Of a DNA stretch of 64,000 nucleotides, positions 1 to 64,000 are shown piece by piece; positions within the stretch are counted from its first letter, which is position 1, and every line of letters starts with the position of its first letter. The notes under the pieces were generated by a model that worked only from the letters and a program-made list of their open reading frames with translations, ran no database searches and had not been told where the DNA came from. Origin of the DNA: Escherichia phage phiWec186; sequence record LC739535.1; one strand, given 5' to 3'. The translations under genes were made by a program, and so were the position numbers.

Positions 1-680
1 ATTTAAGTGTCGCAGGGTACAGCATAGTTTCTATTGGTGCTTGGGAGTGTTCTAAGACGAGAATAGAGTTTAGTTGTGAGAATGGACACACGAAGAACAG
101 AACCCTGGCTCAAGCAAAGGTAGTAGAACCTTGTAAACAGTGTCTTGAAGAAGGCTGTACAAAACACAAACAAGATGAGGCAGAGGCAAAAATTATGAAG
201 ATAATAGAAGATAAATGTTTACCTTATGTATTTGTAGGGTGGGATACTTCTTACAAGAATGTAACTTCAAAATTCAACCTCATCTGTTCGGATCACGGTT
301 TAAAAACAATAAGATACGCTTGTTTCCTAAATGGTCATTTTTGTAACGAGTGTTCTGGTAGAAATTGCCTAAGTCTTTATTTATTAGGAGTTTATGATAG
401 AGACTTGTTGGTAGGTTTAAAATTTGGCATCTCTCAGAGTCCAGTAAGAAGGGTTCAACAGTTAAATAAAAGGAACTTATTTAAATGTAAAATACTACAG
501 ATTTGGACTTTTACATCACATGATCAAGCTGTACGGATGGAAACATTATTAAAGAACACATTGCGAACTGGAATATTTACTAAAAGAGAGATGAAAGATG
601 GTCATACAGAAACCACAGAAGTTACTAATTTAGAAACCATAATGGACCTTATGACCTCATCTCATGGATTGGTTAGTTAA
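1..680 (+). CDS. T5orf172-domain protein (GIY-YIG superfamily-like), 5' partial
   Basis: Frame is open from window start into ORF 195..680. Cys-rich N-terminal repeats and C-terminal KFGI...DGHTETT block shared with the paralog at 55452..56465. Confidence 0.55.
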   Translation, partial: LSVAGYSIVSIGAWECSKTRIEFSCENGHTKNRTLAQAKVVEPCKQCLEEGCTKHKQDEAEAKIMKIIEDKCLPYVFVGWDTSYKNVTSKFNLICSDHGLKTIRYACFLNGHFCNECSGRNCLSLYLLGVYDRDLLVGLKFGISQSPVRRVQQLNKRNLFKCKILQIWTFTSHDQAVRMETLLKNTLRTGIFTKREMKDGHTETTEVTNLETIMDLMTSSHGLVS

Positions 681-975
681 CAAAAACCTTAACATTTCCG
701 ATGTTCTTGCTGACTTCTTGTGAGAACATTGAAAGTACCTTGTCAAGCAGTTTTACTAATTCATTTGTAATTTGTTCCTCTGAACGAGAAGAAGTAAGTA
801 CCTTACTCTCACCAACGATGTGCATCACCTTGATAGGAGCATTCAGGATAACATTGTGCTTTTCATCTTCTTCGAAAGATGCTAACCACTTCTCATTATT
901 CCCGTGCAAAGCCACGATAACACCAAAACCGTTAATAGTTTGTGAAATGTTCTTAGTTGCTAATGTAATGTTCAT
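673..975 (-). CDS. hypothetical protein
   Basis: 100 aa ORF with SD-like GAGGTGA 4 nt before the ATG on the minus strand; convergent with the upstream gene. Confidence 0.45.
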   Translation of the reverse strand: MNITLATKNISQTINGFGVIVALHGNNEKWLASFEEDEKHNVILNAPIKVMHIVGESKVLTSSRSEEQITNELVKLLDKVLSMFSQEVSKNIGNVKVFVN

Positions 976-1034
976 TGTTCACCTCTCTTAATAATGTAGG
1001 GCTATTGTACACTAAAAATATTTCAGGTCAAGTG

Positions 1035-1062
1035 TTGACAAGCTTTTTGGTTCTGTTATGAT
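1035..1062 (+). promoter_or_regulatory. sigma70-like promoter TTGACA-N16-TATGAT
   Basis: TTGACA at 1035-1040 and TATGAT at 1057-1062, about 30 nt upstream of the 1093 start. Confidence 0.55.
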
Positions 1063-1092
1063 TAGCTCATACTAAATGAGAGGAGAAAACAA

Positions 1093-1530
1093 ATGCAAAA
1101 CATCAAACTGACTTGGACCGAAGCTAAAGAAGCAATGAAGGAAGGTAGACGTGTTAAACACGAGTATTTCTGTGGTGGGGAATGGTTTGAGATGCAATAT
1201 GGTGTTATTCTGGACGAACATGGTTATAATATGACTGATTGGTATCGTGACGAAGCTTGGCAGGATGATGGTTGGTCTGTGGTTGAGAAAGAAGGTAATG
1301 AGGAAGAAGGACTGTTGTCTAATGTAGAGCGCGAAATGCGGGAAACAAAGGTGCCCGAACTGGACTACCATCACCTGGAACTTCTTGTGGCAGCATCTTT
1401 CGCTACTGGAGATACAATGTGGCAAACTCCGGTGTCCCGTGTCGATAACCAAAATAAACCGTCTGCCCGTAATCACAAGCTTTACAAAGGTAAAGGTCAT
1501 AACAAACTGAAGAAAGGAAAGAAGAAATGA
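1093..1530 (+). CDS. DUF2829-like protein (possible Tad2-like)
   Basis: SD GAGAGGAG upstream. N-terminus LTWTEAKEAMKEGRRVKHEYF fits the DUF2829 pattern as I recall it; Lys-rich C-terminal tail. Confidence 0.4.
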   Translation: MQNIKLTWTEAKEAMKEGRRVKHEYFCGGEWFEMQYGVILDEHGYNMTDWYRDEAWQDDGWSVVEKEGNEEEGLLSNVEREMRETKVPELDYHHLELLVAASFATGDTMWQTPVSRVDNQNKPSARNHKLYKGKGHNKLKKGKKK

Positions 1531-1673
1531 TCTACAAAAACAAGTTCACTGGTTGTCTACGTAAGTTTGTCGATAAAAAAGGTTATGTTTCGCTTGACAA
1601 CGGGACTACATGGGTGCAGAATGGGACTTCAGAACAATTGATCAAGGCTCTGCCTTACTACGAGGAGGTTTAA
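1527..1673 (+). CDS. hypothetical small protein
   Basis: 48-codon ORF, ATGA start/stop overlap with upstream gene, SD AGGAAAG; fills the gap before 1674. Confidence 0.4.
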   Translation: MIYKNKFTGCLRKFVDKKGYVSLDNGTTWVQNGTSEQLIKALPYYEEV

Positions 1674-1997
1674 ATGTCCAACAATCTGTTTAGCGTGTCA
1701 ATCGCACCGCGTGTTAATATTCGCTGTCAGTTTGTTACCTTGCCAGGCGTGACACACATTACTTTAGAGTATGATCCTCGTTCACGAGAGAACCCAATTA
1801 CAGGCAAGATTGATTCAGCCTACGGCGACTTCCTAATGGATCACCAAGCGATCTTATGTTGTGTGCAACGCTTACAGGCAGGGTCTTTATACATCTTTAA
1901 GAAGTCTGTGTTCCAAGAGATTGCTCAAGCAGTTGAAAGCGGTATGGAGACTCTTAACGCTATGATTGAAGCAGCCAACAAGAAGGAGGTTTTATGA
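1674..1997 (+). CDS. hypothetical protein
   Basis: ORF with SD GAGGAGG upstream. Confidence 0.6.
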   Translation: MSNNLFSVSIAPRVNIRCQFVTLPGVTHITLEYDPRSRENPITGKIDSAYGDFLMDHQAILCCVQRLQAGSLYIFKKSVFQEIAQAVESGMETLNAMIEAANKKEVL

Positions 1998-2251
1998 CAC
2001 TCTATCACGTAACCACTGAAGGCGATACCGAAGGTCGTACTACAAAAGACTTAGGGTATGTTGAAGCAGATTCGCCTGAACATGCAATCAAGTATCTGCA
2101 CTCTATAGGGAAGTATGCAGGGTATAAATATGACATTCAAGAAGTTGAAGTCAACCCTGTACAAGTGGCAACACCTATGGTAGAGTTGCAGTATCTTAAA
2201 GCCAAGGTTACACCTGGGCCTTTGGGCGGTTATAAGGGAGAGGTAAAATGA
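1994..2251 (+). CDS. hypothetical protein
   Basis: ATGA overlap with upstream gene, same strand. Confidence 0.55.
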   Translation: MTLYHVTTEGDTEGRTTKDLGYVEADSPEHAIKYLHSIGKYAGYKYDIQEVEVNPVQVATPMVELQYLKAKVTPGPLGGYKGEVK

Positions 2252-2457
2252 GCGGTTGGATTAAGGTATCTGGCACCGAAGATGTTCCTGTAGGAGAGTG
2301 GCTTGTCATCATGGCAGACGGCAAGAAGGGCTTCTGTGAGGTGCACAAAGCCGCAAAAGGGACAATAGCAGTCATTAACCGTTTATTTTACTTTGACTGT
2401 GAACCTGTAATAGCGTATCATGCATTACCAACTTATGAAGAGGAGACTAACAAATGA
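2248..2457 (+). CDS. DUF551-like small protein
   Basis: MSGWIKVS...VIAYHALP pattern resembles DUF551 phage proteins; translationally coupled. Confidence 0.45.
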   Translation: MSGWIKVSGTEDVPVGEWLVIMADGKKGFCEVHKAAKGTIAVINRLFYFDCEPVIAYHALPTYEEETNK

Positions 2458-2750
2458 GCCTTACCACTATGCACAAAACACTGCTCAAACTATTTAACAA
2501 TCAACGTAATCTTTTGATCGAAGATTTCCGTAGCTTTAAACGTAACAAGGTCAATCGTGCCTACATGCCTCATTCAGCCTTTGATGCCACGTTAAAAGAG
2601 TTTCGTAACCGTATCTCTGAAATGGATGCTTACATCCGTGGCACAAAGCTTGCACGCACAGTAACTATCCAAACAGGATTGTTGCACTTTTATGATGGAA
2701 CTACCGGATCGATCTACAATCCAGACAGCATAGAGAATTATTTAAAATAG
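2454..2750 (+). CDS. hypothetical protein
   Basis: Coupled ORF, same strand. Confidence 0.5.
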   Translation: MSLTTMHKTLLKLFNNQRNLLIEDFRSFKRNKVNRAYMPHSAFDATLKEFRNRISEMDAYIRGTKLARTVTIQTGLLHFYDGTTGSIYNPDSIENYLK

Positions 2751-2952
2751 TTGTTGACTTTGATATACGAAGTATGCTACCCTACCCACGAAGTGCCGAG
2801 CGGGAGCGAGGTATAAGTGTTACCCTCCCGTTAGGGTAGAGGGTAGTAATTATAGTTTCTATCGTTAGATTGTTCGAAGAACAGAAACTTAGATCTTGTT
2901 CTTATCGTTAGATGATCGTAAGATCAAGAACATAATATAGAGGAGATAAAGA
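2751..2952. promoter_or_regulatory. structured intergenic region with inverted and direct repeats
   Basis: ctaccctaccc ... gggtagagggtag inverted repeat; tatcgttagat present twice; gttcgaagaac palindrome; TTGACT at 2755-2760. Confidence 0.4.
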
Positions 2953-3489
2953 ATGAAATTGTTAGACTATGCGATGGTTATGGATCTTAGTGTGCTTCGT
3001 GACGATGCTCAATACATGACACAGAACCAGGATGGCACCTTAAACCTGTATTCTGCCTATCCACGTAATCATGGTCCAGTTACAACTTACGGTTGGGGTG
3101 ATAGCAACTTCCTGGATTACTACCCAGCACCACGTAGCCTGGAAACTGCTGAAGATTGGTTCCACTCTATTATCAACTTGCAAGCAATCCGTGACTACCA
3201 AGAGAGTGGGTCAGATAGCAACCTGGCAAATACATTGGGAACGTTGAATACCATCTCTTACAAAGAGAAGCCGCCTAAGCTTTACTTCCTGCGGGATATT
3301 CCAGAAGGCACTTTCTTTGTCTATGGCGGTGCTGACGCTTCTGGTGAGCCTCCTATCTGGCAGAAAGTAGATGGCGGTTTAGCAGTTATGTTTGATACAG
3401 GGATCACTTCTCCGCAAGATACTTTCTCTCAAGATCGTGTGTGGAAAATCTTGAAAGCGCATCTGACTGTTAGCCCAATCCGAGAATAA
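2953..3489 (+). CDS. hypothetical protein
   Basis: 178 aa ORF, SD AGAGGAG upstream. Confidence 0.6.
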   Translation: MKLLDYAMVMDLSVLRDDAQYMTQNQDGTLNLYSAYPRNHGPVTTYGWGDSNFLDYYPAPRSLETAEDWFHSIINLQAIRDYQESGSDSNLANTLGTLNTISYKEKPPKLYFLRDIPEGTFFVYGGADASGEPPIWQKVDGGLAVMFDTGITSPQDTFSQDRVWKILKAHLTVSPIRE

Positions 3490-3509
3490 TCTTAATCTGC
3501 AAATAAGTC

Positions 3510-3538
3510 TTGATCACAAGGTTGTATTCTGATAGAAT
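3510..3538 (+). promoter_or_regulatory. sigma70-like promoter TTGATC-N17-TAGAAT
   Basis: Hexamers at 3510-3515 and 3533-3538 in the intergenic gap before 3568. Confidence 0.5.
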
Positions 3539-3567
3539 GCAATCTCACTAAACAAAAGGAGATTTAA

Positions 3568-3765
3568 ATGGCTACGAAGAAACAAAAAATGAAATGTCTG
3601 TCACTAACTCAACTGGGACACAGTGCAGGTTGTGTGACGATCGGTAAAACCTACTCCACCACTTTGAATAAAGAGAACAACAGCTTTACATTCAAAGATG
3701 ACAATGGTAACATGCAGGTGGGGATTTACCCTGAGTGTGCATTCGGTACTTGGGAAAAAGTTTAA
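3568..3765 (+). CDS. hypothetical protein
   Basis: SD AAAGGAG upstream. Confidence 0.55.
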   Translation: MATKKQKMKCLSLTQLGHSAGCVTIGKTYSTTLNKENNSFTFKDDNGNMQVGIYPECAFGTWEKV

Positions 3766-3784
3766 TTAACTGATCGGAGGGAGT

Positions 3785-3958
3785 ATGCAAGACAAGAAAA
3801 ACAATGTTCGTTATGCTTTGTACGGACGTATGGGCGTAGACTGCGAATGGAGACTTCTGTTACAGCGTATTCCCTCTTATCAAGAAGCTATGACGAAGCG
3901 AGAACATTATAAGAAGACGTGGAGACACGTTGTTTGCAAACATTACGAGGAGGCATAA
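3785..3958 (+). CDS. hypothetical small protein
   Basis: 57 aa ORF not in the track; SD GGAGGGAG; stop overlaps the next start. Confidence 0.45.
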   Translation: MQDKKNNVRYALYGRMGVDCEWRLLLQRIPSYQEAMTKREHYKKTWRHVVCKHYEEA

Positions 3959-4266
3959 TGAGCACATTATCAACAGCAGTCAAGTTCCACCAGGATTATG
4001 AAGAAGCTGTCAAAGATGCTGACAATCCTTCCTCGTTAGTGTTTGAGGATCGTACAGGTTTGAAGTGGGTTAAATCTTTCGATGAGATCTATTTCTGGTA
4101 TCCGCAGGGAGCCACAAGCAATAGTTCTCTGTATAGCTACGAACTGGAATACCGTGGCCCTGTAGATGAAGATGAAAACTTTATCATGTATTTCGTAAAT
4201 AATGGTTGCGGTGAAACGTTTAATGTTGTATTCTCTAAAGCAGATGAGTCTGACGAGGAGGTGTAA
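3958..4266 (+). CDS. hypothetical protein, tandem paralog A
   Basis: Start moved to the ATG at 3958 (SD GAGGAGG). Homologous to the next gene (ELEYRGP..FIMYFVNNGCGE vs ELEHRAP..FIMFCVSDGYGE). Confidence 0.55.
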   Translation: MSTLSTAVKFHQDYEEAVKDADNPSSLVFEDRTGLKWVKSFDEIYFWYPQGATSNSSLYSYELEYRGPVDEDENFIMYFVNNGCGETFNVVFSKADESDEEV

Positions 4267-4571
4267 TGCAGTACAATACGACTTTAAGTTTGGCAGTTGC
4301 AGCCCACATGCTGTACAATGATTCTGTGAAGGATGAGTTGTCGCCTGTGAGTTTAGCTTTCTATCTGATAGAAAGGGATTGGATGTTCTCTGGTGAGGAC
4401 GAAATCTACTACGTAAATTCGCGCGGTTTTATTGAAAGTTTTGAACTTGAACATCGCGCACCAACAGCAGAAGATGATCGTTTTATTATGTTCTGTGTAA
4501 GTGATGGTTACGGAGAGGTATATGATGTAGTATTCTTCAAAAACCGACAGAAGATTGAAGAGGAATTCTAA
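4266..4571 (+). CDS. hypothetical protein, tandem paralog B
   Basis: SD GAGGAGG; sequence similarity to 3958..4266. Confidence 0.55.
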   Translation: MQYNTTLSLAVAAHMLYNDSVKDELSPVSLAFYLIERDWMFSGEDEIYYVNSRGFIESFELEHRAPTAEDDRFIMFCVSDGYGEVYDVVFFKNRQKIEEEF

Positions 4572-4934
4572 ATGAAAAAGCTACTTTGTGTCCTGATGTT
4601 GATGATTGCCACCAATGCTACAGCCGCCCGTGACGGTTTCAAGATTGGGGTGGAAGGTAGCCAATTCTTCACTTGGTACGGTGGTGAAGCTGTCTACCAG
4701 GTGGATGATAAAAAGTATAACTGTAAGTTTGATCGTATAGATCGTGGAGTAGATAATTGGGGCGACGCTTATAAAGCAACAGGTTTTTATTGCACCAAAG
4801 AAATCTACATTACGGTCAAAGAACCACAAGACAACAGAAAGGTGTTGTTTATTGTGATAAACCCTGCTAAATTTGAAGAACGTAAAGCTTACTATGCAGA
4901 TATGTTCATTGAATACAAAAAGGAGGAAAAATGA
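4572..4934 (+). CDS. secreted protein with N-terminal signal peptide
   Basis: MKKLLCVLMLMIATNATA-ARD signal-peptide-like N-terminus; SD GAGGA. Confidence 0.55.
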   Translation: MKKLLCVLMLMIATNATAARDGFKIGVEGSQFFTWYGGEAVYQVDDKKYNCKFDRIDRGVDNWGDAYKATGFYCTKEIYITVKEPQDNRKVLFIVINPAKFEERKAYYADMFIEYKKEEK

Positions 4935-5293
4935 GAGAAACAATCGTAGATGTTGTTATTAATGGACAACGTTATGTACCTGTTATAGAGAAAGCTGAAC
5001 CAGACGCTTTAGATGTTGTCTTTGAAGATGATGATCTTGGCACTGTTACTGTACGTGAATATTTCAGACGACTACTCTCTACACTTTGGGAAGAAGAAGA
5101 CAGTTTTAGTGGAAAACGACCTTTTGGTAACTCTTGCTGGCAGTTCGATTTGATTATCGGTTTGATCGATGCTGGCTACCTGGAGGGTAAAGTTTATCGT
5201 GACGAAGATGGAGGTATAGAAGATACCGACTATGATCGTGAAGAAGCAGATAAACTCATTCAAGGTCTAATTTCACGTATGTGTTTGGGGTAA
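4931..5293 (+). CDS. hypothetical protein
   Basis: SD AAGGAGGA; coupled. Confidence 0.55.
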   Translation: MRETIVDVVINGQRYVPVIEKAEPDALDVVFEDDDLGTVTVREYFRRLLSTLWEEEDSFSGKRPFGNSCWQFDLIIGLIDAGYLEGKVYRDEDGGIEDTDYDREEADKLIQGLISRMCLG

Positions 5294-5294
5294 T

Positions 5295-5663
5295 ATGAAA
5301 GTCTTGAACTTCTACCATTTAGGTAAAGTTGTTCCCGACACTGCAATATACATTGGACGCGCGATGCCCCACTTCGGGTTGAAAGCGTCAAAGTTTGCCA
5401 ACCCGTTCAAACTGAAAGAGGATGAACCAAGAGGTGCTACCATTCAAAGATACAAAGAGTGGTTGTGGGATCAGATCCGTTCTGGTAAGATAACTCTTGA
5501 AGATTTGTTGGAGTTGGAAGGTAAAGATGTAGTCTGCTTTTGCTCGCCCCAGAAATGTCATGGAGATGTGCTCGTTGCAGCCGTGGCATGGGCGCGAAGG
5601 GAATACGATAGACGTAATCCACCGTTTACGGATGGGTATTGGAACTGGGAGGAAAATCTATGA
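5295..5663 (+). CDS. conserved phage protein (DUF4326-like motif)
   Basis: AIYIGR...ANPF...VVCFCSPQKCHGDVL pattern. Confidence 0.4.
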   Translation: MKVLNFYHLGKVVPDTAIYIGRAMPHFGLKASKFANPFKLKEDEPRGATIQRYKEWLWDQIRSGKITLEDLLELEGKDVVCFCSPQKCHGDVLVAAVAWARREYDRRNPPFTDGYWNWEENL

Positions 5664-6013
5664 AGAATATTATTGCGGTGGATGTATTTGGTGCAAGCGT
5701 CTTGCAAGACAAGCAAGCTATGCTGTACCACTATGAAGAAGATAAGCTTACGTACATTTATGTCGGGTCAGAAAAGTATCGTATCTTTGATTTGGCTTTG
5801 TTGAAAGAGGGTGATCTCCCTTTAACAGAGAAGCTATATGGCTTCAAATTCAGACGAGATGTAAAGCTTGATGGGAAGATTGCAGTGATTCAAGTTGACG
5901 CGTATTATATCATTACCTTTGTCACCCCTGTGTTCAGCGATCTGAACGGAGAAGGTGCTATTAATGATGTGATCGTCCTGAAAGTAGGTAATGCATTGCA
6001 CGATGTGAAATAA
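5660..6013 (+). CDS. hypothetical protein
   Basis: ATGA overlap, SD GGGAGGAA; start moved from 5639. Confidence 0.5.
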   Translation: MKNIIAVDVFGASVLQDKQAMLYHYEEDKLTYIYVGSEKYRIFDLALLKEGDLPLTEKLYGFKFRRDVKLDGKIAVIQVDAYYIITFVTPVFSDLNGEGAINDVIVLKVGNALHDVK

Positions 6014-6024
6014 CAGGAGGTAGT

Positions 6025-6534
6025 ATGTTCTTTGACGTAGATTCCTTATTCGTTGCCACTGCTGGACAATCTGCGGTTAACGCAGAGTTTGAAGAAAGGG
6101 AGGCGTGGATTGATGCTCATAACTATGATCCTACAAACCTAAACTGGTGCTGTATGGATATCAAAGGTATGAGCAGGGATAGTGCGTTTAGGGCATACTA
6201 CGCTGTATATACTCTTGACAATCTTTATCAGTATTTTGTATTCCGTAATATGATTGTCAACCTTAATCTTGCTGGGAGACTAAAGAACAAAAAAGAGTTT
6301 ACTTTAGGGCACTACATACCGTTCAAAAAAGGTGGTGAACATTTTCCTTCCAACTGGACAGTGCAAATAAGAGTTGAAAATAACAACGCAGGTGATACAA
6401 TACCAAAAGTCAAAACAAAATGGTCATGGGAGAAACAGGAACGTTATATACGTTCCCATCTCCCACCAAACCTGAGAGAGCCGTATGCGAGTCGGGCCTT
6501 TCATTTAATGAATATTGTCAAGAGTTTTTACTAA
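6025..6534 (+). CDS. hypothetical protein
   Basis: SD AGGAGG upstream. Confidence 0.55.
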   Translation: MFFDVDSLFVATAGQSAVNAEFEEREAWIDAHNYDPTNLNWCCMDIKGMSRDSAFRAYYAVYTLDNLYQYFVFRNMIVNLNLAGRLKNKKEFTLGHYIPFKKGGEHFPSNWTVQIRVENNNAGDTIPKVKTKWSWEKQERYIRSHLPPNLREPYASRAFHLMNIVKSFY

Positions 6535-6544
6535 GGAGGATTTA

Positions 6545-8146
6545 GTGTCTAATACTTTGAGTTTCACTCCAACCGAAGAGCAATTTGCTATTGAGCGTGC
6601 TTTCGGGGAAAACCGTTTTGTAACTATTCAAGCAAAATCTGGTTCGGGGAAAACATCTACTCTATACATGTTGGCAAATGGCACAGACAAGAGCATCCTG
6701 TACCTGGCATTCAATAAGAGCATGGCGGAAGAGGCGCGTCGCAAGATGCCGCACAATGTAGAGTGTCGAACTCTGCACTCAATCTGCTATCAGAAGCTTC
6801 CACAAAACTTACGTCACAAACTCTCGCGTCCTGAAGGGAAGTATGTGAATGTGGCGGGAACAGGTAGCGAAATTGCCAAGAAGTTTAAGATCCAAAACCT
6901 TATTGATAAAAACGGAAAGACTTTGGTCACTCGTGCTATGATCGGTTTAATGGTTAAACAAACTTTGGCTAAATATGAGTTTTCAGATGATGAGCATATC
7001 TCTTTGAAACACTTCCCTAAAATGCACATCTCTGATCTGAAACGTAAGAATGTGAATGAGAATAAGCTGATCGCAGAAGTCGTTAAATATGCAAAACAAT
7101 TGTGGCGTGAGCGTATTGATCCTAACTCGGAAACGATCATGACTCATGACACCTATGTGAAACTGTTCGAACTATCGGGCGAAGATTTAGGGTATGATAT
7201 CATCTTTGGTGATGAGTTCCAGGATGTTAACCCTGCATTCCTGTCTATCCTACGTAACGCAGAAAAGGCCAGTCGTATTGTGGTTGTAGGCGATGAGTTC
7301 CAGAGTATTTATCAGTTCCGAGGTAGTCAGAACATGATGAAAGAGACGGCTCAATATGGTGTAGAATTACCATTGACAGCATGTTTCCGTTTTGGTCCTA
7401 AAGTGGCAGACATTGCTAATGCGATCCTTAGCGATAAAACTCCACTGGCCCATCCACTGGTAGGGAAAGGGTATAACACGGTGACAGGTAGCTTCCACTC
7501 GGATATAGTGGACTTCTCCAAACCGTACACAATCATCTTCCGTAAAAACCTGACGTTGCTTATGGATGCAATGGATCGTATTGCGAACGGAGAAGATATC
7601 AATATTAACGTTGACACCAAAGATTTTATTGCTATGGTGGACAGTGTGAATGCGTTGCGTCGAGGAGATATTGACAAAGTGAAGCATGAAACCGTTCTAC
7701 CGTATGCAGACTGGCAGGAGTTTGTGGATTGTGCGGAATCAGATCCAGACGCTAAACGTCTACTGAATATTGTTGTTTCAGGTAAGGCTAACAACATTGC
7801 GTACACACTCCGTATGCACCGTAACTCACCTACAGCAAAGGTGACACTGACCACAGCACACAAATCGAAAGGTTTGGAATGGGACCAAGTTATTGTTGCA
7901 AATGACTTCCCTTCGAACTATGATAAGAAGACACGCGAGTGGGTAGGGCTGGAAGAATCTGAACGTAACCTTCTATATGTTGCTCACACACGTTGTATTA
8001 AATGTTTGCAGTGGAATGAGACAGTGCATGAGATCTTAACCATGCAGCAATTAGGAGGAGACACATCTCCTAAAATGACGGAAGAAGATGAGATGGTTGC
8101 AGCATTGGCTCGTAAGATCAAGCAGATTCGATGCGAGGAGTATTAA
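6545..8146 (+). CDS. UvrD/Rep-family (SF1) DNA helicase
   Basis: Walker A AKSGSGKTST, motif II FGDEFQD, motif III VVVGDEFQSIYQFRGS. GTG start at 6545 after AGGAGG preferred over the track TTG. Confidence 0.8.
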   Translation: MSNTLSFTPTEEQFAIERAFGENRFVTIQAKSGSGKTSTLYMLANGTDKSILYLAFNKSMAEEARRKMPHNVECRTLHSICYQKLPQNLRHKLSRPEGKYVNVAGTGSEIAKKFKIQNLIDKNGKTLVTRAMIGLMVKQTLAKYEFSDDEHISLKHFPKMHISDLKRKNVNENKLIAEVVKYAKQLWRERIDPNSETIMTHDTYVKLFELSGEDLGYDIIFGDEFQDVNPAFLSILRNAEKASRIVVVGDEFQSIYQFRGSQNMMKETAQYGVELPLTACFRFGPKVADIANAILSDKTPLAHPLVGKGYNTVTGSFHSDIVDFSKPYTIIFRKNLTLLMDAMDRIANGEDININVDTKDFIAMVDSVNALRRGDIDKVKHETVLPYADWQEFVDCAESDPDAKRLLNIVVSGKANNIAYTLRMHRNSPTAKVTLTTAHKSKGLEWDQVIVANDFPSNYDKKTREWVGLEESERNLLYVAHTRCIKCLQWNETVHEILTMQQLGGDTSPKMTEEDEMVAALARKIKQIRCEEY

Positions 8147-8147
8147 T

Positions 8148-8399
8148 ATGGCGGGTTATCATTTAATAGATATTGAGAAACAACCTTACGGCAGTATTGA
8201 AAAGATTCAGGAAGAAGTTTATGAACTTTTTGATGCTGTCGAACAGGATTGCAAAGTTATGCAATTGGTTGAATTGTCTGATATTGTGGGTGCTGTTGAA
8301 GGTGTGCTGGAGACACAGTTTCCTGGGATGACGTTGCAAGATTTGATCACCATGTCAGACATTACCAAACGTGCTTTCCGCACAGGAGGAAGATCATGA
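8148..8399 (+). CDS. MazG/HisE-like nucleotide pyrophosphohydrolase (putative)
   Basis: Small all-alpha protein with EEVYELFDAVEQD...ELSDIVGAVEGVL pattern; ATG at 8148. Confidence 0.4.
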   Translation: MAGYHLIDIEKQPYGSIEKIQEEVYELFDAVEQDCKVMQLVELSDIVGAVEGVLETQFPGMTLQDLITMSDITKRAFRTGGRS

Positions 8400-8959
8400 A
8401 TGGGGAAGTCATTGCCAATGCGATCCACTATTACGGACGCTATGCACAAATGATTCAAGTACCTTACCTGGTAGATGCAGATATTCTTGCATACACACTA
8501 CCAGAAGGTAAAGAGGATCGCCCTTTGGGGCATCCTAATGGGAGATTCTATGTTGCCAGCGCAGAACAATCCTTCCTCCAGATGGAGAAAGATGGTTTTG
8601 AGTTTGTAGCAGAGCATCCTTATATGGCATTGACACCATGTTACCGCACAGAAGATGTTCTTGATGAAAGTCATTTTAACATCTTTCTGAAACTGGAACT
8701 AATTGAGTTTTATCCGAAACATGGGCCTATAGCATATGCAAAGGATATGTGTAATTTTCTTTGGACCTATTATAGTCTGGAAACACGTATAGTAAAAACT
8801 GAAATAGGGTTTGACGTGGAAGACAAATATGGGTTAGAATTAGGATCATTCGGGATGAAGAATTCTCCGAAAGGTCATCCGTACATGTATGCCACAGGCA
8901 TAGCAGAACCACGAGCATCTATTGCTCTTAACCACAGAGAGGGGTTTATTTATGAATAA
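8396..8959 (+). CDS. hypothetical protein
   Basis: 187 aa coupled ORF; weak class-II-ligase-like YRTED motif only. Confidence 0.5.
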   Translation: MNGEVIANAIHYYGRYAQMIQVPYLVDADILAYTLPEGKEDRPLGHPNGRFYVASAEQSFLQMEKDGFEFVAEHPYMALTPCYRTEDVLDESHFNIFLKLELIEFYPKHGPIAYAKDMCNFLWTYYSLETRIVKTEIGFDVEDKYGLELGSFGMKNSPKGHPYMYATGIAEPRASIALNHREGFIYE

Positions 8960-10451
8960 GTCGATGGAAGAATTAGTTAAATATTATGTCCACACAGAAG
9001 ACCTGACAGACGCAGAGTTTACCAAGATTTATGATCTGTGCGAACAGCTTCAACCTGGCCCGTGGAACAGTGAAGAAGACTTCCGTGCCGATGTTAATCA
9101 AGATACAGGGTTTTTGTTCTTCGATCCTGCTAATGGCATTGATGCCGTACACAACGAAGATTATATCCCAGCAGGTCTTTCTGTTACCACTACAGAGCAT
9201 TTCGTTGATCTGCTTTTGGAGACAGCTTGGTGTGATTCCAAACCAATCTACTACTGCATGAAGGATACGCTACGTATGGCAGCAAGTCGCCTGTATGACG
9301 GGAACTCTCGCTTATATACGGCTGTAGCCGAGCTTTATGGTAATGGTTGGACTGCCGATCAACTCCAAAAAGCTTGGGAAGAAGGGCGTGGTGGGCGTGA
9401 CGTTGTTATTTTCTCTGAAGTTTTAGGGGTGGATTCTATCGCTTATGAAAATATTCCACGCTTAGGGACAAAACCAGAAATCATTGATGGAGAAGAAATG
9501 TTAGATCTTATTTTAGCTAAAGTGGCAGGGCGATCTATTCACGAAGTGTGCGTATCTACCAGAAAGATCTCCACAAGTCAAATGGAATCTCTTTTAAAGA
9601 TTTTCACCCTGGTGACTGGTGAAGGGTATTGGAAAGATGCTGAACATTTTCTGATGTATAGTCGTGGTCTGTCTGAACACTACTCTTTCTATAGTTCTAA
9701 GTCGGGGATTGATGGTCACAACAGTCCACAAGGATTAGAAATAGGTGTTGACGAATTTATCAAACTGTTTTTGAAGCATTTAGGTATTGACAATACCGAG
9801 AAATCATTGGAAGATATCCTTGCTGACTTAACAAAAGAAGGAGAAGAAGTGGAAGAGAATACTTTTGAAGTTGAAGAATATGTGGAAGAATACCTTCCGA
9901 ACCCTGGGTTCCCTCCAGAGGGTAATCCTTATGTGAAGATCGTCTGCCGTAACGGGCAAACTTTCACAGGTCCAGCCGACGATATGGGTTGGAGGGTCGA
10001 TGAGAACCATCCCCATGATCTGGATATGGTGAAATATATGATTGTTCCGCGTGTAGCCAAAGTGGAGGCTGCTCCAGATGAGGTAGTTGCTCCGGTATAT
10101 GCACCGAAGCCACGTTATCGTAAGACGCGCCAAAAGCCTCCTGTAGGTAAGAAGCCAGTTGTGCGTATTCTCTACACTACACAACAAACGTACATGTTTA
10201 AGAATGTGGACAGTGTGCAGGTTACAGGTGAGAAAGTGTATATCCAGTATGCTCGTAATATTGCAGAAGGTATTGTTGAGTCTGTTGTTTCCGAGATCGA
10301 CAGCAATCTGCTTCTCGCAGTGGTGATTGAAGAGAATGGACACCGTGATAATTTCTTAGCTAACATCGACGGTTCTTGGGATTACCAAGGGCATGATGGT
10401 ACTGCCGTTAAAGGTGGTAAGCTGATGGGACGACAGTTCCTTTCTAAATAA
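8952..10451 (+). CDS. hypothetical protein
   Basis: About 500 aa ORF; ATG at 8952 after GAGAGGGG. Confidence 0.55.
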   Translation: MNKSMEELVKYYVHTEDLTDAEFTKIYDLCEQLQPGPWNSEEDFRADVNQDTGFLFFDPANGIDAVHNEDYIPAGLSVTTTEHFVDLLLETAWCDSKPIYYCMKDTLRMAASRLYDGNSRLYTAVAELYGNGWTADQLQKAWEEGRGGRDVVIFSEVLGVDSIAYENIPRLGTKPEIIDGEEMLDLILAKVAGRSIHEVCVSTRKISTSQMESLLKIFTLVTGEGYWKDAEHFLMYSRGLSEHYSFYSSKSGIDGHNSPQGLEIGVDEFIKLFLKHLGIDNTEKSLEDILADLTKEGEEVEENTFEVEEYVEEYLPNPGFPPEGNPYVKIVCRNGQTFTGPADDMGWRVDENHPHDLDMVKYMIVPRVAKVEAAPDEVVAPVYAPKPRYRKTRQKPPVGKKPVVRILYTTQQTYMFKNVDSVQVTGEKVYIQYARNIAEGIVESVVSEIDSNLLLAVVIEENGHRDNFLANIDGSWDYQGHDGTAVKGGKLMGRQFLSK

Positions 10452-10458
10452 TAAATAA

Positions 10459-10483
10459 GAAGGCGCTAAGTGCGCCTTTTTTG
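10459..10483 (+). terminator. rho-independent terminator
   Basis: gaaggcgc-taagt-gcgcctt hairpin followed by a T-run. Confidence 0.65.
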
Positions 10484-10496
10484 ATCCTGAACAAAG

Positions 10497-10521
10497 TCTT
10501 TCGATGGATAAATGGTAAAAT
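10497..10521 (+). promoter_or_regulatory. candidate extended -10 promoter upstream of nrdD
   Basis: TGgTAAAAT at 10513-10521; no good -35. Confidence 0.3.
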
Positions 10522-10552
10522 AGAATCTCAATCTATTAAATAAGGAACCCAC

Positions 10553-12367
10553 ATGCATAATTTATATCAGGACGTATTTTCTTTTTTGGATAAAACTTGT
10601 GACACATATACACGAGAGAACGCAAACAAACCCTCTCACCTCGTTAACACACATAGGGACTTACTGGCGGGGATTTTAAGTAAGCACATGGCAATGACTC
10701 AGATATTACCAAAGAACCTCGCAGAATGGCATACAGAAGGTTTTGGACATATCCATGATCTTGATTATCTGTTGTCTCCTCTTACGAATTGTTGTCTGGT
10801 AAACTACCAAGATATGCTGGAGAATGGCTTTAAAATCGGTGCTGCATATATTGAGAAACCTAAGTCCATTGGTGTAGCCACCACAGTGTTGACGCAAATC
10901 ATCCAGGCTGTTGCTTCAAGCCAGTATGGGGGACAAACTTGTGCTCATATTGATCAGGGGTTAAGTCAGTATGTTGAAGCTACCTACCTTAAGAATTTGA
11001 GAGAAACAGAACTACGTTACGGATACCCAGCCTGTAACGAAGCTTTAGCAGCAACAGATAAGGCTGTATATGATGCTATGCAGACATTGCTGTACCAGGT
11101 GAATACACTGATGAGCGTCAATGGACAATCTCCTTTCATCACTATCAGTATGGGATTAGATACAACAGTTTTTGGGAGAATGATCACTAAGAACTATCTT
11201 AAGGTACACAGTGAAGGGTTAGGGAAAGATCATGTCACACCTGTGTTCCCTAAAGTTGTGTTCTTCCTGGAGGAAGGTGTTAACATGGCAACTGAAGATC
11301 CTAATTACGATCTGAAAAAACAAGCTTTAGAGTGTTGTGCAGATCGAATCTATCCTGACTTCATTTCTGTGCCTCTTAACAAGGAAGTGACAGGCTCTAC
11401 GAAAGGAAATGTTACCAGTATGGGGTGCCGTTCGTTCCTGTCTTACTACACTACAGAACAGGGAGAGAAGTATGATGGACGTTTTAATTTAGGAGTTGTG
11501 TCAATAAACTTACCATTAATTGCAGCTAAAGCAAAAACAGAAGGATATTGTTTCTCTGACCTACTTGATGAACATATGCGTCTGGCTTACGATGCTCATA
11601 TGCTTCGGGTGGAACGCCTACGTCATACACGCGCATCAGAGAACCCTATCCTGTTTATGGAAGGGGCTTTAGCACGTCTCAATGCTGACGATGAGATTGG
11701 AGTTTTGTTTGAGGGTGGGTATGCTTCAATCAGTATTGGGTATGTAGGATTGTCCGAAGCTTTGGAGATCTTATACTCTGAAGAAGCGGATAAGAAAGAG
11801 ATGGGCAAAGCTATTCTGCAATACATGAAAGACACTTGTGCAGAGTTTAAAGAGTTGTCTAATCTGCCTTTCAGTTTGTATGGCACTCCTGCGGAATCCT
11901 TGTGCTACAAGTTTGCCACAGCTTTAAATAAAAATTATCCTAATCTGCATGTACGGGATTACCTGACCAACTCGTTCCATCAACCTGTTTGGGAGGTTAC
12001 AAATCCTTTTGAGAAGTGGGACTACGAAACAGGTTTTGCTCAAATCAGTAATGGCGGGAATATTAGTTATGTAGAAACTCCCAACCTGAAGAACAACTTG
12101 GAAGCTTTAGAAGCTTTGGTCGATTATGCTTATGAGCGCATCCATTACTTTGGCATCAATCAACCAGTGGATCAATGTTTCAAATGCAACTTTCATGGGG
12201 AGTTTAAAGCTACAGCAAAAGGTTTTGAATGCCCTTCGTGCGGGAATAATGAAGAAGAAACTATCTCCGTTATTCGTCGTGTTTCCGGTTATCTGTCTGC
12301 CCCTAACTCGCGCCCTTACAACAAAGGGAAAATGCAGGAAGTGTTACAAAGGGAGAAACATCTTTGA
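10553..12367 (+). CDS. nrdD: anaerobic ribonucleoside-triphosphate reductase (class III)
   Basis: C-terminal glycyl-radical motif RRVSGYLS and Zn-ribbon CFKCNF...CPSCGN; about 600 aa like phage NrdD lacking the ATP cone. Confidence 0.85.
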   Translation: MHNLYQDVFSFLDKTCDTYTRENANKPSHLVNTHRDLLAGILSKHMAMTQILPKNLAEWHTEGFGHIHDLDYLLSPLTNCCLVNYQDMLENGFKIGAAYIEKPKSIGVATTVLTQIIQAVASSQYGGQTCAHIDQGLSQYVEATYLKNLRETELRYGYPACNEALAATDKAVYDAMQTLLYQVNTLMSVNGQSPFITISMGLDTTVFGRMITKNYLKVHSEGLGKDHVTPVFPKVVFFLEEGVNMATEDPNYDLKKQALECCADRIYPDFISVPLNKEVTGSTKGNVTSMGCRSFLSYYTTEQGEKYDGRFNLGVVSINLPLIAAKAKTEGYCFSDLLDEHMRLAYDAHMLRVERLRHTRASENPILFMEGALARLNADDEIGVLFEGGYASISIGYVGLSEALEILYSEEADKKEMGKAILQYMKDTCAEFKELSNLPFSLYGTPAESLCYKFATALNKNYPNLHVRDYLTNSFHQPVWEVTNPFEKWDYETGFAQISNGGNISYVETPNLKNNLEALEALVDYAYERIHYFGINQPVDQCFKCNFHGEFKATAKGFECPSCGNNEEETISVIRRVSGYLSAPNSRPYNKGKMQEVLQREKHL

Positions 12368-12834
12368 ATTGTTCAGGCTATGAAGCAACAGACATGCTTA
12401 ACGGAGAAGGGGTGAGATGCTCTCTATGGGTCAGTGGATGTAGCCACGGATGCAGAGGATGTTTCAATCAGAAAGCCTGGTCATACTCTTACGGCGCAGC
12501 TTTCACAGAAGCAGATGTAGAACGTGTGTTAGCAGATTTGGCACGACCTTTCATTAAAGGTGTAACAATCTTAGGGGGAGAACCTTTAGACCCACAGAAT
12601 ATTGATGAAGTTTATAAGTTGATACTCCGAATCAAGGAAGTGTACGGGGAAGATAAGGATGTGATGGTGTATACAGGATATTTGTTTGAAGACATTCCTT
12701 CCCACATCAAGAATGTTGTGGATACAATCATGGATGGTAAATATGATTTAAATCAACCAACAGCAAAGCCATTCAGAGGTTCTGATAATCAGAGATTATG
12801 GAACAAGAAGAATGGTATTTGGCAAGCAGATTAA
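12364..12834 (+). CDS. nrdG: anaerobic RNR activating enzyme (radical SAM)
   Basis: NGEGVRCSLWVSGCSHGCRGC (CxxxCxxC); N-terminus aligns with E. coli NrdG if the TTG at 12364 is used. Confidence 0.8.
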   Translation: MNCSGYEATDMLNGEGVRCSLWVSGCSHGCRGCFNQKAWSYSYGAAFTEADVERVLADLARPFIKGVTILGGEPLDPQNIDEVYKLILRIKEVYGEDKDVMVYTGYLFEDIPSHIKNVVDTIMDGKYDLNQPTAKPFRGSDNQRLWNKKNGIWQAD

Positions 12835-12847
12835 TACAGGAGATAAT

Positions 12848-13039
12848 ATGGTTACGTATTTTGCAGTTAAAAACGAAGTAGGGACGGCTGGGAAGCTGAT
12901 TCTGGACAGCGATCGAGATACCCGTGAGGTTATTTGTACCCTGATTGATATTTTACAAAGAAAAGAGTTGCTTTCTGATCGGGACATTGCTAATCTATTG
13001 GATATCGGCGGTGACGAACTCGAACGACTGCCATTCTAA
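12848..13039 (+). CDS. hypothetical protein
   Basis: ATG at 12848 after AGGAGA. Confidence 0.45.
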   Translation: MVTYFAVKNEVGTAGKLILDSDRDTREVICTLIDILQRKELLSDRDIANLLDIGGDELERLPF

Positions 13040-13051
13040 AGGAGACTAACA

Positions 13052-13654
13052 ATGCAACAACTGATCGTTAATATGCCTCGCACTGGTAATGAAGTTTTTG
13101 GCTCACCAGTAGACAAAGTTTGGAAAGCACACTTTCATCTGACCTTAGCCGAGGTAAGTAGTAAAGAGCTTATGCGAGCAGCAAAGATTATCGGTGCAAA
13201 ATGCACAACTATCGATCTACATCGGGACACGCAATCACAGCGCGATCGTATGTTAACTAAGTATCAGGGTGGCATTGACACAGGCTTAATGTTGGAATGT
13301 GTGGCAAAGTTAAAAGCGGCTGGCTTCAAAGTGTTACGCTATAAACTGGAACAAATGTTCAAGGACGTAGAACACGTAATGCAGATGAACCTAAGCAAAG
13401 AACATTACGGAGAAGTACACATCAAGACTCCTGCCTCTATGCCGGAGATTGATACTGGCTTCTTCCGTATCTCTTCTAATGCCGAAGAGGTGGATTATCG
13501 TTTCTATAATGCCCGTCTGTATACCGAAGAAGATAAGTTGCAGTTCAAGAAAGCTTATGATATGCTTCTGGCAAATGATGTTGAAATAAAGGGCTACCAT
13601 GTAGAACAAGTGGTAGTAGACAGTAATCTTAACTTAGACGCATGGTGGGCTTAA
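13052..13654 (+). CDS. hypothetical protein
   Basis: SD AAGGAG upstream. Confidence 0.55.
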   Translation: MQQLIVNMPRTGNEVFGSPVDKVWKAHFHLTLAEVSSKELMRAAKIIGAKCTTIDLHRDTQSQRDRMLTKYQGGIDTGLMLECVAKLKAAGFKVLRYKLEQMFKDVEHVMQMNLSKEHYGEVHIKTPASMPEIDTGFFRISSNAEEVDYRFYNARLYTEEDKLQFKKAYDMLLANDVEIKGYHVEQVVVDSNLNLDAWWA

Positions 13655-13655
13655 T

Positions 13656-14312
13656 ATGACTATTAAACATATCTCTTTTGATGTATGGAACACACTGATC
13701 ACAGCAAACCCCAATTACGCAGATATGCGAGCGTGGACTATCGCAAAATACGGGGATATTACGGAAGTAGAAGCAAGAGCAGCTTACAAGAAGATCAAAA
13801 AGGAACTGGACAATGCCGCACTTCAGGGAACAGCCGAGTGTGCAGCATATGCCTGGGAAAGACTTGGTTACGAACTTGGGATAACACCTTTGAAGTCTGC
13901 AAAGCTTCGTTTCGAGTGTGAACAGTGGTTCCTTAAGTTTCCACCGCATGTGGCTGTGGATTTACCGATGCACTTGCTGTATCTTTCGGGGCGTTATGAT
14001 TTGAGCATCAAGAGTAATACCAACTTCATATCAGGAGATATCTTGCGACGTGCCTGTAAGTTTGAAGGTTGGAATTGTTTTGAGTTCACACATTTCTCGG
14101 ATGAAGCTTTACTTTGTAAACCAGATCCGCGATTCTTTGCTCGCACGATCACTTATTCTCCAATCCCTCTGGTAGGGCAGGAAGTGTTGCACGTAGGTGA
14201 TAGTGAAGAATATGATGGAAAATGTGTTGACGTAGGATTTAACTTCTGTCATATTAAGAACCCTAACGACTTGTTAGATAAACTTGCTAAAGGAGAACTT
14301 GTTAATGCGTAA
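13656..14312 (+). CDS. HAD-superfamily hydrolase (putative phosphatase)
   Basis: Motif I-like ISFDVWNTL and motif IV-like HVGDSEEYD. Confidence 0.5.
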   Translation: MTIKHISFDVWNTLITANPNYADMRAWTIAKYGDITEVEARAAYKKIKKELDNAALQGTAECAAYAWERLGYELGITPLKSAKLRFECEQWFLKFPPHVAVDLPMHLLYLSGRYDLSIKSNTNFISGDILRRACKFEGWNCFEFTHFSDEALLCKPDPRFFARTITYSPIPLVGQEVLHVGDSEEYDGKCVDVGFNFCHIKNPNDLLDKLAKGELVNA

Positions 14313-15132
14313 TCAAACTCAAATCTTTGCTCACAAATTCGATAGTCTGGAAACTGCTCGCTTTGATATTCGTGACTATTCCAAACTGAAGTTTGGCAGC
14401 AACCAGGCGGCTCGCCGTATGGGGCGAACGCTGGCAGTCTCTTTCTATGACTTGGTAGTCAAGAATATGCCGGAAGAAGAATTTGTGGTGATTCCTTCAC
14501 CTTACAACCATGTGCATAACGCAGCAACCATGATGACCAATCAGTTCATCAACTTCCTGAACCTGTTGCTGTTGAATCACAAGGGTAGCCGTGCAGTAGA
14601 ATTGGATACGATCCACCGCAAGGTGAGTTACATTAACGATTATGGTTTCCTGGACAAAGCGAGCCGTAAGAAACTGATTGATGGTGACACCTTCTATTGC
14701 AACAAAGATTTTTGGGGCAACAAGAAGCTGATCTTCATTGATGATGTGAACATCACGGGAACTCATGAAGACAAACTGATTGAGATCCTGGATGAAAATA
14801 AAGTTACGAATGATGTTTACTTCCTGTATTTTGCGAAGTATACTGGTAATCAAGCAGACACAGAGGCTAAACTGAACTTCAACCATATTAACACGACAGA
14901 TGCTTTTGTTAAGATGATCAATGAAGAATGTGATGCGCAGTGTCTTGTTCGTCCTATCAAGTATTTGATGGGACAAACACCGGAAGAGTTTAAAATCATT
15001 CTTTCCCGTTTGCCGCACCAATACGTAGAAGCACTGTTCTTTGGGTGTCTTGGGGAAGGTTATGATAAGATCGAGAAGTATTCTGAAAACTTCGTCTTCC
15101 TGAACCGTTACTTTAACCAGCATATCCTGTAA
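14305..15132 (+). CDS. phosphoribosyltransferase (PRT fold)
   Basis: PRPP-binding signature KKLIFIDDVNITGT; ATG at 14305 after AAGGAG. Confidence 0.55.
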   Translation: MRNQTQIFAHKFDSLETARFDIRDYSKLKFGSNQAARRMGRTLAVSFYDLVVKNMPEEEFVVIPSPYNHVHNAATMMTNQFINFLNLLLLNHKGSRAVELDTIHRKVSYINDYGFLDKASRKKLIDGDTFYCNKDFWGNKKLIFIDDVNITGTHEDKLIEILDENKVTNDVYFLYFAKYTGNQADTEAKLNFNHINTTDAFVKMINEECDAQCLVRPIKYLMGQTPEEFKIILSRLPHQYVEALFFGCLGEGYDKIEKYSENFVFLNRYFNQHIL

Positions 15133-15141
15133 GGAGGGAAA

Positions 15142-15624
15142 ATGTTGAAGGTTGTTACTGGGAATCTGATCGATGCCGCCAAGAATGGGAAAGTGAACGT
15201 TATAGCCCACTGTTGTAACTGTATGTGTAATATGGGTGCAGGGATTGCTCCGCAAATTAAACGAGCATTTCCTTATGCATATGCAGCCGACTTGGATACA
15301 GCGGCAGGTGATCAAAGCAAACTGGGTTCTTTTAGTTTAGGGGTGCCGGAGGAAGTGTCTGACCCACTGGTTTATAACCTGTACGGACAGTACCGTTACG
15401 GGTATAACGGTAAAGGTCGTCAGTTGGACTATGATGCCCTGTACGATGCTCTTGAGGCTATGGCAAAGGATCTCCACAAATGGGTGAACACATCTGCCAA
15501 ACATAAGATTGGTCTACCTATGATCGGAGCAGGGTTGGCAGGAGGTAATTGGGCTATCATTGAAGTGATGATTGAAGAAACTTTAGTAAAAACAGGTCAC
15601 GATGTGACTATTTATAAACTTTAA
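15142..15624 (+). CDS. macro-domain protein (ADP-ribose binding/processing)
   Basis: GNLIDAAKNGKVNVIAHCCNC..GAGIA and IGLPMIGAGLAGG resemble macro-domain motifs. Confidence 0.55.
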   Translation: MLKVVTGNLIDAAKNGKVNVIAHCCNCMCNMGAGIAPQIKRAFPYAYAADLDTAAGDQSKLGSFSLGVPEEVSDPLVYNLYGQYRYGYNGKGRQLDYDALYDALEAMAKDLHKWVNTSAKHKIGLPMIGAGLAGGNWAIIEVMIEETLVKTGHDVTIYKL

Positions 15625-15637
15625 GAGGAGAAATAAT

Positions 15638-15859
15638 ATGGGTGTTGTTGCAGGTGTTCTGGCAGTAGTTATCGTGTTTGTTCTGGCTTTCCTGATTAGT
15701 ATGATTCCAGCATGGCTTCTGCTGCTGGCTTATAACTACGTTGTTGAAATGATGGGTCACACAGATATCACTGTTCCTATCACCTTCTGGACTGTGGTGT
15801 GTGTGGCATTTATCATGGCTGTACTACGTGGGATCTTTTCCTCAAGTTCTTCAAAATAA
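15638..15859 (+). CDS. small membrane protein
   Basis: Two hydrophobic helices; SD AGAGGAG. Confidence 0.5.
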   Translation: MGVVAGVLAVVIVFVLAFLISMIPAWLLLLAYNYVVEMMGHTDITVPITFWTVVCVAFIMAVLRGIFSSSSSK

Positions 15860-15862
15860 GTG

Positions 15863-15890
15863 TTGACAAGGTTTTAGAATAGAGTAAGAT
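15863..15890 (+). promoter_or_regulatory. sigma70-like promoter TTGACA-N16-TAAGAT
   Basis: gtgTTGACAag context as at 1035 and 20909; followed by a gcgggga/tccccgc hairpin in the 5' UTR of the TerC gene. Confidence 0.5.
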
Positions 15891-15940
15891 GTATCACATG
15901 AGGCGGGGAGTGGTTCCCCGCAAAGAGAAAGGAGAAAATA

Positions 15941-16915
15941 ATGCAACTTGGTTTTCCAATCATTGATGTAGTGGTGTTGGTAGGTATTCTTGTTCTGTCG
16001 ATCTGTGTTGACTTTTTTGGTCATCGTGAAAACAAGGAGATCTCTTTCAAATCCGCTGTGGCTTGGTCAGTATTCTGGATTGGTGTGTCTTTAGCCTACT
16101 ACGGTTTTGTATACTTCCAGCACGGCGCAGCTTTTGCAAACTTATTCTTGAGTGGATATGTGTTAGAGAAGTCGCTCTCGGTAGATAACTTGGTAGTGTT
16201 TGTAGCAGTGTTCTCCAGTTTCGGGATTAAGAGCACACACTTACAACACAAAATTCTACTCTGGGGTATTGCAGGTGCGATTGTCTTCCGAGGTGTGTTT
16301 GTAGCAGCAGGGACTTATCTGCTAAGTTTGGGTTGGTTTGTTAATATCATCTTCGGTGCTGTTATCCTGTTCTGTGCTTTTAAAATGGTAATGGCTGGCG
16401 GTGATGATGAAGAAGTGGATTACTCTAAACATTGGGCGACACGCTTTGTACGTAAACTATTCCCAGTATCGGATCAGATGGATGGCGAGAAGTTCTTCAC
16501 AATTAAGAATGGTGTTCGTGTAGCAACTCCGGCTCTGGTTTGTGTGTTCGTGATGGAAATGGTGGATGTGATCTTTGCAGTAGACTCGGTTCCGGCTGTA
16601 ATTGCAGTGACACAAGAACCACTGCTTGTATTCTCTTCGATGCTCTGTGCAATCTTAGGCTTACGTGCTCTGTTCTTTGTTCTTAGTGTGGCCCTGAAGT
16701 ATCTGGTTCACCTGGAAAAAGCAGTTATCGCAGTCCTGGTGTTTGTTGGTGTGAAACTGATGTATCACCCGTTTGCAGAAACGCTGCACGCAAAAGTGAG
16801 CTTCCTGCCAGCGCATATTGACCCGACGATCAGCATGTATATCGTGCTTGGTACTCTGACCCTGGGCGTGATTGCAAGTTTCATCTTCCCTGAAAAAGAA
16901 GAAGCTACCGCTTAA
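15941..16915 (+). CDS. TerC-family integral membrane protein
   Basis: Multiple TM helices and the TerC-type signature GYVLEKSLSVDNLVVF. Confidence 0.75.
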   Translation: MQLGFPIIDVVVLVGILVLSICVDFFGHRENKEISFKSAVAWSVFWIGVSLAYYGFVYFQHGAAFANLFLSGYVLEKSLSVDNLVVFVAVFSSFGIKSTHLQHKILLWGIAGAIVFRGVFVAAGTYLLSLGWFVNIIFGAVILFCAFKMVMAGGDDEEVDYSKHWATRFVRKLFPVSDQMDGEKFFTIKNGVRVATPALVCVFVMEMVDVIFAVDSVPAVIAVTQEPLLVFSSMLCAILGLRALFFVLSVALKYLVHLEKAVIAVLVFVGVKLMYHPFAETLHAKVSFLPAHIDPTISMYIVLGTLTLGVIASFIFPEKEEATA

Positions 16916-16922
16916 TACCAAT

Positions 16923-16947
16923 GAACCTCCTTCGGGAGGTTTCTTAC
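16923..16947 (+). terminator. hairpin, possible weak terminator
   Basis: gaacctcc-ttcg-ggaggttc stem-loop, weak U-tract. Confidence 0.35.
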
Positions 16948-16963
16948 TAACATAGGAGGAATT

Positions 16964-17314
16964 ATGTCTGTATATTTTGACGATGTTCAGGAATATGTTT
17001 GGTGTCTTTCTGGCACAATCTCGGAAGTAGAAGCTGCGATTCAAGAGGTTTTTCCTTACGCTTATGTAGAAGTTAAACAGGCACCTCCTATGGATCTTCC
17101 CCCTAATGTGGAAGCTTGTTGTGGTTCCGGCGAGGGTACAGTCATCCCAGTTCTGCGTTACGAACTACAAGCAGCAAGTGCAAATGTCGATGATATTATT
17201 ACAGAAATTAAGGCGTATGGTTTCTGGACCTCTCCTTACGCTAAATGGGATAACTCTGACACTTGGGATTTATTCTTCTGGGATAATGAGACAGATGACG
17301 AGGTATTTCTGTAA
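16964..17314 (+). CDS. hypothetical protein
   Basis: SD AGGAGGA. Confidence 0.55.
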   Translation: MSVYFDDVQEYVWCLSGTISEVEAAIQEVFPYAYVEVKQAPPMDLPPNVEACCGSGEGTVIPVLRYELQAASANVDDIITEIKAYGFWTSPYAKWDNSDTWDLFFWDNETDDEVFL

Positions 17315-17556
17315 TGAAAGTTGTTTGGGTTGTGTTTGAAAATATTTGTTTTGCAATAGGTTTGTTCGTCATACTTTTTGTGTTGACAAACGTGATCAAT
17401 GGTAGTAAAGTATCCCTATACAAAGACGGGGAGCAGATTTACTGCTTCTCTGGAGATTTCAAACACACCTGTGTTAATATGCAGAAAGAAGAAACTCCAC
17501 ACCAGAAGTCAAGAGAAGATTTTGATTGGTGGTCACTACTTAATAACTTAAGATGA
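17314..17556 (+). CDS. small membrane protein
   Basis: TAATG overlap; one TM helix. Confidence 0.45.
   Translation: MKVVWVVFENICFAIGLFVILFVLTNVINGSKVSLYKDGEQIYCFSGDFKHTCVNMQKEETPHQKSREDFDWWSLLNNLR
17383..17411 (+). promoter_or_regulatory. candidate internal promoter TTGACA-N17-TAAAGT
   Basis: tgtgTTGACAaa context inside the 17314 ORF. Confidence 0.3.
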
Positions 17557-17565
17557 GGAGAAAAT

Positions 17566-18435
17566 ATGAAAAATATTCAGCCATTACCTGTAGTTGGGGA
17601 TTTGTATTTCTTATCTGGTACGGGTTATTCCCCAGAAGCATTAGAAGTTAACAAGAACGTCTTCCGAGTGAAAGAAATAAGAGAAGAATGTAATGAAATT
17701 GTTTTCGAAGGTATTACTAATGGAGTTCTTCAGTATGCAGAGATGCGTAGCTGCTTCCAGCAACCTTTCCGCCCGTTGGCAGACGAGTATAAGATTGCGG
17801 TAAATATTGATGATCTTAAAAAAGAACCAGGGTTCGAAGCGTTCTCTACTTTTATGGAAGATACGTATGTGGATGTAAAGAGATCTAACCTTTTCGCGGG
17901 GGATAATTTCCCTCACTTTGTGTCAGAGAAAAGTGATGGTTTTTCCGACTACGTGGATGCTGTAAACTATGATGTTTCTGAATTGACAGGAGAGCAGGAT
18001 TATCTTCTGCTGTCTCCTAAAGATTTCATGCGCGTAATGTATGCCGTAGCCGAACAGAAAAAGAAGAAAGAAAAGCTTGTAGCCAAAAAAGTTAAAAAGG
18101 TTAAAGGTAAACGTGCCAAAGGTGTTCCAGAACGTAAGCGCACCGTAAATAAGGCGACAGTCTTCTTTACCAGCGGTGAGCAATATACGATCAAAGGTTT
18201 TAAAGAAGTGGGTTACACTGCTGGCGGAAACCTTCTGTTCTTCACAGTTGCAGAAGAAGGAGAAACTTTTATCCGTTTTTCCAATATGTGGGAAATGTCT
18301 GTAGAAGATATTAAAAGTGTTGTTGTTTTAGGTGTACATAAGAGTTTCATTATTAATCAAATCTCTGATTTCAGTGCACACTTGACAGCACCAGATTTCG
18401 AAACTACCACAACAAGCTTTAACTTCAAGGTGTAA
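17566..18435 (+). CDS. hypothetical protein with Lys-rich segment
   Basis: SD GAGGAGAA; internal KKKKEKLVAKKVKKVKGKRAK stretch. Confidence 0.55.
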   Translation: MKNIQPLPVVGDLYFLSGTGYSPEALEVNKNVFRVKEIREECNEIVFEGITNGVLQYAEMRSCFQQPFRPLADEYKIAVNIDDLKKEPGFEAFSTFMEDTYVDVKRSNLFAGDNFPHFVSEKSDGFSDYVDAVNYDVSELTGEQDYLLLSPKDFMRVMYAVAEQKKKKEKLVAKKVKKVKGKRAKGVPERKRTVNKATVFFTSGEQYTIKGFKEVGYTAGGNLLFFTVAEEGETFIRFSNMWEMSVEDIKSVVVLGVHKSFIINQISDFSAHLTAPDFETTTTSFNFKV

Positions 18436-18438
18436 TGC

Positions 18439-19029
18439 ATGAATACCGAGAGAGATTTAAAACTCTTGTGGTGGGAAGTGATGCAGGAGATCAAGGAGGA
18501 TTTCCCTGTTTACTACAACATGCTACGTGAAGCTGGATATACGGCTTGCGTTAGGAACAAAGTGAATAACTCTTTCGGTTGGTGCAACTACCGAGAAAAG
18601 ATTGTTGTTGTGAATTGGCACTTGCATAAAAACTCCACAAGGGATATGATAGTGGACACAATGAAGCATGAGATTGCTCATGCGATCGACGGTTGTATGG
18701 GTAAGTTCAGTCGTCATGGACCACACTGGCAAAAGCTGGCAGCAGAGTTGGGAGCCAATCCTAAAGCTACTTCCAAAGAACCGTTAAACCATGAGTACAA
18801 ATATGTTCTTGTTTTGGTGGACAGATTTGCCACAAGATGTGTTAGAGGGTATAATCGTAAACCTAACCGTATGACTCCAGGGAAACAACCACATATTTGG
18901 TTGAAGAGTGATAAAGAGGGGACAGAAGGAAAAATATGGTTGTATAAATGGGAAGATTGGGTTAAAGTAGCTAAAGAATATGGTGTTTCACCTTACACAA
19001 GAGAAATAGAAGAGGAGAATGAAGAATGA
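18439..19029 (+). CDS. SprT-like zinc metallopeptidase (putative)
   Basis: HExxH motif MKHEIAHAIDG. Confidence 0.45.
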   Translation: MNTERDLKLLWWEVMQEIKEDFPVYYNMLREAGYTACVRNKVNNSFGWCNYREKIVVVNWHLHKNSTRDMIVDTMKHEIAHAIDGCMGKFSRHGPHWQKLAAELGANPKATSKEPLNHEYKYVLVLVDRFATRCVRGYNRKPNRMTPGKQPHIWLKSDKEGTEGKIWLYKWEDWVKVAKEYGVSPYTREIEEENEE

Positions 19030-20138
19030 CAAGTCCATTTTTGAAAGCGGCAACTGGTGGTCAAAAGAAATCTGAAACGAGTGTACTGACTGCTACTACA
19101 GATGCAAGCAAGTCCGTGTTCGCTCCGAGTGTCCTGGATGCAAGTCCAGTGTATGCTCCAGCAGCGCCAAAAGCTGTGCCTACCTTGCCAACAATGTCTC
19201 GTAAAGAGATTGAAGAAGTGGGTGCAGAAGCAGGTTTAACTCTCCGCACGCTGAATGCCGAAGTGTTAAAGCACCAACGTAGCAATCAAGGCGATGAAAT
19301 GAGCCAACGCCTTACCGCGCTGATTAAACAAGCCAAACAGCTTGATCCTGCTTCTATCAAGCAGAGCAAAGGTGTAGGCAAACTTATCAAGAAACTGATG
19401 GGTATGAAGGAAGATCTGTTCGGGGAATTCGATAATGTGAACAACCGTATCGAAGAACTCGTTAAGAATCTTCAGATGGATATTCGTAAAGAAGAAGATT
19501 CTCTGGTGTACCTGGAGAAGCTGCACCAGGCGATCGGACAGTACGCCGCAAGCCTGAATCGTGATATGGAATTACTCACAGCAGCTTATGAGCAAGAACT
19601 GGCTAACTTTGAAGCTACGCCAGAAGATGACGTAGAAGCCCGTCAACGCGTCCGTGACACGCTTGATCTTCTGGAGATACGTATTGCTGACTTGAAGGCA
19701 TTACGCTTGCTGTGCGTGCAAATGGGGCCGCGTGTATTGGGTATGCAGAAAGTATCTGCCAGCCTCATGCGTTCTGCTCGTAATATTGTGAACAATGTGA
19801 TTCCTGCTTACTCGGCAAACTTCTCGATGTATATTGAAAGTCTGCGCCAGAAGAAAGCAGCAGAAACACAGAACAACGTTCTGGACGAGTTCAACCTGGC
19901 AATCAAACTGGGTAGCGATCTTGCCACACAGAACCAGATCGAAGCAGCAGCACTGGCTAACCGCCAAGTGTTGGATATCGAAACTCTGCGTCACGATCAG
20001 GAGAACTTGGTTAAGATGTTGGAAGAAACTAACCGCATCAATACGGAAGCCCGTGCTGCCCGTGTTGATTACATCAATGAAGTTCAATCTCTCGAAGATG
20101 GGATGGTTGACGCTGTTAAGAAGGGGTTGGGTAAATGA
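19026..20138 (+). CDS. TelA-like (toxic anion resistance family) protein
   Basis: About 370 aa helical protein; segments resemble TelA/KlaB as I recall them; SD GAGGAG. Confidence 0.5.
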   Translation: MTSPFLKAATGGQKKSETSVLTATTDASKSVFAPSVLDASPVYAPAAPKAVPTLPTMSRKEIEEVGAEAGLTLRTLNAEVLKHQRSNQGDEMSQRLTALIKQAKQLDPASIKQSKGVGKLIKKLMGMKEDLFGEFDNVNNRIEELVKNLQMDIRKEEDSLVYLEKLHQAIGQYAASLNRDMELLTAAYEQELANFEATPEDDVEARQRVRDTLDLLEIRIADLKALRLLCVQMGPRVLGMQKVSASLMRSARNIVNNVIPAYSANFSMYIESLRQKKAAETQNNVLDEFNLAIKLGSDLATQNQIEAAALANRQVLDIETLRHDQENLVKMLEETNRINTEARAARVDYINEVQSLEDGMVDAVKKGLGK

Positions 20139-20341
20139 GAATCCGTGTATACATGCTTGACGAACAAGCTGGAGAAATAGGTGTTCGTTATGATGAAGAG
20201 AAACGCTTTGCCCCAATGACCCAGCTACAAACTCCAGATATTTTTGCAGCTTGTCGTGACGGATATATCTATGAAGGTTGTCGCAACTTTGGCAGATTTA
20301 AAGTTATTTCTGATGTGGAATTTAACGAGGAGGAAGAATGA
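20135..20341 (+). CDS. hypothetical protein
   Basis: ATGA-coupled. Confidence 0.5.
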   Translation: MRIRVYMLDEQAGEIGVRYDEEKRFAPMTQLQTPDIFAACRDGYIYEGCRNFGRFKVISDVEFNEEEE

Positions 20342-20508
20342 AAACATTGCGTGTGAACATCGAAACTACCTGGCGAGATTTCGAGGTTGTTGATATTGAG
20401 ATTGAAGACGATATGTCTCAAGAAGATATCGAAGATCTTGCAAAAGAAACATTTCAGGACTATTGTAATTACGGGTTCCATATTTTAGGGGAGGAAGAAG
20501 ATGTTTAA
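20338..20508 (+). CDS. hypothetical small acidic protein
   Basis: 56 aa ORF not in the track; SD GAGGAGGAAGA. Confidence 0.45.
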   Translation: MKTLRVNIETTWRDFEVVDIEIEDDMSQEDIEDLAKETFQDYCNYGFHILGEEEDV

Positions 20509-20899
20509 ACACACAAACGTAAACTTGAAATTAACAGTAACAGATCCGACTCTTTTCATCAATCTTACAAGCGGGGAAGTTTATGAAGTTATCACAGACG
20601 AGGATGGTTCTTGCTTCCTTAAAGGTTATTATCTCTGTGAATCTGATGAGTTGGTATCTATTATCACCTTGGGAGAATACGAAGAACCAGGCTTCCGTGT
20701 GGAGGTTGTTAAGAATCCCGATATTATCCAGTTGACTCGCCAAGAACTGATCACAATCATGGAAGACGCTTTTATTGATGGATGGAAGACTCAAAACTAT
20801 GATTGGAGTGGCCCAGAAGACTTCCTGCGTCTTCATAAAGAGTATGACGATTCCAGCGAAACTACTATTGCCATTGATAGTATTAAGGCTGGTGTGTAA
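20501..20899 (+). CDS. hypothetical protein
   Basis: SD GGGGAGGAAGA. Confidence 0.55.
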   Translation: MFKHTNVNLKLTVTDPTLFINLTSGEVYEVITDEDGSCFLKGYYLCESDELVSIITLGEYEEPGFRVEVVKNPDIIQLTRQELITIMEDAFIDGWKTQNYDWSGPEDFLRLHKEYDDSSETTIAIDSIKAGV

Positions 20900-20908
20900 T
20901 GAAAAGTG

Positions 20909-20937
20909 TTGACAACAATCTCCATAAGATGGATAAT
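20909..20937 (+). promoter_or_regulatory. sigma70-like promoter TTGACA-N17-GATAAT
   Basis: gtgTTGACAac context in the intergenic gap. Confidence 0.55.
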
Positions 20938-20968
20938 ACCTCCATCGAAAAAACGGGAGGAGATAAGA

Positions 20969-21241
20969 ATGTTTGATTTTAAAATAAAGGATTCAAAACC
21001 CCAAGATGTAGCAGTTCGTTTCGAAGAGTTGGGGATTGGTGAAACTTTCATGTATTATTCAGCATATGAAGAAAATGGTTTGGATACATTTGCAAACTTA
21101 GTATTCCTTAAAAGCGGCGGCGCGACTGCTGTTTGTTTGAATAGTTCATCAAGAGGGAGTGTCCATACCGTATCCCCAGATGTGCCGATGGTTGCAGTTC
21201 GTTTAGTAGTTACTGATATTACACTTACAGAGGAGAAATAA
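20969..21241 (+). CDS. hypothetical protein (paralog of 22263..22544)
   Basis: ATG at 20969 after GGGAGGAG; homologous to the 22263 product. Confidence 0.55.
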   Translation: MFDFKIKDSKPQDVAVRFEELGIGETFMYYSAYEENGLDTFANLVFLKSGGATAVCLNSSSRGSVHTVSPDVPMVAVRLVVTDITLTEEK

Positions 21242-21242
21242 T

Positions 21243-22043
21243 ATGTCCAATAAAATTAGCCTGAAGAAACGCCAAGACACCCTGACCATTTCACTGAAGA
21301 AAAAGAAAATTGTCAACGAAGATCAAAAGATCGTTCTGCGTGTTGCAAGCGCACTGGATATCTCCGGCAGCATGTCCAGCCTGTATCGTAACGGTACTGT
21401 AAGTGAGTTTGTTGGTAAGCTGCTTCCGTTTGGTATGCTGTTCGATGATAACGCGCAGATCGATATGTGGGCTTTCAACAATAGCTCTCGTGAAATCACT
21501 CCAGCAACTGCTGATGTGTATGATGATTACGTTGGTAAATGCATTAATGGTCGTGTAACAGTCCAGGGTGGCACAAGCTATGCACCTGTTATGCAGGATA
21601 TTTACGATTCCTACTTCGGTAGCACCACTAAATATGAAACTGTAGAAACCCCTGTAACCAAAGAAGTTCCTAAGAAAGGTTTCTTCAACCGTTTACTGGG
21701 TAAAACCGAAACTGTAGAAGCTATTGTAGAAAAAACTGTAGCCGTTGCTGTGCCTGGTGTAGACGTTACTCCGGCAGTTGTGTTCTTCCAGACAGATGGA
21801 GAGAACGATGATCCGAGCCGTGTACTCTCCGTACTGGAAAAGAACAAGGGTAAACCTATTTACTGGTTCATGGTGGGTGTTGGTAGTGCTCGTTTCTCTT
21901 TCCTGAAAGATTTGGCTGAAGCTTACGACAACGTAGCATTCATTGGTCTGAACGATCTTTCCTTGACAGACGAGCAGCTTTACGATAAACTCTTGTCTGA
22001 AGAGTTCGGTGAGTGGGTTGAAAAGGTTGGTGCTAAGAAATGA
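21243..22043 (+). CDS. von Willebrand factor A (vWA) domain protein, TerY-like
   Basis: MIDAS motif LDISGSM, then GGTSYAPV and VFFQTDGENDD; N-terminus shares the SxKISLKK...ISLKK start with the TerD gene. Confidence 0.65.
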   Translation: MSNKISLKKRQDTLTISLKKKKIVNEDQKIVLRVASALDISGSMSSLYRNGTVSEFVGKLLPFGMLFDDNAQIDMWAFNNSSREITPATADVYDDYVGKCINGRVTVQGGTSYAPVMQDIYDSYFGSTTKYETVETPVTKEVPKKGFFNRLLGKTETVEAIVEKTVAVAVPGVDVTPAVVFFQTDGENDDPSRVLSVLEKNKGKPIYWFMVGVGSARFSFLKDLAEAYDNVAFIGLNDLSLTDEQLYDKLLSEEFGEWVEKVGAKK

Positions 22044-22282
22044 TCGACACGCTGATCTCTCAAACGGTGTTGCAAGTGATGCGTGAGAGAGAAGCTTTCA
22101 TCATGAAGGGTCTTAAAGATTATTTTGGGACTCTTTCTTTGGAAGAACTCAAACTACGCGTTGAGATCCATGCGTATCCTTCTTATGAAGAATGGATTGA
22201 CAAAGCAAATAAAGCTGTTATAATGCGTATCAACAAACCAGAAATCACGACAGGAGGACAAGATGTTAAATTTCGCCATTAA
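22040..22282 (+). CDS. hypothetical protein
   Basis: ATGA-coupled ORF; weak SD. Confidence 0.4.
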   Translation: MIDTLISQTVLQVMREREAFIMKGLKDYFGTLSLEELKLRVEIHAYPSYEEWIDKANKAVIMRINKPEITTGGQDVKFRH

Positions 22283-22544
22283 GAAAGATAGCAAACCAAA
22301 GATTCAGACTTGTCGCATTGCAAATCTTACACATGGTGATTTGTTTGTTCTGAAAAGTGCCTACGACGAAGACGGTCTTGATCCAGAAGCAGTCGTCGTT
22401 TATATGGTGTTGCGGCGAGATGAAGACACCAAGCACCCATACAATGCGGTAGAGATGAATTACAATGCAATGTTGTGCTCAATACACTATACGGCAGAGT
22501 TGGTGCAGGTAGAGTTAACAGTTAACGAAATTAAACTTAAATAA
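22263..22544 (+). CDS. hypothetical protein (paralog of 20969..21241)
   Basis: SD AGGAGGA; sequence similarity to 20969..21241. Confidence 0.55.
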   Translation: MLNFAIKKDSKPKIQTCRIANLTHGDLFVLKSAYDEDGLDPEAVVVYMVLRRDEDTKHPYNAVEMNYNAMLCSIHYTAELVQVELTVNEIKLK

Positions 22545-22559
22545 TAGAGGAGACACATA

Positions 22560-23162
22560 ATGAGCGATAAAATTTCCCTGAAAAAAGGTTCCACCGAGAA
22601 GATTTCCCTGAAGAAAGTTGCTCCGGCACTGAAAGAACTGCGTCTGGAGTTCTCCTGGAAATCAAACTCTAAACTGGATCTGGATGTAAGCGCACTTGTA
22701 TGCCGACACAACGCCTCTGGCAACCCTGAAATGCTGTCTGCACGTCATCTGGTTTGTTATGCTAACAAGTTTGATCCAGAACGTTCTGTATTCGCAGGTG
22801 ATGATGTTCGTGACGGTACTGGTCAAATGGAACAAATCGATGTAACCTTGGCTAAGATCTCCGATAAAGCCGAAGAGATTGCTTTTGTCCTAACTATTGA
22901 TGATGAAACGGGTCAGAAACGTCTGGGTCACGCTACTGAAGGTATGCTGAAGATCTTTGATGCCGAGCGTAACGTTGAGATCCTGGACTTCGACTTCTTG
23001 GCTCCTGAAGTGGCTGGTAATACCATCTGCCACGTAGCTTCCCTGGTTCGTGAAGACGGTGAATGGAAACTGAAAGCTTACGGTGTTGGTAAAGCAGGTA
23101 TGGATATCTGTGATGTGGTTATGGCCTTCGGTGGTCAGAAAGAATGGTACGATTGCCCGTAA
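22560..23162 (+). CDS. TerD-domain protein
   Basis: TerD-like layout: N-terminal ISLKKG..ISLKK, DLDVSALV, GDDVRDGTG, FDFLAPE, C-terminal WKLKAYG. Confidence 0.7.
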   Translation: MSDKISLKKGSTEKISLKKVAPALKELRLEFSWKSNSKLDLDVSALVCRHNASGNPEMLSARHLVCYANKFDPERSVFAGDDVRDGTGQMEQIDVTLAKISDKAEEIAFVLTIDDETGQKRLGHATEGMLKIFDAERNVEILDFDFLAPEVAGNTICHVASLVREDGEWKLKAYGVGKAGMDICDVVMAFGGQKEWYDCP

Positions 23163-23199
23163 GATTTAACTGAAATGTTGTTGGGGGAGAAATCCCCCA

Positions 23200-23228
23200 T
23201 TGCAAAAACGCCTCTCATGTGTTATACT
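23200..23228 (+). promoter_or_regulatory. sigma70-like promoter TTGCAA-N17-TATACT
   Basis: Preceded by a ggggga-gaaa-tccccc hairpin. Confidence 0.5.
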
Positions 23229-23259
23229 GGTAGTTCATTCACCCAAAAGGAGGCAAAAT

Positions 23260-23781
23260 TTGCTGATAAAAAACTTTGTAACAGTTGCGTTACTATCCTT
23301 AACTGCTTTTACATTTACACCTGTCACGGCAACCGCCGAAGCTGCAAACGTAAAGACTGCTAAAGTAGTTCACAAATGTGCAAAGCAAGATACTAAAGAA
23401 AATCTCTTGGCTTGTGCAATTTACGCTGAAAGTCGTAATCAGGGTAAACGTGGGATGTATGCTGTAGGTAATGTAGTATTGAACAGGAAAGGTGATGATT
23501 ACTTCCCTGATAATATTAAAGATATTCTCTTCCAACGAGGACAATTCTCTTACAGGAAGAAGTTTAACGTTACCGAAGCAGAGCGATGGAAAGAAGCTAA
23601 AGCTATCGCAAAACGACTTATATACCTGGATACACACTTCCCTACACTTAGAGAAGCCCAGGACATGACAAAAGGTGCGACATTTTTTAAGAAAGTAAAA
23701 ACCCGTGCACACTGGACAAAAGATATGGTCTTAGTGTATCGTTATAAAGAACATCAGTTCTACCTACCGACAAGGAGCTAA
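23260..23781 (+). CDS. SleB/CwlJ-family cell-wall hydrolase with signal peptide (candidate endolysin)
   Basis: LACAIYAESRNQGKRGMYAVGNVVLNRKGDDYFPDNIKDILFQRGQFSY matches the cell-wall hydrolase family. TTG start at 23260 after AAGGAGG gives a signal peptide LIKNFVTVALLSLTAFTFTPVTATAEA. Confidence 0.6.
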   Translation: MLIKNFVTVALLSLTAFTFTPVTATAEAANVKTAKVVHKCAKQDTKENLLACAIYAESRNQGKRGMYAVGNVVLNRKGDDYFPDNIKDILFQRGQFSYRKKFNVTEAERWKEAKAIAKRLIYLDTHFPTLREAQDMTKGATFFKKVKTRAHWTKDMVLVYRYKEHQFYLPTRS

Positions 23782-23782
23782 T

Positions 23783-24067
23783 ATGCGAGAAGATAATACT
23801 GTTGTTGTTGCGAGCTATCTCGTTATCGGTTTAACCGAAGAAGATGTGTACTACATTCGTAAAGGTTTGGAAGCTTACGCTACCCTCTTCATGGAAGACG
23901 AAAGCGATGTTGATAAATATTCCGTGGAGTTGATCAACGACAGTATTTATCCTTGCATAGCTCTTAAAGTAGATGCTGTTCTGTGGGAGCGTTTTGCAAG
24001 AAGTCACGATGCTATTGAATCTTCAATGGTTATGACACAAAACAACATTTTGGGGGTGATTCACTAA
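23783..24067 (+). CDS. hypothetical protein
   Basis: SD AAGGAG. Confidence 0.55.
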   Translation: MREDNTVVVASYLVIGLTEEDVYYIRKGLEAYATLFMEDESDVDKYSVELINDSIYPCIALKVDAVLWERFARSHDAIESSMVMTQNNILGVIH

Positions 24068-24297
24068 TGGCAGATATCATTGAGGTAAACTTCCGTACTC
24101 GGAAGAAAGTAGAGAAATATACAATATTGAAAAGTGTTTGCGTTGTTTGTTTCAATAGTGTAATCTACGATTCAAGAAAGGGCGAAGACGGTAATGAGCC
24201 GTATATCGAACTGTCAAAGGGCAACGGTAGTTGCATTTGTAAAGCTTGTGCTGTTCAGATTAAGGGGGTTGTTGATGAAAACGAATGGGATAAATAA
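24067..24297 (+). CDS. hypothetical Cys-rich small protein
   Basis: CVVCF...CICKAC zinc-ribbon-like. Confidence 0.45.
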   Translation: MADIIEVNFRTRKKVEKYTILKSVCVVCFNSVIYDSRKGEDGNEPYIELSKGNGSCICKACAVQIKGVVDENEWDK

Positions 24298-24469
24298 TAC
24301 AGGGGAACTTTCTCTTGAGAACGTAACAAACGACAAACTGATTAAAATGCGAGATGTAGCTTTGGATCATCTCCAAGACTCCTTCAAGGAATATATGGAA
24401 GCACGGGATCGTGTGCTTGAGATTCGTCAAGCAATGGTTAAACGCGGAATGGTGGTGGATTCTAAATAA
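24275..24469 (+). CDS. hypothetical protein
   Basis: ATG at 24275 after AAGGGGG. Confidence 0.4.
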   Translation: MKTNGINNTGELSLENVTNDKLIKMRDVALDHLQDSFKEYMEARDRVLEIRQAMVKRGMVVDSK

Positions 24470-24478
24470 GGGGTCAGT

Positions 24479-25042
24479 ATGATTTATTATATTACCCCCT
24501 ATCTAAGTGGAGATATCGGCAAAGCAATTAACGATGCTATTGCCGTTCTTCACGAAGATAGTTGGGTCTGTTTACGTGATATCGATACCATGTTCTTACT
24601 GCCAGACCAACCTTCTATGTTGGAAGATTTGGTAGCAACCAATCCACCGTTTGATGTGATCGGTGCGTCTTGTAATCGTTTAGGTAGTGGTTATCAACTT
24701 CTCGGTGGAAAGATTGATGATGATCCTAACATTCTGAACCATATTTCTCATGCCAAAGTTGCTCGTGATTACTATGGTGATGAAATTGAAGAAGTCCCAC
24801 AAGGCACTCCCTTAGCAGGTTTCTTTCTATTGTTCAGGAAATCATTATGGAAGGAGATCCCTTTTGAAGAACGTACCATCCAGTTCGATATAATCTTCTC
24901 AAACACTTTACATGAACGAGGAAAAAGGTTAGGATTGATGCGTGGGATGTATCTCTTCCATATTTACCGTTTAGGTCAAAAAGATCCTCAACGGGCAATA
25001 TCACACCTTATGCATTGTCATGATCACCGGAAAACTATTTAG
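24479..25042 (+). CDS. putative glycosyltransferase (GT-A-like)
   Basis: N-terminal YYITPY...CLRDIDTMF arrangement; weak. Confidence 0.35.
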   Translation: MIYYITPYLSGDIGKAINDAIAVLHEDSWVCLRDIDTMFLLPDQPSMLEDLVATNPPFDVIGASCNRLGSGYQLLGGKIDDDPNILNHISHAKVARDYYGDEIEEVPQGTPLAGFFLLFRKSLWKEIPFEERTIQFDIIFSNTLHERGKRLGLMRGMYLFHIYRLGQKDPQRAISHLMHCHDHRKTI

Positions 25043-25050
25043 GGGGAAAG

Positions 25051-25734
25051 ATGGAAAATATTAAAATTGGGGTTGGCGTTATCACTGTAGGTGTTCGTCC
25101 ACTTAAAGATTACATGGTTGCACCTGGTGTAGACTTCAAAGTGTTTCACGATCCCGATCGTAAAGGTGTAGCTTATGCTCGCAACCAATTAATGAAACAG
25201 TTCTACGATGAAGGTTTTGACTACTGGTTCATTTTTGACGATGATTGCTATCCGGTTAAACGTGGCTGGGAAGAATACTTCGTTAACCAGGCTGTCGAGA
25301 ATGGTTGGGACTTCTTCGGTATGCCAGAATACTTCAAAGATACTGTGATAGGTTGTTCTGGAGAAGTAGTCTTCTGGGAATTGGCTATGTGTCAGTTTGC
25401 AATGTATTCTCGTGCAACTGTTGAGACGATGGGTTATTTCCGTCCTTATACACACGGATATGGTTTCGAAGATGCAGAATGGACTAATCGTCTGAAAGCT
25501 TCAGGTTTGAATAAAGGACTCCAGGGCGTACCTTGTCCGATGCGCATTATGGCGTACATTCACCCCGACGATGTTTTCGGTGATAACCCTTTACCTTTTG
25601 CTAATCTGACAAAAGAAGAGAAAGAATCAGCAATCGGGATCAATTGGGAAGAATACAAACTGTCTTTGGAGGATATTAATAATGGCAAAACACACATCTC
25701 TTTTGAAGAGGCTGAAGGATATGGCGTTAAATAA
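25051..25734 (+). CDS. putative glycosyltransferase (GT-A fold)
   Basis: WFIFDDDCYP acidic motif after a beta-strand-rich N-terminus. Confidence 0.45.
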   Translation: MENIKIGVGVITVGVRPLKDYMVAPGVDFKVFHDPDRKGVAYARNQLMKQFYDEGFDYWFIFDDDCYPVKRGWEEYFVNQAVENGWDFFGMPEYFKDTVIGCSGEVVFWELAMCQFAMYSRATVETMGYFRPYTHGYGFEDAEWTNRLKASGLNKGLQGVPCPMRIMAYIHPDDVFGDNPLPFANLTKEEKESAIGINWEEYKLSLEDINNGKTHISFEEAEGYGVK

Positions 25735-26668
25735 GAAACCAACCCTACTGTGTGACAACAAATTCAACAGTGGTTGTGATTACCATCGCATTGTCATGCC
25801 ATTTTCTAACACAGAGATCAAGCCACGTACTGATGTACTGGTCTTTAACCGCATCTTCTCGAAGGGTGCTGATGAAGTAGCCAAACTTAAGCGCCAAGGT
25901 GTTAAGATTGTTGTAGATTTGGATGATTTCTATCAATTGAATCCAGAACACTACCTGGCGCATCTGTACGCGCCAAACACCCGCACAATCGTGGAAATGG
26001 TTAAAATAGCAGATATTGTCATTGTCACAACCGAATACCTGGCGTACAAAGTTCGTCACTTAAACTCTAACGTTGTTGTGATCCGAAATGCTCTACCGTT
26101 TGATGATGGTCAATTCACTCTCTCGAATGATCGTACTTCGGGTACGCCTATCATTTGGGCTGGAGGTGCGAGTCATGAACCGGATTTACGTTTGCTTTCA
26201 AACACTTTTGATGATAGTTTATTGTCTATCGCAGGGTATGAAGCGAGCAGCACAGTGACAGGGCAAGAGTGGGTTAAGATCCGCCGTAGTTTGCCTAATG
26301 CGCAGTATAAACCTGCTGTAGATTCTTTGAATCATTATATGTCTGCATACGATGGTCATGCTATGGCTGTAGCTCCGTTAGTAGATAACGACTTCAACCA
26401 TTGCAAGAGCAACCTGAAAGTATTAGAAGCTGGTGCTAAAGGCATTCCAATCGTTTGTTCTAAGGTATTACCTTACTACAACCCGATCGATGCCCGTGCA
26501 GTAACCTTCGCAGATAGCAAAGCAGAGTGGCACTATGAAGTTGTAAAACTACTTCGTAATCCAAACTACCGCGAAGATCGTGGACTGTTCTTGGCTGAAC
26601 ATGTTCGTACTCACTACAACTTGAAGGATGCAAACGAATTGCGTCGTCAAGTGATCGAAAGTCTGTAG
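25721..26668 (+). CDS. putative glycosyltransferase (GT-B-like), tandem paralog 1
   Basis: Homologous to the next gene (CDYHR..., IWAGGASHEPDL, KSNLKVLEAGAKGIPIVCS); start could also be the ATG at 25682. Confidence 0.5.
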   Translation: MALNKKPTLLCDNKFNSGCDYHRIVMPFSNTEIKPRTDVLVFNRIFSKGADEVAKLKRQGVKIVVDLDDFYQLNPEHYLAHLYAPNTRTIVEMVKIADIVIVTTEYLAYKVRHLNSNVVVIRNALPFDDGQFTLSNDRTSGTPIIWAGGASHEPDLRLLSNTFDDSLLSIAGYEASSTVTGQEWVKIRRSLPNAQYKPAVDSLNHYMSAYDGHAMAVAPLVDNDFNHCKSNLKVLEAGAKGIPIVCSKVLPYYNPIDARAVTFADSKAEWHYEVVKLLRNPNYREDRGLFLAEHVRTHYNLKDANELRRQVIESL

Positions 26669-26674
26669 GTGTTT

Positions 26675-27619
26675 ATGGGACAAATTATTCTTGACAATCG
26701 TGGTGGAAAAGAATATAGTGTCTGTGATTATCACCGAGTAATGCTGCCTTACACAAGGCAGTTCTCGGCCCAACCGTCACAGAACGTATATGTCTTTAAC
26801 GGTGTCCCTACGAAAGGGAAACAAGGCTTCATAGCCCTTAAGAGCATGGGCTTTAAGATGGTAATGGATTTGGATGACTCTTTAAACATTCCCCAAGGCC
26901 ATATGCTGGAAGACATTTTTGATGCAGGTATTCGAGAAGACTTGCAATGGTTCCTCGAACGCAGTGATCTTGTAACGACAACAACCCCTGCTCTCCAGGT
27001 GGAATTGTCCCAGTACAATCCTAACGTGCATATTATCCCAAATGGTTTACCGTTTGACGAGGATCAGTTTACGTTAACTCGTGATCGCTACTCCAAGTCC
27101 CCTGTAGTTTGGGCTGGAAGTGAAACACACAAGCAAGACCTGGCTCTACTACCGAACTTCGGGAGTGACTTAACGATTTGCGGATTCCGCAGAGATAGTG
27201 AAGTGTTAAGTAGTCAGCAATGGACCGATATACGTGAAAAGGTGGCTCCAAGCTGCAAATATGAGGCTGTTAGACCATATGAGAGCTATATGGAATCTTA
27301 CGACGGTCATCAGATAATGCTTGCACCTCTAACAGATAACATGTTTAATAACGCTAAGAGTAACCTGAAGATTCTGGAAGCAGGTGCCAAGGGTTTACCT
27401 TTAGTGTGTTCTCCCCGTGAAAACTACTTCACCGAAGAGTTTAAAGATTTGTTGTTCTTTGCAGAAACAAAAAGCGAGTGGGAAGATATTGTTAATTACC
27501 TGATCCAGTGTCCTGATGTGGGTATTGAAAAGGGATTAGCTTTAGCTAAGTATGTTCGTAAGCATTACCATATTGATGTGCTGAATGAACGCCGTAGATT
27601 ATTATTTGAGGAGTTATAA
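26675..27619 (+). CDS. putative glycosyltransferase (GT-B-like), tandem paralog 2
   Basis: VCDYHR..., VWAGSETHKQDL, KSNLKILEAGAKGLPLVCS; GTG at 26669 is an alternative start. Confidence 0.5.
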   Translation: MGQIILDNRGGKEYSVCDYHRVMLPYTRQFSAQPSQNVYVFNGVPTKGKQGFIALKSMGFKMVMDLDDSLNIPQGHMLEDIFDAGIREDLQWFLERSDLVTTTTPALQVELSQYNPNVHIIPNGLPFDEDQFTLTRDRYSKSPVVWAGSETHKQDLALLPNFGSDLTICGFRRDSEVLSSQQWTDIREKVAPSCKYEAVRPYESYMESYDGHQIMLAPLTDNMFNNAKSNLKILEAGAKGLPLVCSPRENYFTEEFKDLLFFAETKSEWEDIVNYLIQCPDVGIEKGLALAKYVRKHYHIDVLNERRRLLFEEL

Positions 27620-27897
27620 TGCTGAATACTTTTGATTTTGAATACACTACGAAAAGTGGTTTTAATGTTGTGGTGGAGGTTGACTATTACTACGAAGAGC
27701 CTGATCCACACTCACGGGAAAGTGATTGGGATTACCACGGCGGGTTACTGATCGACGGTATCCGTTTCTATGCGGGTCTGGAACAGATTAATGCGGAAGA
27801 CATTAACGTCACCGTAACAGAAATCGCATACCAATTCAAAAAACATATGGAGGCATTAGAAGCCGAGTACATGATGGAAACTAACGAATCATTTTAA
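27619..27897 (+). CDS. hypothetical acidic protein
   Basis: SD GAGGAG. Confidence 0.5.
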   Translation: MLNTFDFEYTTKSGFNVVVEVDYYYEEPDPHSRESDWDYHGGLLIDGIRFYAGLEQINAEDINVTVTEIAYQFKKHMEALEAEYMMETNESF

Positions 27898-27906
27898 CAG
27901 GAGAGG

Positions 27907-28551
27907 ATGACCATGAGGTTAGTACAAGGTTGGGGGATTAATGATATAGGTAGTATCCCTAAAACAGGTTTTATCCGAGTAGCTTACAGGTGTTGGTCAA
28001 GAGTTTTAGAAAGATCTCACAGTAAAGCTTGGAAGAATAAGTATCCTACATACAAGGATGTAACATGTTGCGAAGACTGGAAATATTTTTCAGTATTCAT
28101 GGACTGGATGGAGACACAACCTTGGGAAGGAAACGATTTGGATAAGGATTTGTTAGGAGATGGTAGCTTATACTCCCCTCAAACTTGTGTTTTTATACCT
28201 CCTGAAATAAATAAAGCTTTAGCTGCAAATAAAAAACAAGGAGAATTCTTATCTGGAGTCTGGTTTCAAACAAAGTCTAAAACTATGGTTAATAGTTTAA
28301 AACGTCCTTGGGCTGTTAAAGCCCATAGACAGGGTAGTAAAAAACCTGTATATTTAGGAAACTATTATTCAGAACAAGAAGCCCATAATGTGTGGTTGAC
28401 TACACGCGCAGAGGATATGTTATGGTGGTGCGACCAATGGGAAAACAACGAGAAGTATAATAAATCTTGGAAACCTGTGTTTAAAGAAGCTTTTAATAAG
28501 AAAGCTGAAGCTTATAGAGGGAGGATAAAAAATGTCATACATTGTCACTAA
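27907..28551 (+). CDS. AP2-domain homing-endonuclease-like protein, paralog 1
   Basis: Conserved N-terminal block (RCWS...CCEDWKYF...LDKDLLGDGSLYSPQTCVF) plus C-terminal AP2-like GVWFQ...LGNYYSEQEAHNVW; paralog at 33022. Confidence 0.45.
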   Translation: MTMRLVQGWGINDIGSIPKTGFIRVAYRCWSRVLERSHSKAWKNKYPTYKDVTCCEDWKYFSVFMDWMETQPWEGNDLDKDLLGDGSLYSPQTCVFIPPEINKALAANKKQGEFLSGVWFQTKSKTMVNSLKRPWAVKAHRQGSKKPVYLGNYYSEQEAHNVWLTTRAEDMLWWCDQWENNEKYNKSWKPVFKEAFNKKAEAYRGRIKNVIHCH

Positions 28552-30313
28552 GTATGGTTTTGATGTAGATTTAAGCAAAGAGGGGCACACAGGGTGTCCC
28601 CGTTGTATGAAGAACGGAAAAGATAGATCGAAGAATAACTTGATGTGTTATGGGTTGGATTCTAACGATGAGCATAAAGGAGCAAAATGCTTCGCGTGTG
28701 AGTACACAATCCCCAGCGTTGAATGGTTACGAGAGAATGGTGAAGTTTTAGAAGAAGAGGAGGATATTGTGGGTTCGGAATTTAATAAAGAGATTCATCG
28801 TAAGATTGTAGAAGAAACAGGCACTAACCCACGAGGCTACCGTGGGATCAAGGAAGAATATTCTAAATTCTACGGTGTACGTTACCAGTACAAACAAGAA
28901 GAATCTGGTGTTGTTGTGGAACATACTTTGTATCCAACAACTATCGGTAAAGAACTGGTAGGTTTTAAGCGTCGTATCCACCCTAAAGACTTCTCCAAGC
29001 CCATTGGTCAAGTAGGTAAAGATGTAGATTTGTTTGGACAAGTTCGTTTCCTTGAGCGTTCCCACACCGTAATCATTACTGGTGGTGAACATGATGCCTT
29101 GGCAGCATATCAAATGTTGGCAGAAGGTCTTGACAGGAAATATGAATTACCAGCAGTAGTTAGTGGCACAACTGGTGAAACCAGTATGTACAAACAGGTA
29201 CAGGCACAGTACCCTTTCTTTGAGAAGTTCAAGAAGATCATCGTCTGCATGGATAATGATAAGGCAGGTAAAGAAGCTTTTGAGAACATTGTGAAGGTGT
29301 TGCCTCGTAATAAAGTTTACCTGATGAAGATGGAACTGAAAGATGCTAATGAATACCTGGTGCAAGATAAAGCAAAAGATTTTGTGAAAGCTTATTGGGG
29401 TGCAAAACTTTATACCCCAGCGGGTGTTTATGCTTCGAACGAACTTTATGAAGCTGCAATGGACTGTCTGGATGCACAAGTGATCACCCTCCCTCCGTTC
29501 ATGCGTACTGCTGCGAACATGTTGGGTGGTGGTCTGGTAGAAGAAGAGATCACAGTTATTCTGGCTAAAACGAGTATCGGTAAGACGTTGATGGTCAATG
29601 AGATCACCAAACACATTATCGTGGCTCATCCAGAACATGTGCTGGGTATTCTGTCTCTGGAGGCAACGTATAAGAAATACTCCCGTAACCTTCTTTCTTC
29701 GTTCCTGCATATTCCTTTGCATCGTAAGACTAAGGAAGAAAAGGCTGCGATCCTGGAAGAGAACAAGGAAGCTATCAATAACTTCTACGTTCGTGAAGAT
29801 GGTTCTCCTCGCTTCTTTGTTTGTGATGATCGTGGTGCAGACATTGATTCAATCAAGGAGAAAGTGCTGGAGATGATCATCTACTTCGGCATTACCATCC
29901 TGGTAATTGACCCATACTCGGATCTGTTGTCGGGGATGAGTGTTCAGGAACAAGAAGAGTTGGCAACGTGGTTGAAGCGCATCATGAAAGAATACGGCAT
30001 CACGATCATTGTAATCTCGCACGTTAAGAAAGCTGCCAACAATGGTAACGAACACTTAACAGAAGATGATGCAATGGGTAGTAGCTTCTTGGCTAAAGGC
30101 GCAGGTATTACACTGGCACTGGAACGAGATAAGGCTAACGATGACCCCGTACTTAGAAACACAACTTTTTGTTATATTCTCAAAAACCGAGAGTTTTCAG
30201 AAACTGGTCCGGCTGGGGAGTTTTATTACGATATTAAAACTGCCACGCTACACGACAAAGCACAGTATTTTGCTAACCCTGATAATGCAGGTGGTGCAGA
30301 AGGCGCGTATTGA
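28532..30313 (+). CDS. DNA primase/helicase (T7 gp4-like)
   Basis: N-terminal Zn finger CPRCM...CFACEY, TOPRIM-like IIVCMDNDKAGKEA, DnaB-type Walker A AKTSIGKT. Confidence 0.8.
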   Translation: MSYIVTKYGFDVDLSKEGHTGCPRCMKNGKDRSKNNLMCYGLDSNDEHKGAKCFACEYTIPSVEWLRENGEVLEEEEDIVGSEFNKEIHRKIVEETGTNPRGYRGIKEEYSKFYGVRYQYKQEESGVVVEHTLYPTTIGKELVGFKRRIHPKDFSKPIGQVGKDVDLFGQVRFLERSHTVIITGGEHDALAAYQMLAEGLDRKYELPAVVSGTTGETSMYKQVQAQYPFFEKFKKIIVCMDNDKAGKEAFENIVKVLPRNKVYLMKMELKDANEYLVQDKAKDFVKAYWGAKLYTPAGVYASNELYEAAMDCLDAQVITLPPFMRTAANMLGGGLVEEEITVILAKTSIGKTLMVNEITKHIIVAHPEHVLGILSLEATYKKYSRNLLSSFLHIPLHRKTKEEKAAILEENKEAINNFYVREDGSPRFFVCDDRGADIDSIKEKVLEMIIYFGITILVIDPYSDLLSGMSVQEQEELATWLKRIMKEYGITIIVISHVKKAANNGNEHLTEDDAMGSSFLAKGAGITLALERDKANDDPVLRNTTFCYILKNREFSETGPAGEFYYDIKTATLHDKAQYFANPDNAGGAEGAY

Positions 30314-30321
30314 TTCAGAAG

Positions 30322-30345
30322 GGGCGCAAGCCCCTCTTGACTTTT
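30322..30345 (+). terminator. hairpin, possible terminator
   Basis: aggggc-gcaa-gcccct then T-rich; overlaps a TTGACT. Confidence 0.35.
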
Positions 30346-30396
30346 GATTGAGGAATGTGATACCCTTCAGGTTGAGTTACATAATATGGAGGACTA

Positions 30397-32994
30397 ATGA
30401 GTAAGTTTACATGGGATATTGAAGCAACCGCATTACTGAACAATGACACAATTGATTACCTGGCAAGCCCTTATCGATTGAAAGACACTTTTGGTATGCA
30501 TTGTATTTGTCTGGAAAACCACGAAACAGGAGAGATCATTGCTTTTCACGATGGTCCTAAGTACATTTTCGATGGTCGTCCTTATGAAGAGTCTGACGGT
30601 AAGTACACTTATGTACTGAAGGAGTATGTGGCACAAGAATACACACACTTTCCTCTGTCAGATTTTCCAGATTTTGTCAACCATACAGGCAAGTTCGCAG
30701 ATAAGCCTGAATACCTCGTAGAAATGGCTGTAGCCCACAACGGCATCAACTATGACCACTTGGCAGTTAAGCTTTACTACGGGCTGAATTACAGCGTTAA
30801 ATACAATACTTGGGGTGATTCGAAAGTTAAGATTATTGATACCCTGATCCTTAGTAAAGTATTGAACCCTGATCGCAAGGTTGATGGTAAACCTGGGCAC
30901 AACTTGAATGCTCTTTCTAAAAAAGCTGGCGGTGATGTTAAGATTGATTTCCGTAAAGAGCTTCCAGAAGGAGAACGATTCAAGACTTTCGCAGCAGATA
31001 TGTTGTACTACTGTATCTACGACAACAAGGCAACTACAGCAGTATATTATTACCTCATGGAAGAATGGGGCGATTATAAGAAGTGGCAAGAGCCGTTCGA
31101 CTTGGAGCAACGTATTGCGGATATCATCACCCGTCAAGAACACCGTGGCTTTAAGTTCAACATGCAACAAGCTGAACAGAACCTGGAATTCTTGGACAAA
31201 GAAATGGAACGTCTACGTTTGTTGGTAGAGCCTATTCTTCCACCTAAGCCAGCGACTAAAGGTTATCTGAAAGATTTTATTCCGCCGAAACTTCAAATCA
31301 AGAAGAACGGTGAGCCAACAAACCATATCATCAGGTTTGCGGAGAAACATGGCGGTAGCCTTGAAGAACGTGAAGGTGATTGGTGGCTGCTTGTTTTAGA
31401 TAAAGAGTTTAAGTTACCGATCTCAAGTGAAGAACCTATTTGTGAACCTACCATTCCGTCTACGCTGAATGATACGACACACATTAAAAACTGGCTTGTA
31501 GGTTTAGGTTGGGTTCCGTCTGAATATAAAGACAAGGATTTGACGCTTAAATCTGGTTCGAAGATCAAGAAAGATCCTGACGACTTAGAGAAAGGTATTC
31601 TGTCTTATGTCAAACAGACCTTGGAAAGCAATTTCTGTAATGACCGTTGCGAACACTTACAAGCCGATGCTGAAACACTGGAGCTTAGAATCCGTGAACG
31701 TCTGGCTAAAGGGAAAGGTCGTGGTCTTAAAGTGCTGACCAACCCATGCTTCACGAAGGGGCAGGAGAAAGAGATTTGTCCTAATCTTGAAGCACTGGGC
31801 GAGAAGTTCCCGTATGCCACACAGATTGTGCAGTACCTGACGTACAAACATCGTCGAAACTCTATTTTGGGCGGTGGTGCAGATTGGGAAGACGATGAGG
31901 AAGATCAAGAATACGACAAAGGTTTCTTGGCAGCAGTTCGTGCCGATGGTCGTATAGCGACTCCAGCGGCTACATGTGACGCTGCAACATCTCGTATGAA
32001 GCATCGCTCTGTTGCTAACGTTCCTCGCGTTACATCGTTGTTTGGGTACGAAATGCGTAACTTGTTTGGGGTAGAAACACCGCGTTACTTCCAGATCGGT
32101 TATGACTTTGACTCCTTGGAAGCAAAGATTGAGTCGCATTATTGTTGGCGCTACGAACCGGAGCCTCATGAATACTGTAACGCTCTCTTGTTGGAGAAGC
32201 CTAACGATGTTCATACCATGATGGCAAGACGTATCACAGAAACTATTGGACGTAAGTTTGAACGTAGTCCAGCTAAATCTGTTAAATACGGGATTACATA
32301 TGGAGCACAGGCAGACAAAGTTGCTAAGACAATTGGTAGTGATAAGTACACAGGACAACTGGTATTTGATGCGTTCTGGGAAGCAGCTTTCCCGTTAGCA
32401 CAACTGAAAGAGAAGTTGAATGCTTTCTGGGTTAACACTGGCAAGCAGTATGTTCTCGGTATTGATGGACGTAAAGTTCCAACACGATCTGCACATGCAA
32501 TCTTAAACTCCTTGTTCCAAAGTGGCGGGGTTATCTGTGCCAAGCGTGCAATGGTAATCTATGACGATATGATTGAAGAGGAAGGTTTAGCTGTTGACTT
32601 CTTCGTAGATGACTGGAAGAATAAAGAGTTCGTTCAGCAAATGATTGCTTACCACGATGAAGCGCAGCTTGAAGTATCTCGTAACTTGGTGGAATTTAAA
32701 TGGTTCTCCAAAGAGTCTTTAGGTTGGGTTAAAGTGGATGACGAGAAAGAGCAGAAGAAAATAGATGCGGAATGTCTTGCAAAAGCTAATGAATGGAAGC
32801 ATAATAAAGAGAAAGAGACAGGGCAGATTTGGGCTAACGTTCACGAATCACCTAAAGGTGGTTGGTTTACCGCTTATAGTCGTGCCGGAGAACTTGCTTC
32901 TCTTGCTGTTATCAAAGCTGGGGAATATTACAAACTAAACGTTCAGCTTACCGCTGGATACGATGTTGGTAGTTCCTGGGCCAGTTGTCATTGA
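30397..32994 (+). CDS. DNA polymerase, family A (T7-type)
   Basis: Exo I WDIEATAL near the N-terminus, motif B RSPAKSVKYGITYGA, motif C IAYHDEAQ. Confidence 0.85.
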   Translation: MSKFTWDIEATALLNNDTIDYLASPYRLKDTFGMHCICLENHETGEIIAFHDGPKYIFDGRPYEESDGKYTYVLKEYVAQEYTHFPLSDFPDFVNHTGKFADKPEYLVEMAVAHNGINYDHLAVKLYYGLNYSVKYNTWGDSKVKIIDTLILSKVLNPDRKVDGKPGHNLNALSKKAGGDVKIDFRKELPEGERFKTFAADMLYYCIYDNKATTAVYYYLMEEWGDYKKWQEPFDLEQRIADIITRQEHRGFKFNMQQAEQNLEFLDKEMERLRLLVEPILPPKPATKGYLKDFIPPKLQIKKNGEPTNHIIRFAEKHGGSLEEREGDWWLLVLDKEFKLPISSEEPICEPTIPSTLNDTTHIKNWLVGLGWVPSEYKDKDLTLKSGSKIKKDPDDLEKGILSYVKQTLESNFCNDRCEHLQADAETLELRIRERLAKGKGRGLKVLTNPCFTKGQEKEICPNLEALGEKFPYATQIVQYLTYKHRRNSILGGGADWEDDEEDQEYDKGFLAAVRADGRIATPAATCDAATSRMKHRSVANVPRVTSLFGYEMRNLFGVETPRYFQIGYDFDSLEAKIESHYCWRYEPEPHEYCNALLLEKPNDVHTMMARRITETIGRKFERSPAKSVKYGITYGAQADKVAKTIGSDKYTGQLVFDAFWEAAFPLAQLKEKLNAFWVNTGKQYVLGIDGRKVPTRSAHAILNSLFQSGGVICAKRAMVIYDDMIEEEGLAVDFFVDDWKNKEFVQQMIAYHDEAQLEVSRNLVEFKWFSKESLGWVKVDDEKEQKKIDAECLAKANEWKHNKEKETGQIWANVHESPKGGWFTAYSRAGELASLAVIKAGEYYKLNVQLTAGYDVGSSWASCH

Positions 32995-33021
32995 CATTTA
33001 CTTGATTTTAAAGGAGTTTTT

Positions 33022-33618
33022 ATGCTTACTGTATATGGTGAAGGTATTAATGATCTGGAGGGTGAGAGCACTCTACCTGGTAGTAAGAAACTGACTCCTC
33101 ATTATATGAAATGGATGGCTATGTTGGGGAGGTGTTACTCCCCTTGCCAACAAGAACGTGATCCTTGTTATCATGGGGTGCTGGTCTGTGAAGAATGGAA
33201 GCTGTTTTCCAACTTCTATGCTTGGTTAAAAACTTGGGAAGAGTGGGAGAAATTAGAATTAGACAAGGATATTATTGGAGGGGGAGTTTACTCCCCTAAC
33301 ACCTGCCTTTTAGTAACAGGAGATCTTAACAAGTTCTTAGCTTATAGAGTGAGTAAAAGATCTCATGGAACTATGGTAGGTTTACATTACGAAAAAGATC
33401 GTAAGAAGTATAAAGCCAATATTAAAACAGGCTCACGCATGGTAACACTTGGACGTTTTGATACTGAACTTGAGGCGCATCTTTGTTGGTTGAAAGCTAA
33501 AGCAGAACAACTTACAAAGTTTTTTGAAACAGAAGACAAAAGAGTTGTTCCACATCTTAAAGCATTGTATAATGATATGCTTGAACATATTGAACAACGT
33601 AAGGAGTGGACACGATAG
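33022..33618 (+). CDS. AP2-domain homing-endonuclease-like protein, paralog 2
   Basis: LGRCYS...VCEEWKLF...LDKDIIGGGVYSPNTCLLV plus AP2-like GLHYEK...LGRFDTELEAHLCW. Confidence 0.45.
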   Translation: MLTVYGEGINDLEGESTLPGSKKLTPHYMKWMAMLGRCYSPCQQERDPCYHGVLVCEEWKLFSNFYAWLKTWEEWEKLELDKDIIGGGVYSPNTCLLVTGDLNKFLAYRVSKRSHGTMVGLHYEKDRKKYKANIKTGSRMVTLGRFDTELEAHLCWLKAKAEQLTKFFETEDKRVVPHLKALYNDMLEHIEQRKEWTR

Positions 33619-33626
33619 GAGGGTAT

Positions 33627-33821
33627 ATGCGTTACGATTTAGATTACTTTGGTATGCCTTACCTACCCGATGAGTTCGCAGATGAGGCGGAAGATCGTGA
33701 GTGGGATGATGGGGATATCCGTTGTTGGTCTTGTGGTAAAGACATGTCTTACGAACAACACATGCACAACGATGGCTTCTGTCCGCACTGTCAGAATGAA
33801 ATAGATTTAGAGGAGGACTAA
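33627..33821 (+). CDS. small zinc-ribbon protein
   Basis: CWSCG...CPHCQ; ATG at 33627 after AGGAGGG. Confidence 0.45.
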   Translation: MRYDLDYFGMPYLPDEFADEAEDREWDDGDIRCWSCGKDMSYEQHMHNDGFCPHCQNEIDLEED

Positions 33822-33823
33822 TA

Positions 33824-33991
33824 ATGACTTCCGGTATTATGATCTGTTATAAGATCGTTCGTATTGTTGGGGATGAAGTTACTACTCGCCACTTTATGAT
33901 TGAAAATCATGCTGATGAGGTGTATAATGATTGGCTGGAACAAGGCGGATACGACTTCGTATCTAAAGAAACTTTCCACTTAGAAGTATAA
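33824..33991 (+). CDS. hypothetical small protein
   Basis: 55 aa ORF not in the track; SD GAGGAGGA. Confidence 0.4.
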   Translation: MTSGIMICYKIVRIVGDEVTTRHFMIENHADEVYNDWLEQGGYDFVSKETFHLEV

Positions 33992-34000
33992 GGAGAAGAA

Positions 34001-34219
34001 ATGCGTAAATTAGTGAGTTTTAATGTTTCAATTCTGATTGATGAACAAAATGAAGATGTTATTAAAGGTCTTGCAAATAAGATTGAAGGTGGAATGACGG
34101 AAGCAGAAGTATGGGAAGAATGTGCTCGACTTTATGAAGCAGGTGTTCTTGAAGTCTTGGAAGATGAGATTAATATGGATGATGTTGTTAAAGTAACTGT
34201 GGAGCGTATCAATGACTAA
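34001..34219 (+). CDS. hypothetical protein
   Basis: SD AAGGAGAAG. Confidence 0.5.
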   Translation: MRKLVSFNVSILIDEQNEDVIKGLANKIEGGMTEAEVWEECARLYEAGVLEVLEDEINMDDVVKVTVERIND

Positions 34220-34817
34220 ATCAAGCCAGATTACCCTTGCCCGTGAGATCCTTACTGTTCTTAAGATTGCTGATCCTCGTTCAATCCTGGCAGGTGGCGC
34301 GGTCCGTGATTGGTACATGCTGGACATTGCAGGGCGAGATCTGGACTTCTATACATCATTCCAGCCACACCGAAACATAGATCAGGTGATTACGTTTATC
34401 AAAGAGAATCTTAAAGGCACCAATGTAACCGTGTTAGGTCAGGAGGAAATGGGTGACAACTATGAGTCTATGATCGGACTGAAACATGTGTTTGAGTTTA
34501 TCCGTGATGATCAGGTTTGCAATCTCATGATCATGGAACCATGCTACATGAGCAACATCCTGAAAAACTTTGATCTTTCTGTTTGCAAAGCTTCGTTTGA
34601 TGGTGTAGAATATTACTTCGATCCTGACTTCCTGGTAACAGATGCAACAAATATTTGCTTCGTGCATAAGGATGTTAAAGTGGATGCGAAACACGTCCGT
34701 AAGATCGCGGATCGCTTCCCGCACATGCGTTTTGTACGTGACTTGGATGTGCAGCGTCGCACGCAAGATAAGGCTCTACCAAAGTTCGAAGATACTGATG
34801 AAGATATTCCTTGGTAA
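34212..34817 (+). CDS. Pol-beta-superfamily nucleotidyltransferase (CCA-adding / poly(A) polymerase head-domain-like)
   Basis: GGAVRD and RDLDFY motifs (LAGGAVRDWYMLDIAGRDLDFY). Confidence 0.6.
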   Translation: MTKSSQITLAREILTVLKIADPRSILAGGAVRDWYMLDIAGRDLDFYTSFQPHRNIDQVITFIKENLKGTNVTVLGQEEMGDNYESMIGLKHVFEFIRDDQVCNLMIMEPCYMSNILKNFDLSVCKASFDGVEYYFDPDFLVTDATNICFVHKDVKVDAKHVRKIADRFPHMRFVRDLDVQRRTQDKALPKFEDTDEDIPW

Positions 34818-34861
34818 TAAAGCTTGACTTTCACTAATCTTTTATGATAGGATGACAATCA

Positions 34862-35257
34862 ATGACTGAACGTTCAAAAGTAAGTGTTGAAACTGAATAC
34901 AGCGAATACCTGAACAGTTTGATACTTGTTGAAAAAGATGTAATAGGTCTGGATAACTCGTTCTTCTTTCAAATCCTGATAGGTAAGGGTGGACACCGAA
35001 AGTTATTCTCTCGCGTGGAAGACTCTGACCTATCCGAAACTGAAATAACGGTTAAAGAACTTATTAGCCTACAGGATAACATCCGAAAAGTTATTGACAC
35101 AGCCGGGAACGCTGTTACAATAAAACTCGACATGCATTCTGTGCAATTTGTTCATTTTCCGAATGGAGAAATTGGAGTTGGAATAGGTAAAGGTAAGTAC
35201 CTTTTAGAAAAAGAAAACGCAGAGCTTCTTCGTGAGTTCTGTGCAAAAACAATGTGA
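34862..35257 (+). CDS. hypothetical protein
   Basis: 131 aa ORF; weak SD. Confidence 0.45.
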   Translation: MTERSKVSVETEYSEYLNSLILVEKDVIGLDNSFFFQILIGKGGHRKLFSRVEDSDLSETEITVKELISLQDNIRKVIDTAGNAVTIKLDMHSVQFVHFPNGEIGVGIGKGKYLLEKENAELLREFCAKTM

Positions 35258-35274
35258 ATATAGAGGAGATAATA

Positions 35275-36183
35275 ATGTCCGTAATTAATACTGAAACTGA
35301 TCGTAAAGGCAAAACTGTAACTTATGCAACTGGTGTTGTAGACTACGTTAAACTGGATAAATTCGCAGAGCCTAAAACCTTCCAATGGGATGGTAAGTCG
35401 ATTGTTTCTACTCACCGTGCTTCACTCGTTCTGAAAGAAAAGGGTGCCAAGCAGGATGCAAAAGGGACGTGGATTAGCCTGGGTGATATTGAACTGAAAG
35501 AAGGTTACGAAAATCTTCAGGTTAAAGATGGTGATACTTGGATCACTATCGAAAAAGGTGTTGAAGTTAGTATTGATATCGACAAAGTTGATACCAAAGG
35601 CGACAAAACTTACTACAATACCAAGAAATCTCGTATCACTGTTCTTTCTACTGAAGGTGTTCAGAAGAAAGAAAATAAATCTGGTGGGACTGGCGTTTCA
35701 GGTAATACTGGAAACAAACAATCCTTCAAAAAACGTGATACCGTAGGTCTTGAGACTGGTCATGCAGTTAACGGAGCTTTGGAACTGATTCGTAATGGTG
35801 TGAAAGGTGAAGCGTTTGATATTGCAGGTGTGGTTCAGTCTGCTACTGTGACTCTGAAAGCTGAAGTGGCTAAAGAGCGTGGCGTAGATATCAGTGATTA
35901 TGATCTGGGGGCTTCTGTTGGTCACGCTGTTCTGAATGCCTGTAAAGATCATTCCGGTAAGACTGTTTCGGTAGAAGATTTGATTGAAACTGCTCGTGAA
36001 GTTCTGGCACTTTCTGACAAGGTAGCTAATGCCATTCGTGGCGCAGCAGAACAACCTAAGAAAGAAGAAGCCAAGAAAGAGCCTAAGAAGGAAGAACCGA
36101 AGCAGGAGCCTAAACAAGAACCTGCTCCTCAACAAAATCCAGAAGAACCTCCAATGGACTTCGATGATGATATTCCATTCTGA
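35275..36183 (+). CDS. ssDNA-binding-like protein with E. coli SSB-type C-terminal tip
   Basis: Ends in PPMDFDDDIPF after a Pro/Glu/Lys-rich linker; ATG at 35275 after AGAGGAG. Confidence 0.55.
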   Translation: MSVINTETDRKGKTVTYATGVVDYVKLDKFAEPKTFQWDGKSIVSTHRASLVLKEKGAKQDAKGTWISLGDIELKEGYENLQVKDGDTWITIEKGVEVSIDIDKVDTKGDKTYYNTKKSRITVLSTEGVQKKENKSGGTGVSGNTGNKQSFKKRDTVGLETGHAVNGALELIRNGVKGEAFDIAGVVQSATVTLKAEVAKERGVDISDYDLGASVGHAVLNACKDHSGKTVSVEDLIETAREVLALSDKVANAIRGAAEQPKKEEAKKEPKKEEPKQEPKQEPAPQQNPEEPPMDFDDDIPF

Positions 36184-36211
36184 TCTTATTGATTTATAAA
36201 GAGTTTTTATA

Positions 36212-36247
36212 AAAGAAAAGGGAACCTTTGCGGGTTCCCTTTTTTAT
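36212..36247. terminator. bidirectional rho-independent terminator at the strand switch
   Basis: A-run, gggaacc/ggttccc hairpin, T-run; lies between convergent genes. Confidence 0.7.
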
Positions 36248-38922
36248 TAGTCGTAATATTTCAAACCTGTAATAAACTTCGATCCCCAATCCGCACTTGC
36301 GGCGGTGAACGTCAACATCCAAGTTGTAGCTGTACCAGTGAAGACCTCTCGTTGCACAGTACCATCAGTGTGGTAAATGTCCACGCCAGTATGTCCATTC
36401 TTAGGAATAGTGAAGGTAACAGCACTGGTAGTGTCTCGTGCATAAGAACAAACAAATGGTGTCCCCGCCCAGACTGGATTTGTCAAATCACCCATCTCAA
36501 GTTGTGGAACCCAAGCAATAAGACCTGCCGTACCATCTCCTGCGAAAGTGTCTGATCCACTTGCATTCAAAGCTATAATCTCATAGGTTATAGATGCTTG
36601 TTTGGCAACTGTCACTTTGTGTAGAATTACACGATACCAACCATTCCCCATATCGATTATGTTTGCATCTGCACCTGTAAATGTTCCAGCTACAAGATCA
36701 TAAGTCCCTTCGTTAATCTCATCTCCTGAAGTCAATTTGAGTTTCACTTTAGTGATCCCGTCTGGCTTCAAGAATACGGATGCCGCCCAGTGCTTACCTG
36801 CTGTAATATCAGAAGCTGTATTCACTGCTGATAAAATATGTTGTCCTGAAGTTGTAGAAGGTGTTAACTTGTAAGTGTTAGCCGTAGTTCCAATCGGAGA
36901 GTTGATTGTTGATGCTGTGACTGTCAAGTTCGTCTTCAACCACGGGGAAGCTGTTGTCAAGTTATTGTTGATAAAGATATGTGTACGGTTGGCTGCTACA
37001 ACACGTCTACCTTGTGGAGTTGTACCAACATATTCTAAAGGTGCTACGGGAGCAGAACTCTCTGTAGGTACAAGGATATCTCCAGAAGTCCTGGCATAAC
37101 GGTTACTCCTGTTGACCTTTACATCCACCGGAATAGTTTCTTGCGTCAAATCATAGTCCATCACAATCACCACAGCATTCACTGCGAGATAAGAACTATC
37201 TTCGGCAGTTACCACGCCTTGATAAGTTGCTCTACAACCAATACGACAATCTCCATCAGTAACCGCTGTAATAACGCCTGTAACGGGGTCAACTGTTGCT
37301 ACTGTAGGGTCGTTAGAGAAATACTCAACAACCATACCAGGGAGGTTTTCTGCCCCTGCTGGGGTTATTTCTGCCACCAATGTTTGCGTTGTCCCTTCAT
37401 CCATAGCTGAAAGACTTGGAGTATACACTTCCAACGTTGAAGCATAACCTCCAGAGCTATCTGATAAAGTTGTTCCTGCTGCATTCAGTGCTGTCATCCC
37501 CGCATCAAAACCACCTTCAGCCACAAACGTCATCAAACCAGAAGCAGATATTGTCATGTACGCTGGGGCAGATGTTGTGTAAGCTTCATTGAAGATTTTG
37601 GCTCCTGAAGGACTTACTGAATAGGTTAACTGTTTGCTCCCACCAACAATACAAATACCTAAAGAATCTGTAGTTAAACTGGTAGCCAACTCTGATCCTA
37701 AGATCGAATCTTGTGAAATAGGTGCGAACTTGTTAGAATTCAACGTCCCATTAAACAGAGGATTGGTCTTACCATCAACAGTAACACCAGAGTAAAACAG
37801 ATTACCATCGTAGACAAAGAAAGTTGCATGGTAGCCTAACTGGTTAGTCACATCCAGATTCTGACTGTGGACACTTGTTAGTTTGCTCATGTCCCAACTC
37901 GGAACACCTTCGGGCTTAAGAGGCTTCTCAACAACCAAAGGATCTGTTGCCAGAGATGCGTAACCAACACCTAAGTTTCCTGTGTAGTTTTTACCTACAG
38001 CCCACAAACTGTTATTAATACTTAAGAAGAAAGCGTGGCGACTCATTGGGAAACTCCATGCAGAGAAACCGCCAGAGAAGTTGCTTACTTTCGTATAAGT
38101 TGTCGCAGTGTTAGAACGTGCATACAAATAATTCGTTGTTCCAGTACCGCCAGAGGTATCTCCAATTACCAATGTCTGGGAAACTGTGTTAACGTAATCT
38201 TTCACATAAACTGTTTCGGTAGAAGATATAGTCGCAGTAACGAAAGCTGTTGTTGTACTGTTGTTACCTGCCATACCTTTGCTTGCACCGCAAACACGTA
38301 ATGAACCAACGTTGTTAAGGTAAGAACATTGGTTGTATCCTGCATCAAATGCTAAAGCAACAGAAGTTATTTGACGTGGACTTGGGATTTGGTTAGTATT
38401 ACTTGAACCAAGGCTCCCCACTGTGTTTTGTCCTGAACCATAAAGCACTCCATTGTTCATGAGCCACAAGGTATTATTATAACCCCCTTTAACCTCTTTC
38501 AGGTTGGCTAAGGTTATGATTGAGGTAATAGACGATGGGAAGCTGGTCCACGTAGTCATGCAAACATCAGCGCCGCCAGCGGCTGTAGATCCAACAAGAC
38601 CTGCTAACAAGCCAGCATACTGCCAACCACCACTTTGAAGCTTGATAACGAAGCAACGATCTGCCGGAAATATATCTTCTGCTGTTGTTGATGCCAAATG
38701 GAAGGTAGAGTATTTTGCTGTACGTGTGCCGTCAGCAATCTCTCCGAACACATTATCCCCTTGAGTGAATAAACGCCCATCGTTCAAGAGGAGAGCTAAA
38801 CTGGTTTTAGAGTTGCCAGAAGCGTCTGGGTAATCTAAAGTTATTACTTTCTTGATTATTCCTGCTGGAAGTGGAACTACACCTGTGCTGGTCATAATCA
38901 TCATTACTGGAATTGGAAACAT
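36247..38922 (-). CDS. tail fiber / adhesin-like protein
   Basis: 891 aa Ser/Thr/Gly-rich beta protein with an Ig-like segment; SD GGAGGA; location in the fiber cluster. Confidence 0.5.
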   Translation of the reverse strand: MFPIPVMMIMTSTGVVPLPAGIIKKVITLDYPDASGNSKTSLALLLNDGRLFTQGDNVFGEIADGTRTAKYSTFHLASTTAEDIFPADRCFVIKLQSGGWQYAGLLAGLVGSTAAGGADVCMTTWTSFPSSITSIITLANLKEVKGGYNNTLWLMNNGVLYGSGQNTVGSLGSSNTNQIPSPRQITSVALAFDAGYNQCSYLNNVGSLRVCGASKGMAGNNSTTTAFVTATISSTETVYVKDYVNTVSQTLVIGDTSGGTGTTNYLYARSNTATTYTKVSNFSGGFSAWSFPMSRHAFFLSINNSLWAVGKNYTGNLGVGYASLATDPLVVEKPLKPEGVPSWDMSKLTSVHSQNLDVTNQLGYHATFFVYDGNLFYSGVTVDGKTNPLFNGTLNSNKFAPISQDSILGSELATSLTTDSLGICIVGGSKQLTYSVSPSGAKIFNEAYTTSAPAYMTISASGLMTFVAEGGFDAGMTALNAAGTTLSDSSGGYASTLEVYTPSLSAMDEGTTQTLVAEITPAGAENLPGMVVEYFSNDPTVATVDPVTGVITAVTDGDCRIGCRATYQGVVTAEDSSYLAVNAVVIVMDYDLTQETIPVDVKVNRSNRYARTSGDILVPTESSAPVAPLEYVGTTPQGRRVVAANRTHIFINNNLTTASPWLKTNLTVTASTINSPIGTTANTYKLTPSTTSGQHILSAVNTASDITAGKHWAASVFLKPDGITKVKLKLTSGDEINEGTYDLVAGTFTGADANIIDMGNGWYRVILHKVTVAKQASITYEIIALNASGSDTFAGDGTAGLIAWVPQLEMGDLTNPVWAGTPFVCSYARDTTSAVTFTIPKNGHTGVDIYHTDGTVQREVFTGTATTWMLTFTAASADWGSKFITGLKYYD

Positions 38923-38936
38923 TTTTATCCTCCATA

Positions 38937-38960
38937 AAAGAAAAGCCCCTTGCGGGGCTT
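38937..38960 (-). terminator. rho-independent terminator (minus strand)
   Basis: gcccc-ttgc-ggggc hairpin with T-run on the minus strand. Confidence 0.6.
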
Positions 38961-38963
38961 CTA

Positions 38964-41009
38964 TTATCGTGTTACAACAACCATGTCCACGATATTACCC
39001 GCACCTGGATACGTCAACTGTAGAATTGTCACAGCACTTGCTGCTGTTGCTACATCCGTATCGTTCAGTGCTCCGTAAGACGCATCCAGCGTCACGGTGT
39101 GTCCCGTTGTATCTTGCAGAAGGTAAATCATTGCAGAGAAAGCTTTCGGTTTTGTAGCTCCTGTAACTCCAGGCCATGCCCCGATCGTCAATGCATCTGT
39201 AACGTTGACCACGTACATATTGGTCGCCCCAGAAGGAGTCCAAGAAGTACCTGAACTTGCTACGGTAGTAGTTTCAAGTTCAAGATAACCTGCTGTTACT
39301 TTTGTAGGCGTTATTGCCTCTGTAGGATCGCCAGCCGAGATTTCAATCCAATCACCATCAGAACGCCCGTAGGTCAAACCATCTTCAGGAGCTTCAGGAA
39401 TGCTTGGAAGTGTACCAACTTGCGTCCAAACAGTAGCAGCGGTTTTCTTAAAGACAGCCCCTGTTGCAGTGTTGAAAGCGTAGTCGTTAATAACACCTTC
39501 GGCATTGGTTGGGTTGGTTGCAGCTACAAACCATTGCGCCCCGTCCTTACCATCTGTTCCATTAGTCCCTGGTGTACCGTTAGTTCCGTTTGTCCCGTTA
39601 GTACCTGCTGGACCTGGATCACCCTTATCCCCTTTGTCACCTTTATCGCCTTTTATGCTACCCATGTCAACAAAAGAGGCGGTGTTCGTATCTTTGTCGT
39701 AAGTGTAAATATAAAGGTTACTGGTGTCTTCTGTCAGATAAGCATCGCCATAGTTGTTGTACGTTGGCAGCGCAGAACCGTTTGGTACATGACCTTTGGC
39801 AGTGATAGATGTTCCACCAAGGCTTCCTACGTTCATCCAGTCTGTAGCGCCTTCTACCCAAACATACAAGTTGTTGTTGATAATATATGCATCACCAACT
39901 TCCCCTGTTGCTGGGAGTTCAGATTCATTAGAGAGAACGTCTAAGATTTCCAAGCCAGAGCCTGTTGCCCCAACTGGACCTTGCGGACCTATTTCACCCT
40001 GATCGCCCTGTTCACCTTGAATCCCTTGGTCGCCTTTCTCACCTTTGATCGCTGCGATAAAATCTACTTCCGTCCCTGTGTTACCAATATCTAACCAAGA
40101 TTGGTAAGCTGACTTCCCTTCGTCACCATCTGTCCCATCAAGACCATCAGTACCTGCTTCACCCTGCGGACCTTGTGGGCCTACAATGTTACCCATGTTA
40201 ACCCAGTCTTCACCATTGGAGACATAAAGATATCCACCAATAGAGTAAGCTTGGCTTACGTTATTTGGGTTAGCTGCTGGTAGGTTAGCAGTAGAGTCAA
40301 GATCCCCACGGTAATCAAAACCGTTCGCATTAAGACCTGCTGCCCCTTGTGGACCTTGAGGACCAACGTCTCCTCGATCTCCTTTCAGAGATGCCAAGTA
40401 GTCGTAAATTGTACCAGTATTACCTACTGACAACCACACTTGGTACGCTGACTTCCCTTCTGGACCCAAAGAAGAAATCATTTTCCAAGTTGCGCCGTCC
40501 CAAGCGTAAATGGCATCTCCGACAATCCAACCGTCCCCTAAAGCATTACCTGTTGTAGGTAATTGGTTGATGTTGTTCAAAGATCCTTTGATATTTAATT
40601 GTGCGCCAGTGTCACCTTTAAGAGACGCTAACCATTGTTGTTCTGTGCCTACGAAACCATTATCCAGAGCAATCTGGTAGGCTGATTTCCCAGCTTCAGG
40701 GATTTGAGTAGAGATGTTATTGATCTCTTGCTGCATTATTGCAAAACGGGCATTAATTACTGCGATATCATCAGCAGTACCTACGCTCTCCCATCCAGTG
40801 GAGTTAATACCACCTGTGCTTGCCGGAGTAGAGTTCTCAGGAACAACTTTCGGAAAAGCACCTTTCCATTTATAATAGTTACCGTCATCATCTAAAAGCA
40901 GAACTTCACGGGCATTACGTAAAGTAAATCCCGCTGCAAAGCTTCGACGTTTACGGTACGTAGCTTCGACCATATCTGCAATCGAGCTATTCGGTCTTGT
41001 TAAAAGCAT
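38964..41009 (-). CDS. collagen-like repeat tail fiber protein
   Basis: Several G-X-Y triplet runs (GDKGDKGDKGDPGPAGTNGTNGTNGTPG, GPQGPQGEAGTDGLDGTDG, GEKGDQGIQGEQGDQGEIGPQGPVG). Confidence 0.65.
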   Translation of the reverse strand: MLLTRPNSSIADMVEATYRKRRSFAAGFTLRNAREVLLLDDDGNYYKWKGAFPKVVPENSTPASTGGINSTGWESVGTADDIAVINARFAIMQQEINNISTQIPEAGKSAYQIALDNGFVGTEQQWLASLKGDTGAQLNIKGSLNNINQLPTTGNALGDGWIVGDAIYAWDGATWKMISSLGPEGKSAYQVWLSVGNTGTIYDYLASLKGDRGDVGPQGPQGAAGLNANGFDYRGDLDSTANLPAANPNNVSQAYSIGGYLYVSNGEDWVNMGNIVGPQGPQGEAGTDGLDGTDGDEGKSAYQSWLDIGNTGTEVDFIAAIKGEKGDQGIQGEQGDQGEIGPQGPVGATGSGLEILDVLSNESELPATGEVGDAYIINNNLYVWVEGATDWMNVGSLGGTSITAKGHVPNGSALPTYNNYGDAYLTEDTSNLYIYTYDKDTNTASFVDMGSIKGDKGDKGDKGDPGPAGTNGTNGTNGTPGTNGTDGKDGAQWFVAATNPTNAEGVINDYAFNTATGAVFKKTAATVWTQVGTLPSIPEAPEDGLTYGRSDGDWIEISAGDPTEAITPTKVTAGYLELETTTVASSGTSWTPSGATNMYVVNVTDALTIGAWPGVTGATKPKAFSAMIYLLQDTTGHTVTLDASYGALNDTDVATAASAVTILQLTYPGAGNIVDMVVVTR

Positions 41010-41049
41010 TTATTTACTCCTGATTAATCATTCGTTTATCGTTGGGAGT

Positions 41050-41073
41050 TAAAAAGGGGGACAAGCCCCCTTT
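41050..41073 (-). terminator. rho-independent terminator (minus strand)
   Basis: ggggg-acaag-ccccc hairpin flanked by an A-run on the plus strand. Confidence 0.55.
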
Positions 41074-41076
41074 CAC

Positions 41077-44000
41077 TTATGTCGTCGGAGTATCAATCAC
41101 CGGAGTAGGACGAATTACCGCAGTGTTACCAACCGCAACGTTGCTTGCGCTATTAGGAATAGTTGTGATACGTACTCCTGCTGCTGTCGCTGTTTGGATA
41201 GGATCTGCGATATCCACCTTCACTGGGTTGGTCCAAGTATCGTTATCCTGATAAGGGGCACGAGTGATTACTGTGTCCAAATCAGATCCACCTGGACCTG
41301 CACCTGCGATACGGATACGTGTACCTGCTGACAGTGGGTAATGATATAACCAAGAAGCATTTGTCGCTGTACCGTTAGGTGTCAGGTTCTGCACAATCGA
41401 TTTATCACCAACATTTGTCGCTCGGATACCGAAGGCTGGAATGTCTGGAATGTACGCACCACTTGTTGTTACAAGGAAGAACGTATTGTCTGCTTTAACG
41501 ATAATATCCCCTTTATCGAATTCTTTCCCAGTTGGGAAGTGCATCCCGTCAATGTTGCGACCTGGGATTGCTTCGATGTAGTAAGATTTACCAGTAGAGC
41601 CTACCAGAGCACCAATACCACCTGCGATGTTCGTATACATGTTCGCTTCAACGTTACAGTTGATACGATGAATATCCGAGTAACGGCAACGACTCCATTG
41701 AGGACGTCCAGTTACCATTGTGTTTCCATTCGGATAGCAGTTTACGTTCACCATTTCCAGAACTGACTTCTCTCTACGGAAGAATCCATCGTAGAAAGTA
41801 CCTGGACCAGATTCCGGTTGACCTACACACTCGAAAGAGTTACAAGTGATGTTAGCCATTGACAACCAAGAAGCGATACCAAACAATTGCAGAGCGTTAC
41901 AACGGATGTTATCGAAGCTAACGCGGTTCTCAAAACCTGGACCCGCTGATACACCTGCGAAGACACGTCCTGTAGCTGTATGTACGTTACGTACCGAGTA
42001 ATTGAAGCAAGGGTTTGATGGGCGACCCTGTGCAGGAACAACAGGTTTACCATCCTCGCCTAAAACTGCGTTCGTACCCCATTCCAGATAGATCATACGG
42101 ATTGCACTTGGCAACGTATTGTCGTCTGTAATAGGCTCACCATAAACACCATCGATCGTGAAATCTTTACAGCCGTACATTACAACAGCGCCTGTTGCAA
42201 GCCCTGTACCAACAGAAACTGTCTGGTCAGGATCACCGTGGATGTTCTGGATAGAAATGTTACGACCAACTTCTACGTGAACAATCTGGCGGCAACGTTT
42301 CGCAAATACGTTACGGATTGTAATGTTCTTACAATACTGCGTATCTGGAATGTCATAACCGTATGGACCTTTACCTGCTACACCGATACCGATACCCCAG
42401 TTAGAAAGAGGAATTGGTGCGTTCGTTCCGTCGATGTGAGACAAGTAGATGTTCTCAATAACACAACCTTCATCGTAGTGCTTGTTGATTACGTTCAGTT
42501 CGATTGCATCGCCCTGCATATCCATAAACGTCAAGTTACGGAAGACACCGCGACTAACTGGTTCGCCAGTACCTTGTTGAAGGATACCGTAAAGTCCGTT
42601 TTTAAATGTACAGTTGTCAATCTCAAAAGTACCTGGAATTGGGTTGCCCTGGAATACCAAGCTACCAACCTGTCCTGGACGAGGTGCACCATCCCACAAG
42701 CAGTCATAGATACGCACATCGCCACCCCAATACATTACACGGGAGTTGCGGAAAGTCGTACCTTCCACTTTACAGTTCTGTAGACGGTAGTCACGTTGTC
42801 CACGGAAGACACCACCAAGGAGGGTGATCCCAGTAATATCAAAAGAACTTGTAGTGAAGGTCATATCACAACCATAAGCATTCAGGATCTTGCTCTTGGT
42901 TGCTGCTGTTGCCACGAGAGCCGCTTGGAAAGCTGCTTCTTGAGTAGCGTACACTGCACTGTTTGCAAACTCGGACAGGTAAACAACATCAAACAGATCG
43001 TCAAACTTACCACCGTGTGGAGTTAACAGACCTTCTGTGTTTGTCAGTACCCAAGCATTTGGACCTACGCCACCAGAGGAGGCAAGGGTGTCACTCGCAG
43101 AGAGAGTTTTTGGCAAAGTGCCAGCCCAACGGTAACGACCTGCACCCATACCAATAGTCTGGTGTTTAAGGGTCAGGGTAATTTCATTACCGAAACTGGT
43201 AGGCAGATGTACATATTGCTGACGTTCAACTGCTAATGCTGCCAAGTCAACAGTACCAGAAGAGTGGGTAAGAACACCAGTATCTGATAAGCTAACAAAT
43301 GTCCCAGTTAAACCAGGTGGCAGGGTGTAAGCTATTTGGTTAGTGGCATCATACAGGGCTTTCAGACCTATTAAAGCTTGTCCTGATTTTGCGTAAGCCA
43401 CTTCATAATTCAGGAAACCATATTTACGAGCGATTGTCTGAAGAGGAACAGCGTTCATATCTTCGGTCAATGTTTCAGTAGTTGTTTCCAGGTTAGAAAT
43501 TCGGTTTTCGAGGTTAGGATCGTTTTCTGCGCTTGCTACAATCTTACCGATGTAAGCAAACAACTGATTAGGTAATCCGGTTGCAGGATCATGTCCAAGT
43601 GGTTCGGACAAGATGATCTGACTGTTCTCAATACGGAATGCATCACCCACAATCTGGATAACGCCGTTGATAGTCACAATAGCACTATCGAACACGTAAG
43701 GAGGACTGATTACTTTTTCATAACCTGTTGCAGAGGTATACAACCAAGGAATAACTTCACTTGGGAGTTGTTCAGTCTGCATTCCCCACAGCACCCAGTT
43801 ATTGTCCCCGACTGGAGTCCCTTGCATTGGGATAGGGTTCACCAGTGTTGCTGCTGGAGCGTAGTAGTATCCACTCAAGATTCCGTTCTGATAAAAACGG
43901 AGTTGGTTGAATACTGTTTCATTAGTCCCTTGCGCCCAGGCAATAGGACTTTTGAAGTAAAAGTTATCAACCAAAGCCTTACGTAAAGTCGGAATCAATC

Positions 44001-44127
44001 CTGATTCCGTATCAATACTTTCTGTTGCGCTTCCGTTGATGATATCGTGTATCTGGTTAGAAGAAAAGATTACCAGATCTACGCCCTGTTCCAGGGACGT
44101 AGCGGGATATGTTGGGAATAGTGTCAT
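41077..44127 (-). CDS. tail spike protein with beta-helix (pectate-lyase-like) domain, candidate depolymerase
   Basis: 1016 aa; periodic beta-helix-type repeats rich in N/G/V/I (NCTFKNGLYGI..., NITIRNVFAK..., NISIQNIHGD...). Confidence 0.55.
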   Translation of the reverse strand: MTLFPTYPATSLEQGVDLVIFSSNQIHDIINGSATESIDTESGLIPTLRKALVDNFYFKSPIAWAQGTNETVFNQLRFYQNGILSGYYYAPAATLVNPIPMQGTPVGDNNWVLWGMQTEQLPSEVIPWLYTSATGYEKVISPPYVFDSAIVTINGVIQIVGDAFRIENSQIILSEPLGHDPATGLPNQLFAYIGKIVASAENDPNLENRISNLETTTETLTEDMNAVPLQTIARKYGFLNYEVAYAKSGQALIGLKALYDATNQIAYTLPPGLTGTFVSLSDTGVLTHSSGTVDLAALAVERQQYVHLPTSFGNEITLTLKHQTIGMGAGRYRWAGTLPKTLSASDTLASSGGVGPNAWVLTNTEGLLTPHGGKFDDLFDVVYLSEFANSAVYATQEAAFQAALVATAATKSKILNAYGCDMTFTTSSFDITGITLLGGVFRGQRDYRLQNCKVEGTTFRNSRVMYWGGDVRIYDCLWDGAPRPGQVGSLVFQGNPIPGTFEIDNCTFKNGLYGILQQGTGEPVSRGVFRNLTFMDMQGDAIELNVINKHYDEGCVIENIYLSHIDGTNAPIPLSNWGIGIGVAGKGPYGYDIPDTQYCKNITIRNVFAKRCRQIVHVEVGRNISIQNIHGDPDQTVSVGTGLATGAVVMYGCKDFTIDGVYGEPITDDNTLPSAIRMIYLEWGTNAVLGEDGKPVVPAQGRPSNPCFNYSVRNVHTATGRVFAGVSAGPGFENRVSFDNIRCNALQLFGIASWLSMANITCNSFECVGQPESGPGTFYDGFFRREKSVLEMVNVNCYPNGNTMVTGRPQWSRCRYSDIHRINCNVEANMYTNIAGGIGALVGSTGKSYYIEAIPGRNIDGMHFPTGKEFDKGDIIVKADNTFFLVTTSGAYIPDIPAFGIRATNVGDKSIVQNLTPNGTATNASWLYHYPLSAGTRIRIAGAGPGGSDLDTVITRAPYQDNDTWTNPVKVDIADPIQTATAAGVRITTIPNSASNVAVGNTAVIRPTPVIDTPTT

Positions 44128-44133
44128 TTATAA

Positions 44134-44469
44134 TTAACCCTTACTCTGTGTACGTTTAGTAATATCCTCTAACATCATCTGGATCGTTGCATTCTTGAGG
44201 TCCATGATTTTTTCAATCTTCTGCTCAAGAGTAGTATTGTTCGCCAGTAATGTAGAGTTAATCTGATTCAGCATTTGAGTAAGTTCAGCTTTCGTTGCGT
44301 AAGTGGATTCGACGAAAACAAGTTTCTTTTCCAACTCACGGGCCTTGTCTTCGACCTTCTCCAAATCAACACCAAACTTATCTATTTTTTGTTTAAACAG
44401 GAACCAGATTAAACCGATTAGAGGGATGATTGCGTCCTTAGCAAGACCCCAGACTTCTTGAAATTCCAT
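44134..44469 (-). CDS. membrane-anchored coiled-coil protein
   Basis: N-terminal TM helix IIPLIGLIWFLF followed by a charged helical region. Confidence 0.45.
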   Translation of the reverse strand: MEFQEVWGLAKDAIIPLIGLIWFLFKQKIDKFGVDLEKVEDKARELEKKLVFVESTYATKAELTQMLNQINSTLLANNTTLEQKIEKIMDLKNATIQMMLEDITKRTQSKG

Positions 44470-44480
44470 ATTTGCATCCC

Positions 44481-45026
44481 TTATTTTGTTGGTAAGGTAG
44501 GCCAGTTAACCTCGTAAGGATATCCCTCTTGAACAGGAACACGGTTCAATTCCACAACATAAACCTGGAGTTGCTTCAGTTCCGCAAGTTCTTCGGGTGT
44601 CGCTATCTCAAGGTCTTTTGCATATTGCAAAGGAGTGATAAGGGCAACGGCTGCTTCTTGCTTATTCTTTATTTCAGCAGAAACCTTGACAATCATTTGT
44701 TCACGACTGTACTCTTTATCTTTCAGTGTAAGAGTTTCTAAGTCTAAAACCTTGTCACGGATATCTTCGAAACTTGTAATCTCAAAATCAACTTGTGCAA
44801 GAGACATGTTTTCGGGACACAACAGAGTAGGATCTGTGTTCCAAAAAACTATACGGTTCTGATCGTCAAACACAACTTTCATTTTGTCGTTTTTTAACAG
44901 ACCATCGCGTAATTCATACCAATCAAAACCCTGGTCGCAAAGTAGGAACAAAATGTTCTCTACTTCTACGAGTTCTCTTAGGGCGGGATCTTCTGGGATA
45001 TACTTCTTAAAATTAGTGTAGAGCAT
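44481..45026 (-). CDS. tail fiber assembly protein (Tfa-like)
   Basis: C-terminal ATPEELAELKQLQVYVVELNRVPVQEGYPYEVNWPTLP resembles Tfa chaperones; sits immediately after the fiber gene. Confidence 0.65.
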   Translation of the reverse strand: MLYTNFKKYIPEDPALRELVEVENILFLLCDQGFDWYELRDGLLKNDKMKVVFDDQNRIVFWNTDPTLLCPENMSLAQVDFEITSFEDIRDKVLDLETLTLKDKEYSREQMIVKVSAEIKNKQEAAVALITPLQYAKDLEIATPEELAELKQLQVYVVELNRVPVQEGYPYEVNWPTLPTK

Positions 45027-46088
45027 TTAGCCTCCAATATCGTACCAGTTTCCGTTCACGTTTCGCTGGAGACGTTTGAAGTAAACACCACCAATGTTAT
45101 CCGCAGAACTACGGCCTGTTTCCTGAACAATAATACCAGAAAGAACATAGCCGGAAGAACAAACGTATGTCCAAGACACTTCGTTACCTGGTGGGTAATA
45201 TACGCCTTGGCTGGTATAACGTATGTCACGAACAAAGTTACCATTCGCATAGTTATAGTTGTTACTGATCTGGTTTTGCAAGTTACTGTTCACGCTGTCA
45301 ATACGTGAGTTTAAGTTGTTGTTAACGTTGTTCAGGTTGTTTTGAACAGAGTTAATATTCGTTTGCAAGGTGTTCTGTAAAGAGCTTAAACGCGAGTTCA
45401 AGTAATCTAAACGAACCAGAGCATTGCCGTTCCCAGTATCTTGTCCACTATTAGATCGTGGATTATCAATCAGAACATAACCGCCATCATACAAACGTAC
45501 TGCACAGGATACGTTACCATTGGTAGGGTTCCTGCGATATATGTAAAGGTGTCCTCCGTTATTATATTCGGAAGAGATTTCACCGTTAGTTTGACCTGCA
45601 AAGTTTTTAAAGAAGATAGTAGCAGGATCTGAAGTAGATGTACCATTTACATAAATATCTCCACCATAGATAGCACCGCCGCCATCGCGTTTAACCAACA
45701 CGTTAGGGGTTACTGTCGTGCTTGTTGCATCTGTGATGTTTGAAGATAAGTGGTTGTGGCTATTATCTACAACTTGAATAGAAAGTGTTACTGCTGCATT
45801 CCCGTTCCAGGTTACTTCACCTGTTGCATCCCCTGACATTGTTATTTTAGTACCAACCAGAGGAAGATACGTATTTGGTAATGTTGGAAGAAACTCGTCA
45901 ACCAGATAACGAATCCATAATCCGTTATTGTTGAGTACCCAATTCATTTCTTCACAGGTCATGATTTGACCGTAATCCATACCCACGGTACGAATAATTT
46001 CTTTAGGTCGAATCTTGTTTAAGTTTTGTGTTCCTGGGAGGGTAACTGTTTCTACAGCCCAATCAGGATAGTATATTGGCTTCGCCAT
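45027..46088 (-). CDS. tail fiber protein
   Basis: 353 aa; N/S/Q-rich repeats, Gly-rich beta region; followed by Tfa. Confidence 0.55.
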   Translation of the reverse strand: MAKPIYYPDWAVETVTLPGTQNLNKIRPKEIIRTVGMDYGQIMTCEEMNWVLNNNGLWIRYLVDEFLPTLPNTYLPLVGTKITMSGDATGEVTWNGNAAVTLSIQVVDNSHNHLSSNITDATSTTVTPNVLVKRDGGGAIYGGDIYVNGTSTSDPATIFFKNFAGQTNGEISSEYNNGGHLYIYRRNPTNGNVSCAVRLYDGGYVLIDNPRSNSGQDTGNGNALVRLDYLNSRLSSLQNTLQTNINSVQNNLNNVNNNLNSRIDSVNSNLQNQISNNYNYANGNFVRDIRYTSQGVYYPPGNEVSWTYVCSSGYVLSGIIVQETGRSSADNIGGVYFKRLQRNVNGNWYDIGG

Positions 46089-46097
46089 TGGAACTCC

Positions 46098-46727
46098 TTA
46101 ATCGATTTGTTTCAGAAGCATACACATGCGTCCAGTTTCATCCCCTGTGGATTCCAAGTACAAGGAACCCAAACCACCAATACCATGAGGATCTTTGGTA
46201 GCGTAATAAGAGGTGAATCCAAAAGCTGATCCGGCTTTAGCTCCCAGTCGGTAGTTGCTTATAATTGGGAACACACTTAAAAGTTGCTCAAGAGCTTGAT
46301 CAGACTGAAGACACAAGTTATAAAAGAACACATCAAAGGATTTATTCAATCCCACATATGTGTTAATTGTATCTCGTTTTGTACCTGTGAAACGGGCGAA
46401 GATATCAATAATGTCCCCACGAGTCCCCGAAGAGGCAACACGATAAGCCCTGATTTTTAAAATTGTGCGGTACTCTTCATCATCAGAACCATTTCGTTCA
46501 ATACCCATCTCTTCACCAAGGAGATCAAGATAATCTCCCGTGGCTGTAGATATTAAACGGTGTTTAGCAAGATAGATCATTGCCTGATCTATCTTTTGCT
46601 TTTCACTTGATACGATGTAGAGGAGCTTGACAATGTTAGGGGAAGATTTAAAATCTTCAATCAACAGATCTTTAACGTCTTCATTGATATTCTCCCAAGT
46701 CGTTACATGGTCAACACTCACTGCCAT
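46098..46727 (-). CDS. baseplate protein (gpI-like position)
   Basis: Position between the J-like gene and the fiber, as in P2/Mu baseplate operons. Confidence 0.4.
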   Translation of the reverse strand: MAVSVDHVTTWENINEDVKDLLIEDFKSSPNIVKLLYIVSSEKQKIDQAMIYLAKHRLISTATGDYLDLLGEEMGIERNGSDDEEYRTILKIRAYRVASSGTRGDIIDIFARFTGTKRDTINTYVGLNKSFDVFFYNLCLQSDQALEQLLSVFPIISNYRLGAKAGSAFGFTSYYATKDPHGIGGLGSLYLESTGDETGRMCMLLKQID

Positions 46728-46729
46728 TT

Positions 46730-48217
46730 TTAGACTCCATACTCGTAGGAAATGTTATCAAGGTCGAAAGACGGGACAATATTGTAGGCAGGAACAATGT
46801 TCCCTTCTGTATATTTACTGTCGTCTTCATTATTAAGTTTAACATAAACACGGAGAGAAGTCAAGCGCCCAAAAGCAAGTGCTGCATAAATAACGCCTTT
46901 AATCTGGTCGTTAGTTACAGAAGAACCCAATTCGAAGTAGGCTTGCAGGTTATCCAGTGCTTTAACAATGTTTTCTTTCTCTGTTCCACTTAACGTTGTA
47001 CCATTGATTGTCTGGTATACAAGTTTCAAGGAGTACGTTGCAGTAGCACCAGGAGAGAAGCGGATAATCTCTTGTCCACCGTCTTCCGTCATGACAGTAA
47101 TGTTAGTTGTGCCATACGTCAAGGTATTGATTGGTTTAGTGTCGTAAATCACTTTAGCGACTTCTTCGGCACTCCCACCGTACACGATTGTCTGGAAACT
47201 CATTGCAGGTGCATGTTCCTGATCGTGGATTGTCGGGTTGTCGTAAATCTTAACCTTAGTTACGCCATCAGTTTGCAACAAGGCTTTAACGATAGCTGCG
47301 CGTGTACCTGCGTTTGCTTCATCAAGGTTATCGTTGAAACGTGAGCGGAACTCTGCGTCTGTCTCTACATCTCGTCCTGAAGAGAAAGCATAGAAGTTAC
47401 CAGAATCAAGGTAGCCTGTGAAGGTTGAAGAGATTCCCGAAATGGATTCCACACCTACCGGATTGTACCCTGCTTCCGCCCCTACCACCGGAATTTCACT
47501 CCACTTCATCCCAACAGGGACAGAAGCGTAGAATTTTATTGGTGTTACCAAACCAACAGGTTCTGCATCTCCCGCTGCTGCGAAGCCAACATAAACGTTA
47601 CTTGCGTCTGTGTGGATTAAACCCTGATCCGTAGTGGAGAGGTTGTCTCGAATAAAGTTTGCAAGATCTGTAATGAATGTCGAAGACGCTGGAGAGAGTA
47701 CACGACTGTTCAGACCACCATCATTTGCACTTTGTGCGTAGAAAGTTATGTTAGCCACACCTGTAGCTGTTGCATTCGCACGCGAGATTTGATATGCTGC
47801 GATCTTAGCATTCAACATGGTAGGTGCGCTGACATAATAGTTCATGTCGTTGTCTGCATTAAAATACGTATCTGTACCAAGTTCAAAAGTCCAAGGGGCT
47901 TTGTTGTTGCTTTTCACATAAGCAAAACCTGAACCAGGTGCAGCGGCTGAACGGTAGAAACCACGTTTGGAGAAGATCTCATCAAGGTAGATACCTTCGG
48001 CACCATCCAGTGTCTGGGTATTATAAACCCCTTGCATTCCTTCCCATAAGGTGTAGTCGGTATAAGCAATAATACGGAACAACTGCCCGAAGACAGTATC
48101 CTCCGAAGTCGCTGCATCAGCACCAAAGGTGTTCTTAAGTGCAGTCATGTAGTTGTTAAGTACATCGTCGAATGTCGGGATTACAAATCCCGCATCGGTT
48201 AAACCATATTCATCCAT
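46730..48217 (-). CDS. baseplate J-like protein
   Basis: 495 aa; C-terminal ETDAEFRSRF...GTRAAIVKALLQTDGVTKVKI resembles the baseplate J family; gene order. Confidence 0.5.
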   Translation of the reverse strand: MDEYGLTDAGFVIPTFDDVLNNYMTALKNTFGADAATSEDTVFGQLFRIIAYTDYTLWEGMQGVYNTQTLDGAEGIYLDEIFSKRGFYRSAAAPGSGFAYVKSNNKAPWTFELGTDTYFNADNDMNYYVSAPTMLNAKIAAYQISRANATATGVANITFYAQSANDGGLNSRVLSPASSTFITDLANFIRDNLSTTDQGLIHTDASNVYVGFAAAGDAEPVGLVTPIKFYASVPVGMKWSEIPVVGAEAGYNPVGVESISGISSTFTGYLDSGNFYAFSSGRDVETDAEFRSRFNDNLDEANAGTRAAIVKALLQTDGVTKVKIYDNPTIHDQEHAPAMSFQTIVYGGSAEEVAKVIYDTKPINTLTYGTTNITVMTEDGGQEIIRFSPGATATYSLKLVYQTINGTTLSGTEKENIVKALDNLQAYFELGSSVTNDQIKGVIYAALAFGRLTSLRVYVKLNNEDDSKYTEGNIVPAYNIVPSFDLDNISYEYGV

Positions 48218-48474
48218 TACTCATCCTCTTTGTTGTGTTCAGGGGTGGAAGACCTACCCCAACGCAGGTCTATTAGATTTTTCATTAGTCGTGAGGGAGT
48301 GACCATAAAAACAAAAGCCCAGCCCATCCATTCAGGAATTTCTTTTTCTATTCCTAAAAAGATGAACATGCCTGTCATTGTCATCATACCTACGGCGTTC
48401 CATACTTTAGTGGAACTTACCCCGTTCCCAGGGTAAGTGCAGAACATGCCACGTAAAAATTTTTTAATGCTCAT
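48217..48474 (-). CDS. hypothetical small hydrophobic protein
   Basis: 85 aa with a hydrophobic core. Confidence 0.4.
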   Translation of the reverse strand: MSIKKFLRGMFCTYPGNGVSSTKVWNAVGMMTMTGMFIFLGIEKEIPEWMGWAFVFMVTPSRLMKNLIDLRWGRSSTPEHNKEDE

Positions 48475-48475
48475 A

Positions 48476-51307
48476 TTATGGCCTCAAATCAATACCGATG
48501 TTTGGTAAGCTGGATTGTGCATTGCTTCGACGATACAAAGCGTACAGACCAAAGCCACGGAGGATTTCTCCAGAGTGGAAACCAAACGCCGGAGCGTTAT
48601 CATTTGCAGAATCAGGGTTAGAACTCCAAGAACCGTTCATTACATGGTTAGGACCAGCAACAACATAATTCTCTTGCAGGAGGTCAAAGCAACGATCCGC
48701 TACGATGGAAATATTAGGGATCTGGTTTTCCAGATTAGCCAACCCGATATAACAACAACCTGCCAAGAACAACGCAGACATGTGTGATGTAAAGTCCCAC
48801 GTAGGAGCCGAGACTGTGCCATCAGGCATGAAGATTGTAGGGGTACGCCCTTCGTTGTTGTCTTGGAACCACTTCAGATAGTTCACCCAGTTCTTAGTTA
48901 CTGTCATGAGTTTGGCTGGAATAGGTTCACCACGAGCTTGCAGTTCATGCAAACAACGAGCACCACAATAGAATGCACGAGCTTCATATCCGTCCCAAGC
49001 TTTTTCATTCCAGTGTTTCATTGTGAACTGGTTCTTTTCCCCGTACTTCAATGCATCCCAACGATCCCATACAAAGGCTTGAGCCATTGGTCCAGGCATA
49101 ACCGGATCAAATGTTTCATAGAACCACATTTGAGAGTCATAAAGGAAGTTGATACTTTCTGTTAAGCGTGTATACTCAATATTCTCACCAGCAAAGCAAT
49201 ACAATACTGGGTACTGATATCCAGGGTAGGGCAGTCCACGCCAACCATCAAAGAGCGCCGTATTAGGATCGCTAATGTTGGAGAATGGAATAATACCTGG
49301 TGTGTAATGGAGGCTATTCAGTTTGTAGTCAACAATTACGCAGTCGCCAAGTTTCGCGCTGTATGGATTTTGTGCTTGCAAAGAGATGCGGAAATACATT
49401 GTGTAATCATCACCATTTGCAGAAGAATACCGAGTAGGCACTTCATTCACACAATACCAATCAAACTGTGCGTTAACACCATTAACAGGATCAGTGTCCA
49501 GCCCAATGTTGATTTGGTCGAGAGCACTAATGTCGATAGTTGCAGGTTTAGGATCTGTTTCTGGGTGATTCGGTTGCCAAGAGCTTAACTGGAAACTTGC
49601 CGCAGTTATTGTCTTAGTTACCCAAGTCCCACCAGTTTTCTCCAACATAGCCCACCATCTCCATCCGTCTTTATCCGTCAATGTGATATTGAAATCATCA
49701 TTGTAAGTACGGTAAGATAAAGATTGGAGTGGTGCTACTTCTTCATCCAGTAGCCAGAAGCCAATAGAGATTCCACCGTCAGTATCCATAACCGCAGTGC
49801 AAATCTGATCGCTAATGTTGGCAGGTAAAATATTCGTCGTATACTGGAAGTTTACCACAGTATTGTCACCCCAGTCAATAACATTTCGCGGATCAGCAAC
49901 AATATACTGTCCACCGCCTGGAGGTGTCGAACGAATAAAACTGGATAATGGAATATCCATTGATTGGATAGAGGTTGTCGCTGTCGGAATACCGCAACGA
50001 TAATCTACCAAATCGTCATTCGTTTTTGTCTTACTCAAAGACAATTCAGGACGGAAGATAACAGGGACACCCGCATCATCCACACCTGCAAACTCTACAC
50101 GCAATTTGGAATTATTATCCACACGGAACCAAATAGCTTGTTGCTCCATTGTCGTCTGTGCAGCCACCTTCTGACGAATGGTAATGTACCCTTGAGCATC
50201 ACGACCAAAATCAGCCGTAGATCCTGATGGATAGTAATAATCATAACTAATACCATCTGTGAACGGAATACTTGCCAATGTGGATTTACGGAAGAACTTG
50301 TCGAAACGGTCGATATCAGAGTAATCAATACAAACCATCAAAGAAGACTTCCACGCCAGACGATACTTTTCTTCTCCGGTGATCTTGTACATCATGTAAC
50401 AAGCATCGCACCACCAAGTTTCAGCATCGGAAGCATTATCTGCAAACGAAATATCAATCGGAACGTTTACAGGGCGGTTATGCCACATTTCGTTACGTCC
50501 GATCAGATAACCACCTTTGTCTACAGGGTTGCATGTTGCGTAGTTGAACTTATAGTTTCCAGTGACTGTCTTATTTTTCAGTTGAACCGTACCATACTCG
50601 GAAAGAGAGTGTCCAGTAGAAAGAATGTTTCCGTCCCAGTCTACTTTACGTCCCAGACGATCAATAATCCAATCCACATCCCACTGACTGCCCTTAACAT
50701 CCCAATCTGTTGATCCGTCTGCTTTGGTGCCATACACTGTAGCGTTTACAGAGTTCCATCCCAGATTACCGTTGAAAGCAAACCAAGCTTTATCCAGGTA
50801 TTCTCCCCAATGCGGAGCGCCTTTAGGAATCACTGTACGTCCGTTGGTCCAAGTCATCACGCTTCCTTTAAAGCCGCCGTGAGTTGGATACCCATCGTCT
50901 GTCAGAGGGTAGTGAGCCAAACGAGGCTCCTTTCCGTTGATGATCCAGTTAGGACGATATTTTGCCGGAGGATTAGGGATTGGCTGACCACCAAAAAAGT
51001 GGTCAATGTAAGCTTGCCAGTAAGTTTTAGCCAGGTCAAGATACTTAACATCGCCAGTCCCCAAATAAGCATAAGCACACCCCAGAACTAAAACAGATTG
51101 ACCTTCTGTGGTCGCATCTCCGTTGGGCTGTCCTTCCTGTCCAGTCCAGTTGATGAAGTGTCGGTTGTTTGCAAGAACATGCTCTGGGTTGATAAGGTAG
51201 TGCTGTACCGTTGGATCGATTGTCAAACCTGTGCTTCTTTCCATGAACTGGACATGACCATCAATCAGTTGGAAAGCATTATCAATATTGTGCTTAATTT
51301 GAGACAT
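48476..51307 (-). CDS. large baseplate/tail-associated structural protein
   Basis: 943 aa, Trp/Tyr-rich, inside the baseplate gene block. Confidence 0.45.
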   Translation of the reverse strand: MSQIKHNIDNAFQLIDGHVQFMERSTGLTIDPTVQHYLINPEHVLANNRHFINWTGQEGQPNGDATTEGQSVLVLGCAYAYLGTGDVKYLDLAKTYWQAYIDHFFGGQPIPNPPAKYRPNWIINGKEPRLAHYPLTDDGYPTHGGFKGSVMTWTNGRTVIPKGAPHWGEYLDKAWFAFNGNLGWNSVNATVYGTKADGSTDWDVKGSQWDVDWIIDRLGRKVDWDGNILSTGHSLSEYGTVQLKNKTVTGNYKFNYATCNPVDKGGYLIGRNEMWHNRPVNVPIDISFADNASDAETWWCDACYMMYKITGEEKYRLAWKSSLMVCIDYSDIDRFDKFFRKSTLASIPFTDGISYDYYYPSGSTADFGRDAQGYITIRQKVAAQTTMEQQAIWFRVDNNSKLRVEFAGVDDAGVPVIFRPELSLSKTKTNDDLVDYRCGIPTATTSIQSMDIPLSSFIRSTPPGGGQYIVADPRNVIDWGDNTVVNFQYTTNILPANISDQICTAVMDTDGGISIGFWLLDEEVAPLQSLSYRTYNDDFNITLTDKDGWRWWAMLEKTGGTWVTKTITAASFQLSSWQPNHPETDPKPATIDISALDQINIGLDTDPVNGVNAQFDWYCVNEVPTRYSSANGDDYTMYFRISLQAQNPYSAKLGDCVIVDYKLNSLHYTPGIIPFSNISDPNTALFDGWRGLPYPGYQYPVLYCFAGENIEYTRLTESINFLYDSQMWFYETFDPVMPGPMAQAFVWDRWDALKYGEKNQFTMKHWNEKAWDGYEARAFYCGARCLHELQARGEPIPAKLMTVTKNWVNYLKWFQDNNEGRTPTIFMPDGTVSAPTWDFTSHMSALFLAGCCYIGLANLENQIPNISIVADRCFDLLQENYVVAGPNHVMNGSWSSNPDSANDNAPAFGFHSGEILRGFGLYALYRRSNAQSSLPNIGIDLRP

Positions 51308-51780
51308 TAGATCACTCCCGCCATCACCATACTTCCAATCCAGGAAGCACCGTTGTCTAAACTGATAAATTCAAAAGTATCGATCGCACCTTGACGATAA
51401 CTCAAAACAGGTGCACGCCCAAAACTCCACTTAACCGACGCTGGCCATACCACTTTATTCGCCCCACTACCCTGACGCAAAGCCAGACTAAAGTTTAAAA
51501 CTGTTGCTGTGGTAACGGGAATGTTTGTAAAGCTGATCGTACAAGTAGCAGAAGAGAGGGTAGCATAAAAATACTCTGCTGATCCCACATCTAAAGCTAA
51601 GGTACTGGTGGCGGTGCCACGGGTACTTAAACGGTTACGAGTAACCCCAGCACCATTCAAAAGAACACGAAGGGACGTTTTCTTAGTTATCCCTGCCTGA
51701 TCCGTTACAAAGAAATCTGTATCTGAAACAGACGTGGTTTGAACCAAATCTGTAACTTTGATAGTTGTTAAATCTGCCAT
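51307..51780 (-). CDS. hypothetical structural protein
   Basis: 157 aa; coupled within the baseplate block. Confidence 0.4.
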   Translation of the reverse strand: MADLTTIKVTDLVQTTSVSDTDFFVTDQAGITKKTSLRVLLNGAGVTRNRLSTRGTATSTLALDVGSAEYFYATLSSATCTISFTNIPVTTATVLNFSLALRQGSGANKVVWPASVKWSFGRAPVLSYRQGAIDTFEFISLDNGASWIGSMVMAGVI

Positions 51781-51781
51781 C

Positions 51782-52402
51782 TTATACTCCTGTCATAGCC
51801 GTAAGGCCGAAGTTATTACTTGTTGAAAGAACTGAACCAGAATCGCTAACCATCATGCGTTCAACAGCAGTTTCCGTCGCCCACTCATTCCACCAAGTAG
51901 AATATGTATTTTCAGGCAGACCAACAAAGTTAATGAAGCGGTACAGACGGTTAGAAGATTCAACAATGGTATATGCTTCACAAGTGATTGCTGCATTATC
52001 ATCGCCAGCTTCTGGGTAAATAAATTCTTCAGAAGGTTGGGTGTTGAAACTTGTTGTTACTGTGTCTGCGCCTACTGTGACAACAACATCCATATTATAA
52101 TAGCGTTGGTCACGATCGTAATAAGATTTGTAAGAATTGATTGTGTCAATATAAATGTTCTTGGCAATCTCTGCCAGGAAGATTCGGTCCACAATATCTT
52201 TCTTTCGTGCTACACCGATAATCTCTTGCAGGTAAGGAACACCGAACGTGGTGTTAAGGAACCATTCCCCACGATATGTTTTGAGGGTGATCCCTAATGT
52301 CTGCGCTGCAATCTCGGTACGAGTGGTTGTCAAAACAAGATCCCCATCATCCATGATGAGGTCGTTGTCTGATCCCAATTTTAAATCATATGGGATACCC
52401 AT
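51782..52402 (-). CDS. baseplate wedge protein (gpW/gp25-like, putative)
   Basis: Segment TRTEIAAQTLGITLKTYRGEWFLNTTFGVPYL resembles the GPW/gp25 family; follows the spike gene. Confidence 0.4.
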   Translation of the reverse strand: MGIPYDLKLGSDNDLIMDDGDLVLTTTRTEIAAQTLGITLKTYRGEWFLNTTFGVPYLQEIIGVARKKDIVDRIFLAEIAKNIYIDTINSYKSYYDRDQRYYNMDVVVTVGADTVTTSFNTQPSEEFIYPEAGDDNAAITCEAYTIVESSNRLYRFINFVGLPENTYSTWWNEWATETAVERMMVSDSGSVLSTSNNFGLTAMTGV

Positions 52403-52404
52403 TA

Positions 52405-53139
52405 TTATGCTCCTGAAGGTTTCAAGGATTCCGCACTTGAGCTTCCGCTCTGAATGTTGCGAACCGTATGGGTGTGGGTATGGAAGCCAATACCATTACC
52501 GTCTGTCATCAATCCGTTCTGATCAATCTGTAGTCCGTTAATGTTTGCAGACGTGCCTTTGAAAGTCATGACACCACCTGTCAAATCCAGGGTGCCGGAA
52601 CCGTCTGTCATTGTTATTCCAGAAGGAGTAATATCAATCTTCATTCCTTGACTATTCCATATCGATATAGTGCCAGAAGGATCGAAAGATGCATACGTGT
52701 TTTTGTTATTTGAAATAACTACCTTCTCGGAATCTACTGCTTCTGTTGAATCGGTGCCTGTGGAAATCTTAGGAATAAAGCAAATCGGATATAAACCGCA
52801 AGGCTGCATTAATGTAGTCGTTGTGGCTGCTTCTCCAGAAGTTTGCATTGCATTCGAAGGATCTCGTTCAGAGAAAATAACAACACCAATATCACCGGAT
52901 TTAATAGGGAAGGAGATACGCCCTGTACCTCCTCCATTAACCATAAAAGGAACATCGTGGAAGGTTGGATAGTCGATAGAATCTTCTTCTGATCGCGTAT
53001 TCTTCACAATGGATTCCAGTGTCAGTGTTTTTGCACCGTAATTAACACCTGTAACTCGCACTGGTAATGAGGTATGCACCTCTGCCAGTTGTTCTGTCAT
53101 CATGCCACGCATTGCTGTGACAAAGTTCAAAGCATCCAT
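52405..53139 (-). CDS. baseplate central spike protein (gpV/gp5-like)
   Basis: Gly-rich beta-helical C-terminus ending in GFHTHTHTV (His-x-His apex-type motif); position before the wedge gene. Confidence 0.5.
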   Translation of the reverse strand: MDALNFVTAMRGMMTEQLAEVHTSLPVRVTGVNYGAKTLTLESIVKNTRSEEDSIDYPTFHDVPFMVNGGGTGRISFPIKSGDIGVVIFSERDPSNAMQTSGEAATTTTLMQPCGLYPICFIPKISTGTDSTEAVDSEKVVISNNKNTYASFDPSGTISIWNSQGMKIDITPSGITMTDGSGTLDLTGGVMTFKGTSANINGLQIDQNGLMTDGNGIGFHTHTHTVRNIQSGSSSAESLKPSGA

Positions 53140-54152
53140 TATTTACCTTCCTTCGTCATGATCGCAGATACAGATACGCACTCAACCTCGGTAATCCACT
53201 CACTACCTTCCTTGTCTCCATGATGCGATACCGACACCACTTTAAATGGTCCATCGTAATCACGACTCTTCAGCCAGATAGTTTTTTCAGGTAAGATTGC
53301 ACCATTCATTTGACATTTGAACTTCACACCGTCTGTAGGTTTCTTGGCTTTCTTAGAAGCTTTAGTCACCTTCTTGGCAGGTTTGATATCGTTGTGGAAT
53401 GGTTCTGGGCTTCCTATCAACCCTGTTTCAGGACTGATGTAGGCGCTTCTTGCGTTGGACATTTGTGAACGAGGTGTAACATAAACAGACCCATCTTGAA
53501 TAGACACGTTATGATCAATACTCTTACAAATGTGTTCCAGGTAGTGTGAAGTATTTCCACACATCGCTGTCGCAGAAGAAAGGGTCTGATCATTGTCGAT
53601 ATGAATGTTACCTTCTGTTGTCCCAAGATCCTTAACAAGATCTGCAACAACACGTCTTACTTTCGTCCCTTTAGGGTAGCTACGACTGGTACGGGCTTCA
53701 GAGATGTTGATACCTCCGTCCAGACAATGGAGAACAGTTTTACGATCGACACTATCGAACGTATCACTTACCCACTGAATTGTACCCTTGAAAATCATAA
53801 CCAATTCTTGCCCTTCGTATCCAACTGCTAAAGCTACTGCCAGGTTGTTACGAATGCCTCGGTTGATGTAGTTTACTGTGTCATCCGACAGGTTGTAAAC
53901 AGTAATCTCCGCTTGGTTAGGATCTTTGTTATTATCTTTCTTGATATTGAAAGTAATTTGATGATGTTCAAGTAGATACAAATTAGAAGAAGATTTTGTA
54001 GTGCTTCCCAATTTAGTATCCAAATCTACTGTTGATTTAAAGGATGAGTTGCTTGTCCTTTTCTGCACGGTATTCGTTGCCGTACCAATCAACAGTTTAT
54101 ATGCCCTGTTCAGATTGGGAACAGGGGCTTTTGTATATTCTCTTTCTGCCAT
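53139..54152 (-). CDS. baseplate hub-like protein (putative)
   Basis: 337 aa between tape measure and spike; SD AAGGGGAG. Confidence 0.35.
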   Translation of the reverse strand: MAEREYTKAPVPNLNRAYKLLIGTATNTVQKRTSNSSFKSTVDLDTKLGSTTKSSSNLYLLEHHQITFNIKKDNNKDPNQAEITVYNLSDDTVNYINRGIRNNLAVALAVGYEGQELVMIFKGTIQWVSDTFDSVDRKTVLHCLDGGINISEARTSRSYPKGTKVRRVVADLVKDLGTTEGNIHIDNDQTLSSATAMCGNTSHYLEHICKSIDHNVSIQDGSVYVTPRSQMSNARSAYISPETGLIGSPEPFHNDIKPAKKVTKASKKAKKPTDGVKFKCQMNGAILPEKTIWLKSRDYDGPFKVVSVSHHGDKEGSEWITEVECVSVSAIMTKEGK

Positions 54153-54170
54153 ACAATCTCCCCTTAACTA

Positions 54171-54584
54171 TTAAGCTTGGTTCGATAGATTATCTATGTA
54201 AACCAAAACAAAACGTTTTTCAATTCCTGTAGTTGTGTAACCAGGACGACCGTTAATCTTTACCGTATCGATCATGTAAAGCTGTCCATCGGGAACACCT
54301 TCGAGATACTTGTACGGCTTCAGCAGGTCAAGTCCGTTGGTTATCTTAAACGTTACGCTCGGTTCGTCTCCTGATAAACCTATAAGGCACTGCCAAGCTT
54401 CATCACGAGTGTTCCAACGTAAACGTATATCGTAATCTACACCATCCAATGTTACAGTGTAGGTTTGGTCTGGATATTCTTCTGTCTTCAAATACCAGGC
54501 AAAGTAATCAGAACGGTCTTCCAAGAAGACAGCCTTATATCCAGAGTTTGTTGTGCTTCGTGTTGCTTTAGAATAAGTTGCCAC
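54171..54584 (-). CDS. tail protein (hypothetical)
   Basis: GTG start after GGAGGG. Confidence 0.4.
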   Translation of the reverse strand: MATYSKATRSTTNSGYKAVFLEDRSDYFAWYLKTEEYPDQTYTVTLDGVDYDIRLRWNTRDEAWQCLIGLSGDEPSVTFKITNGLDLLKPYKYLEGVPDGQLYMIDTVKINGRPGYTTTGIEKRFVLVYIDNLSNQA

Positions 54585-54586
54585 GA

Positions 54587-55294
54587 TTACCCTCCGTTAT
54601 TCGACGGTGTATTAGTATCTCTTGCAGCATTTTGGTTAATTGGGTTAGTGACTTTAGCACCACCAGTTGGAGCCTTGCTCTTAACCTCGCCACCAGTAGA
54701 TTTGTTCGGGGCAGTCTTCACAGCTATCGCGTTAGTTGTTGCAGTGCTGACCAAACGAATCTGCTCCAATTCCAGGTTGAACTGCATAGCGAATTCTGAA
54801 CGATATTCGTAAGTGTAACCTTTCAGGATCACGTTCTCGAAAGTACGGTGTTCTGTTAATAGAACTATCGGTTGACGAGCATCAAAAATCTGATCAAGGT
54901 ACTCGATTGCTTGGGAAATACGTGTTCCATTAACCCCTGCACTGTAAAGCTGATCACGCATCAAACGTACAGGCGTTTCTGTAATAACACCTGTCAATTT
55001 AAAAGTGTTGTTGTTTATTTTGACGTTATCACTCACTGTACTGCCGGATTCAACAGGGAAGCTTGTGATATCTGCTGAACGAGTTACTCCAACTTCCGGT
55101 GCGGAGTCGAAAGTAATCGCCATAAAGTTTTGTATGTATTGATCACTTGAGCTATTGTAAACACTGGCTAAGATACAAAAACCGTTATCACCTTTCACCG
55201 TGGAGGCGGAGTTATTCGTATTTTGTGTTGAGTTCACCTCTTGCTCGGATTTGTAGACGGCTCTTACCGACTGTTGTGGAGTCATTGCTGCCAT
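54587..55294 (-). CDS. tail protein (hypothetical)
   Basis: ATG at 55294 after GAGG; the track start at 55321 is TTG. Confidence 0.4.
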   Translation of the reverse strand: MAAMTPQQSVRAVYKSEQEVNSTQNTNNSASTVKGDNGFCILASVYNSSSDQYIQNFMAITFDSAPEVGVTRSADITSFPVESGSTVSDNVKINNNTFKLTGVITETPVRLMRDQLYSAGVNGTRISQAIEYLDQIFDARQPIVLLTEHRTFENVILKGYTYEYRSEFAMQFNLELEQIRLVSTATTNAIAVKTAPNKSTGGEVKSKAPTGGAKVTNPINQNAARDTNTPSNNGG

Positions 55295-55397
55295 GATAAC
55301 CTCATAGTAATGGTAATGCAAAGAGGAAGATGCAAGATCTTCCCATATTGATTATGATACCACAAATGTCGTCGTTATGTCAATGTAAAAATAATTC

Positions 55398-55426
55398 TTG
55401 ACTACCATGATCCGCCTTGCTACACT
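55398..55426 (+). promoter_or_regulatory. sigma70-like promoter TTGACT-N17-TACACT
   Basis: Immediately upstream of the + strand T5orf172 gene inside the minus-strand tail module. Confidence 0.45.
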
Positions 55427-55451
55427 GTATTTATTAACTAAGGAGGAAATT

Positions 55452-56465
55452 ATGGGCGTGATTAAAGGTTGGGACATTCAGAAGAAAGAATGTGAAGAAG
55501 TGGCAAGACCAGGTATTACTGTTCTTGGATTTGTTGAACCGTGGAATGGTGCACATACCAAACTGATGCTGAAATGTGAGAAGCATGGGGAATGGAATAC
55601 AACCTCCATCAACAACTTCAAAAAGAATGGTTCTGGTTGTAATGGTTGTAGAGCGGATATATGTGGTGCAAGAGCAGAAGGGAATAGCTTTGCAAGTAAA
55701 AATGCTATCTCAGATGAGCAACACATTAAGGATTTCTTGGCTACCGGATTGTTTGCAGAGGGGACAACCTTCGTCAATACAGGTGTGAAAACAAAAGGTA
55801 ATCACAACTGCGTGTGGAAAGTAAGTTGCCCTGTTTGTGCTGTGGATGTATATTCTCAAGCTGGTTTATGTGATGGTAGTTTTGAAGGTCTGACTACACA
55901 CCTTAAGGCTGGAAAGGTTCCTTGTCGTTGCTCTCCACGTCATTGCTATTCTAAAGACCAATGGTTGTTTAGATTTCAGTTAATGTGTGAAGAAAAAGGT
56001 TATACTTTCATCAAGGCCATCTACGAAGGGGAAGCATACTCTCATGGAGATGTTGAGTATGCTTGTCCAGAACACGGCTCACAACGCATGACTGTGAAGA
56101 ACCTCATGTCAGGTAAAGGTTGTCCAGAGTGTGCCAATAAAACACAACAGTTCTGTTATATCAATGAAGTGTATGATGAAGATAATAATCTCTGCGCTCT
56201 TAAATTTGGAATTGCCAATGATGCTGAACGTAGGATCAAAGGTCAGAACTCGAAGAATGCTTTCACAATGCAACAGAAAGCTGTCTACTTCTTTGATGAT
56301 ATCAAGTCGTGTCGAGCAGCAGAAAGGAAGTGTTTGAAGATGTTGAAGTGCGGTGTTGTGAATAAATTTCAATTGCAGGATGGACACACAGAAACAACCC
56401 ATCTGGACAATTACGAAATTATTGAGGCTATTTACGAAAGTTTTGGAGGGGTGTTACAGAAATGA
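55452..56465 (+). CDS. T5orf172-domain protein (homing-endonuclease-like)
   Basis: Cys-rich N-terminal repeats and C-terminal LKFGIANDAERRIKGQ...DGHTETT block, paralogous to 1..680; SD AAGGAGGAA. Confidence 0.6.
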   Translation: MGVIKGWDIQKKECEEVARPGITVLGFVEPWNGAHTKLMLKCEKHGEWNTTSINNFKKNGSGCNGCRADICGARAEGNSFASKNAISDEQHIKDFLATGLFAEGTTFVNTGVKTKGNHNCVWKVSCPVCAVDVYSQAGLCDGSFEGLTTHLKAGKVPCRCSPRHCYSKDQWLFRFQLMCEEKGYTFIKAIYEGEAYSHGDVEYACPEHGSQRMTVKNLMSGKGCPECANKTQQFCYINEVYDEDNNLCALKFGIANDAERRIKGQNSKNAFTMQQKAVYFFDDIKSCRAAERKCLKMLKCGVVNKFQLQDGHTETTHLDNYEIIEAIYESFGGVLQK

Positions 56466-56467
56466 AA

Positions 56468-56490
56468 AAAGGGGCCGAAGCCCCTTTCTT
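56468..56490. terminator. bidirectional terminator
   Basis: aaaaaggggc-cgaa-gccccttt hairpin flanked by A- and T-runs between convergent genes. Confidence 0.6.
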
Positions 56491-58444
56491 AGTTACCACC
56501 AGATTGTCCACTTAAAGTAGCTAAAGTTAAACGGTTGAAAACATTGTTACCACTGTTCTGAATACGAGCATCCAACATATTACCAAACTCCGAAGACGGG
56601 TTGATTGTTACGTTGATCAGATCACTCGGAATAGCAATCGTGTTTTCTACAATAGGTTGGTTACGAGCCAGATTAACGTTTGGCGTATAAGCTGTTTCAC
56701 GCAAATTCTCTAAAGGATTCCCGAAACCGAAAGCATGTGTTCGAGTTTCTTCTCCTCGGAACATTCTTCCAACGTCTTGAGTATCAATTCCAGTCCACTT
56801 ATAAAGGAAGTCGGCTACTGGGTTGGTATCTCCTGATTGTGTTGCGGCGTACAATTTGTCCGGTATAGTTTTATTAGGATCAGAATCCGGTCCGAAGATA
56901 GATGGTAAGTTTGTCACTAACCATTTATTAATATCTTCCGTGATACCGATAATCTCTGTACCAAACTTAGCAACATTCAGTGTGGCATTTGCAAACTCCA
57001 CCCCAAGATTCTTGGCAAAATTGTCCAAAGATTTAACGTTATCTAACCAAGATTCGTCTTTAGGTATTGCACTCATAAATCCTTCCAGGAAATAGTTCTG
57101 CATCCCTTGACCAACCAAACCTATTGTTGCAGTTAAACGTGTGTACTGTTTAGAAGCTTCCATTTGCTCATTAGTCAATGCAGCACCAGTACGTTGAAGC
57201 ATACGGAGGGTTTCTTGGAAGCCTTCTCCGTTCTTGCTAAACATACGTTGGTAATGCATGAGGTCATCTCCAAGGTTCTCAAGAAGACGACCAATCTGTG
57301 CCGAGTTCATGCCGCGACGCTCACCTTCATTCACAGTTGCCTGGATGAAAGCTAACGGATCGTTCTGCATGTGCTTAATTTGCGAAGGGTTCCAGCCGAA
57401 CATGTTCATGATATCGTTGATACCGTTGTCCCCGCCACGCCATTTTCCTTTCTTCTCGTCCCATTCAGAAGCCATCATCGAGTTACCTAAACGTTCACGA
57501 ACGTCTTTAAGGTTATCGATTGACTTGATAATGTTTGCCGAGTCAACACCGTTCTGTTCACCCCAAGCAGTCATTGTCATAATGGCGTTGGCGTTTGCCT
57601 GAACGTTCTCTGCACCACGACCTACAAACTTGATACGATCATTAGCATTTTGCAAAGTGTTCCCTACAACAGAGCCACCTGCAAATAACCCTGCACCGAT
57701 CATAGAAGAAACCATCATACGAGGGTTAAGACCTAAAGCACCATCTCGCATTTGGGAATACTTACGTTCCTTATCTCGACGTTGTTGTGCCAATTCTCGT
57801 TTATGGTTACGTTCAATATCGCGCAACTCTTTATCACGCATACGTTGACGTTGCTTGGCTTCTGCTTCCAGTTCTCGACGAATCCTACGGCGACCACGAA
57901 CCTCATCCTCAATATCTTTCGTTTTTTCTCTGTGGGATTTACGAAGGTTATCAAGCTGATGGGCCAGAGTTTGGTTCATACGTTGAAGAGTGATATCTCC
58001 ACGTTTGTATGATTCTACAGAGGCATCCATGATTTGTTTTGCTTGGCGTTGTGCATCTATGGAAGCTTTGGTATATTGCATACCACGCTTCTCAAAATTC
58101 TCCATGCGGAGGTTGCCTAAATCGTTACGACGAGCTTGGAGTTCTGCTGCGCGTTCTTCTGGTGTTTTCTTACCTGGTTTCGTTGGACGACCAGGACCGG
58201 AGGTAGTTCCACCACCTTTTGGAGCAGAAGGGGGAGCAGGGCGAGCAGGGAAAGTCTGCGCTTTACGCATTTCTCTTTCGATCTCTTTCATCTGCTGCCT
58301 AAATTTACTCATGTTTAAGGTAGGTTGGATTTTTTCAGCGAACCTTTTAATACTTTCGACAGAATCTTTGGCCTCTTTGAGACTGTTCTTGTCCACCTTA
58401 AATGTGACTACGTTACTGATTTTTGAGGCATTAATATCTAACAA
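56489..58444 (-). CDS. tail tape measure protein
   Basis: 651 aa, long charged coiled-coil regions plus Gly-rich hydrophobic segment MIGAGLFAGGSVVG; sits between chaperones and baseplate genes. Confidence 0.6.
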   Translation of the reverse strand: MLDINASKISNVVTFKVDKNSLKEAKDSVESIKRFAEKIQPTLNMSKFRQQMKEIEREMRKAQTFPARPAPPSAPKGGGTTSGPGRPTKPGKKTPEERAAELQARRNDLGNLRMENFEKRGMQYTKASIDAQRQAKQIMDASVESYKRGDITLQRMNQTLAHQLDNLRKSHREKTKDIEDEVRGRRRIRRELEAEAKQRQRMRDKELRDIERNHKRELAQQRRDKERKYSQMRDGALGLNPRMMVSSMIGAGLFAGGSVVGNTLQNANDRIKFVGRGAENVQANANAIMTMTAWGEQNGVDSANIIKSIDNLKDVRERLGNSMMASEWDEKKGKWRGGDNGINDIMNMFGWNPSQIKHMQNDPLAFIQATVNEGERRGMNSAQIGRLLENLGDDLMHYQRMFSKNGEGFQETLRMLQRTGAALTNEQMEASKQYTRLTATIGLVGQGMQNYFLEGFMSAIPKDESWLDNVKSLDNFAKNLGVEFANATLNVAKFGTEIIGITEDINKWLVTNLPSIFGPDSDPNKTIPDKLYAATQSGDTNPVADFLYKWTGIDTQDVGRMFRGEETRTHAFGFGNPLENLRETAYTPNVNLARNQPIVENTIAIPSDLINVTINPSSEFGNMLDARIQNSGNNVFNRLTLATLSGQSGGN

Positions 58445-58458
58445 AGTATTTCCTCCTG

Positions 58459-58707
58459 TTAGTGTATCATTTTCTTAAACATGTCTTGCATTTGAGAAGC
58501 GTTCTCTTGTTGCTTTCTCTTTATTGAAGTGTCTTTGCTGTACAGAGCTTCGATATAATCCTCATAGGTGAGGTACTCGTACATTCCTAACAGATAATCC
58601 ACCCCGTATTGATCCAGGGTGGAGCGTGTTTCCGAGGTATTCTTCACAACCTTGCAGAGAATGATCTCATACCACTTCAACGTAAGAGTCTTCTCTGCGG
58701 TTTCCAT
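58459..58707 (-). CDS. tail assembly chaperone, frameshift-extension ORF
   Basis: No SD before its ATG; lies in the -1 frame relative to the upstream chaperone. Confidence 0.45.
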   Translation of the reverse strand: METAEKTLTLKWYEIILCKVVKNTSETRSTLDQYGVDYLLGMYEYLTYEDYIEALYSKDTSIKRKQQENASQMQDMFKKMIH

Positions 58708-58727
58708 CGCGTGACGAATGGCTGGAC

Positions 58728-59210
58728 TTAGTTCGTTGCCAGATCCTGAACCGCTTGGAACTGGGTCAACAGTTTTCCGAAACCTCGTTTGAAAAAAGGG
58801 CCATAGTTCACCTCAAGAACTTTTGCTGTCAAGTCGAGGACAAGTTCTGGGTGAGCAAAGAAGAGTTCATCGAAGTTATCAGATACATTATGTCCTGCTT
58901 CGGTATATACTTCGTCTAAGATCTTACGGAGGAACACGGTAAGGTTCTTCTCTTCAAGACCAGAGAACAATTGAATAAGTGCCATTGCAATACGAGATTC
59001 CAGATCTTCATCAGCCGACATAAGGGCGGTATTGTACATGGTCATAGGTACAGCTAAAACGCTACCGAGTTCTGGAATACGTTCGAAGACCTTTGAAGGA
59101 CTCCACTTCAGAATACGGAAGGTTACGAAACGGGTTTCATCCAAGTAAATTTTTACGATTTCTTCTGGACGTGCATATTGTTTGATAGTATCGTCTTGTT
59201 GTTCTGACAT
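58728..59210 (-). CDS. tail assembly chaperone
   Basis: 160 aa acidic protein between tube and tape measure; SD AGAGAGGA; slippery T_TTT_TTC near its 3' end. Confidence 0.55.
   Translation of the reverse strand: MSEQQDDTIKQYARPEEIVKIYLDETRFVTFRILKWSPSKVFERIPELGSVLAVPMTMYNTALMSADEDLESRIAMALIQLFSGLEEKNLTVFLRKILDEVYTEAGHNVSDNFDELFFAHPELVLDLTAKVLEVNYGPFFKRGFGKLLTQFQAVQDLATN
58791..58797 (-). promoter_or_regulatory. candidate -1 programmed ribosomal frameshift site (T_TTT_TTC)
   Basis: Minus-strand heptamer TTTTTTC in the zero frame of the chaperone gene; the -1 frame is open into ORF 58459..58707. Confidence 0.45.
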
Positions 59211-59230
59211 AGTTTCCTCTCTTTTTAGTT

Positions 59231-59256
59231 AAATAAAAAGGGCATTTCTGCCCTTT
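59231..59256 (-). terminator. rho-independent terminator (minus strand)
   Basis: agggca-tttc-tgccct hairpin with T-run on the minus strand after the tube gene. Confidence 0.55.
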
Positions 59257-59261
59257 CGTTA

Positions 59262-59741
59262 TTATTGAATGGTCAGTGCAGAGATAGAGTTAAGAACACT
59301 CATACCTACACCAACTTCATTACGTAACAGGCTTGCATCTTTCAGACCGATAACCCATTGGTTCTCTGTAATCATTTCGCCCATGGTGTCTTCAGGTTGA
59401 GACTGAATCCAACCAATGGTGCTAATGTAATAGCCACGAGGATCTTCCAGATAAACGCTGAATGCTACTTGACGAGTAGAATACATTGTTTGAGCATAAG
59501 TTGCAAGAACTTCGTTCGCTGGAGATGTACGTTGCAGAGAAATAGTCATGGTGCCGAGACGGTTGCGGCTAAGAGCCAGAGAAACATCGCCATCAGTACC
59601 AGCATATGGGTTAATAATATCGTTGGCTTTTGCGATTACAATTTTAGTGTCGGTTGCAAAACCCCACGGCTCCCATCCACCCAGGGACAGAACGATTTGG
59701 GAAGGATCATAGGCCATTACGCCAGTAAGCATTTTATCCAA
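59262..59741 (-). CDS. tail tube protein
   Basis: 159 aa directly after the sheath gene; TTG start with SD AGGAG. Confidence 0.55.
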   Translation of the reverse strand: MDKMLTGVMAYDPSQIVLSLGGWEPWGFATDTKIVIAKANDIINPYAGTDGDVSLALSRNRLGTMTISLQRTSPANEVLATYAQTMYSTRQVAFSVYLEDPRGYYISTIGWIQSQPEDTMGEMITENQWVIGLKDASLLRNEVGVGMSVLNSISALTIQ

Positions 59742-59787
59742 TTTGGATCTCCTTTAGGGATAAGGCGAGGTTGCCCCCGCCAAATTA

Positions 59788-61161
59788 TTAGTTTGCAGTA
59801 CGGTTGGTCAGGACGTGAACCTGAACCTTAACGTAATGGAAGAATCCTGCGTAAACGTATTCAATCTTCATGCCGTCAACCAGACGCTGATTAATCTGCG
59901 AATCAGTCATGTCAGCACGAGAAGGAAGGTAAACGATAGGCTTCAGGTCAACACGCAGTCCAGTTTCTTCTGAAACAACCACTTCGTTAGAAATAGAACC
60001 GTTCAGAATACCAACTTGGATCGGGTTAGCCAGAACCGCTTGTTTAATCAGAGCCAGACCATTGGAAGTAGCACGAACACCACCACCCAACATTGACTGC
60101 TGTTTGAACAGAGTGAACAGAGATTCTTCGGTACGAGCTTTGAACCACAGAGCGTGAACTACGTAGTCAGCAAAGAAACCGTTAACCATCAGACCATCGC
60201 GGTAGAACAGAGTTGCGTGTTCTTTACGGTAGATGTTACCATTCTGTTGAACAATGTTATTTTCCGCAGTCTGACCAAGCTTCTCGATTTCAACTCCAAC
60301 CAGAGTTTTACCGTGTAGAGTGGTAGTACCAGGCTGTGCAGAGCAGATAGAACCAACTACGGCAGCTTCTGGGAATACAGAGTCCGCGTCGCTCATCCAC
60401 AAGGCGAAACAGGTGTTGACGTAACCGAGGTCATTCAAACGCTCAAGAACGTTGTCTTCGGCTTTAGTAGTGATACCAACGTCTGAACTGGAGAAGAAGT
60501 ATACTTTATCATTCTCTTCTACCCAAGCAGCTACATCAAGAATATCTTCAACAGCGTGGGAGTCAGACAGAACCCAGAACCAGCTACTATCGATATCGTG
60601 CAGAGCGGCGATATCTTCGGTAATGCCGTTAGCGTAGACGGTTTCTTTAGCGAAGCCGTTTGCATCCAGAGAAGCGTATTTGCCTACAACTGGAGAAACA
60701 GTGATCACAGCACCATCGTTAGCAACGGTAAACAGACCACCATAAACTACGTCTGCATTGATCATTTCTGTCAGACCAACAACGATTTCTTGTGCTGTTG
60801 CAGTGTCGTCAGCAATGAATTTGAAATCTTTCTTGTTCTTGCCTTCTTTGATAGTGACAACATATGTTGCACTGTCTTCAACTGCTGGGGTCAGGGTAAA
60901 GTTTGTTACTTCACGCTTACCAACAATCACTTGACTTGGTGCGAATAATCCGTTAAACAGTTTAACTGCCATGATATAGGCTGGATCATTAACACCGTAA
61001 CCCGCTTCCAGAAGTGCGTCAGAAGAGGTGTAATATTCAATCGCGTTACCAGTGACAGTCTGACCAGTAAGGATCAGGGGAATGTCAAACTGGGTTTCAC
61101 GGATTGATGTAGCTCCGTACAGTAAAGTTACGGTTGCTACCTTTTCACGAAAAGTTGCCAT
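59788..61161 (-). CDS. tail sheath protein
   Basis: 457 aa, directly before the tube gene; SD AGGAG. Confidence 0.6.
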   Translation of the reverse strand: MATFREKVATVTLLYGATSIRETQFDIPLILTGQTVTGNAIEYYTSSDALLEAGYGVNDPAYIMAVKLFNGLFAPSQVIVGKREVTNFTLTPAVEDSATYVVTIKEGKNKKDFKFIADDTATAQEIVVGLTEMINADVVYGGLFTVANDGAVITVSPVVGKYASLDANGFAKETVYANGITEDIAALHDIDSSWFWVLSDSHAVEDILDVAAWVEENDKVYFFSSSDVGITTKAEDNVLERLNDLGYVNTCFALWMSDADSVFPEAAVVGSICSAQPGTTTLHGKTLVGVEIEKLGQTAENNIVQQNGNIYRKEHATLFYRDGLMVNGFFADYVVHALWFKARTEESLFTLFKQQSMLGGGVRATSNGLALIKQAVLANPIQVGILNGSISNEVVVSEETGLRVDLKPIVYLPSRADMTDSQINQRLVDGMKIEYVYAGFFHYVKVQVHVLTNRTAN

Positions 61162-61194
61162 TTATGCTCCTGTTAGAAACTTATTCCAATGAAT

Positions 61195-61893
61195 TTATTC
61201 GTTGGGGTTGTTAAATAATGATCCATCATCAGTTACTGGTGAGTATTCGCCATTAACCTCATGAACTACGTAAATTCTATCCAGAGTTAAATCCAGAGGT
61301 GTGGGATCATTGTAGCTATCTCTGAATGATCGAATATGCATGTTGACAGCCTCTATAGGGGTTGTCATAATATCCTCAATACTCATACGAGTGTTGAAGG
61401 TCATAATCATACGCGCTCTAACTTCAGTCTTATCTCCATCCAGAACTGTGTTTGCCTGTGTGATATTTGTTGCTGACAGGAAACCCATCCCTTTGGAATA
61501 GAGATGCTTGTATTTTAATTCCTCTGCACCACGTAGAGCAGCCAGAACATAGCTCAACAGAGTAGTAGGTCTTCCACGGAAAGCCATGAGTTCAATCTCA
61601 TAGGTATTGTCCATCTCGTAGGAAAACATGTCTTGCTCTATTTTGCCTCGGTAAGACCACCCACCAGAATCACTGGAGGTGATAATACGTAGTGCCAGGT
61701 ATGGATTGGTAGGTTGGACGAACGGTTTGTCCATCACGTAAATTGGCAATCCAGTTAATTCTTGAAGGAAACTACCTATATTAAGATAGATAGCGTTCTC
61801 ATACGCTTCGATTTGTTCGTAGATATTAGCCAAAGTTTCCTCCCTCTTGATCGTAATCCCATGTATTGTTTTGATCGTCCAATATGGCGACAC
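61195..61893 (-). CDS. virion protein (neck/tail completion, hypothetical)
   Basis: 232 aa; start uncertain (GTG at 61893, no clear SD). Confidence 0.4.
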   Translation of the reverse strand: MSPYWTIKTIHGITIKREETLANIYEQIEAYENAIYLNIGSFLQELTGLPIYVMDKPFVQPTNPYLALRIITSSDSGGWSYRGKIEQDMFSYEMDNTYEIELMAFRGRPTTLLSYVLAALRGAEELKYKHLYSKGMGFLSATNITQANTVLDGDKTEVRARMIMTFNTRMSIEDIMTTPIEAVNMHIRSFRDSYNDPTPLDLTLDRIYVVHEVNGEYSPVTDDGSLFNNPNE

Positions 61894-62275
61894 AATGATG
61901 ATGGGTTAGGAAAGTAGTTCGAGTCCAATCTTTAAGGGAGTACACAGAATACCACTGACCATCAATCAAGATTTGGTCGGATAGTTGAGAGGTTCCTTGT
62001 TGGATGCCTCGCATTTCTGTTTTAGTCCAGAAACTATATTGCGCCTTTGATCTGTACCCTTCAGGCAGTGCTTTTAGAGTTTTTCCAGAGATTGGTTGCA
62101 GACTTGCAGCCGCTATCTCAAACTCTTCATATTCTACGGTACTACCCATATTGGCGATAACAGAACCTACAGCTTCTTTGTAGACACGTCTACGCCCTTG
62201 ATATGAGGTAAGATCAAGGAGAGTGAATTGATCAAGTAACACCTGTATCTCCTTTTTAGTATACATCAAAAACAA
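61826..62275 (-). CDS. virion protein (hypothetical)
   Basis: 149 aa in the head-tail joining region. Confidence 0.4.
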   Translation of the reverse strand: MFLMYTKKEIQVLLDQFTLLDLTSYQGRRRVYKEAVGSVIANMGSTVEYEEFEIAAASLQPISGKTLKALPEGYRSKAQYSFWTKTEMRGIQQGTSQLSDQILIDGQWYSVYSLKDWTRTTFLTHHHCVAILDDQNNTWDYDQEGGNFG

Positions 62276-62287
62276 AATTTATGCAAG

Positions 62288-62776
62288 TTATTTTTTAGAC
62301 TTGCCTTTTGTGATCTTCGAGTCTATCTCGTTAATCATGTGCCCTGTGTCAATCAACGTGTGTGTAGAATAATTCCCTCTATCACGACGAATCTTAATTG
62401 TCACCGGAGAAAGTGCTCTATATCGTTGGGAAGCTATTGCTCTTGCTATTCCTTCACGAGAAGCTTTCGCTATCGGCTCAAAAACTCCGAGTCCTTTATT
62501 TCGCATCAAGTATTGAACAAAAACATTCGGTAATAGCTTGGCTATCTCTTTACTGGAAATCACAGCACCGTCAGTCATAAACGGACGGGCTGGAATATTA
62601 TTTGTTTCGTTACCATATTGCTGGATAGCAGCTATCGCCGGAATAGTGAGATCTGATTCAGGGTGTCTCTTGTTTTCAAGGAAACCAGCTTCAATTTCCA
62701 CATTCTCTAATACCATCATCTTTTTAATGATTGTATCCCAGTCTGTGTCTGTGCCTGGCAAGATCTCACTTTTCAT
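62288..62776 (-). CDS. head-tail joining / tail completion protein (HK97 gp10-like or virion morphogenesis family, putative)
   Basis: NNIPARPFMTDGA motif resembles phage virion morphogenesis proteins. Confidence 0.4.
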   Translation of the reverse strand: MKSEILPGTDTDWDTIIKKMMVLENVEIEAGFLENKRHPESDLTIPAIAAIQQYGNETNNIPARPFMTDGAVISSKEIAKLLPNVFVQYLMRNKGLGVFEPIAKASREGIARAIASQRYRALSPVTIKIRRDRGNYSTHTLIDTGHMINEIDSKITKGKSKK

Positions 62777-63324
62777 TATTTGTCCCTACGATAATATGAT
62801 ACAGGTCCGTAGTTTCGCAGATAGTTTACGTTACGTGTTTTACGATCTACACTGGCAACATTACCTAAACCATTCACAGAGTTAGGATCGCTGTTGACAC
62901 GATCGATTTCACGAGCATCTACACCACCAATCAGAACACGACTTGTTGCACCACGTCCAGCGGTACATCCTGGAATAACCATTAAGCCGTTCAGGTAGTT
63001 GTTGTAGATATCTTCCCAAGGAGATTTGTATTCTACTTGACCGTTACTAAACTTAACTTCTACTTCCACTTCGCCCATCTTTTCACGGCGGGACATTGCA
63101 CCACCACTTTGACTGTTGTTATTTAAAACATCAGTGTTCCACAGGTATTCAAGAACAGAAATTAAACTGTTCCACAGAACAGCACACTTATTAGAGTCGG
63201 CGTTACCAATAATATCGATCCACGTCTGGATAATCTGAATCAACACTGCGTCTGGCAAAGTTTCTTGAGACGGATTATAAACAAGGATTCGAACCATTGG
63301 TGCCAATTCAGTAGCAATCAGCAT
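62776..63324 (-). CDS. head-tail connector-region protein (hypothetical)
   Basis: 182 aa coupled ORF. Confidence 0.4.
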   Translation of the reverse strand: MLIATELAPMVRILVYNPSQETLPDAVLIQIIQTWIDIIGNADSNKCAVLWNSLISVLEYLWNTDVLNNNSQSGGAMSRREKMGEVEVEVKFSNGQVEYKSPWEDIYNNYLNGLMVIPGCTAGRGATSRVLIGGVDAREIDRVNSDPNSVNGLGNVASVDRKTRNVNYLRNYGPVSYYRRDK

Positions 63325-63333
63325 AACTTCTCC

Positions 63334-63678
63334 TTACTTTTTACGGAGTGATCGTTTCTTGGCTGGTGAATCTACTGCTTCAACTTTCAGAACTTCCTGC
63401 TCAACTTCAATCTCTTTGTAGTCTTCGAAGCTGACAAGGAAATACCCCATATGCTCTTCACTACTAAACGGATGAACCAACAGACCAGTTTCTTCACGCA
63501 GACGTTGTAAGAAATGAATAAAATTACCACCTAAAGCAACACGACCATCTTTCAGATAGAAAGACATTGGAGGTGCTTGGGTGAGAGTCTTCTCTGCATC
63601 CAGATTGCTCACGAGCTTAGAGAAGTCCTGAATCATTTCGTGGTAGCTGAAGTAACGTTTTAATTGTGGGTTTGACAT
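63334..63678 (-). CDS. hypothetical virion protein
   Basis: SD GAGGAG before the ATG. Confidence 0.45.
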   Translation of the reverse strand: MSNPQLKRYFSYHEMIQDFSKLVSNLDAEKTLTQAPPMSFYLKDGRVALGGNFIHFLQRLREETGLLVHPFSSEEHMGYFLVSFEDYKEIEVEQEVLKVEAVDSPAKKRSLRKK

Positions 63679-63711
63679 AATAATCTCCTCGGTATATAGT
63701 GTTCATATAAC

Positions 63712-63748
63712 AAAAAAGGCTCGCCCATCACGGACGAGCCTCTTTTAG
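63712..63748 (-). terminator. rho-independent terminator (minus strand)
   Basis: aggctcg...cgagcct hairpin with T-run on the minus strand, just after the partial upstream gene. Confidence 0.55.
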
Positions 63749-63760
63749 AACAGAGTTCTA

Positions 63761-64000
63761 TTAAGCAGTGGTCAGACGAACGATCAGTTCTGGGCGAACG
63801 TTAACTGCCAGAAGAGAGAATTCAGACTGAAGACTTACAGTACGGTGCTCACTGATCATGAACGTGTACAGTTCACGAGCAACAGTGTTAGCCAGTTCTG
63901 GAGTATCAGCAGGAGCGTAGTGCGCCTGGAACATATCCGCGATACCCATAGGCAGAACATATGCTTCACCAGCAGGGATGTTACCGTGAATATCTTCGAT
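63761..64000 (-). CDS. head/capsid-like protein, C-terminal fragment (5' end outside window)
   Basis: Frame is open to the window edge; strong terminator follows; position upstream of the neck genes. Confidence 0.35.
   Translation of the reverse strand: MEDIHGNIPAGEAYVLPMGIADMFQAHYAPADTPELANTVARELYTFMISEHRTVSLQSEFSLLAVNVRPELIVRLTTA

Follow-up and report, generated by a model that had tools for sequence, protein, structure and literature searches.

An important question raised by this locus is whether the gene at positions 1093-1530 of Escherichia phage phiWec186 encodes a sponge of the Tad2 type. Among phage sponges, the Tad2 family has the widest distribution and the greatest versatility. 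Its ligands include 3'cADPR, His-ADPR, N7-cADPR, cCMP/cUMP and cyclic dinucleotides (PMC12393519; PMC10680739). A preliminary description of the window (the whole stretch of DNA that was analysed, 64,000 nucleotides of record LC739535.1) had suggested a possible Tad2-type immune-signal sponge based on the resemblance of the N-terminal motif to DUF2829/Tad2. Our analysis gives a divided answer: the predicted fold is Tad2-like, yet neither membership of PF11195 nor an anti-Thoeris sponge function is supported. The gene represents a stripped-down and re-tooled family with the Tad2 fold, and in the present case it bears a unique polybasic tail. In this relative the core fold is preserved but all polar residues that contact the signal are exchanged, and it offers a concrete lead to a new ligand specificity or anti-defence mechanism in well-studied groups of coliphages.

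The open reading frame was found as first described, with its ATG at 1093, the quoted N-terminal sequence and a length of 145 aa plus stop (1093..1530, plus strand). In phage phiWec181 (LC739534.1; Stephanstirmvirinae, Phapecoctavirus), which is 100% identical to the window's first 4 kb, its counterpart is the CDS BDU12442.1, deposited as a 'hypothetical protein', and within Phapecoctavirus the gene is near-universal rather than patchy. The product matches phrog_22208 over its full length (E 1.8e-79) and phrog_3474 over aa 4-65 (E 2.7e-30), making it a direct member of two families without annotated function; this membership names the gene and explains nothing of what it does. Given the phrog_22208 match, 21 close homologues of 53-95% identity, 195 hits in a profile search with the protein's family against 1.84 billion representative proteins, and synonymous changes in the codons underlying invariant residues, we judge on comparative grounds that this is a real conserved gene and that a chance ORF is excluded. 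An ORF of 142 aa runs antisense to it at 1072-1500 on the minus strand and is open also in an IMG/VR relative; we treated it as a shadow of the real gene.

Upstream lies a promoter-like site of the sigma-70 type (1035..1062, plus strand), composed of TTGACA at 1035-1040, a 16-nt spacer and an extended -10 element, TGnTATGAT, at 1054-1062. It matches the consensus at 11 of 12 positions, contains the TG and stands 31 nt 5' of the ATG. The -35 hexamer and the TG are kept in ESCO13 and JohannJBalmer/Bas62 (Justusliebigvirus), where the homologue again opens a rightward block at a divergent junction, and the gene is the first cistron behind this site in two genera, Phapecoctavirus and Justusliebigvirus. 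A Shine-Dalgarno sequence, AGGAG (1081..1085, plus strand), invariant in a three-genome alignment, is located 7 nt 5' of the ATG. At the other end, the ATG of the next gene at 1527 overlaps the stop codon, and the last codons supply that gene's ribosome-binding region. Over the scanned 2.4-kb region, the total number of promoter-like sites was not above that in shuffles. The earlier reading of a first gene after an early promoter was right about the first gene and about a conserved, near-consensus promoter-like site, while 'early' expression is what we infer from the sigma-70 type of the promoter alone.

The head domain and its distance from Tad2

The N-terminal part of the protein (aa 5-65; 1105..1287, plus strand) was delimited as a minimal Tad2-like domain by predicted structure and family conservation. 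An exhaustive profile search identified it as a widespread phage domain of ~60 aa that mostly stands alone, with the consensus MTxxEAxxAMxxGxKVxHxYFxxxExxxMxxGxIxxExGYxxxxFWxxRxxxxWxxGWxI; every hallmark of the signature M-T-x-x-E-A-x-x-A-M-x-x-G-x-K-V-x-H-x-Y-F-x-x-x-E ... E-x-G-Y ... W-x-x-G-W-x-I is present in the 145-aa protein. The hallmark residues of this family, here termed mini-Tad2-like, are A11, G18, H23, F26, E30, E42, G44, Y45, W56, G60 and W61. Among 68 diverse members, H23 is conserved in 60, F26 in 62, E30 in 66 and E42 in 64, and each of these four as well as G44, W56, G60 and W61 is kept in 50-66. By tblastn, the domain occurs in at least about 500 phage records, with every copy annotated as hypothetical; carriers include Phapecoctavirus, Justusliebigvirus, Vequintavirinae, T4-like Klebsiella phages, T5-like Salmonella phages, Erwinia phage Y2, FelixO1-like phages and the BASEL phage Bas62. 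In sequenced enterobacterial phages, the mini-Tad2-like family is at least as frequent as canonical Tad2 (about 500 vs 416 records). One member (P0043) carries a tandem duplication of the domain, and one profile hit, a 2,489-aa repeat protein (P0053), was dropped as it was judged to represent local Tudor/SH3-like similarity.

Two stand-alone copies, which likewise match phrog_3474/phrog_22208, illustrate the genomic setting of the domain. Salmonella phage SH9 encodes a 66-aa copy (5001-5201) that adjoins homologues of T5.014 and T5.015 and thus lies in synteny with the part of T5 annotated as first-step-transfer (pre-early) DNA; in that region of T5 itself, no copy of the domain was found. In the T4-like Klebsiella phage JD18, the copy is located in a cluster of small ORFs between the nrd genes and gp55. 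The pre-early synteny in SH9, the small-ORF cluster in JD18, the first-gene position at our locus and the ~500 records point to an accessory, early-type context. As a side observation, the SH9 copy fills the slot of T5.016/T5.017 (T5 8681-9157), genes that are not detectably related to it, and since unrelated genes share this position, the end of T5-type first-step-transfer DNA may be a variable accessory slot.

Structure prediction links the head to Tad2. While the full-length model averaged a pLDDT of 66.9 and fell to 46-62 in the linker and tail, the head modelled alone as a monomer with 68 diverse sequences reached a pLDDT of 90.3 and a pTM of 0.76. The model consists of a helix at 8-16, strands at 20-23, 32-35 and 38-41, a short helix at 55-58 and a strand at 61-64. 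In a Foldseek search of the PDB, 11 of the 12 top hits were Tad2 chains (SPO1 Tad2, ModTad2, SptTad2), with TM scores of 0.55-0.65, probabilities of up to 0.97 and a clear gap to other folds; the E-values were weak (0.28-1.7), as is expected for so small a domain. The structure comparison thus agrees with the initial suggestion, and the fold of aa 5-65, as predicted, is Tad2-like.

At the sequence level, direct HMM comparison with DUF2829 spoke against the family membership implied by the preliminary description. A Pfam scan of the 145-aa protein returned nothing at E<=10, hence no PF11195, NCBIfam and PADLOC scans gave no match, and a DUF2829 HMM that we built from 120 PF11195-annotated proteins scored the product at 5.0 bits and found no canonical DUF2829 gene elsewhere in the window. 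Among 148 family representatives, 21 gave sub-threshold matches to PF11195 'Tad2-like', with a best E-value of 2.9e-4; SEC-C came second in frequency with four members, and no other Pfam family recurred like PF11195. Comparison of the family with the DUF2829 alignment by hhalign gave a probability of 95% and an E-value of 3.5e-8 over aa 4-37 (90-95% for the N-terminal half), and 74% and 2.8e-5 when the alignment spanned the entire domain and contained a single long gap. The real score was 40.0, against 11.0 +/- 2.3 (maximum 21.2) for 60 column shuffles and 11.8 for the reversed control. Reciprocal HMM searches yielded many weak matches; all of them kept the register of the N-terminal helix, several that of the C-terminal strand as well, and phrog_2709 was weakly matched by both the mini-Tad2-like family and SptTad2.

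The C-terminal half alone, however, aligned no better than shuffled columns by hhalign, which is why we claim sequence homology for the N-terminal half (alpha1-beta1-loop-beta2) only. The hhalign -glob alignment mis-aligned the C-terminal half, and the local and whole-domain gapped alignments were used instead. A search of the family HMM against PDB sequences was not significant, with SptTad2 in fourth place (E 0.65); its matches to PHIKZ087 and FlaI were regarded as chance, as was the influenza HA2 coiled coil, the sole phmmer match of the 145-aa protein in the PDB (E >= 0.12). From these profile comparisons we conclude that the head is a remote relative, or distant homologue, of Tad2 and that the protein belongs to a family of its own, phrog_3474/phrog_22208, outside Pfam PF11195. 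The resemblance of the N-terminal motif to DUF2829/Tad2 is therefore one of fold and remote homology, not of PF11195 membership.

A comparison with the Tad2 references (SPO1 gp34.65, ModTad2, HgmTad2/AcrIIA7, SptTad2, and Pfam PF11195 DUF2829/Tad2-like) indicates what is kept and what is lost. Common to both are an N-terminal helix with A-x-x-(A/L)-(M/L)-K-x-G-(K/R)-(K/R)-V, an antiparallel sheet and a C-terminal Trp strand, and both Tad2 and the gene studied here are small, phage-encoded and of early type. With 60-65 aa vs 85-104 aa, the head is about 25 residues shorter. The gcADPR site of Tad2, formed in SPO1 by W25, N26, W73, S76, T78 and D79, is reported to be conserved in about 99% of Tad2 proteins; its GWNG loop (SPO1 W25/N26, HgmTad2 W21/N22) contacts the diphosphate and ribose of gcADPR, and mutation of HgmTad2 W21/N22 and S90/T92/D93 abolishes binding (PMC10680739). 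This loop aligns with H23-E24-Y25-F26-C27 (H-x-Y-F-T in the family), where the aromatic is kept and the Asn is lost, the Asn position (SPO1 N26/Hgm N22) being F, C or T in the mini-Tad2-like family. W50 aligns with the second Trp of Tad2 (SPO1 W73), with its spacing to the last Trp preserved, and the S-x-T-D motif (SPO1 S76/T78/D79) is not conserved, its positions being R52 and residues that vary across the family; for the W50/S-x-T-D part, the alignment has the backing of structure but not of sequence statistics.

Also absent is the beta2-beta5 insertion, which in Tad2 carries alpha2 and the dimer interface and, when long, a cyclic-dinucleotide pocket (24 aa in SPO1 vs 35-41 aa in cyclic-dinucleotide-binding homologues; PMC10680739). 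In the model, strand 32-35 leads directly into strand 38-41, and hhalign leaves a gap of ~25 columns. The head is moreover more acidic than DUF2829 proteins, with a net charge of -6 in the 145-aa protein and a family mean of -3.7 vs -1.5, and it has hallmarks of its own in H23, E30 and E42. Since W-N, S-x-T-D and the insertion with its dimer interface are all missing, an anti-Thoeris function as a Tad2-type sponge, as first suggested, is unsupported by the sequence.

The linker and the polybasic tail

The head is followed by an acidic linker (aa 67-112; 1291..1428, plus strand; net charge -8), in which two helices are predicted at low confidence. Within it lies a conserved D-[FY]-x-x-L-E motif (aa 91-96; 1363-1380, plus strand), which recurs in distant two-domain homologues (P0022, P0023, P0025, P0031, P0038) whose surrounding sequence is unrelated. 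The C-terminal region (aa 113-145; 1429..1527, plus strand) is basic, with a net charge of +11, and predicted to be disordered (pLDDT <56). It contains the polybasic tail KGKGHNKLKKGKKK, an invariant C-terminal addition beyond the Tad2-like head; over aa 128-145 (nt 1474-1527, plus strand), the tail, HKLYKGKGHNKLKKGKKK, is invariant in 22 homologues.

No other segment of the protein is as strongly conserved as the tail: aa 123-145 are almost entirely invariant, and four distant clusters with an unrelated middle region (P0022, P0023, P0031, P0038) keep K-G-(K/R)-G-H-N-(K/R)-L-Q-K-R-K-K-K. Synonymous changes in the tail occur also in a contig whose next gene begins 115 nt downstream, and overlap with a downstream ribosome-binding region therefore does not explain the conservation; the codon pattern shows purifying selection at the protein level. 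When IMG/VR was scanned for KGKGHNKL as a degenerate DNA pattern, the matches came from the mini-Tad2-like family, apart from one internal match in an unrelated 225-aa ORF. This sole outside match was taken as chance, and a module shared with other families was ruled out. A tblastn search with aa 86-145 found Phapecoctavirus only; its low-complexity filter masks the tail.

Across the family, however, the C-terminal end varies. The polybasic tail is confined to a handful of clusters, and most members of the very large head family lack it. Other ends include another basic tail, a differing Cys-rich end (P0088, P0120) and, in four members (P0100, P0102, P0108, P0122), a SEC-C zinc motif, CPCGSGxKFKxCC. 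In Bas62, the Justusliebigvirus orthologue at the same genomic position is without the tail and has an unrelated phrog_11295 domain instead. Like the polybasic tail, SEC-C tails (SecA, PF02810) stand at the extreme C-terminus, with basic residues before them; the analogy is positional only, as the tail of the 145-aa protein has no cysteines and no PF02810 match. Judging from these sequences, the head is a module joined to various C-terminal ends, several of them resembling polyanion tethers.

Possible functions of the protein

Our tentative proposal, to which we give a little less than an even chance, is that the protein is an accessory binding factor of early infection, in which the head sequesters some target distinct from gcADPR and the tail localises the whole. 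It would consist of three parts: the minimal Tad2-fold head as a putative binding module, the acidic D[FY]xxLE linker and the invariant polybasic tail. By alignment, the hallmark residues fall within the pocket-forming loops of Tad2, which suggests a binding surface that has been retained and re-tooled. This pocket-equivalent surface would be made up of the beta1-beta2 loop (H23, Y25, F26, E30), the beta3 hairpin (E42, G44, Y45) and a Trp cluster (W50, W56, W61), and its target would most likely be a small host molecule. Sequestration of this molecule early in infection could serve an accessory counter-defence or host-takeover function, while the basic tail may tether the protein to a polyanion such as nucleic acid, the ribosome or a membrane. 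Our literature search found no paper describing the mini-Tad2-like family; the HHpred-collected 2,783-member Tad2 set (PMC12393519) lay outside the comparison.

A second explanation, possible although on the unlikely side, is a host-takeover factor that binds protein. In that case, the Tad2-like head would be a scaffold docking on a host protein (e.g., a defence effector, a nuclease or part of the transcription or translation machinery), the D[FY]xxLE helix would form a second contact, and the tail would hold the complex on nucleic acid or the ribosome. Direct protein inhibition is the mode of action of many small early phage proteins, and such a role would suit the modular and varying C-terminus (polybasic, SEC-C, Cys-rich or phrog_11295), an acidic and Trp-rich head, and the conserved short helical motif in the linker. 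On the other hand, most members consist of the ~60-aa head alone, which must then function by itself, and the conserved residues lie in loops equivalent to those around the pocket of a ligand-binding fold. If the protein nevertheless proved to be a protein binder, this would be a case of the Tad2 fold put to a use other than signal sequestration.

We consider it rather doubtful that the mini-Tad2-like family (phrog_3474/22208) forms a new clade of sponges with a His/Glu/aromatic pocket for a different immune or metabolic signal, the Phapecoctavirus form being tethered to a polyanion by its tail. The class in question comprises small, early, homo-oligomeric binders of immune nucleotides, namely Tad1, Acb2, Acb4, Sequestin (PF21825), Lockin and TadIV-1/T4 Vs.3; the last of these is described in its paper as structurally distinct from known sponges and was set against our gene by description only. 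The versatility of the Tad2 fold and the patchy spread of the domain in early regions across phage families are points in favour of a sponge. Points against it are the near-universal presence of the gene in its genus, the acidity of the head (the known nucleotide sponges came from searches for positively charged pockets; PMC12265669) and the lack of fusions to the sponge domains Acb4 or Sequestin. Such fusions are a common pattern for true Tad2, whereas Sequestin (PF21825) and Acb4 (PF13876) had no match in the 145-aa protein and none among its 148 relatives. Furthermore, a Tad2-like head fused to a linker and polybasic tail is unlike Tad2, and known sponges are without a long linker or tail of the kind seen here; a sponge clade with a tail tether, if true, would provide the first localised sponge. 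Either outcome, sponge or protein binder, would improve the annotation of hundreds of early genes now called 'hypothetical'.

It is improbable, in our assessment, that the protein is primarily an early nucleic-acid binder, in which the tail would be the functional part, attaching to DNA or RNA (nucleoid, ribosome or phage genome), and the head would serve to oligomerise or regulate. The strong conservation of the tail, its purifying selection at the protein level and the net +11 over aa 113-145 speak for such a role, but the restriction of the tail to few clusters of a very large, mostly tail-less head family, the tail-less Justusliebigvirus orthologue at the same genomic position and the failure of Pfam and NCBIfam/PADLOC-type HMM scans to detect a DNA-binding domain speak against it. 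Finally, a canonical anti-Thoeris sponge, i.e., a Tad2-type homotetramer sequestering 1''-3'/1''-2' gcADPR, is very improbable: no fold is closer than that of Tad2, which is also the sole remote homologue to recur, the early-operon position fits, and an aromatic (Y25 or F26) and W50 stand where Tad2 has its stacking Trp residues, but there is no PF11195 match at E<=10, the Asn is replaced and the S/T/D triad not conserved where HgmTad2 mutants lose binding, the alpha2-bearing insertion that provides the dimer interface is missing, and the family falls outside the pattern of a site reported as shared by about 99% of Tad2 proteins.

Neighbouring genes and promoter-like sites

The surroundings of the gene include several features of their own. 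The DNA at 1-732 is found only in phiWec181 and phiWec179, while other Phapecoctavirus genomes align from 733 on. The gene listed at 195-680 in this stretch belongs to a full CDS of 317 aa (LC739534.1 58247-59200; L001 5727-6680), whose product has two stretches of CapR homology (PF21817, E 1.5e-20) and a weak match of the MUG113/T5orf172 type; its sequence and distribution suggest an inserted gene of mobile or homing type. This DNA also alters the C-terminus of the adjoining DUF7325 protein (PF24011, E 7.6e-18), encoded at 673-975 on the minus strand and transcribed divergently from the gene at 1093-1530. The DUF7325 gene has its own promoter-like site (1004-1031, minus strand; TTGACC-16-TACAAT), so that the 117-bp intergenic region holds two promoter-like sites back to back (1004-1031 on the minus and 1035-1062 on the plus strand).

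Downstream, the small genes at 1674-1997 and 5295-5663, both on the plus strand, match DUF7247 (PF23905, E 3.9e-46), and by synteny with contig L011 one of them also matches DUF4326 (PF14216); the remaining genes in the operon's first 3 kb had no Pfam or PADLOC match. Over the whole window, near-consensus sigma-70 sites (>=11/12 positions) number ten on the plus strand and one on the minus strand, in agreement with gene orientation. Their distribution suggests a long early/middle region that would be transcribed by host RNA polymerase. One site at 22197-22224 is a perfect sigma-70-like match, with 12 of 12 positions and the TG.

Follow-up and report, generated by a model that had tools for sequence, protein, structure and literature searches.

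The window analysed here is a 64-kb stretch (64,000 nucleotides) of Escherichia phage phiWec186 (LC739535.1), which shows 100% identity with Escherichia phages phiWec181/179 of the Stephanstirmvirinae; the proposed genus 'Wecvirus' includes phiWec186 (PMC12695924). Seven genes, namely HAD, PRTase_3, Macro, TerC, TelA, a TerF-like vWA gene and TerD, lie within 9.5 kb, 7/7 on the + strand, and Pfam searches recovered all seven domain identities where a sequence-only reading of this DNA had placed them, in the co-directional arrangement that it described. Six of them (HAD, PRTase_3, TerC, TelA, vWA and TerD) make up a genuine, conserved set of the bacterial tellurite-resistance (Ter) type, which consists of two sub-modules: 1) an enzymatic HAD-PRTase_3 pair and 2) a membrane-proximal TerC/TelA/vWA/TerD tetrad. 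The Macro gene, a SprT-like gene and a 200-aa gene upstream of HAD (13052-13654) are neighbours outside the core, and about 14 unrelated ORFs are interleaved among the Ter genes. The GenBank record of phiWec186 names TerC only, among the six core genes.

Genes and signals of the locus

13656..14312, +, HAD-superfamily hydrolase, first gene of the pair (Pfam PF00702, NCBIfam HAD-IA)
14305..15132, +, PRTase_3, ComF-like type I phosphoribosyltransferase, second gene of the pair (PF15610, E 7e-41)
15142..15624, +, Macro-domain protein, DarG/TARG1-like, interleaved neighbour (Pfam Macro, 23.0 bits)
15863..15890, +, sigma-70-like promoter TTGACA-16-TAAGAT in the 81-nt gap ahead of TerC (consensus scan)
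15903-15921, 5' hairpin after this promoter, before TerC
15941..16915, +, TerC/Alx-family integral membrane protein (Pfam TerC, E 1e-39)
16924..16941, +, terminator-like hairpin AACCTCC-TTCG-GGAGGTT, then TTCTTACT, after TerC (from the sequence)
18439..19029, +, SprT-like Zn-metallopeptidase, HEIAH (Pfam SprT-like, E 2e-9)
18827-18855, promoter-like site upstream of TelA (consensus scan, 11/12)
19026..20138, +, TelA-family helical protein (Pfam TelA, E 2e-34)
20909-20937, promoter-like site ahead of phrog_11278 copy a (consensus scan, 11/12)
20969..21241, +, small protein, phrog_11278 copy a, directly upstream of vWA (PHROGs)
21243..22043, +, vWA domain, TerF C-terminal type (Pfam PF10138, E 3e-37)
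22197..22224, +, perfect sigma-70 promoter TTGACA-16-TATAAT with TG (consensus scan, 12/12)
22263..22544, +, phrog_11278 copy b, directly upstream of TerD (PHROGs, BLASTP)
22560..23162, +, TerD-domain protein, single copy in the window (Pfam TerD, E 2e-29)

The HAD protein scores 22.3 bits against PF00702, under the gathering score of 26.4, and this sub-threshold score is backed up by the NCBIfam HAD-IA matches; the family profile also matches PDB 2om6 (E 5e-19), which likewise carries FDVWNTL. Motifs I-IV are intact and conserved among homologues. Motif I reads SFDVWNT, with the nucleophile Asp retained and an invariant Trp in place of Asp+2, and the D-x-W-x-T pattern occurs in 22/22 phage and bacterial homologues having an intact motif-I region. 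Asp+2 is the general acid/base of HAD phosphatases. The earlier reading had assumed an ordinary phosphatase. The lack of the usual second Asp is a new detail, and it makes the 'NMP to nucleoside' step less secure than is commonly stated.

The start of PRTase_3 overlaps the HAD stop by 8 nt, and the two genes are apparently translationally coupled. In all the loci retrieved PRTase_3 directly follows HAD, with a start/stop overlap in the loci inspected. The PRPP loop is intact (DDVNITGTHE, with DDVxITGTHE invariant among homologues). A structure-prediction check bore out the phosphoribosyltransferase assignment: the AlphaFold2 model (pLDDT 90.9) shows the fold of a type I PRTase, with HGXPRT/HGPRT and ComF as its nearest solved folds, and no close solved relative was found by sequence.

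Among the tetrad proteins, TerC reaches 324 bits against NCBIfam TIGR03718 (Alx/TerC; cut-off 246), contains EKSLSVDNLVVF, and is at most 48% identical to plasmid-borne TerC. The vWA protein has the full MIDAS motif that had been read from its sequence (D39-x-S41-x-S43, T111, D185), with all positions conserved in homologues. TerD matches PDB 3ibz and 2kxt (E about 1e-14), and its acidic Ca2+ loop has eroded from GDGDDE to GTGQME with loss of two Asp, a further new detail. Family HMMs find this one TerD-domain ORF only in the window, and Pfam gives no TerB match among the intervening ORFs (for ten small ORFs, even at E <= 1), consistent with the earlier statement that TerB, TerZ and TerA are missing.

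The SprT-like gene, overlooked by the earlier reading, overlaps the TelA start with its stop; it is accessory and not core, and in one phage-like metagenome contig (L008) a SprT-like gene lies 8 kb away from the Ter set. The two phrog_11278 copies are paralogous (34% identity, BLASTP E 2e-10); copy a, retained in phage phi92, is a possible accessory gene, and copy b, absent from phi92, is a lineage-specific one. Ribonucleotide reductase genes adjoin the cluster, with nrdD-nrdG just upstream.

Promoter-like sites scoring at least 10/12 between 10 and 25 kb are all on the + strand (7/7), and four of the sites lie just upstream of TerC, TelA, vWA and TerD. The one that is a perfect consensus is situated inside ORF 22040-22282, upstream of phrog_11278 copy b and TerD. 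Phages phAPEC8 and ASO2A have a promoter annotated at the site equivalent to 15863-15890, and ASO2A has terminators annotated both at the equivalent of the 16924-16941 hairpin, which possibly closes a monocistronic TerC unit, and at the hairpin GGGGGA-GAAA-TCCCCC that follows the TerD stop.

The Macro protein passes the Pfam cut-off of 22 bits and matches PDB 5e3b (E 6e-13) and TARG1 (E about 7e-7). Its gene directly follows PRTase throughout the Stephanstirmvirinae, and Macro genes lie 3-8 kb from Ter genes in three other lineages (L025, L007 and L003); no Macro homologue was detected in the flanks of L004, L005, L006, L008, L026 or L027. Macro is not Ter-specific, because its homologues occur in 2,965 phage records, compared to 148-246 for the Ter genes. 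The claim that it is an integral member of the set is thus not supported, and a loose recurrent proximity remains.

Recurrence in other phages and bacteria

The core families are rare: TerD matches 148/50,697 phage records, PRTase_3 matches 156 and TelA 246, each below 0.5%. TerD is nevertheless present in six of the seven independent PRTase_3-bearing phage lineages, and the grouping of the Ter genes is far beyond chance. The six core families occur within 7-8 kb, in differing orders, in two unrelated phage-like metagenome contigs (L007 and L008), and five of the six in a third (L006). Otagovirus phiPsa374 and Caulobacter phage CcrBL9 carry the ordered block TelA-vWA-TerC-TerD, and the phage search gave no PRTase_3 match in phiPsa374. 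The HAD-PRTase_3 pair stands alone in Rhizobium phages, where a NMNAT/Nudix gene follows it, and in rhizobial replicons, and it occupies a separate locus in Caulobacter and Brevundimonas phages. Since the sub-modules can occur apart, as in Rhizobium (pair) and Otagovirus (tetrad), their coupling is not obligatory. In the Bacteroidetes loci L022 and L023 the pair adjoins TerD genes, together with a TerY-type vWA gene, PP2C, a kinase and, after the pair, a P-type cation ATPase in L022, and with TerC in L023.

The same set is found in about 150 sequenced phages and appears conserved across the Stephanstirmvirinae, including phi92, phAPEC8 and ZCKP1. The earlier interpretation holds in part: the link to bacterial Ter loci is supported, and so is the presence, in a virulent phage, of a minimal Ter-like system that includes a PRTase/HAD arm, but Macro membership is not, a complete module is not 'unusual' on a virulent phage when it recurs in other phage groups, and novelty is preceded by the phi92 GenBank record, by the ZCKP1 paper of 2018, which reported four tellurite-related genes (PMC6141743), and by Iyer et al. 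2021, who described phage Ter systems with PRTase and HAD (PMC7824862).

Possible roles of the Ter set

We see about an even chance that the phage uses its two sub-modules for superinfection exclusion or envelope protection of the infected cell. The HAD-PRTase pair would couple a base or acceptor to PRPP and then process the product to a nucleoside-like small molecule; TerC, as an Alx-type metal/ion transporter, TelA, the MIDAS-competent vWA protein and TerD would assemble metal-dependently at the inner membrane. Expressed from host-type promoters, possibly early in infection, the set might alter the ion and envelope state of the cell, which could then, until it lyses, withstand superinfecting phages, pore-forming colicins and other insults to its envelope. 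Iyer et al. 2021 (PMC7824862) have already put forward a function in superinfection competition for phage Ter systems, as has the ZCKP1 paper (PMC6141743) for that phage, and plasmid ter loci are reported to confer phage inhibition and colicin resistance (Whelan et al. 1995, cited by PMC8386662 and PMC8115787). The R478 phenotypes belong to an operon of terZABCDE type, in which TerB and several TerD paralogues are present; phiWec186 lacks these. The literature searched contained no experimental work on any phage Ter gene. Counting against the exclusion role are the separable sub-modules, the eroded TerD loop, the HAD without Asp+2, the interleaved ORFs and a total of promoter-like sites not above that of shuffled sequence (37 vs 30.8 +/- 5.4).

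It is possible, and in our view unlikely, that these are auxiliary genes for metal homeostasis, with TerC exporting Mn2+ or Ca2+/Zn2+ and TerD, vWA and TelA as metal-binding regulators, which would tune the infected cell's metal content for phage enzymes and not exclude rivals. TerC does exceed the cut-off of the NCBIfam 'TerC/Alx family metal homeostasis membrane protein' model, PMC10197570 presents the Alx protein of E. coli as a Mn2+ exporter, Klebsiella terC helps zinc resistance (PMC12054061), and the intact MIDAS site, the adjacent ribonucleotide reductase genes and the cation ATPase of L022 point the same way. However, this explanation leaves the association of the PRTase/HAD pair with the set unaccounted for, one transporter alone would be enough for export, the TerD acidic loop is eroded, and a search for a Mn riboswitch (yybP-ykoY) ahead of phage terC found none.

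Rather improbable is a counter-defence function, in which HAD, PRTase and Macro would jointly produce or degrade an immune signal or substrate linked to ribose (ADP-ribose derivatives, nucleotide second messengers, PRPP or a base) and the membrane proteins would be secondary. The placement of the DarG/TARG1-like Macro gene after PRTase and near Ter genes elsewhere fits this proposal, as do the Acb3 and cREC genes near the set in L007, the PRPP synthetase gene adjoining TerD in L008 and the NMNAT/Nudix gene of the Rhizobium phages, but nearly all phage records with Macro lack Ter genes, several Ter-bearing flanks show no Macro homologue, the PADLOC match of PRTase is marginal (E 0.0017), and TerC, TelA, vWA and TerD are given no role.

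The host of a virulent phage does not live to profit from tellurite resistance, and tellurite is scarce in sewage and in the gut. Resistance operons also carry TerB and the TerZ/A/E paralogues, which the phage lacks. That the genes serve as a classical auxiliary 'resistance' set, protecting the host literally from tellurite or xenobiotics, is very improbable against this background, despite the family names, the treatment of TerD as a tellurite-resistance auxiliary gene in a phage paper (PMC11273794) and the mention of xenobiotic resistance during pseudolysogeny by Iyer et al. (PMC7824862). An accidental neighbourhood of accessory genes with no joint function, to which the interleaved ORFs, several internal promoters and the separation of pair and tetrad in some lineages might point, is strongly disfavoured and scarcely credible when such rare families are grouped together, in varying order, both in bacteria and in phage lineages that are independent of each other.

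Comparison with known systems

Bacterial ter loci (IncHI2 R478, E. coli O157, the Klebsiella terZABCDEF with terXYW cluster, and L022 and L023) link TerC, TerD, a vWA protein and the PRTase/HAD arm as the phage does, whereas the phage lacks both TerB and a TerY-PP2C-kinase triad and has one TerD-domain protein only. Its TerD bears just a distant relationship to that of Klebsiella (E 6e-14), and tblastn with its PRTase_3 gave no match on enterobacterial ter plasmids; therefore, the set is not a recent capture from the ter locus of the host. Among TerC-family metal exporters, E. coli Alx is the comparator: phage TerC matches the Alx/TerC subfamily model above threshold, but its gene has no yybP-ykoY Mn2+ riboswitch ahead of it and is embedded among Ter partners. 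The Macro protein aligns over the whole DarG macro domain (PADLOC E 3e-12; NCBIfam E 2e-11) and to the TARG1 and SCO6735 structures; in contrast to DarG, it is a stand-alone protein of 160 aa with no DarT partner and no C-terminal DarG domain, and scores 43.7 where the NCBIfam DarG cut-off is 250.

Among phages, the jumbo-phage Ter systems (Acinetobacter phage ME3, Caulobacter phages; Iyer et al. 2021) are comparators, but the phiWec186 genome, at about 150 kb, is not jumbo and its Ter genes are interleaved, with no tight operon. The phiPsa374/CcrBL9 tetrad has the same four Pfam families in a contiguous, fixed order, whereas in phiWec186 TerC has moved to an upstream position, where it has a promoter and a hairpin of its own. 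Phages phi92, phAPEC8 and ZCKP1 carry the same six families plus Macro in like order and genomic position, with identities to phiWec186 of 81-91% for TerD, 78-91% for TelA and 65-79% for PRTase. Five of these six already bear a label in the phi92 record (gp187 hydrolase, gp186 orotate PRTase, gp182 tellurium resistance membrane protein, gp178 toxic anion resistance and gp172 stress protein); phi92 is without three accessory ORFs of phiWec186, namely the 200-aa gene, the SprT-like gene and copy b of phrog_11278, and phiWec186 also has nrdD-nrdG just upstream.

Gene content of the Ter-like cluster

Every domain family that the sequence-only reading had named in the cluster of phiWec186 was recovered by Pfam, and further profile searches, with structure prediction for PRTase_3, returned the corresponding families or folds. 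The named genes are as follows.

13656-14312, + strand, HAD-like hydrolase (HAD)
14305-15132, + strand, phosphoribosyltransferase (PRTase_3)
15142-15624, + strand, macro-domain protein (Macro)
15941-16915, + strand, TerC
19026-20138, + strand, TelA
21243-22043, + strand, vWA-TerF-like protein (vWA)
22560-23162, + strand, TerD

We refer to HAD and PRTase_3 as the pair, to TerC, TelA, vWA and TerD as the tetrad, and to pair and tetrad together as the six families. TerC matches PF03741 (E 1e-39) and scores 324 bits against a cut-off of 246 for the NCBIfam model TIGR03718 (Alx/TerC), and TelA covers 313 of the 332 profile positions of PF05816 (E 2e-34). The vWA protein matches PF10138 (E 3e-37) with a complete MIDAS, of which D39, S41 and S43 (DxSxS), T111 and D185 are all present and conserved in homologues. 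TerD matches PF02342 (E 2e-29) and TerD structures in the PDB (~1e-14). The expectation that TerB, TerZ and TerA would be missing also held, with a single TerD-domain ORF detected in the 64-kb window by the family HMM (E <= 10) and no TerB match in Pfam among the intervening ORFs, even at E <= 1 for ten small ones. TerB is a ligand-binding protein that is frequent, although not universal, in Ter systems. The acidic Ca2+ loop of TerD has the canonical form GDN-TG-GDGDDE; in phiWec186 it reads GDDVRD--GTGQME, and bacterial and other phage TerDs retain GDGDDE or AGDDE. Judged from these residues, the loop is eroded in the TerDs of the phage's subfamily.

HAD is directly upstream of PRTase_3 in all loci fetched. 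At the loci inspected the HAD stop overlaps the PRTase_3 start, an arrangement suggestive of translational coupling. PRTase_3 (PF15610, "ComF-like", E 7e-41) has an invariant PRPP loop, DDVxITGTHE, and its model (pLDDT 90.9) is that of a type I PRTase with an additional C-terminal helical domain. The model matches HGXPRT, HGPRT, ComF and PyrR, the nearest being 6-oxopurine PRTases and ComF, with TM-scores against solved PRTases of just 0.3-0.45; the sequence search found no close solved relative. The Pfam match of HAD is weak (22.3 bits), and its family profile matches PDB 2om6 at 5e-19. HAD phosphatases have a motif I of the form DxDxT/V, in which the first Asp is the nucleophile and Asp+2 is the general acid/base that defines the class, followed by S/T (motif II), K (III) and GDxxxD (IV). 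All four motifs are kept in homologues, II-IV as SNTNF, KP and HVGDxxxxD, and motif I is D-V-W-N-T, which retains the nucleophile and places Trp at Asp+2. Among the phage and bacterial homologues whose motif-I region is intact, 22 of 22 show the pattern h-S-F-D-x-W-x-T-L. It is also found in 2om6, an uncharacterised structure that shares the DxWxT motif I with the Ter-linked family of the window and of loci L001-L023. These motifs place the protein in the HAD superfamily with a putative phosphatase subclass, and the Ter-linked family may be something other than an ordinary phosphatase. A scheme in which the PRTase makes an NMP that HAD dephosphorylates is plausible but not secured, because Asp+2 is replaced by Trp.

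Several smaller features accompany these genes. Promoter-like sites scoring at least 10/12 number seven within 10-25 kb, all on the + strand. The overall number of promoter-like sites, 37, does not exceed that in shuffled sequence (30.8 +/- 5.4). Promoter sites at the cluster genes and the two copies of phrog_11278 are listed below.

15863, + strand, promoter-like site just 5' of TerC
18827, + strand, promoter-like site just 5' of TelA
20909, + strand, promoter-like site just 5' of phrog_11278a-vWA
22197-22224, + strand, promoter TTGACA-16-TG-TATAAT, a perfect extended -10 sigma-70 consensus, inside ORF 22040-22282 and 5' of phrog_11278b-TerD
20969-21241, + strand, phrog_11278 copy a
22263-22544, + strand, phrog_11278 copy b

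The phrog_11278 copies are paralogues (34% identical) located directly 5' of vWA and TerD, respectively, each preceded by a strong sigma-70-like promoter. We considered them as TerD fragments and rejected this, as Pfam gives no support. TerC is bounded by a promoter and 5' hairpin upstream and a terminator-like hairpin downstream, and relatives are annotated alike; this predicted layout fits, but does not prove, early expression by the host RNA polymerase. A SprT-like metallopeptidase gene within the cluster (18439-19029, HEIAH), overlooked by the sequence-only reading, was detected by Pfam.

Directly 5' of HAD, a gene at 13052-13654 (+ strand) encodes a 200-aa protein with invariant H27-x-H29-x-T31, E121-x-H123-x-K125 and H183-x-E185. 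A tandem ferredoxin-like fold is predicted for it with confidence, without a functional match, and the protein has full-length PADLOC "AbiEi" matches (7e-13). The gene is restricted to phAPEC8/Wec-type phages and missing at the phi92 locus and at all loci outside Stephanstirmvirinae. Its interpretation as a 2H phosphoesterase partnering Macro was rejected: there is one HxT motif where two are needed, the ferredoxin-like fold is not LigT-like, and 2H families gave no matches.

Occurrence of the pair and the tetrad across genomes

The 9.5-kb region is 100% identical in phiWec181 and phiWec179, 94% identical in phiWec188/190 and ~80% identical in phAPEC8-type phages, all of which are, like phiWec186, virulent myoviruses of the subfamily Stephanstirmvirinae. 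Their relative phi92 has the six families and Macro, has neither the 200-aa gene nor the SprT-like gene, and retains only the first of the two phrog_11278 copies. E. coli K-12 is recorded as host of close relatives with the same gene set (e.g., EmilieFrey and JohannJBalmer). Records labelled "Pseudomonas phage PsgM04F" (OR584014) and "Acinetobacter phage ABPW7" (OP562383) have 94% and 79% DNA identity to the coliphage region, and "Campylobacter phage" records (MG065645, MG065689, MG065656) give protein scores equal to those of Justusliebigvirus coliphages; the host labels of all these records look doubtful.

The anaerobic ribonucleotide reductase genes nrdD-nrdG (10553-12834, + strand) are present in phiWec186 and phAPEC8 and missing at the equivalent site of the 94%-identical PsgM04F/Wec188-type genomes, an indel polymorphism adjoining the cluster. 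On the other side, 3' of TerD, are a gene for a SleB-like cell-wall hydrolase (23260-23781, + strand), which carries the annotation endolysin in relatives, and genes for four glycosyltransferases (24479-27600, + strand). All of these downstream genes are envelope-related, so the Ter set lies in an envelope-directed neighbourhood.

We used the PRTase as a probe for gene co-occurrence; in the genome scan, a single-sequence query gave no matches and an alignment query did. Among 50,697 phage records, PRTase_3 matched 156, TerD 148 and TelA 246, and the organism tallies of PRTase_3 and TerD are nearly equal. The nearest PRTase relatives outside the subfamily (~50% identical) are on phage-like metagenome contigs. 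Two such contigs, L007 and L008, each contain all six families within 7-8 kb in differing orders, and a third, L006, contains five of the six, a 389-aa ORF having been rejected as TelA since it has no significant TelA likeness. In two Bacteroidetes loci the pair is found in textbook Ter surroundings: beside three TerD and three vWA/TerY genes, a PP2C and a kinase in L022, and beside two TerD genes and TerC in L023.

The pair and the tetrad also occur apart. In Caulobacter phage CcrBL9 and Otagovirus phiPsa374 the tetrad forms an ordered block, TelA-vWA-TerC-TerD, and in Caulobacter/Brevundimonas phages the pair is at a separate locus. Rhizobium phages and rhizobial replicons have the pair with TerD undetected, and in the rhizobia none of TerD, TerC, TelA and vWA was found within 10 kb of it. 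The rhizobial pairs (L010-L021, e.g., L014 9061-11587 and pRL10, L020) are on chromosomes and plasmids of Rhizobium, Sinorhizobium and Ensifer; at L014, the sole annotated locus, a ClpP-like gene follows the pair and ordinary metabolic genes surround it. Since pair and tetrad are found both combined and apart, the system is best read as two sub-modules that are combined often, not always.

Neighbours related to nucleotide or NAD metabolism were noted at other phage Ter loci: a PRPP synthetase gene adjoining TerD (L008 13389-14351), cREC and Acb3 genes near the Ter set (L007 14905-15279 and 17932-18846), and an NMNAT/Nudix gene after the pair in a Rhizobium phage (L004 6283-6855). In Xanthomonas jumbo phage XaC1, a 528-aa DUF2828/DUF7788 protein, XaC1_252 (L003 12941-14527), is encoded directly 3' of the pair. 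DUF2828 is related to vWA domains, and XaC1_252 may stand in for a TerF-type vWA in this phage.

Possible functions

Ter loci are widespread in pathogens and have been associated with gut fitness and with resistance to tellurite, phages and colicins (PMC8115787, PMC12054061). Plasmid ter loci confer phage inhibition and colicin resistance besides tellurite resistance (Whelan et al. 1995, as cited in PMC8386662 and PMC8115787). Iyer et al. (PMC7824862) describe Ter as nucleoside-signal synthesis joined to ligand sensors and membrane components and propose it as a phage's means of countering superinfection, and the authors of the ZCKP1 study (PMC6141743) suggest the same use.

We favour a protective or exclusion role because of the plasmid ter phenotypes, these published proposals, the six-family core, its modularity and the promoter layout. 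TerC, TelA, vWA and TerD would act at the membrane and the pair would supply a small-molecule ligand; we give this reading about an even chance of being correct. A more specific form is considerably less likely: a self-sufficient minimal Ter machine in which a ribosylated small molecule made by HAD(DxWxT)/PRTase_3 would gate a membrane complex of TerC, TelA, vWA and TerD and so make the infected cell immune to superinfecting phages or to abortive-infection effectors that target the membrane. If it is true, a genetically tractable lytic coliphage would show what Ter produces biochemically and how it works.

A function in metal homeostasis is unlikely. TerC belongs to the Alx/TerC family, and its leader, searched for a Mn2+ riboswitch, contains only the promoter-like site and the hairpin, with no yybP-ykoY and no other credible Rfam match.

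Ribose-linked counter-defence chemistry together with Macro is less probable again. Macro barely exceeds the Pfam cut-off (23 bits), matches the SCO6735 and TARG1 structures and DarG models, and falls in the DarG/TARG1 clade; against the NCBIfam DarG equivalog it scores 43.7 bits (cut-off 250), with the alignment restricted to the macro part, and no toxin gene adjoins it as a DarT partner. This stand-alone protein is a candidate reverser of ADP-ribosylation, for example by DarT-type defence. The sequence-only reading had counted Macro within a single module, and this stands for the six families, which recur together, but not for Macro: 2,965 phage records contain homologues, those of T4-like, FelixO1-like and rV5-like phages among them, and it is therefore not Ter-specific. 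In phiPsa374 (L025 1696-2202), L007 (17148-17591) and XaC1 (L003 20293-20751) the Macro gene has Ter genes 3-8 kb away, and the two are near each other in 4 of ~10 lineages inspected, a proximity that is only suggestive because accessory genes share the same genome arm.

Literal tellurite resistance, one of the plasmid ter phenotypes, is very improbable here, and a chance neighbourhood is hardly credible given the recurrence of the six families.

Comparison with known Ter systems

Taken broadly, Ter systems combine a hub of TerD, TerC, TelA and vWA proteins with a PRTase/HAD arm (Anantharaman, Iyer and Aravind 2012, in the summary given by PMC7824862). By gene content the phiWec186 set belongs here, having TerD, TerC, TelA, a MIDAS vWA, PRTase with HAD, and repeated co-clustering, without TerB. 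Phage Ter genes are a known kind, of which phiWec186 is a further member, and the advance is modest, a refinement and not a new category. The 2012-era annotation of phi92 already named five of the six genes, and TerD and tellurite genes of phi92 appear in a RAST table from 2015, although its "gp173 TerD" is actually the vWA-TerF-like protein. Phage Ter genes are also mentioned for ZCKP1 (2018, PMC6141743), phiKp34 (2021) and XaC1 (2024) and in a jumbo-phage review (2021, PMC7824862). TerC is the sole Ter gene named in the GenBank record of phiWec186, and the 2025 proposal of a genus "Wecvirus" for phiWec-type phages leaves the Ter genes unmentioned (PMC12695924). In the literature consulted we saw no statement of three points: an explicit core of six families at loci of shuffled order, the invariance of DxWxT in the HAD, and the rhizobial stand-alone pair. 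New here are the six-family core, its modularity and the promoter layout. The phage version is Ter stripped to six families, a convenient model for the PRTase/HAD product and for exclusion of rival phages by the tetrad.

Recent capture from an enterobacterial ter locus or plasmid was rejected, as identity between the phage and plasmid TerC proteins does not exceed 48% and a search of enterobacterial plasmids with PRTase_3 gave no match. The terZABCDE(F) operon of R478, O157 and Klebsiella differs further in having several TerD paralogues (TerZ, A, D, E and F) and the canonical acidic TerD loop, whereas phiWec186 has one TerD, with a degenerate loop.

Follow-up and report, generated by a model that had tools for sequence, protein, structure and literature searches.

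A stand-alone macro-domain gene of the Tk.4/Adpp family in Escherichia phage phiWec186 and its possible role against host ADP-ribosylation

The open reading frame at 15142-15624 of the phiWec186 window (the whole stretch of DNA analysed, 64,000 nt) encodes a macro domain and would yield a stand-alone, competent macrodomain hydrolase of the widespread Tk.4/Adpp phage family. The window is 100% identical to the Escherichia phages phiWec179 and phiWec181 (Phapecoctavirus, Stephanstirmvirinae) and corresponds to positions 58521-122520 of the phiWec181 record. The macro protein itself is 100% identical in both phages, whose records annotate it as 'hypothetical protein'. From its relatives and their gene neighbourhoods we infer a substrate and a biological role: by analogy to T4, there is about an even chance that its main task is the removal of DarT2-type thymidine ADP-ribosylation from phage DNA. 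The gene adds an unannotated member to a known family, for which functions were established experimentally in 2025-2026, and represents no new kind of system. Features of the locus are compiled in Table 1.

Table 1 Coordinates of the macro-domain gene, its active-site codons and its neighbours in the window
Feature	Position	Strand	Remarks
HAD-like protein	13656..14312	+	Motif I DxW; PHROG 14393; first gene of the HAD-PRTase_3 pair; context
PRTase_3 (ComF-like) phosphoribosyltransferase	14305..15132	+	8-nt overlap with the HAD gene; context
Ribosome-binding site GGAGGG	15133..15138	+	3 nt 5' of the macro ATG; read from the sequence
Macro-domain ORF	15142..15624	+	160 aa, ATG at 15142, stand-alone; Tk.4/Adpp family, PHROG 335
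His23-Cys-Cys-Asn26 codons	15208..15219	+	From alignments
Gly32-Ala33-Gly34	15235..15243	+	GxG substrate-binding loop; from conservation and alignments
Gln83 codon	15388..15390	+	Aligns with SCO6735 Q85, TARG1 K84 and DarG K80 (PMC9411070)
Gly129-Ala-Gly-Leu-Ala-Gly-Gly135	15526..15546	+	Diphosphate-binding loop; from conservation and alignments
73-aa predicted membrane protein	15638..15859	+	Between macro gene and TerC; conserved in the subfamily
TerC/Alx-family membrane protein	15941..16915	+	Context
SprT-like	18439-19029		Ter-like cluster
TelA-like protein	19026..20138	+	Ter-like cluster
vWA-TerF-like	21243-22043		Ter-like cluster
TerD	22560-23162		Ter-like cluster

Macro fold and active site

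The first-pass annotation had read the motifs of this product as those of an ADP-ribose-binding macro domain, and family profiles, matches to solved structures and structure prediction confirm that identification far beyond chance. Searches with hidden Markov models placed the protein just above threshold for the Pfam Macro family (PF01661, E 7.9e-5; 23.0 bits against a gathering score of 22, a marginal pass) and in PHROG 335 with an E-value of 6.1e-58. Direct sequence searches against solved macrodomains retrieved SCO6735 (6e-13), BT1257 (3e-9), T. aquaticus DarG (2.6e-7), TARG1 (7e-7) and Poa1p (3e-5), and a family profile built from 51 homologues matched BT1257 at 1e-23, SCO6735 at 1e-20 and TARG1 at 5e-17 in the PDB. 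AlphaFold2, supplied with the alignment of the same 51 homologues, returned a macro fold (pLDDT 92.3, pTM 0.90): a three-layer alpha/beta arrangement with conserved GxG and glycine-rich diphosphate loops. The best PDB matches of this model in Foldseek were TARG1 (2e-12), BT1257, Poa1p, DarG and SCO6735, with E-values of 2e-12 to 1e-8, and nearly all of the top 50 were macrodomains.

Residues were assigned from a MAFFT alignment with characterised relatives and from HMMER alignments with a residue table, all of which agree. Columns invariant among the 51 homologues include N26, G34, N79, Y81, Q83, P126, G129, G131, G135 and W137, and they map to the ADP-ribose-binding loops. His23 aligns with H24 of Adpp and H23 of Poa1p, Asn26 with N27 of SCO6735 and N22 of DarG, and Ala133 with D125 of TARG1. 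The loop that follows Gln83 is of the long form, with a length as in SCO6735; such a long mobile loop is typical of the SCO6735/BT1257 subclass (PMC9411070). N26, Q83 and G131 (Gly128 in SCO6735) together with this loop are the features of that Gln-type, ALC1-like subclass, and the Tk.4/Adpp family as a whole falls into the ALC1-like/TARG1-SCO6735 class.

In SCO6735, the substitutions N27S and Q85A abolished the hydrolysis of DarT-made thymidine-ADP-ribose (PMC9411070). Since the counterparts of these two essential residues, N26 and Q83, are conserved along with His23 and the ligand-binding loops, the phage protein looks catalytically competent and of the Gln type. By analogy to SCO6735, Asn26 would hold Gln83, which in turn would orient the distal ribose for cleavage by way of a water molecule, and the enzyme would bind ADP-ribose and cleave off the group carried on its 1'' carbon.

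The HAD-PRTase_3 pair and the Ter-like cluster

The gene's ribosome-binding site lies immediately 3' of the codon that ends the upstream PRTase gene (15130-15132), and a scan of 12300-17400 for promoters and terminators gave consensus-level matches only, which define no separate transcription unit. The first-pass annotation had combined the macro gene with the adjacent PRTase and HAD genes into one route for processing ADP-ribose or NAD-derived metabolites. Both neighbours are real: the PRTase matches PF15610 (PRTase_3) with an E-value of 6.7e-41 and the HAD-like protein matches PHROG 14393 'hydrolase' at 9e-114, its PF00702 match staying below the cut-off. The joint function, in contrast, finds no support in the distributions of the three genes.

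A common pathway would suit the local arrangement, as HAD, PRTase_3 and macro genes lie adjacent on one strand with tight spacing and no convincing terminator between them, and the order HAD-PRTase_3-macro-TerC is maintained in two Stephanstirmvirinae genera. We nevertheless consider it very improbable. Macro homologues occur in 2,995 of 50,697 phage records, with a single matching place in each record listed, whereas PRTase_3 homologues occur in 156. HAD, PRTase_3 and TerC were all found within 8 kb of a macro homologue in 4 of 80 IMG/VR viral loci, every one of them Stephanstirmvirinae-type, and the closest macro homologues outside this subfamily, in phiTE (51%) and AV124 (48%), have unrelated neighbours. 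Seen from the other side, 37 PRTase_3 loci were examined, 16 of them viral and 21 bacterial (Rhizobium, Ensifer and Sinorhizobium chromosomes or plasmids, and Bacteroidales MAGs). The HAD gene stood directly upstream of PRTase_3 in 36 of the 37, and a macro homologue lay within 10 kb in the six Stephanstirmvirinae-type loci and in one other, where it was 7 kb away; outside Stephanstirmvirinae this amounts to 1 of 31 PRTase_3 loci, and conserved co-occurrence of the macro gene with the pair across lineages was not seen. HAD-PRTase_3 is retained without a neighbouring macro gene in phages of Xanthomonas, Rhizobium and Brevundimonas, and the same holds for rhizobial chromosomes and plasmids and for Bacteroidales; even in the phi92-like relatives, PRTase_3 and the macro domain have additional coding sequence between them. 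The company of the pair points elsewhere, too: TerD, vWA-TerF, TelA or TerC lay within 10 kb of it in nine non-Stephanstirmvirinae loci, NAD+ genes in only 4 of 40 loci. On the chemical side, the product of a type I PRTase is a ribose-5-phosphate glycoside, which lacks the ADP moiety that a macro domain would bind.

Because the distributions of the macro gene and PRTase_3 do not match and the pair occurs without the macro gene, HAD-PRTase_3 is a separate conserved two-gene module, often found with Ter genes, and a functional partnership of the macro protein with it is not supported. That the enzyme was recruited into the Ter-like cluster in Stephanstirmvirinae to process a HAD-PRTase_3 product is very improbable. 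The locus is a caution on deducing function from adjacency, the pair belonging to a different, Ter-associated module.

The phage-borne Ter-like cluster spans 13656-23162, is opened by HAD-PRTase_3 and has the macro gene inside it. In 2012, Anantharaman, Iyer and Aravind reportedly proposed a Ter-linked 'nucleoside-like metabolite' module (cited through PMC8115787), and the combination of HAD-PRTase_3 with the Ter-like cluster in the window fits that module.

Several observations concern the pair and its surroundings in their own right. Motif I of the PRTase_3-paired HAD family (codons 9-13, ~13680-13694) reads 'SFD(V/F)W(N/L)TL': every one of the ~40 homologues, whether from phages, rhizobia or Bacteroidales, has DxW (with Tyr for Trp in one of them) where DxD is canonical. 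HAD phosphatases use the Asp at +2 as general acid; the PRTase_3-paired HAD lacks this residue and may be no ordinary phosphatase. The HAD to PRTase_3 order is also kept in large uncultured phages. In Rhizobium phage RHph_TM21B (5862-6425), an annotated bifunctional NMN adenylyltransferase/NUDIX gene stands two genes downstream of HAD-PRTase_3, an isolated hint of a link between PRTase_3 and NAD that is absent from most other loci. Directly upstream of the HAD gene, a 200-aa ORF (13052-13654) matches PHROG 22504 and, weakly and below threshold, DUF559; some members of the subfamily conserve it, at 74-97% identity. The annotated macro protein of phi92-like phages carries an N-terminal extension of ~90 aa (Bas60 bas60_0070; locus L127, 12833-13567), for which Pfam gave no match and which phiWec181 lacks. 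This extension weakly resembles (pairwise E 3e-6) the N-terminal part of a MazG-like ORF located between PRTase_3 and the macro gene in two other relatives (L015, ~4010-4610; L017, ~7450-8000).

NAD+ and ADP-ribose genes and the candidate substrates

Across the family, the macro gene keeps company with other genes than in this window. Within 8 kb of the macro homologue in the 80 viral loci, NAMPT/Namat-like genes were found in 28 and Prs/Adps-like genes in 24, followed by NUDIX (16), SIR2 (15), HAD_SAK_2 (12) and NADAR (11), so that about one third of the sampled members adjoin NAD+ salvage or reconstitution genes. The phosphoribosyltransferases that recur beside the family are thus the NAMPT/Namat-like and Prs/Adps-like ones, not PRTase_3. 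Two of the homologues, 48-49% identical, belong to NAD islands of the order NUDIX - NAMPT - (NADAR) - macro - HAD_SAK_2 - SIR2 - Prs - Thg1. The Tk.4/Adpp family is tied to NAD+/ADP-ribose biology. In the literature, the share of phages recorded as having a macro domain is 40% for medium-sized phages, 56% for jumbo phages and 41% for myoviruses, and macro domains show a tendency to co-occur with NADAR (PMC9503650). NAD islands with macro homologues at 48-54% identity were seen on contigs of ~14 to 370 kb, several exceeding 200 kb, and NADAR and macro genes are often neighbours in them.

The phage at hand presents a sparser set. A search of phiWec181 bases 1-150000 found no NAMPT, Prs, NUDIX-NMNAT, Adps or Namat homologue, and no NARP1 or NARP2 genes were seen in this phage. 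Translated BLAST (tblastn) together with Pfam located a NADAR gene in phiWec181 (LC739534.1) at 52592-53119 on the minus strand (PF08719, E 1e-33; PHROG 1017), and a SIR2/CobB-like gene lies at 15686-16486 on the plus strand of the same record (PF02146, 1e-19). NADAR of T4 and the related phages Bas60-62 neutralises DarTG1 and is inactive on DarT2 products (PMC11825919); the phiWec181 NADAR probably corresponds to AdfN, the anti-DarTG1 protein of Bas60-62.

Two members of the family have been tied to defence systems. T4 tk.4, named adfM, is the single T4 gene that turns essential on a DarTG2 host, as confirmed with a clean knockout; the evidence comes from a preprint and is genetic only (bioRxiv 10.1101/2025.11.20.689424). 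The second is Adpp, encoded inside some NARP1 operons. The aRES defence breaks NAD+ down into nicotinamide and ADP-ribose-1''-phosphate, and the latter is of no use to NARP1; Adpp turns ADP-ribose-1''-phosphate into ADP-ribose in vitro and is also needed in vivo, inactivation of its gene abolishing the anti-defence effect against aRES (bioRxiv 10.64898/2026.01.28.702374). The first-pass guess that the gene counters host ADP-ribosylation or NAD-depleting immunity agrees, by analogy, with both precedents.

We favour the DarT2-type role for the phiWec protein because its setting is T4-like: the macro gene is an orphan, NADAR is encoded elsewhere in the genome and no pathway for NAD+ reconstitution was seen. 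The occurrence of NADAR beside the macro homologue in some of the 80 viral loci counted above is in keeping with it. In the proposed mechanism, the enzyme would probably be made early, with the surrounding nucleotide-metabolism genes, and would serve in counter-defence: DarT2-type toxins modify thymidines of single-stranded phage DNA, and the macro enzyme would strip off the ADP-ribose so that replication continues. Pulling the other way, the nearest biochemically tested relative, Adpp, is a 1''-phosphatase and no DNA glycohydrolase.

Adpp supplies the main competing account, in which the protein would chiefly convert ADP-ribose-1''-phosphate, formed by aRES-type RES-domain NADases or as a by-product of RNA repair, to ADP-ribose and so detoxify or recycle a breakdown product of NAD+. 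Its closest tested match is Adpp of Vibrio phage Gary (KNV71_gp137), with 40% identity over the full length (104 bits, E 6e-34), and the NARP1-linked macro proteins of Table S1 of the Adpp preprint (e.g. PaYy-2 and JG004) are 43-46% identical to the phiWec protein. The histidine targeted in Adpp is conserved as His23, H24A being among the mutants constructed in the supplement, and aRES is present in E. coli (bioRxiv 10.64898/2026.01.28.702374). As His23, Asn26 and Gln83 are held in common with Adpp, the phiWec protein probably dephosphorylates ADP-ribose-1''-phosphate as well, and the frequent NAMPT/Namat-like and Prs/Adps-like neighbours of the family also speak for an Adpp-like function. As the main role, however, we regard it as rather unlikely. 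Neither the window nor phiWec181 bases 1-150000 places the gene beside an Adps-Namat operon, and among the 150 kb searched the phage has no Adps, Namat, NAMPT, Prs or NMNAT homologue, so that the ADP-ribose produced would have no phage route back to NAD+. T4, moreover, keeps a family member for a different purpose. To our knowledge T4 likewise lacks NARP1. Adpp, for its part, functions only within the three-gene operon Adps-Adpp-Namat (bioRxiv 10.64898/2026.01.28.702374).

The family itself draws no line between the two activities. In a neighbour-joining tree, the phage macro proteins form one poorly resolved radiation, sister to SCO6735/BT1257, in which NARP1-linked, NAD-island-linked and orphan members are interspersed; the Stephanstirmvirinae clade includes orphan members. 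A column-by-column comparison of the alignment revealed no column that separates NAD-linked from orphan members, the catalytic residues being common to all and the maximum total-variation distance of any column (0.69) tracking clade composition. A split into Adpp-like and Tk.4-like members was accordingly discarded, and since neither tree nor columns separate them, sequence cannot assign the substrate. An initial AdfM-like assignment from the T4 Tk.4 match alone was likewise revised in the light of the NAD+ genes near close homologues and of the Adpp preprint.

One active site might also do both jobs, dephosphorylating ADP-ribose-1''-phosphate against aRES and cleaving thymine-N3-linked ADP-ribose on DNA against DarTG2. 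This is conceivable because both substituents sit on the same 1'' carbon, and we hold it as a tentative idea, somewhat on the doubtful side. If true, two unrelated defences that both consume NAD would be countered by one protein of 160 aa, and the interspersion of NARP1-linked, NAD-island-linked and orphan members with identical catalytic residues would be explained.

A broader alternative is that the enzyme reverses or regulates some other ADP-ribose chemistry: O-acetyl-ADP-ribose from the phage's own Sir2/CobB-like enzyme, protein or RNA ADP-ribosylated by host or phage transferases, or ADP-ribose-derived immune signals. ADP-ribose linked to Glu/Asp of proteins is a further substrate of TARG1 and SCO6735 (PMC9411070), and Iyer et al. 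2022 made the case for soluble ADP-ribose derivatives as the main targets of phage macro domains (PMC9503650). SIR2 is phage-encoded here and recurs near macro homologues in the 80 loci, but in this phage it lies ~58 kb from the macro gene, and the roles demonstrated for family members are the two others. Substrates of this kind seem to us improbable, and more so than an Adpp-type role.

The analysis lends a likely function to a gene that carries the label 'hypothetical protein' or 'phosphatase' in phages of Phapecoctavirus and Justusliebigvirus, which are of interest for phage therapy, and these phages are predicted to resist DarTG2 and possibly aRES. With its macro and NADAR genes, the phage would own the same pair of ADP-ribose erasers as T4. 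More generally, two recently described counter-defence activities, Adpp and Tk.4/AdfM, fall into one sequence family that current sequence analysis leaves unsplit, and the gene bears on the question of whether that family is bifunctional.

Comparison with characterised macro proteins

Among the eukaryotic enzymes, yeast Poa1p and human TARG1/OARD1 have the same fold (Foldseek E-values of 2e-12 to 9e-11) and share His23 and the GxG loop with the phage protein; at the position of Gln83 they carry Ser (Poa1p) and Lys (TARG1) instead, and both lack the long loop.

The macrodomain of the DarG2 antitoxin and PhiKZ gp104 'AdfM' (PMC13309987) resemble the phiWec protein in the macro fold and have a role in the removal of ADP-ribose from DNA. 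The PADLOC DarG model matched residues 1-159 at 3e-12, over profile positions 1-144 of 329, whereas the NCBIfam DarG profile scored 43.7 bits against a cut-off of 250, its best stretch covering positions 2-58 of 338. DarG and PhiKZ gp104 are of the Lys type (K80/K78), unlike the Gln-type phiWec protein, and in DarG2 the macrodomain is joined to a C-terminal DarT-binding domain and encoded next to DarT, whereas the 160-aa protein has no fused domain of this kind and its gene no DarT neighbour. PhiKZ gp104, DarG/Lys-type and without significant BLAST similarity to the phiWec protein, was dismissed as a relative. The name 'AdfM' hence covers two non-orthologous macro proteins, Gln-type T4 Tk.4 and DarG/Lys-type PhiKZ gp104. 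PHROG 335, which includes the phiWec protein, Gary Adpp, the NARP1-linked JG004 protein, T4 Tk.4 and PhiKZ gp104, lumps Tk.4, PhiKZ gp104 and Adpp under 'phosphatase'.

SCO6735 of Streptomyces coelicolor (PDB 5E3B) and BT1257 (PDB 2FG1) are the best sequence matches among solved structures and share the Asn, the Gln, the glycine loop and the long loop. They differ in being bacterial chromosomal genes with ~30% identity to the phiWec protein, and the DNA-contacting Lys34 and Lys89 of SCO6735 correspond to Ala33 and Gly87, with Arg85 nearby. With 15 K+R against 16 D+E, as counted from the sequence, the protein is not basic, and its composition would lend no particular support to DNA binding. SCO6735 hydrolyses DarT-made thymidine-ADP-ribose on DNA (PMC9411070).

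Gary Adpp, the closest relative tested biochemically, is of the same size, belongs to the same PHROG, is likewise a stand-alone phage protein and shows the same His, Asn and Gln with the glycine loops. It differs in context: Adpp is encoded between Adps and Namat and depends on them, whereas the phiWec gene adjoins PRTase_3 and a small membrane protein.

T4 Tk.4, finally, shows significant full-length homology (35% identity, E 6e-23) and, like Adpp, has His23, Asn26, Gln83 and the glycine loops in common with the phiWec protein. Its loop after the catalytic Gln is short, unlike the long SCO6735/BT1257-type loop of the phiWec protein, and tk.4 lies in the tk/vs region, unlike the phiWec gene in its Ter-like cluster. 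In both phages, large lytic myoviruses of E. coli, an orphan macro gene of PHROG 335 with Gln at the catalytic position occurs together with a NADAR gene and without NARP1.

Follow-up and report, generated by a model that had tools for sequence, protein, structure and literature searches.

A repeated N-terminal motif common to the vWA-TerF-like and TerD proteins of a phage Ter cluster, with a spelling that co-varies within genomes

In a phage Ter cluster, one and the same repeated ISLKK motif opens both the vWA-TerF-like protein and TerD. Compared across the two families, this shared start is an old family-wide signature and not a local copying accident. Within genomes, the spelling of the motif in the vWA protein goes together with that in the neighbouring TerD. 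This co-variation is a new result; since the spelling changes in step in both, it suggests that the motif is recognised by the two proteins or by a common partner. The explanation considered best, with a probability of about 0.55, is a split TerF-like pair (vWA plus TerD) with a co-evolving interaction motif, accompanied by small genes that would be lineage-specific accessories.

The window, that is, the whole 64-kb stretch of DNA analysed, belongs to a Phapecoctavirus relative, and an identical sequence is already in GenBank. The region lies within a phage Ter cluster, whose genes follow the order HAD, PRTase, TerC, SprT-like, TelA, small gene A, vWA-TerF-like, an 80-aa gene, small gene B and TerD. 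Ter systems occur widely among pathogens, plasmids and phages, and resistance to tellurite, colicin and phage has been linked to them; Anantharaman, Iyer and Aravind reportedly treated them as a stress-response system in 2012. Ter stress-response genes are co-located here, with TerD, TerC, TelA, the TerF-type vWA, the PRTase and the HAD (a weak match) all encoded by the + strand between 13.6 and 23.2 kb in the window. The HAD-like hydrolase and ComF-like PRTase (13656..15132, +; PF15610 E 6.7e-41; PF00702 E 1.9e-4, the latter being the weak hydrolase match, under the curated cut-off) would correspond to the nucleoside-metabolite arm of Ter systems. The same cluster holds a TerC-family membrane protein (15941..16915, +; Pfam PF03741 E 1.1e-39) and a TelA-like protein (19026..20138, +; Pfam PF05816 E 2.3e-34).

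The vWA-TerF-like protein (266 aa; 21243..22043, +) belongs to Pfam PF10138 (E 2.7e-37; a score of 129.3 bits where the cut-off is 29.4, an insertion dividing the match into two stretches). The Pfam model begins at residue 33, so that the N-terminal pre-domain module (21243..21308, +), which starts MSNKISLKKRQDTLTISLKKKK and carries two ISLKK motifs, falls outside it. The MIDAS is complete (D39-x-S41-x-S43, T111, D185), and all five residues are invariant in a 55-sequence vWA alignment. The AF2 model built on this alignment reached a pLDDT of 92.9 and was placed in the vWA fold by Foldseek, with a probability of 1.00 to integrin I domains, TRAP and the copine BON1. The TerD-domain protein (200 aa; 22560..23162, +), which starts MSDKISLKKGSTEKISLKKVAP, belongs to Pfam PF02342 (E 1.8e-29; 103 bits against a cut-off of 25.3), its residues 5-180 corresponding to profile positions 3-178 of 187. 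Its N-terminal ISLKK-G-x3-K-ISLKK (22560..22616, +) thus lies within the domain itself.

An earlier note on this DNA had observed that the two proteins share a near-identical start. This holds, both beginning M-S-x-K-ISLKK...ISLKK: BLASTP aligns residues 1-20 alone, with 14 of the 20 identical, and the bodies of the two proteins are unrelated. Nor is the similarity the low-complexity chance match that the note had named as its possible undoing, as the exact ISLKK occurs at only four places in the six frames of the window, all of them in these two N-termini. The motif extends far beyond this phage. Of 105 vWA-TerF-like homologs, 103 carry it in its general form, [ILVF]-x-[LM]-x-K, with two to four copies immediately ahead of the MIDAS strand; they include cyanobacterial, Bacillota and plasmid proteins as well as TerD-vWA fusions, where the motif occupies the linker. 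It precedes the MIDAS strand even after long N-terminal extensions, and in many phages it is found about 80 codons into the gene. It lies outside the Pfam vWA model and inside both the TerD model and the solved TerD chains. The spacer between motifs is typical of each family (KRxExL in vWA proteins, KG(S/G)xx in TerD), while bacterial versions have a proline between motifs (EAPxL/SPRL). In 49 of 80 phage loci the vWA gene is followed directly by TerD, both with the motif; the motif is also kept in some vWA-TerF-like genes with no TerD within 3.5-6 kb, as in Paenibacillus and at 18 viral loci. When 150 pre-vWA modules were compared with the TerD profile by hhalign, they aligned to its very start only (P 8.8e-4), in a short and only modestly significant match of 20 columns with a probability of only 23%. 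TerD HMM positions 5-27 gave a weak second match to the fusion linker, and Pfam scans of motif peptides of 30-46 aa, which are too short, returned no match.

Lineage-specific spellings (ISLKK, VSLKK, LNLxK, FxLEK, IxMxK) are common to the vWA protein and the adjacent TerD. Examples of such pairs are ISLKK/ISLKK, VSLKK/VSLKK, LSLEK/LSLEK, LNLQK/LNLSK and FNLEK/FKLEK, and a further one sets IDMSK-INMSK-IDMTK against INMSK-ISMTK. In Nostoc fusions the correspondence is copy-specific (IELSK/IALDK and FNLSK/FNLAK). Between genomes, 1.6 of 4 motif positions are identical, compared with 2.5-2.9 within a genome. In 20,000-50,000 permutations this value was never attained (13-18 representatives at <50-60% identity; p<=2e-5), and a stricter set of 8 representatives at <40% identity gave p = 0.0015; the test corrects only partly for shared ancestry, and the distinct spellings arise in well-separated lineages. 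At the shared residues of 19 genomes, 82 synonymous codon identities were observed versus 77.7 expected (z = 0.71). Given the lack of excess of shared synonymous codons, selection acts at the protein level.

In the preferred explanation, the vWA-TerF-like protein and TerD would be the halves of a phage-encoded split TerF-like unit, set in a larger Ter cluster with TerC, TelA, PRTase and HAD. Their shared start would be an ancient family-wide motif, which opens the TerD domain and forms an unannotated module before the MIDAS strand in vWA-TerF-like proteins, and protein-level selection would keep one spelling in both proteins of a genome. As the most likely reason for this, we infer physical docking of the motif copies on one common surface, which would tie the vWA protein to TerD. 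Candidate surfaces are the TerD body, with the vWA N-terminus mimicking the first strands of TerD, the motif copies themselves, docking on each other, or a shared Ter partner. The genes of about 90 aa would be a lineage-specific accessory family that was duplicated within the Phapecoctavirus group, is transcribed together with vWA and TerD and coupled to them in translation, and is dispensable for the motif. In the AF2 monomer model, vWA residues 7-20 form an alpha-helix (block pLDDT 80-95) and not strands, so that the same letters may fold unlike the TerD start and simple strand mimicry is weakened; the motif may, according to this model, adopt different structures in the two proteins.

A bolder proposal, which can only be held tentatively, is that of an undescribed co-evolving assembly code. 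The pre-vWA module would imitate the first TerD strands and dock on TerD, or both would dock on the same partner, so that each genome keeps one spelling for all copies; in Phapecoctavirus-like phages, the new family of small proteins, duplicated such that each motif-bearing gene has a copy in front of it, would serve as dedicated adaptor or chaperone for these N-termini.

It is rather unlikely that the motif plays independent structural roles in the two proteins. The vWA segment would be an amphipathic helix packing on its own domain, the TerD start would belong to the beta-sandwich, and both likeness and co-variation would stem from lineage effects or an unrelated constraint. An example of such a constraint is a shared third partner or a membrane surface without vWA-TerD contact. 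The predicted helix at vWA residues 7-20 agrees with separate roles, as does the persistence of the motif in vWA genes without a nearby TerD. Against this stand unusual changes (Leu to Met, Ile to Phe, Ser to Asn): where a genome has one, every one of the 4-5 motif copies in its two proteins shows it, and it is absent elsewhere. The copy-specific correspondence in the Nostoc fusions speaks against it as well.

Concerted evolution at the DNA level, by which gene conversion or recombination between the adjacent 5' ends would homogenise the motif of two functionally unlinked proteins, is improbable. The motif copies are indeed short direct DNA repeats 1.3 kb apart, and the spellings match within genomes. 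The likeness that the earlier note had seen in the DNA as well is real insofar as there is one significant local match, 21193-21302 versus 22504-22616 (67% identity over 116 nt, E 4.5e-10; 51 bits, where 100 codon shuffles gave 29.7 bits at most), which extends from the 3' end of the small gene over the Shine-Dalgarno AGAGGAGA into the coding sequence as far as about codon 20. Its N-terminal part, however, adds little: codons are identical at 9 of the 13 shared residues, where codon usage alone predicts 5.8, and each of the three shared serines is encoded differently in the vWA and TerD genes (TCC/AGC, AGC/TCC, TCA/TCC). The N-terminal DNA likeness is thus little more than what protein identity, codon bias and a strong ribosome-binding site would yield. 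While the 9 of 13 shared codons lean towards homogenisation, the serine codons and the missing synonymous excess across the 19 genomes speak against it, as do the family-specific spacers, which conversion tracts would erase, and the vWA motifs located some 80 codons into the gene.

The reading proposed by the earlier note, a cassette of small gene and ISLKK protein duplicated in the phage lineage, with one body replaced or diverged and the N-terminus left as a remnant of descent, fares slightly worse still and is judged very unlikely, even though a good part of its observations stands. The two small genes, A (90 aa; 20969..21241, +; phrog_11278 E 2.9e-28, no Pfam or PDB match) and B (93 aa; 22263..22544, +; phrog_11278 E 2.2e-16), are homologous as claimed (34% identity, E 2e-10). 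Both show the traits of phrog_11278, namely a length of ~87-93 aa, conserved F4, G24-(E/D)-T-F and A32-Y-E-x-x-G-L-D, and a C-terminal V-x-V-x-L-x-V-x-x-I-x-L. Each lies directly upstream of one motif-bearing gene, A of vWA and B of TerD, and is translationally coupled to it; the vWA gene has its Shine-Dalgarno within the last codons of A, GAG GAG AAA. Because of this, the C-terminal ...EEK/KEK tail was rejected as an orthology mark of the pre-vWA copies. Also in favour of duplication are the contiguous 116-nt match across the junction of small gene, Shine-Dalgarno and first 20 codons, and a strong promoter-like site upstream of each cassette. In an NJ tree, the A and B copies of Phapecoctavirus-like phages fall into separate orthologous groups (bootstrap 94% and 81%), whose sister grouping has a bootstrap of only 48%. 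One predicted sigma-70-like promoter (20909..20937, +; TTGACA-17-GATAAT, 11/12) lies 32 nt upstream of A, and another of perfect consensus (22197..22224, +; TTGACA-16-TATAAT with TG) 39 nt upstream of B. The latter is kept in the relatives SKA64 and PsgM04F; the former is not, an extra 187-aa gene being found there instead.

The origin of the shared N-terminus is where the cassette fails. Both starts are ancestral to their own families, one inside the TerD domain and the other in nearly all vWA homologs, and they occur in lineages and bacteria without the small gene. The inter-motif spacers are family-typical, and the bodies, which did not align, have unrelated folds. Nor could the repeat unit be a three-gene block, since the 80-aa gene (22040..22282, +; phrog_22387), which shares sequence with the vWA stop (ATGA) at one end and with the start of B at the other, bears no likeness to the genes upstream of A. 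Comparison with related phages, also suggested there, lends the cassette no support: any small gene is present at only 4 of 80 phage loci and 0 of 80 bacterial loci. Its placement varies among relatives (small-vWA-TerD, vWA-small-TerD, vWA-small-small-TerD, small-vWA-small-TerD), which implies that it was duplicated and moved independently. Among 1.84 billion representatives the small-gene family accounts for only ~20 clusters, and all eight members looked up adjoin vWA-TerF-like genes, TerD or both in phage Ter clusters. By hhalign the small protein showed no relationship to the TerD and vWA profiles (probability <1%). Its PDB sequence search gave nothing related (best E 0.29, antibody chains), and 12 family members had no Pfam match; multi-stretch profile matches to giant Calx-beta-like repeat proteins were judged spurious.

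Finally, the common AGAGGAGA, ATG and A-rich Lys codons of the two genes could speak for a signal in the RNA or in translation initiation, or for chance similarity of low complexity. This explanation is refuted by the restriction of ISLKK to four places in six frames, the internal position of the motif in fusions and long-N-terminus homologs, its unconserved synonymous sites and its conservation across phyla.

The curated vWA domain does not include this short motif, which is shared with TerD and co-varies with it per genome; it thereby offers a concrete handle on how the soluble Ter parts (TerD paralogs, TerF-type vWA, TelA) assemble and work. It also carries a warning for annotation, as N-terminal likeness of neighbouring genes need not mean recent duplication. 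Should the co-variation be a lineage artefact, the locus would be an ordinary phage Ter cluster.

Among known systems, the Ter clusters of phiKp34 and of jumbo phages contain the same set of TerC, TerF-type vWA, TerD, TelA, PRTase and HAD, for which superinfection exclusion or stress tolerance have been proposed as roles (PMC8386662, PMC7824862). The available portions of these two papers list the Ter genes and mention neither a shared or co-varying N-terminal motif nor the small accessory family; the motif is likewise unmentioned in the accessible parts of the papers citing the 2012 Ter work.

TerD is a calcium-binding beta-sandwich, and the two calcium sites of its family are formed by acidic loops of the GDN..GEGDGDDE type. 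The phage protein aligns end to end with the solved TerD of Klebsiella (2KXT, E 5.7e-14) and Streptomyces (3IBZ, E 3.2e-14), both at E ~1e-14, query residue 5 falling on chain residue 3, and its N-terminal ISLKKGSTEKISLKK aligns with their VSLSKGG-NVSLTK, which places it among the homologs. The acidic GDN(R)TGEGDGDDE loop of the solved chains has diverged in the phage protein (GDDVRDGTGQMEQ versus GDNITGEGEGDDEQ); any calcium binding by it would be putative. With copine and integrin I-type vWA domains, the phage vWA protein has in common the Rossmann-like vWA fold and the MIDAS, and Pfam Copine matches are on record for many homologs. It differs from those domains in the ISLxK module at its N-terminus and in a long arm formed by a beta-hairpin (residues 127-171), and identity in the Foldseek matches is only 10-16%.

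A close parallel is TerF, encoded in the terZABCDEF operon of IncHI2 plasmids and the E. coli O157 island, where a single chain joins a TerD domain to a vWA-TerF-like one; most relatives from cyanobacteria and other bacteria are TerD-vWA fusions of this kind. TerF thus unites the two domains seen in the phage, and the same [IV]SLxK motifs stand immediately ahead of its vWA domain. In IncHI2 TerF the linker reads ISLEKKLETRSPRLVSLAKKASVSLTK, in the spelling of the operon's TerD-type neighbours TerZ, TerD and TerE (VSLxK). In the phage, by contrast, there are two separate genes, vWA then TerD, which is the reverse of the fusion order. They are separated by the 80-aa gene and a small paralog, and no more than two motif copies are present in the vWA protein, at the very start of the chain.

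The genes with a shared start, encoding a vWA-TerF-like protein (266 aa, 21243-22043) and TerD (200 aa, 22560-23162), sit within an operon-like series of genes on the + strand: a HAD-like hydrolase (weak match, 13656-14312), a ComF-like PRTase (14284-15132), a Macro domain protein (15142-15624), TerC (15941-16915), an SprT-like protein (18439-19029), TelA (19026-20138), three small ORFs, small A (20969-21241), the vWA gene, an 80-aa gene (22040-22282), small B (22263-22544), TerD and, 3' of it, a SleB-like hydrolase. Together, the genes from 13656 to 23162 constitute a phage-borne version of the Ter stress-response system; other such versions are described in section 3.4.10 of PMC7824862 and section 3.5 of PMC8386662. 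An anaerobic ribonucleotide reductase (NrdD) and its activase (10553-12834) lie immediately 5'. Escherichia phages phiWec181 and phiWec179 are 100% identical to the window and Phapecoctavirus phages such as phAPEC8 and SKA64 about 80%; neither the phage nor the kinds of genes involved are new. The host labels of 'Pseudomonas phage PsgM04F' (94.7% identical to the region) and 'Acinetobacter phage vB_AbaM_ABPW7' (~80%) look doubtful.

The window holds 11 promoter-like sites with at least 11 of 12 matches, of which 10 are on the coding strand. An 11/12 site at 20909-20937, in the 5' junction of small A (20899-20969), is missing from relatives that carry a 187-aa gene between a 132-aa gene and small A (SKA64, PsgM04F and phiWec188/190; 4473-5036 in compared locus L001), a gene that the window phage lacks. 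A perfect sigma-70 consensus (TTGACA-16-TATAAT with an extended -10 TG; 22197-22224, +) is found within the 80-aa gene, 39 nt 5' of small B, and is kept in SKA64 and PsgM04F. This candidate promoter would provide small B and TerD with a separate host-polymerase transcript.

The earlier note had reported a near-identical N-terminus in the vWA and TerD proteins, and its coordinates and sequences proved accurate throughout. The shared start is real and alignable only at residues 1-20 (14/20 identical); all four exact ISLKK occurrences in the six frames of the window belong to these two starts. The vWA, TerD and small genes were identified by local HMMs in 80 phage and 80 bacterial loci, and in 49 of the phage loci TerD comes immediately after vWA. 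The spelling of the motif varies between lineages, and within a genome it agrees between the vWA protein and its TerD. ISLKK is found in Phapecoctavirus-like phages, VSLKK in loci L019 and L023, LSLKK/LALKK in L007 and LSLEK in L026; L035 pairs LNLQK (vWA) with LNLSK/LNLKK (TerD), and L060 pairs FNLEK/FVLEK with FKLEK/FNLTK. In phage contigs of 100-200 kb that form a large group (L036-L093), vWA has IDMSK-INMSK-IDMTK and TerD has INMSK-ISMTK, with Met for Leu in all five motif copies. Of four motif positions, 2.5-2.9 are identical within genomes versus 1.6 between them. The within-genome value was reached by none of 20,000-50,000 permutations when 13-18 representatives sharing less than 50-60% vWA identity were used, and p was 0.0015 for a reduced set of just 8 that share less than 40%. 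Nostoc-type fusions even display copy-specific correspondence (IELSK with IALDK, FNLSK with FNLAK). The account with the best support, at a probability of roughly 0.55, sees the two proteins as a split TerF-like pair in which the shared motif co-evolves and marks a common docking interaction.

A less probable reading is that the motif serves independent structural roles in the two proteins under a shared third constraint. The phage TerD is covered by the Pfam model, and by the solved chains 3ibz and 2kxt, from residue 5 onward, with ISLKKGSTEKISLKK opposite VSLSKGG-NVSLTK, a segment which we take to be the first two strands of the TerD beta-sandwich. The acidic calcium-site loop (residues ~78-92) has diverged, reading GDDVRDGTGQMEQ versus GDNITGEGEGDDEQ in 3ibz. 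The Pfam vWA-TerF-like model begins no earlier than residue 33, so the N-terminal module with the vWA motifs has no annotation. AlphaFold2, run with a 55-sequence alignment, predicts a confident vWA fold (pLDDT 92.9), like those of integrin I domains and copine BON1, with invariant MIDAS residues and a long two-stranded beta arm (residues 127-143 and 155-171, ~21621-21755) inserted where the Pfam match is split. Residues 7-20, most of the motif region, are helical in the monomer model, which speaks against a simple TerD-like strand pair; a proline between the motifs argues against a single continuous helix in bacterial versions.

Concerted evolution at the DNA level is unlikely. The junctions do share one significant DNA match (21193-21302 vs 22504-22616, 67% over 116 nt, E 4.5e-10, clearly exceeding codon-shuffled controls), spanning the conserved C-terminus of the small genes, the ribosome-binding site AGAGGAGA and codons 1-20 of the gene that follows; 9 of 13 codons for shared residues are identical where 5.8 would be expected, and none of the three Ser codons agrees. 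Across 19 genomes, however, synonymous codons agree at 82 shared residues versus 77.7 predicted from codon usage (z = 0.71). This makes recent gene conversion or an RNA signal unlikely, and selection acts at the level of the protein.

The earlier note had proposed duplication of a two-gene cassette with replacement or divergence of one body, and only its small-gene half stands. Small A and small B, 34% identical (E 2e-10), are both members of phrog_11278. Across 1.84 billion representatives, a full HMMER search returned only about 20 clusters of this family (87-93 aa); all members looked up lie beside vWA and/or TerD in phage Ter clusters, in varying order: vWA-small-TerD (L004, L005, L006, L009, L018), small-vWA-TerD (L010, L011, L017, L022), vWA-small-small-TerD (L007, L008) and small-vWA-80aa-small-TerD (window, SKA64, PsgM04F, L014). 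The local HMMs found the gene in just 4 of the 80 phage loci and in none of the 80 bacterial ones. In a neighbor-joining tree, the pre-vWA (A) and pre-TerD (B) copies of the Phapecoctavirus group each make up a clade (bootstrap 94% and 81%), and their sister relationship reaches only 48%. L017 and L022, which carry A only, fall inside the A clade, so B was probably lost. An unrelated phage lineage has two paralogs in tandem between its vWA and TerD genes (L007:1180-1725, L008:257-802), the result of an independent small-gene duplication. For the small protein no relation to TerD, vWA, Pfam families or PDB chains could be detected; its hydrophobic residues alternate, a pattern that suggests a small all-beta fold. 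Multi-stretch matches of its profile to Calx-beta-like repeat proteins of 1,200-3,300 aa (P0122, P0126, P0128, P0129) are probably spurious; in them 'AEDNDGLDG' stands opposite 'AYEENGLD', both sides being putative Ca-related beta proteins. Because the small genes are so closely coupled to the genes that carry the motif, the most economical guess is that their product acts as an adaptor or regulator for the vWA-TerD pair.

For the N-termini, cassette duplication with body replacement is very improbable, as the motif is family-wide and its spacers are family-specific. Counted as [ILVMF][SDNTE][LIVMF]x[KR], it occurs in 1-5 copies (usually 2-4) within 55 residues before DxSGS in 103 of 105 vWA homologs with a recognisable MIDAS, and is kept in those with N-terminal extensions of 80-120 residues and in bacterial proteins (Paenibacillus, Paraclostridium, cyanobacteria). 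The spacers are KRxExL in vWA proteins and KG(G/S)xx in TerD; the phage vWA N-terminus is thus orthologous to other vWA N-termini and not borrowed from the adjacent TerD. A profile of 150 pre-vWA modules matches only the extreme start of the TerD profile, a short and modestly significant match (P 8.8e-4, 20 columns). A chance match or an RNA signal can practically be set aside.

In the accessible literature, neither the co-variation nor the family of small accessory genes seems to have been described, though an earlier description is possible. With regard to the split TerF-like pair, TerD-vWA fusions carry motif copies in the inter-domain linker. Classical IncHI2 TerF (plasmid p1-Ec387, L174:8473-9714) has three in its TerD-vWA linker, ISLEKKLETRSPRLVSLAKKASVSLTK, and the same operon encodes TerZ (VSLVK..VSLSK), TerD (VSLSK..VSLSK) and TerE (VSLVK..VSLTK). 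The TerF linker thus has the VSLxK spelling common to the TerZ, TerD and TerE of its operon, so that the pattern is not phage-specific.
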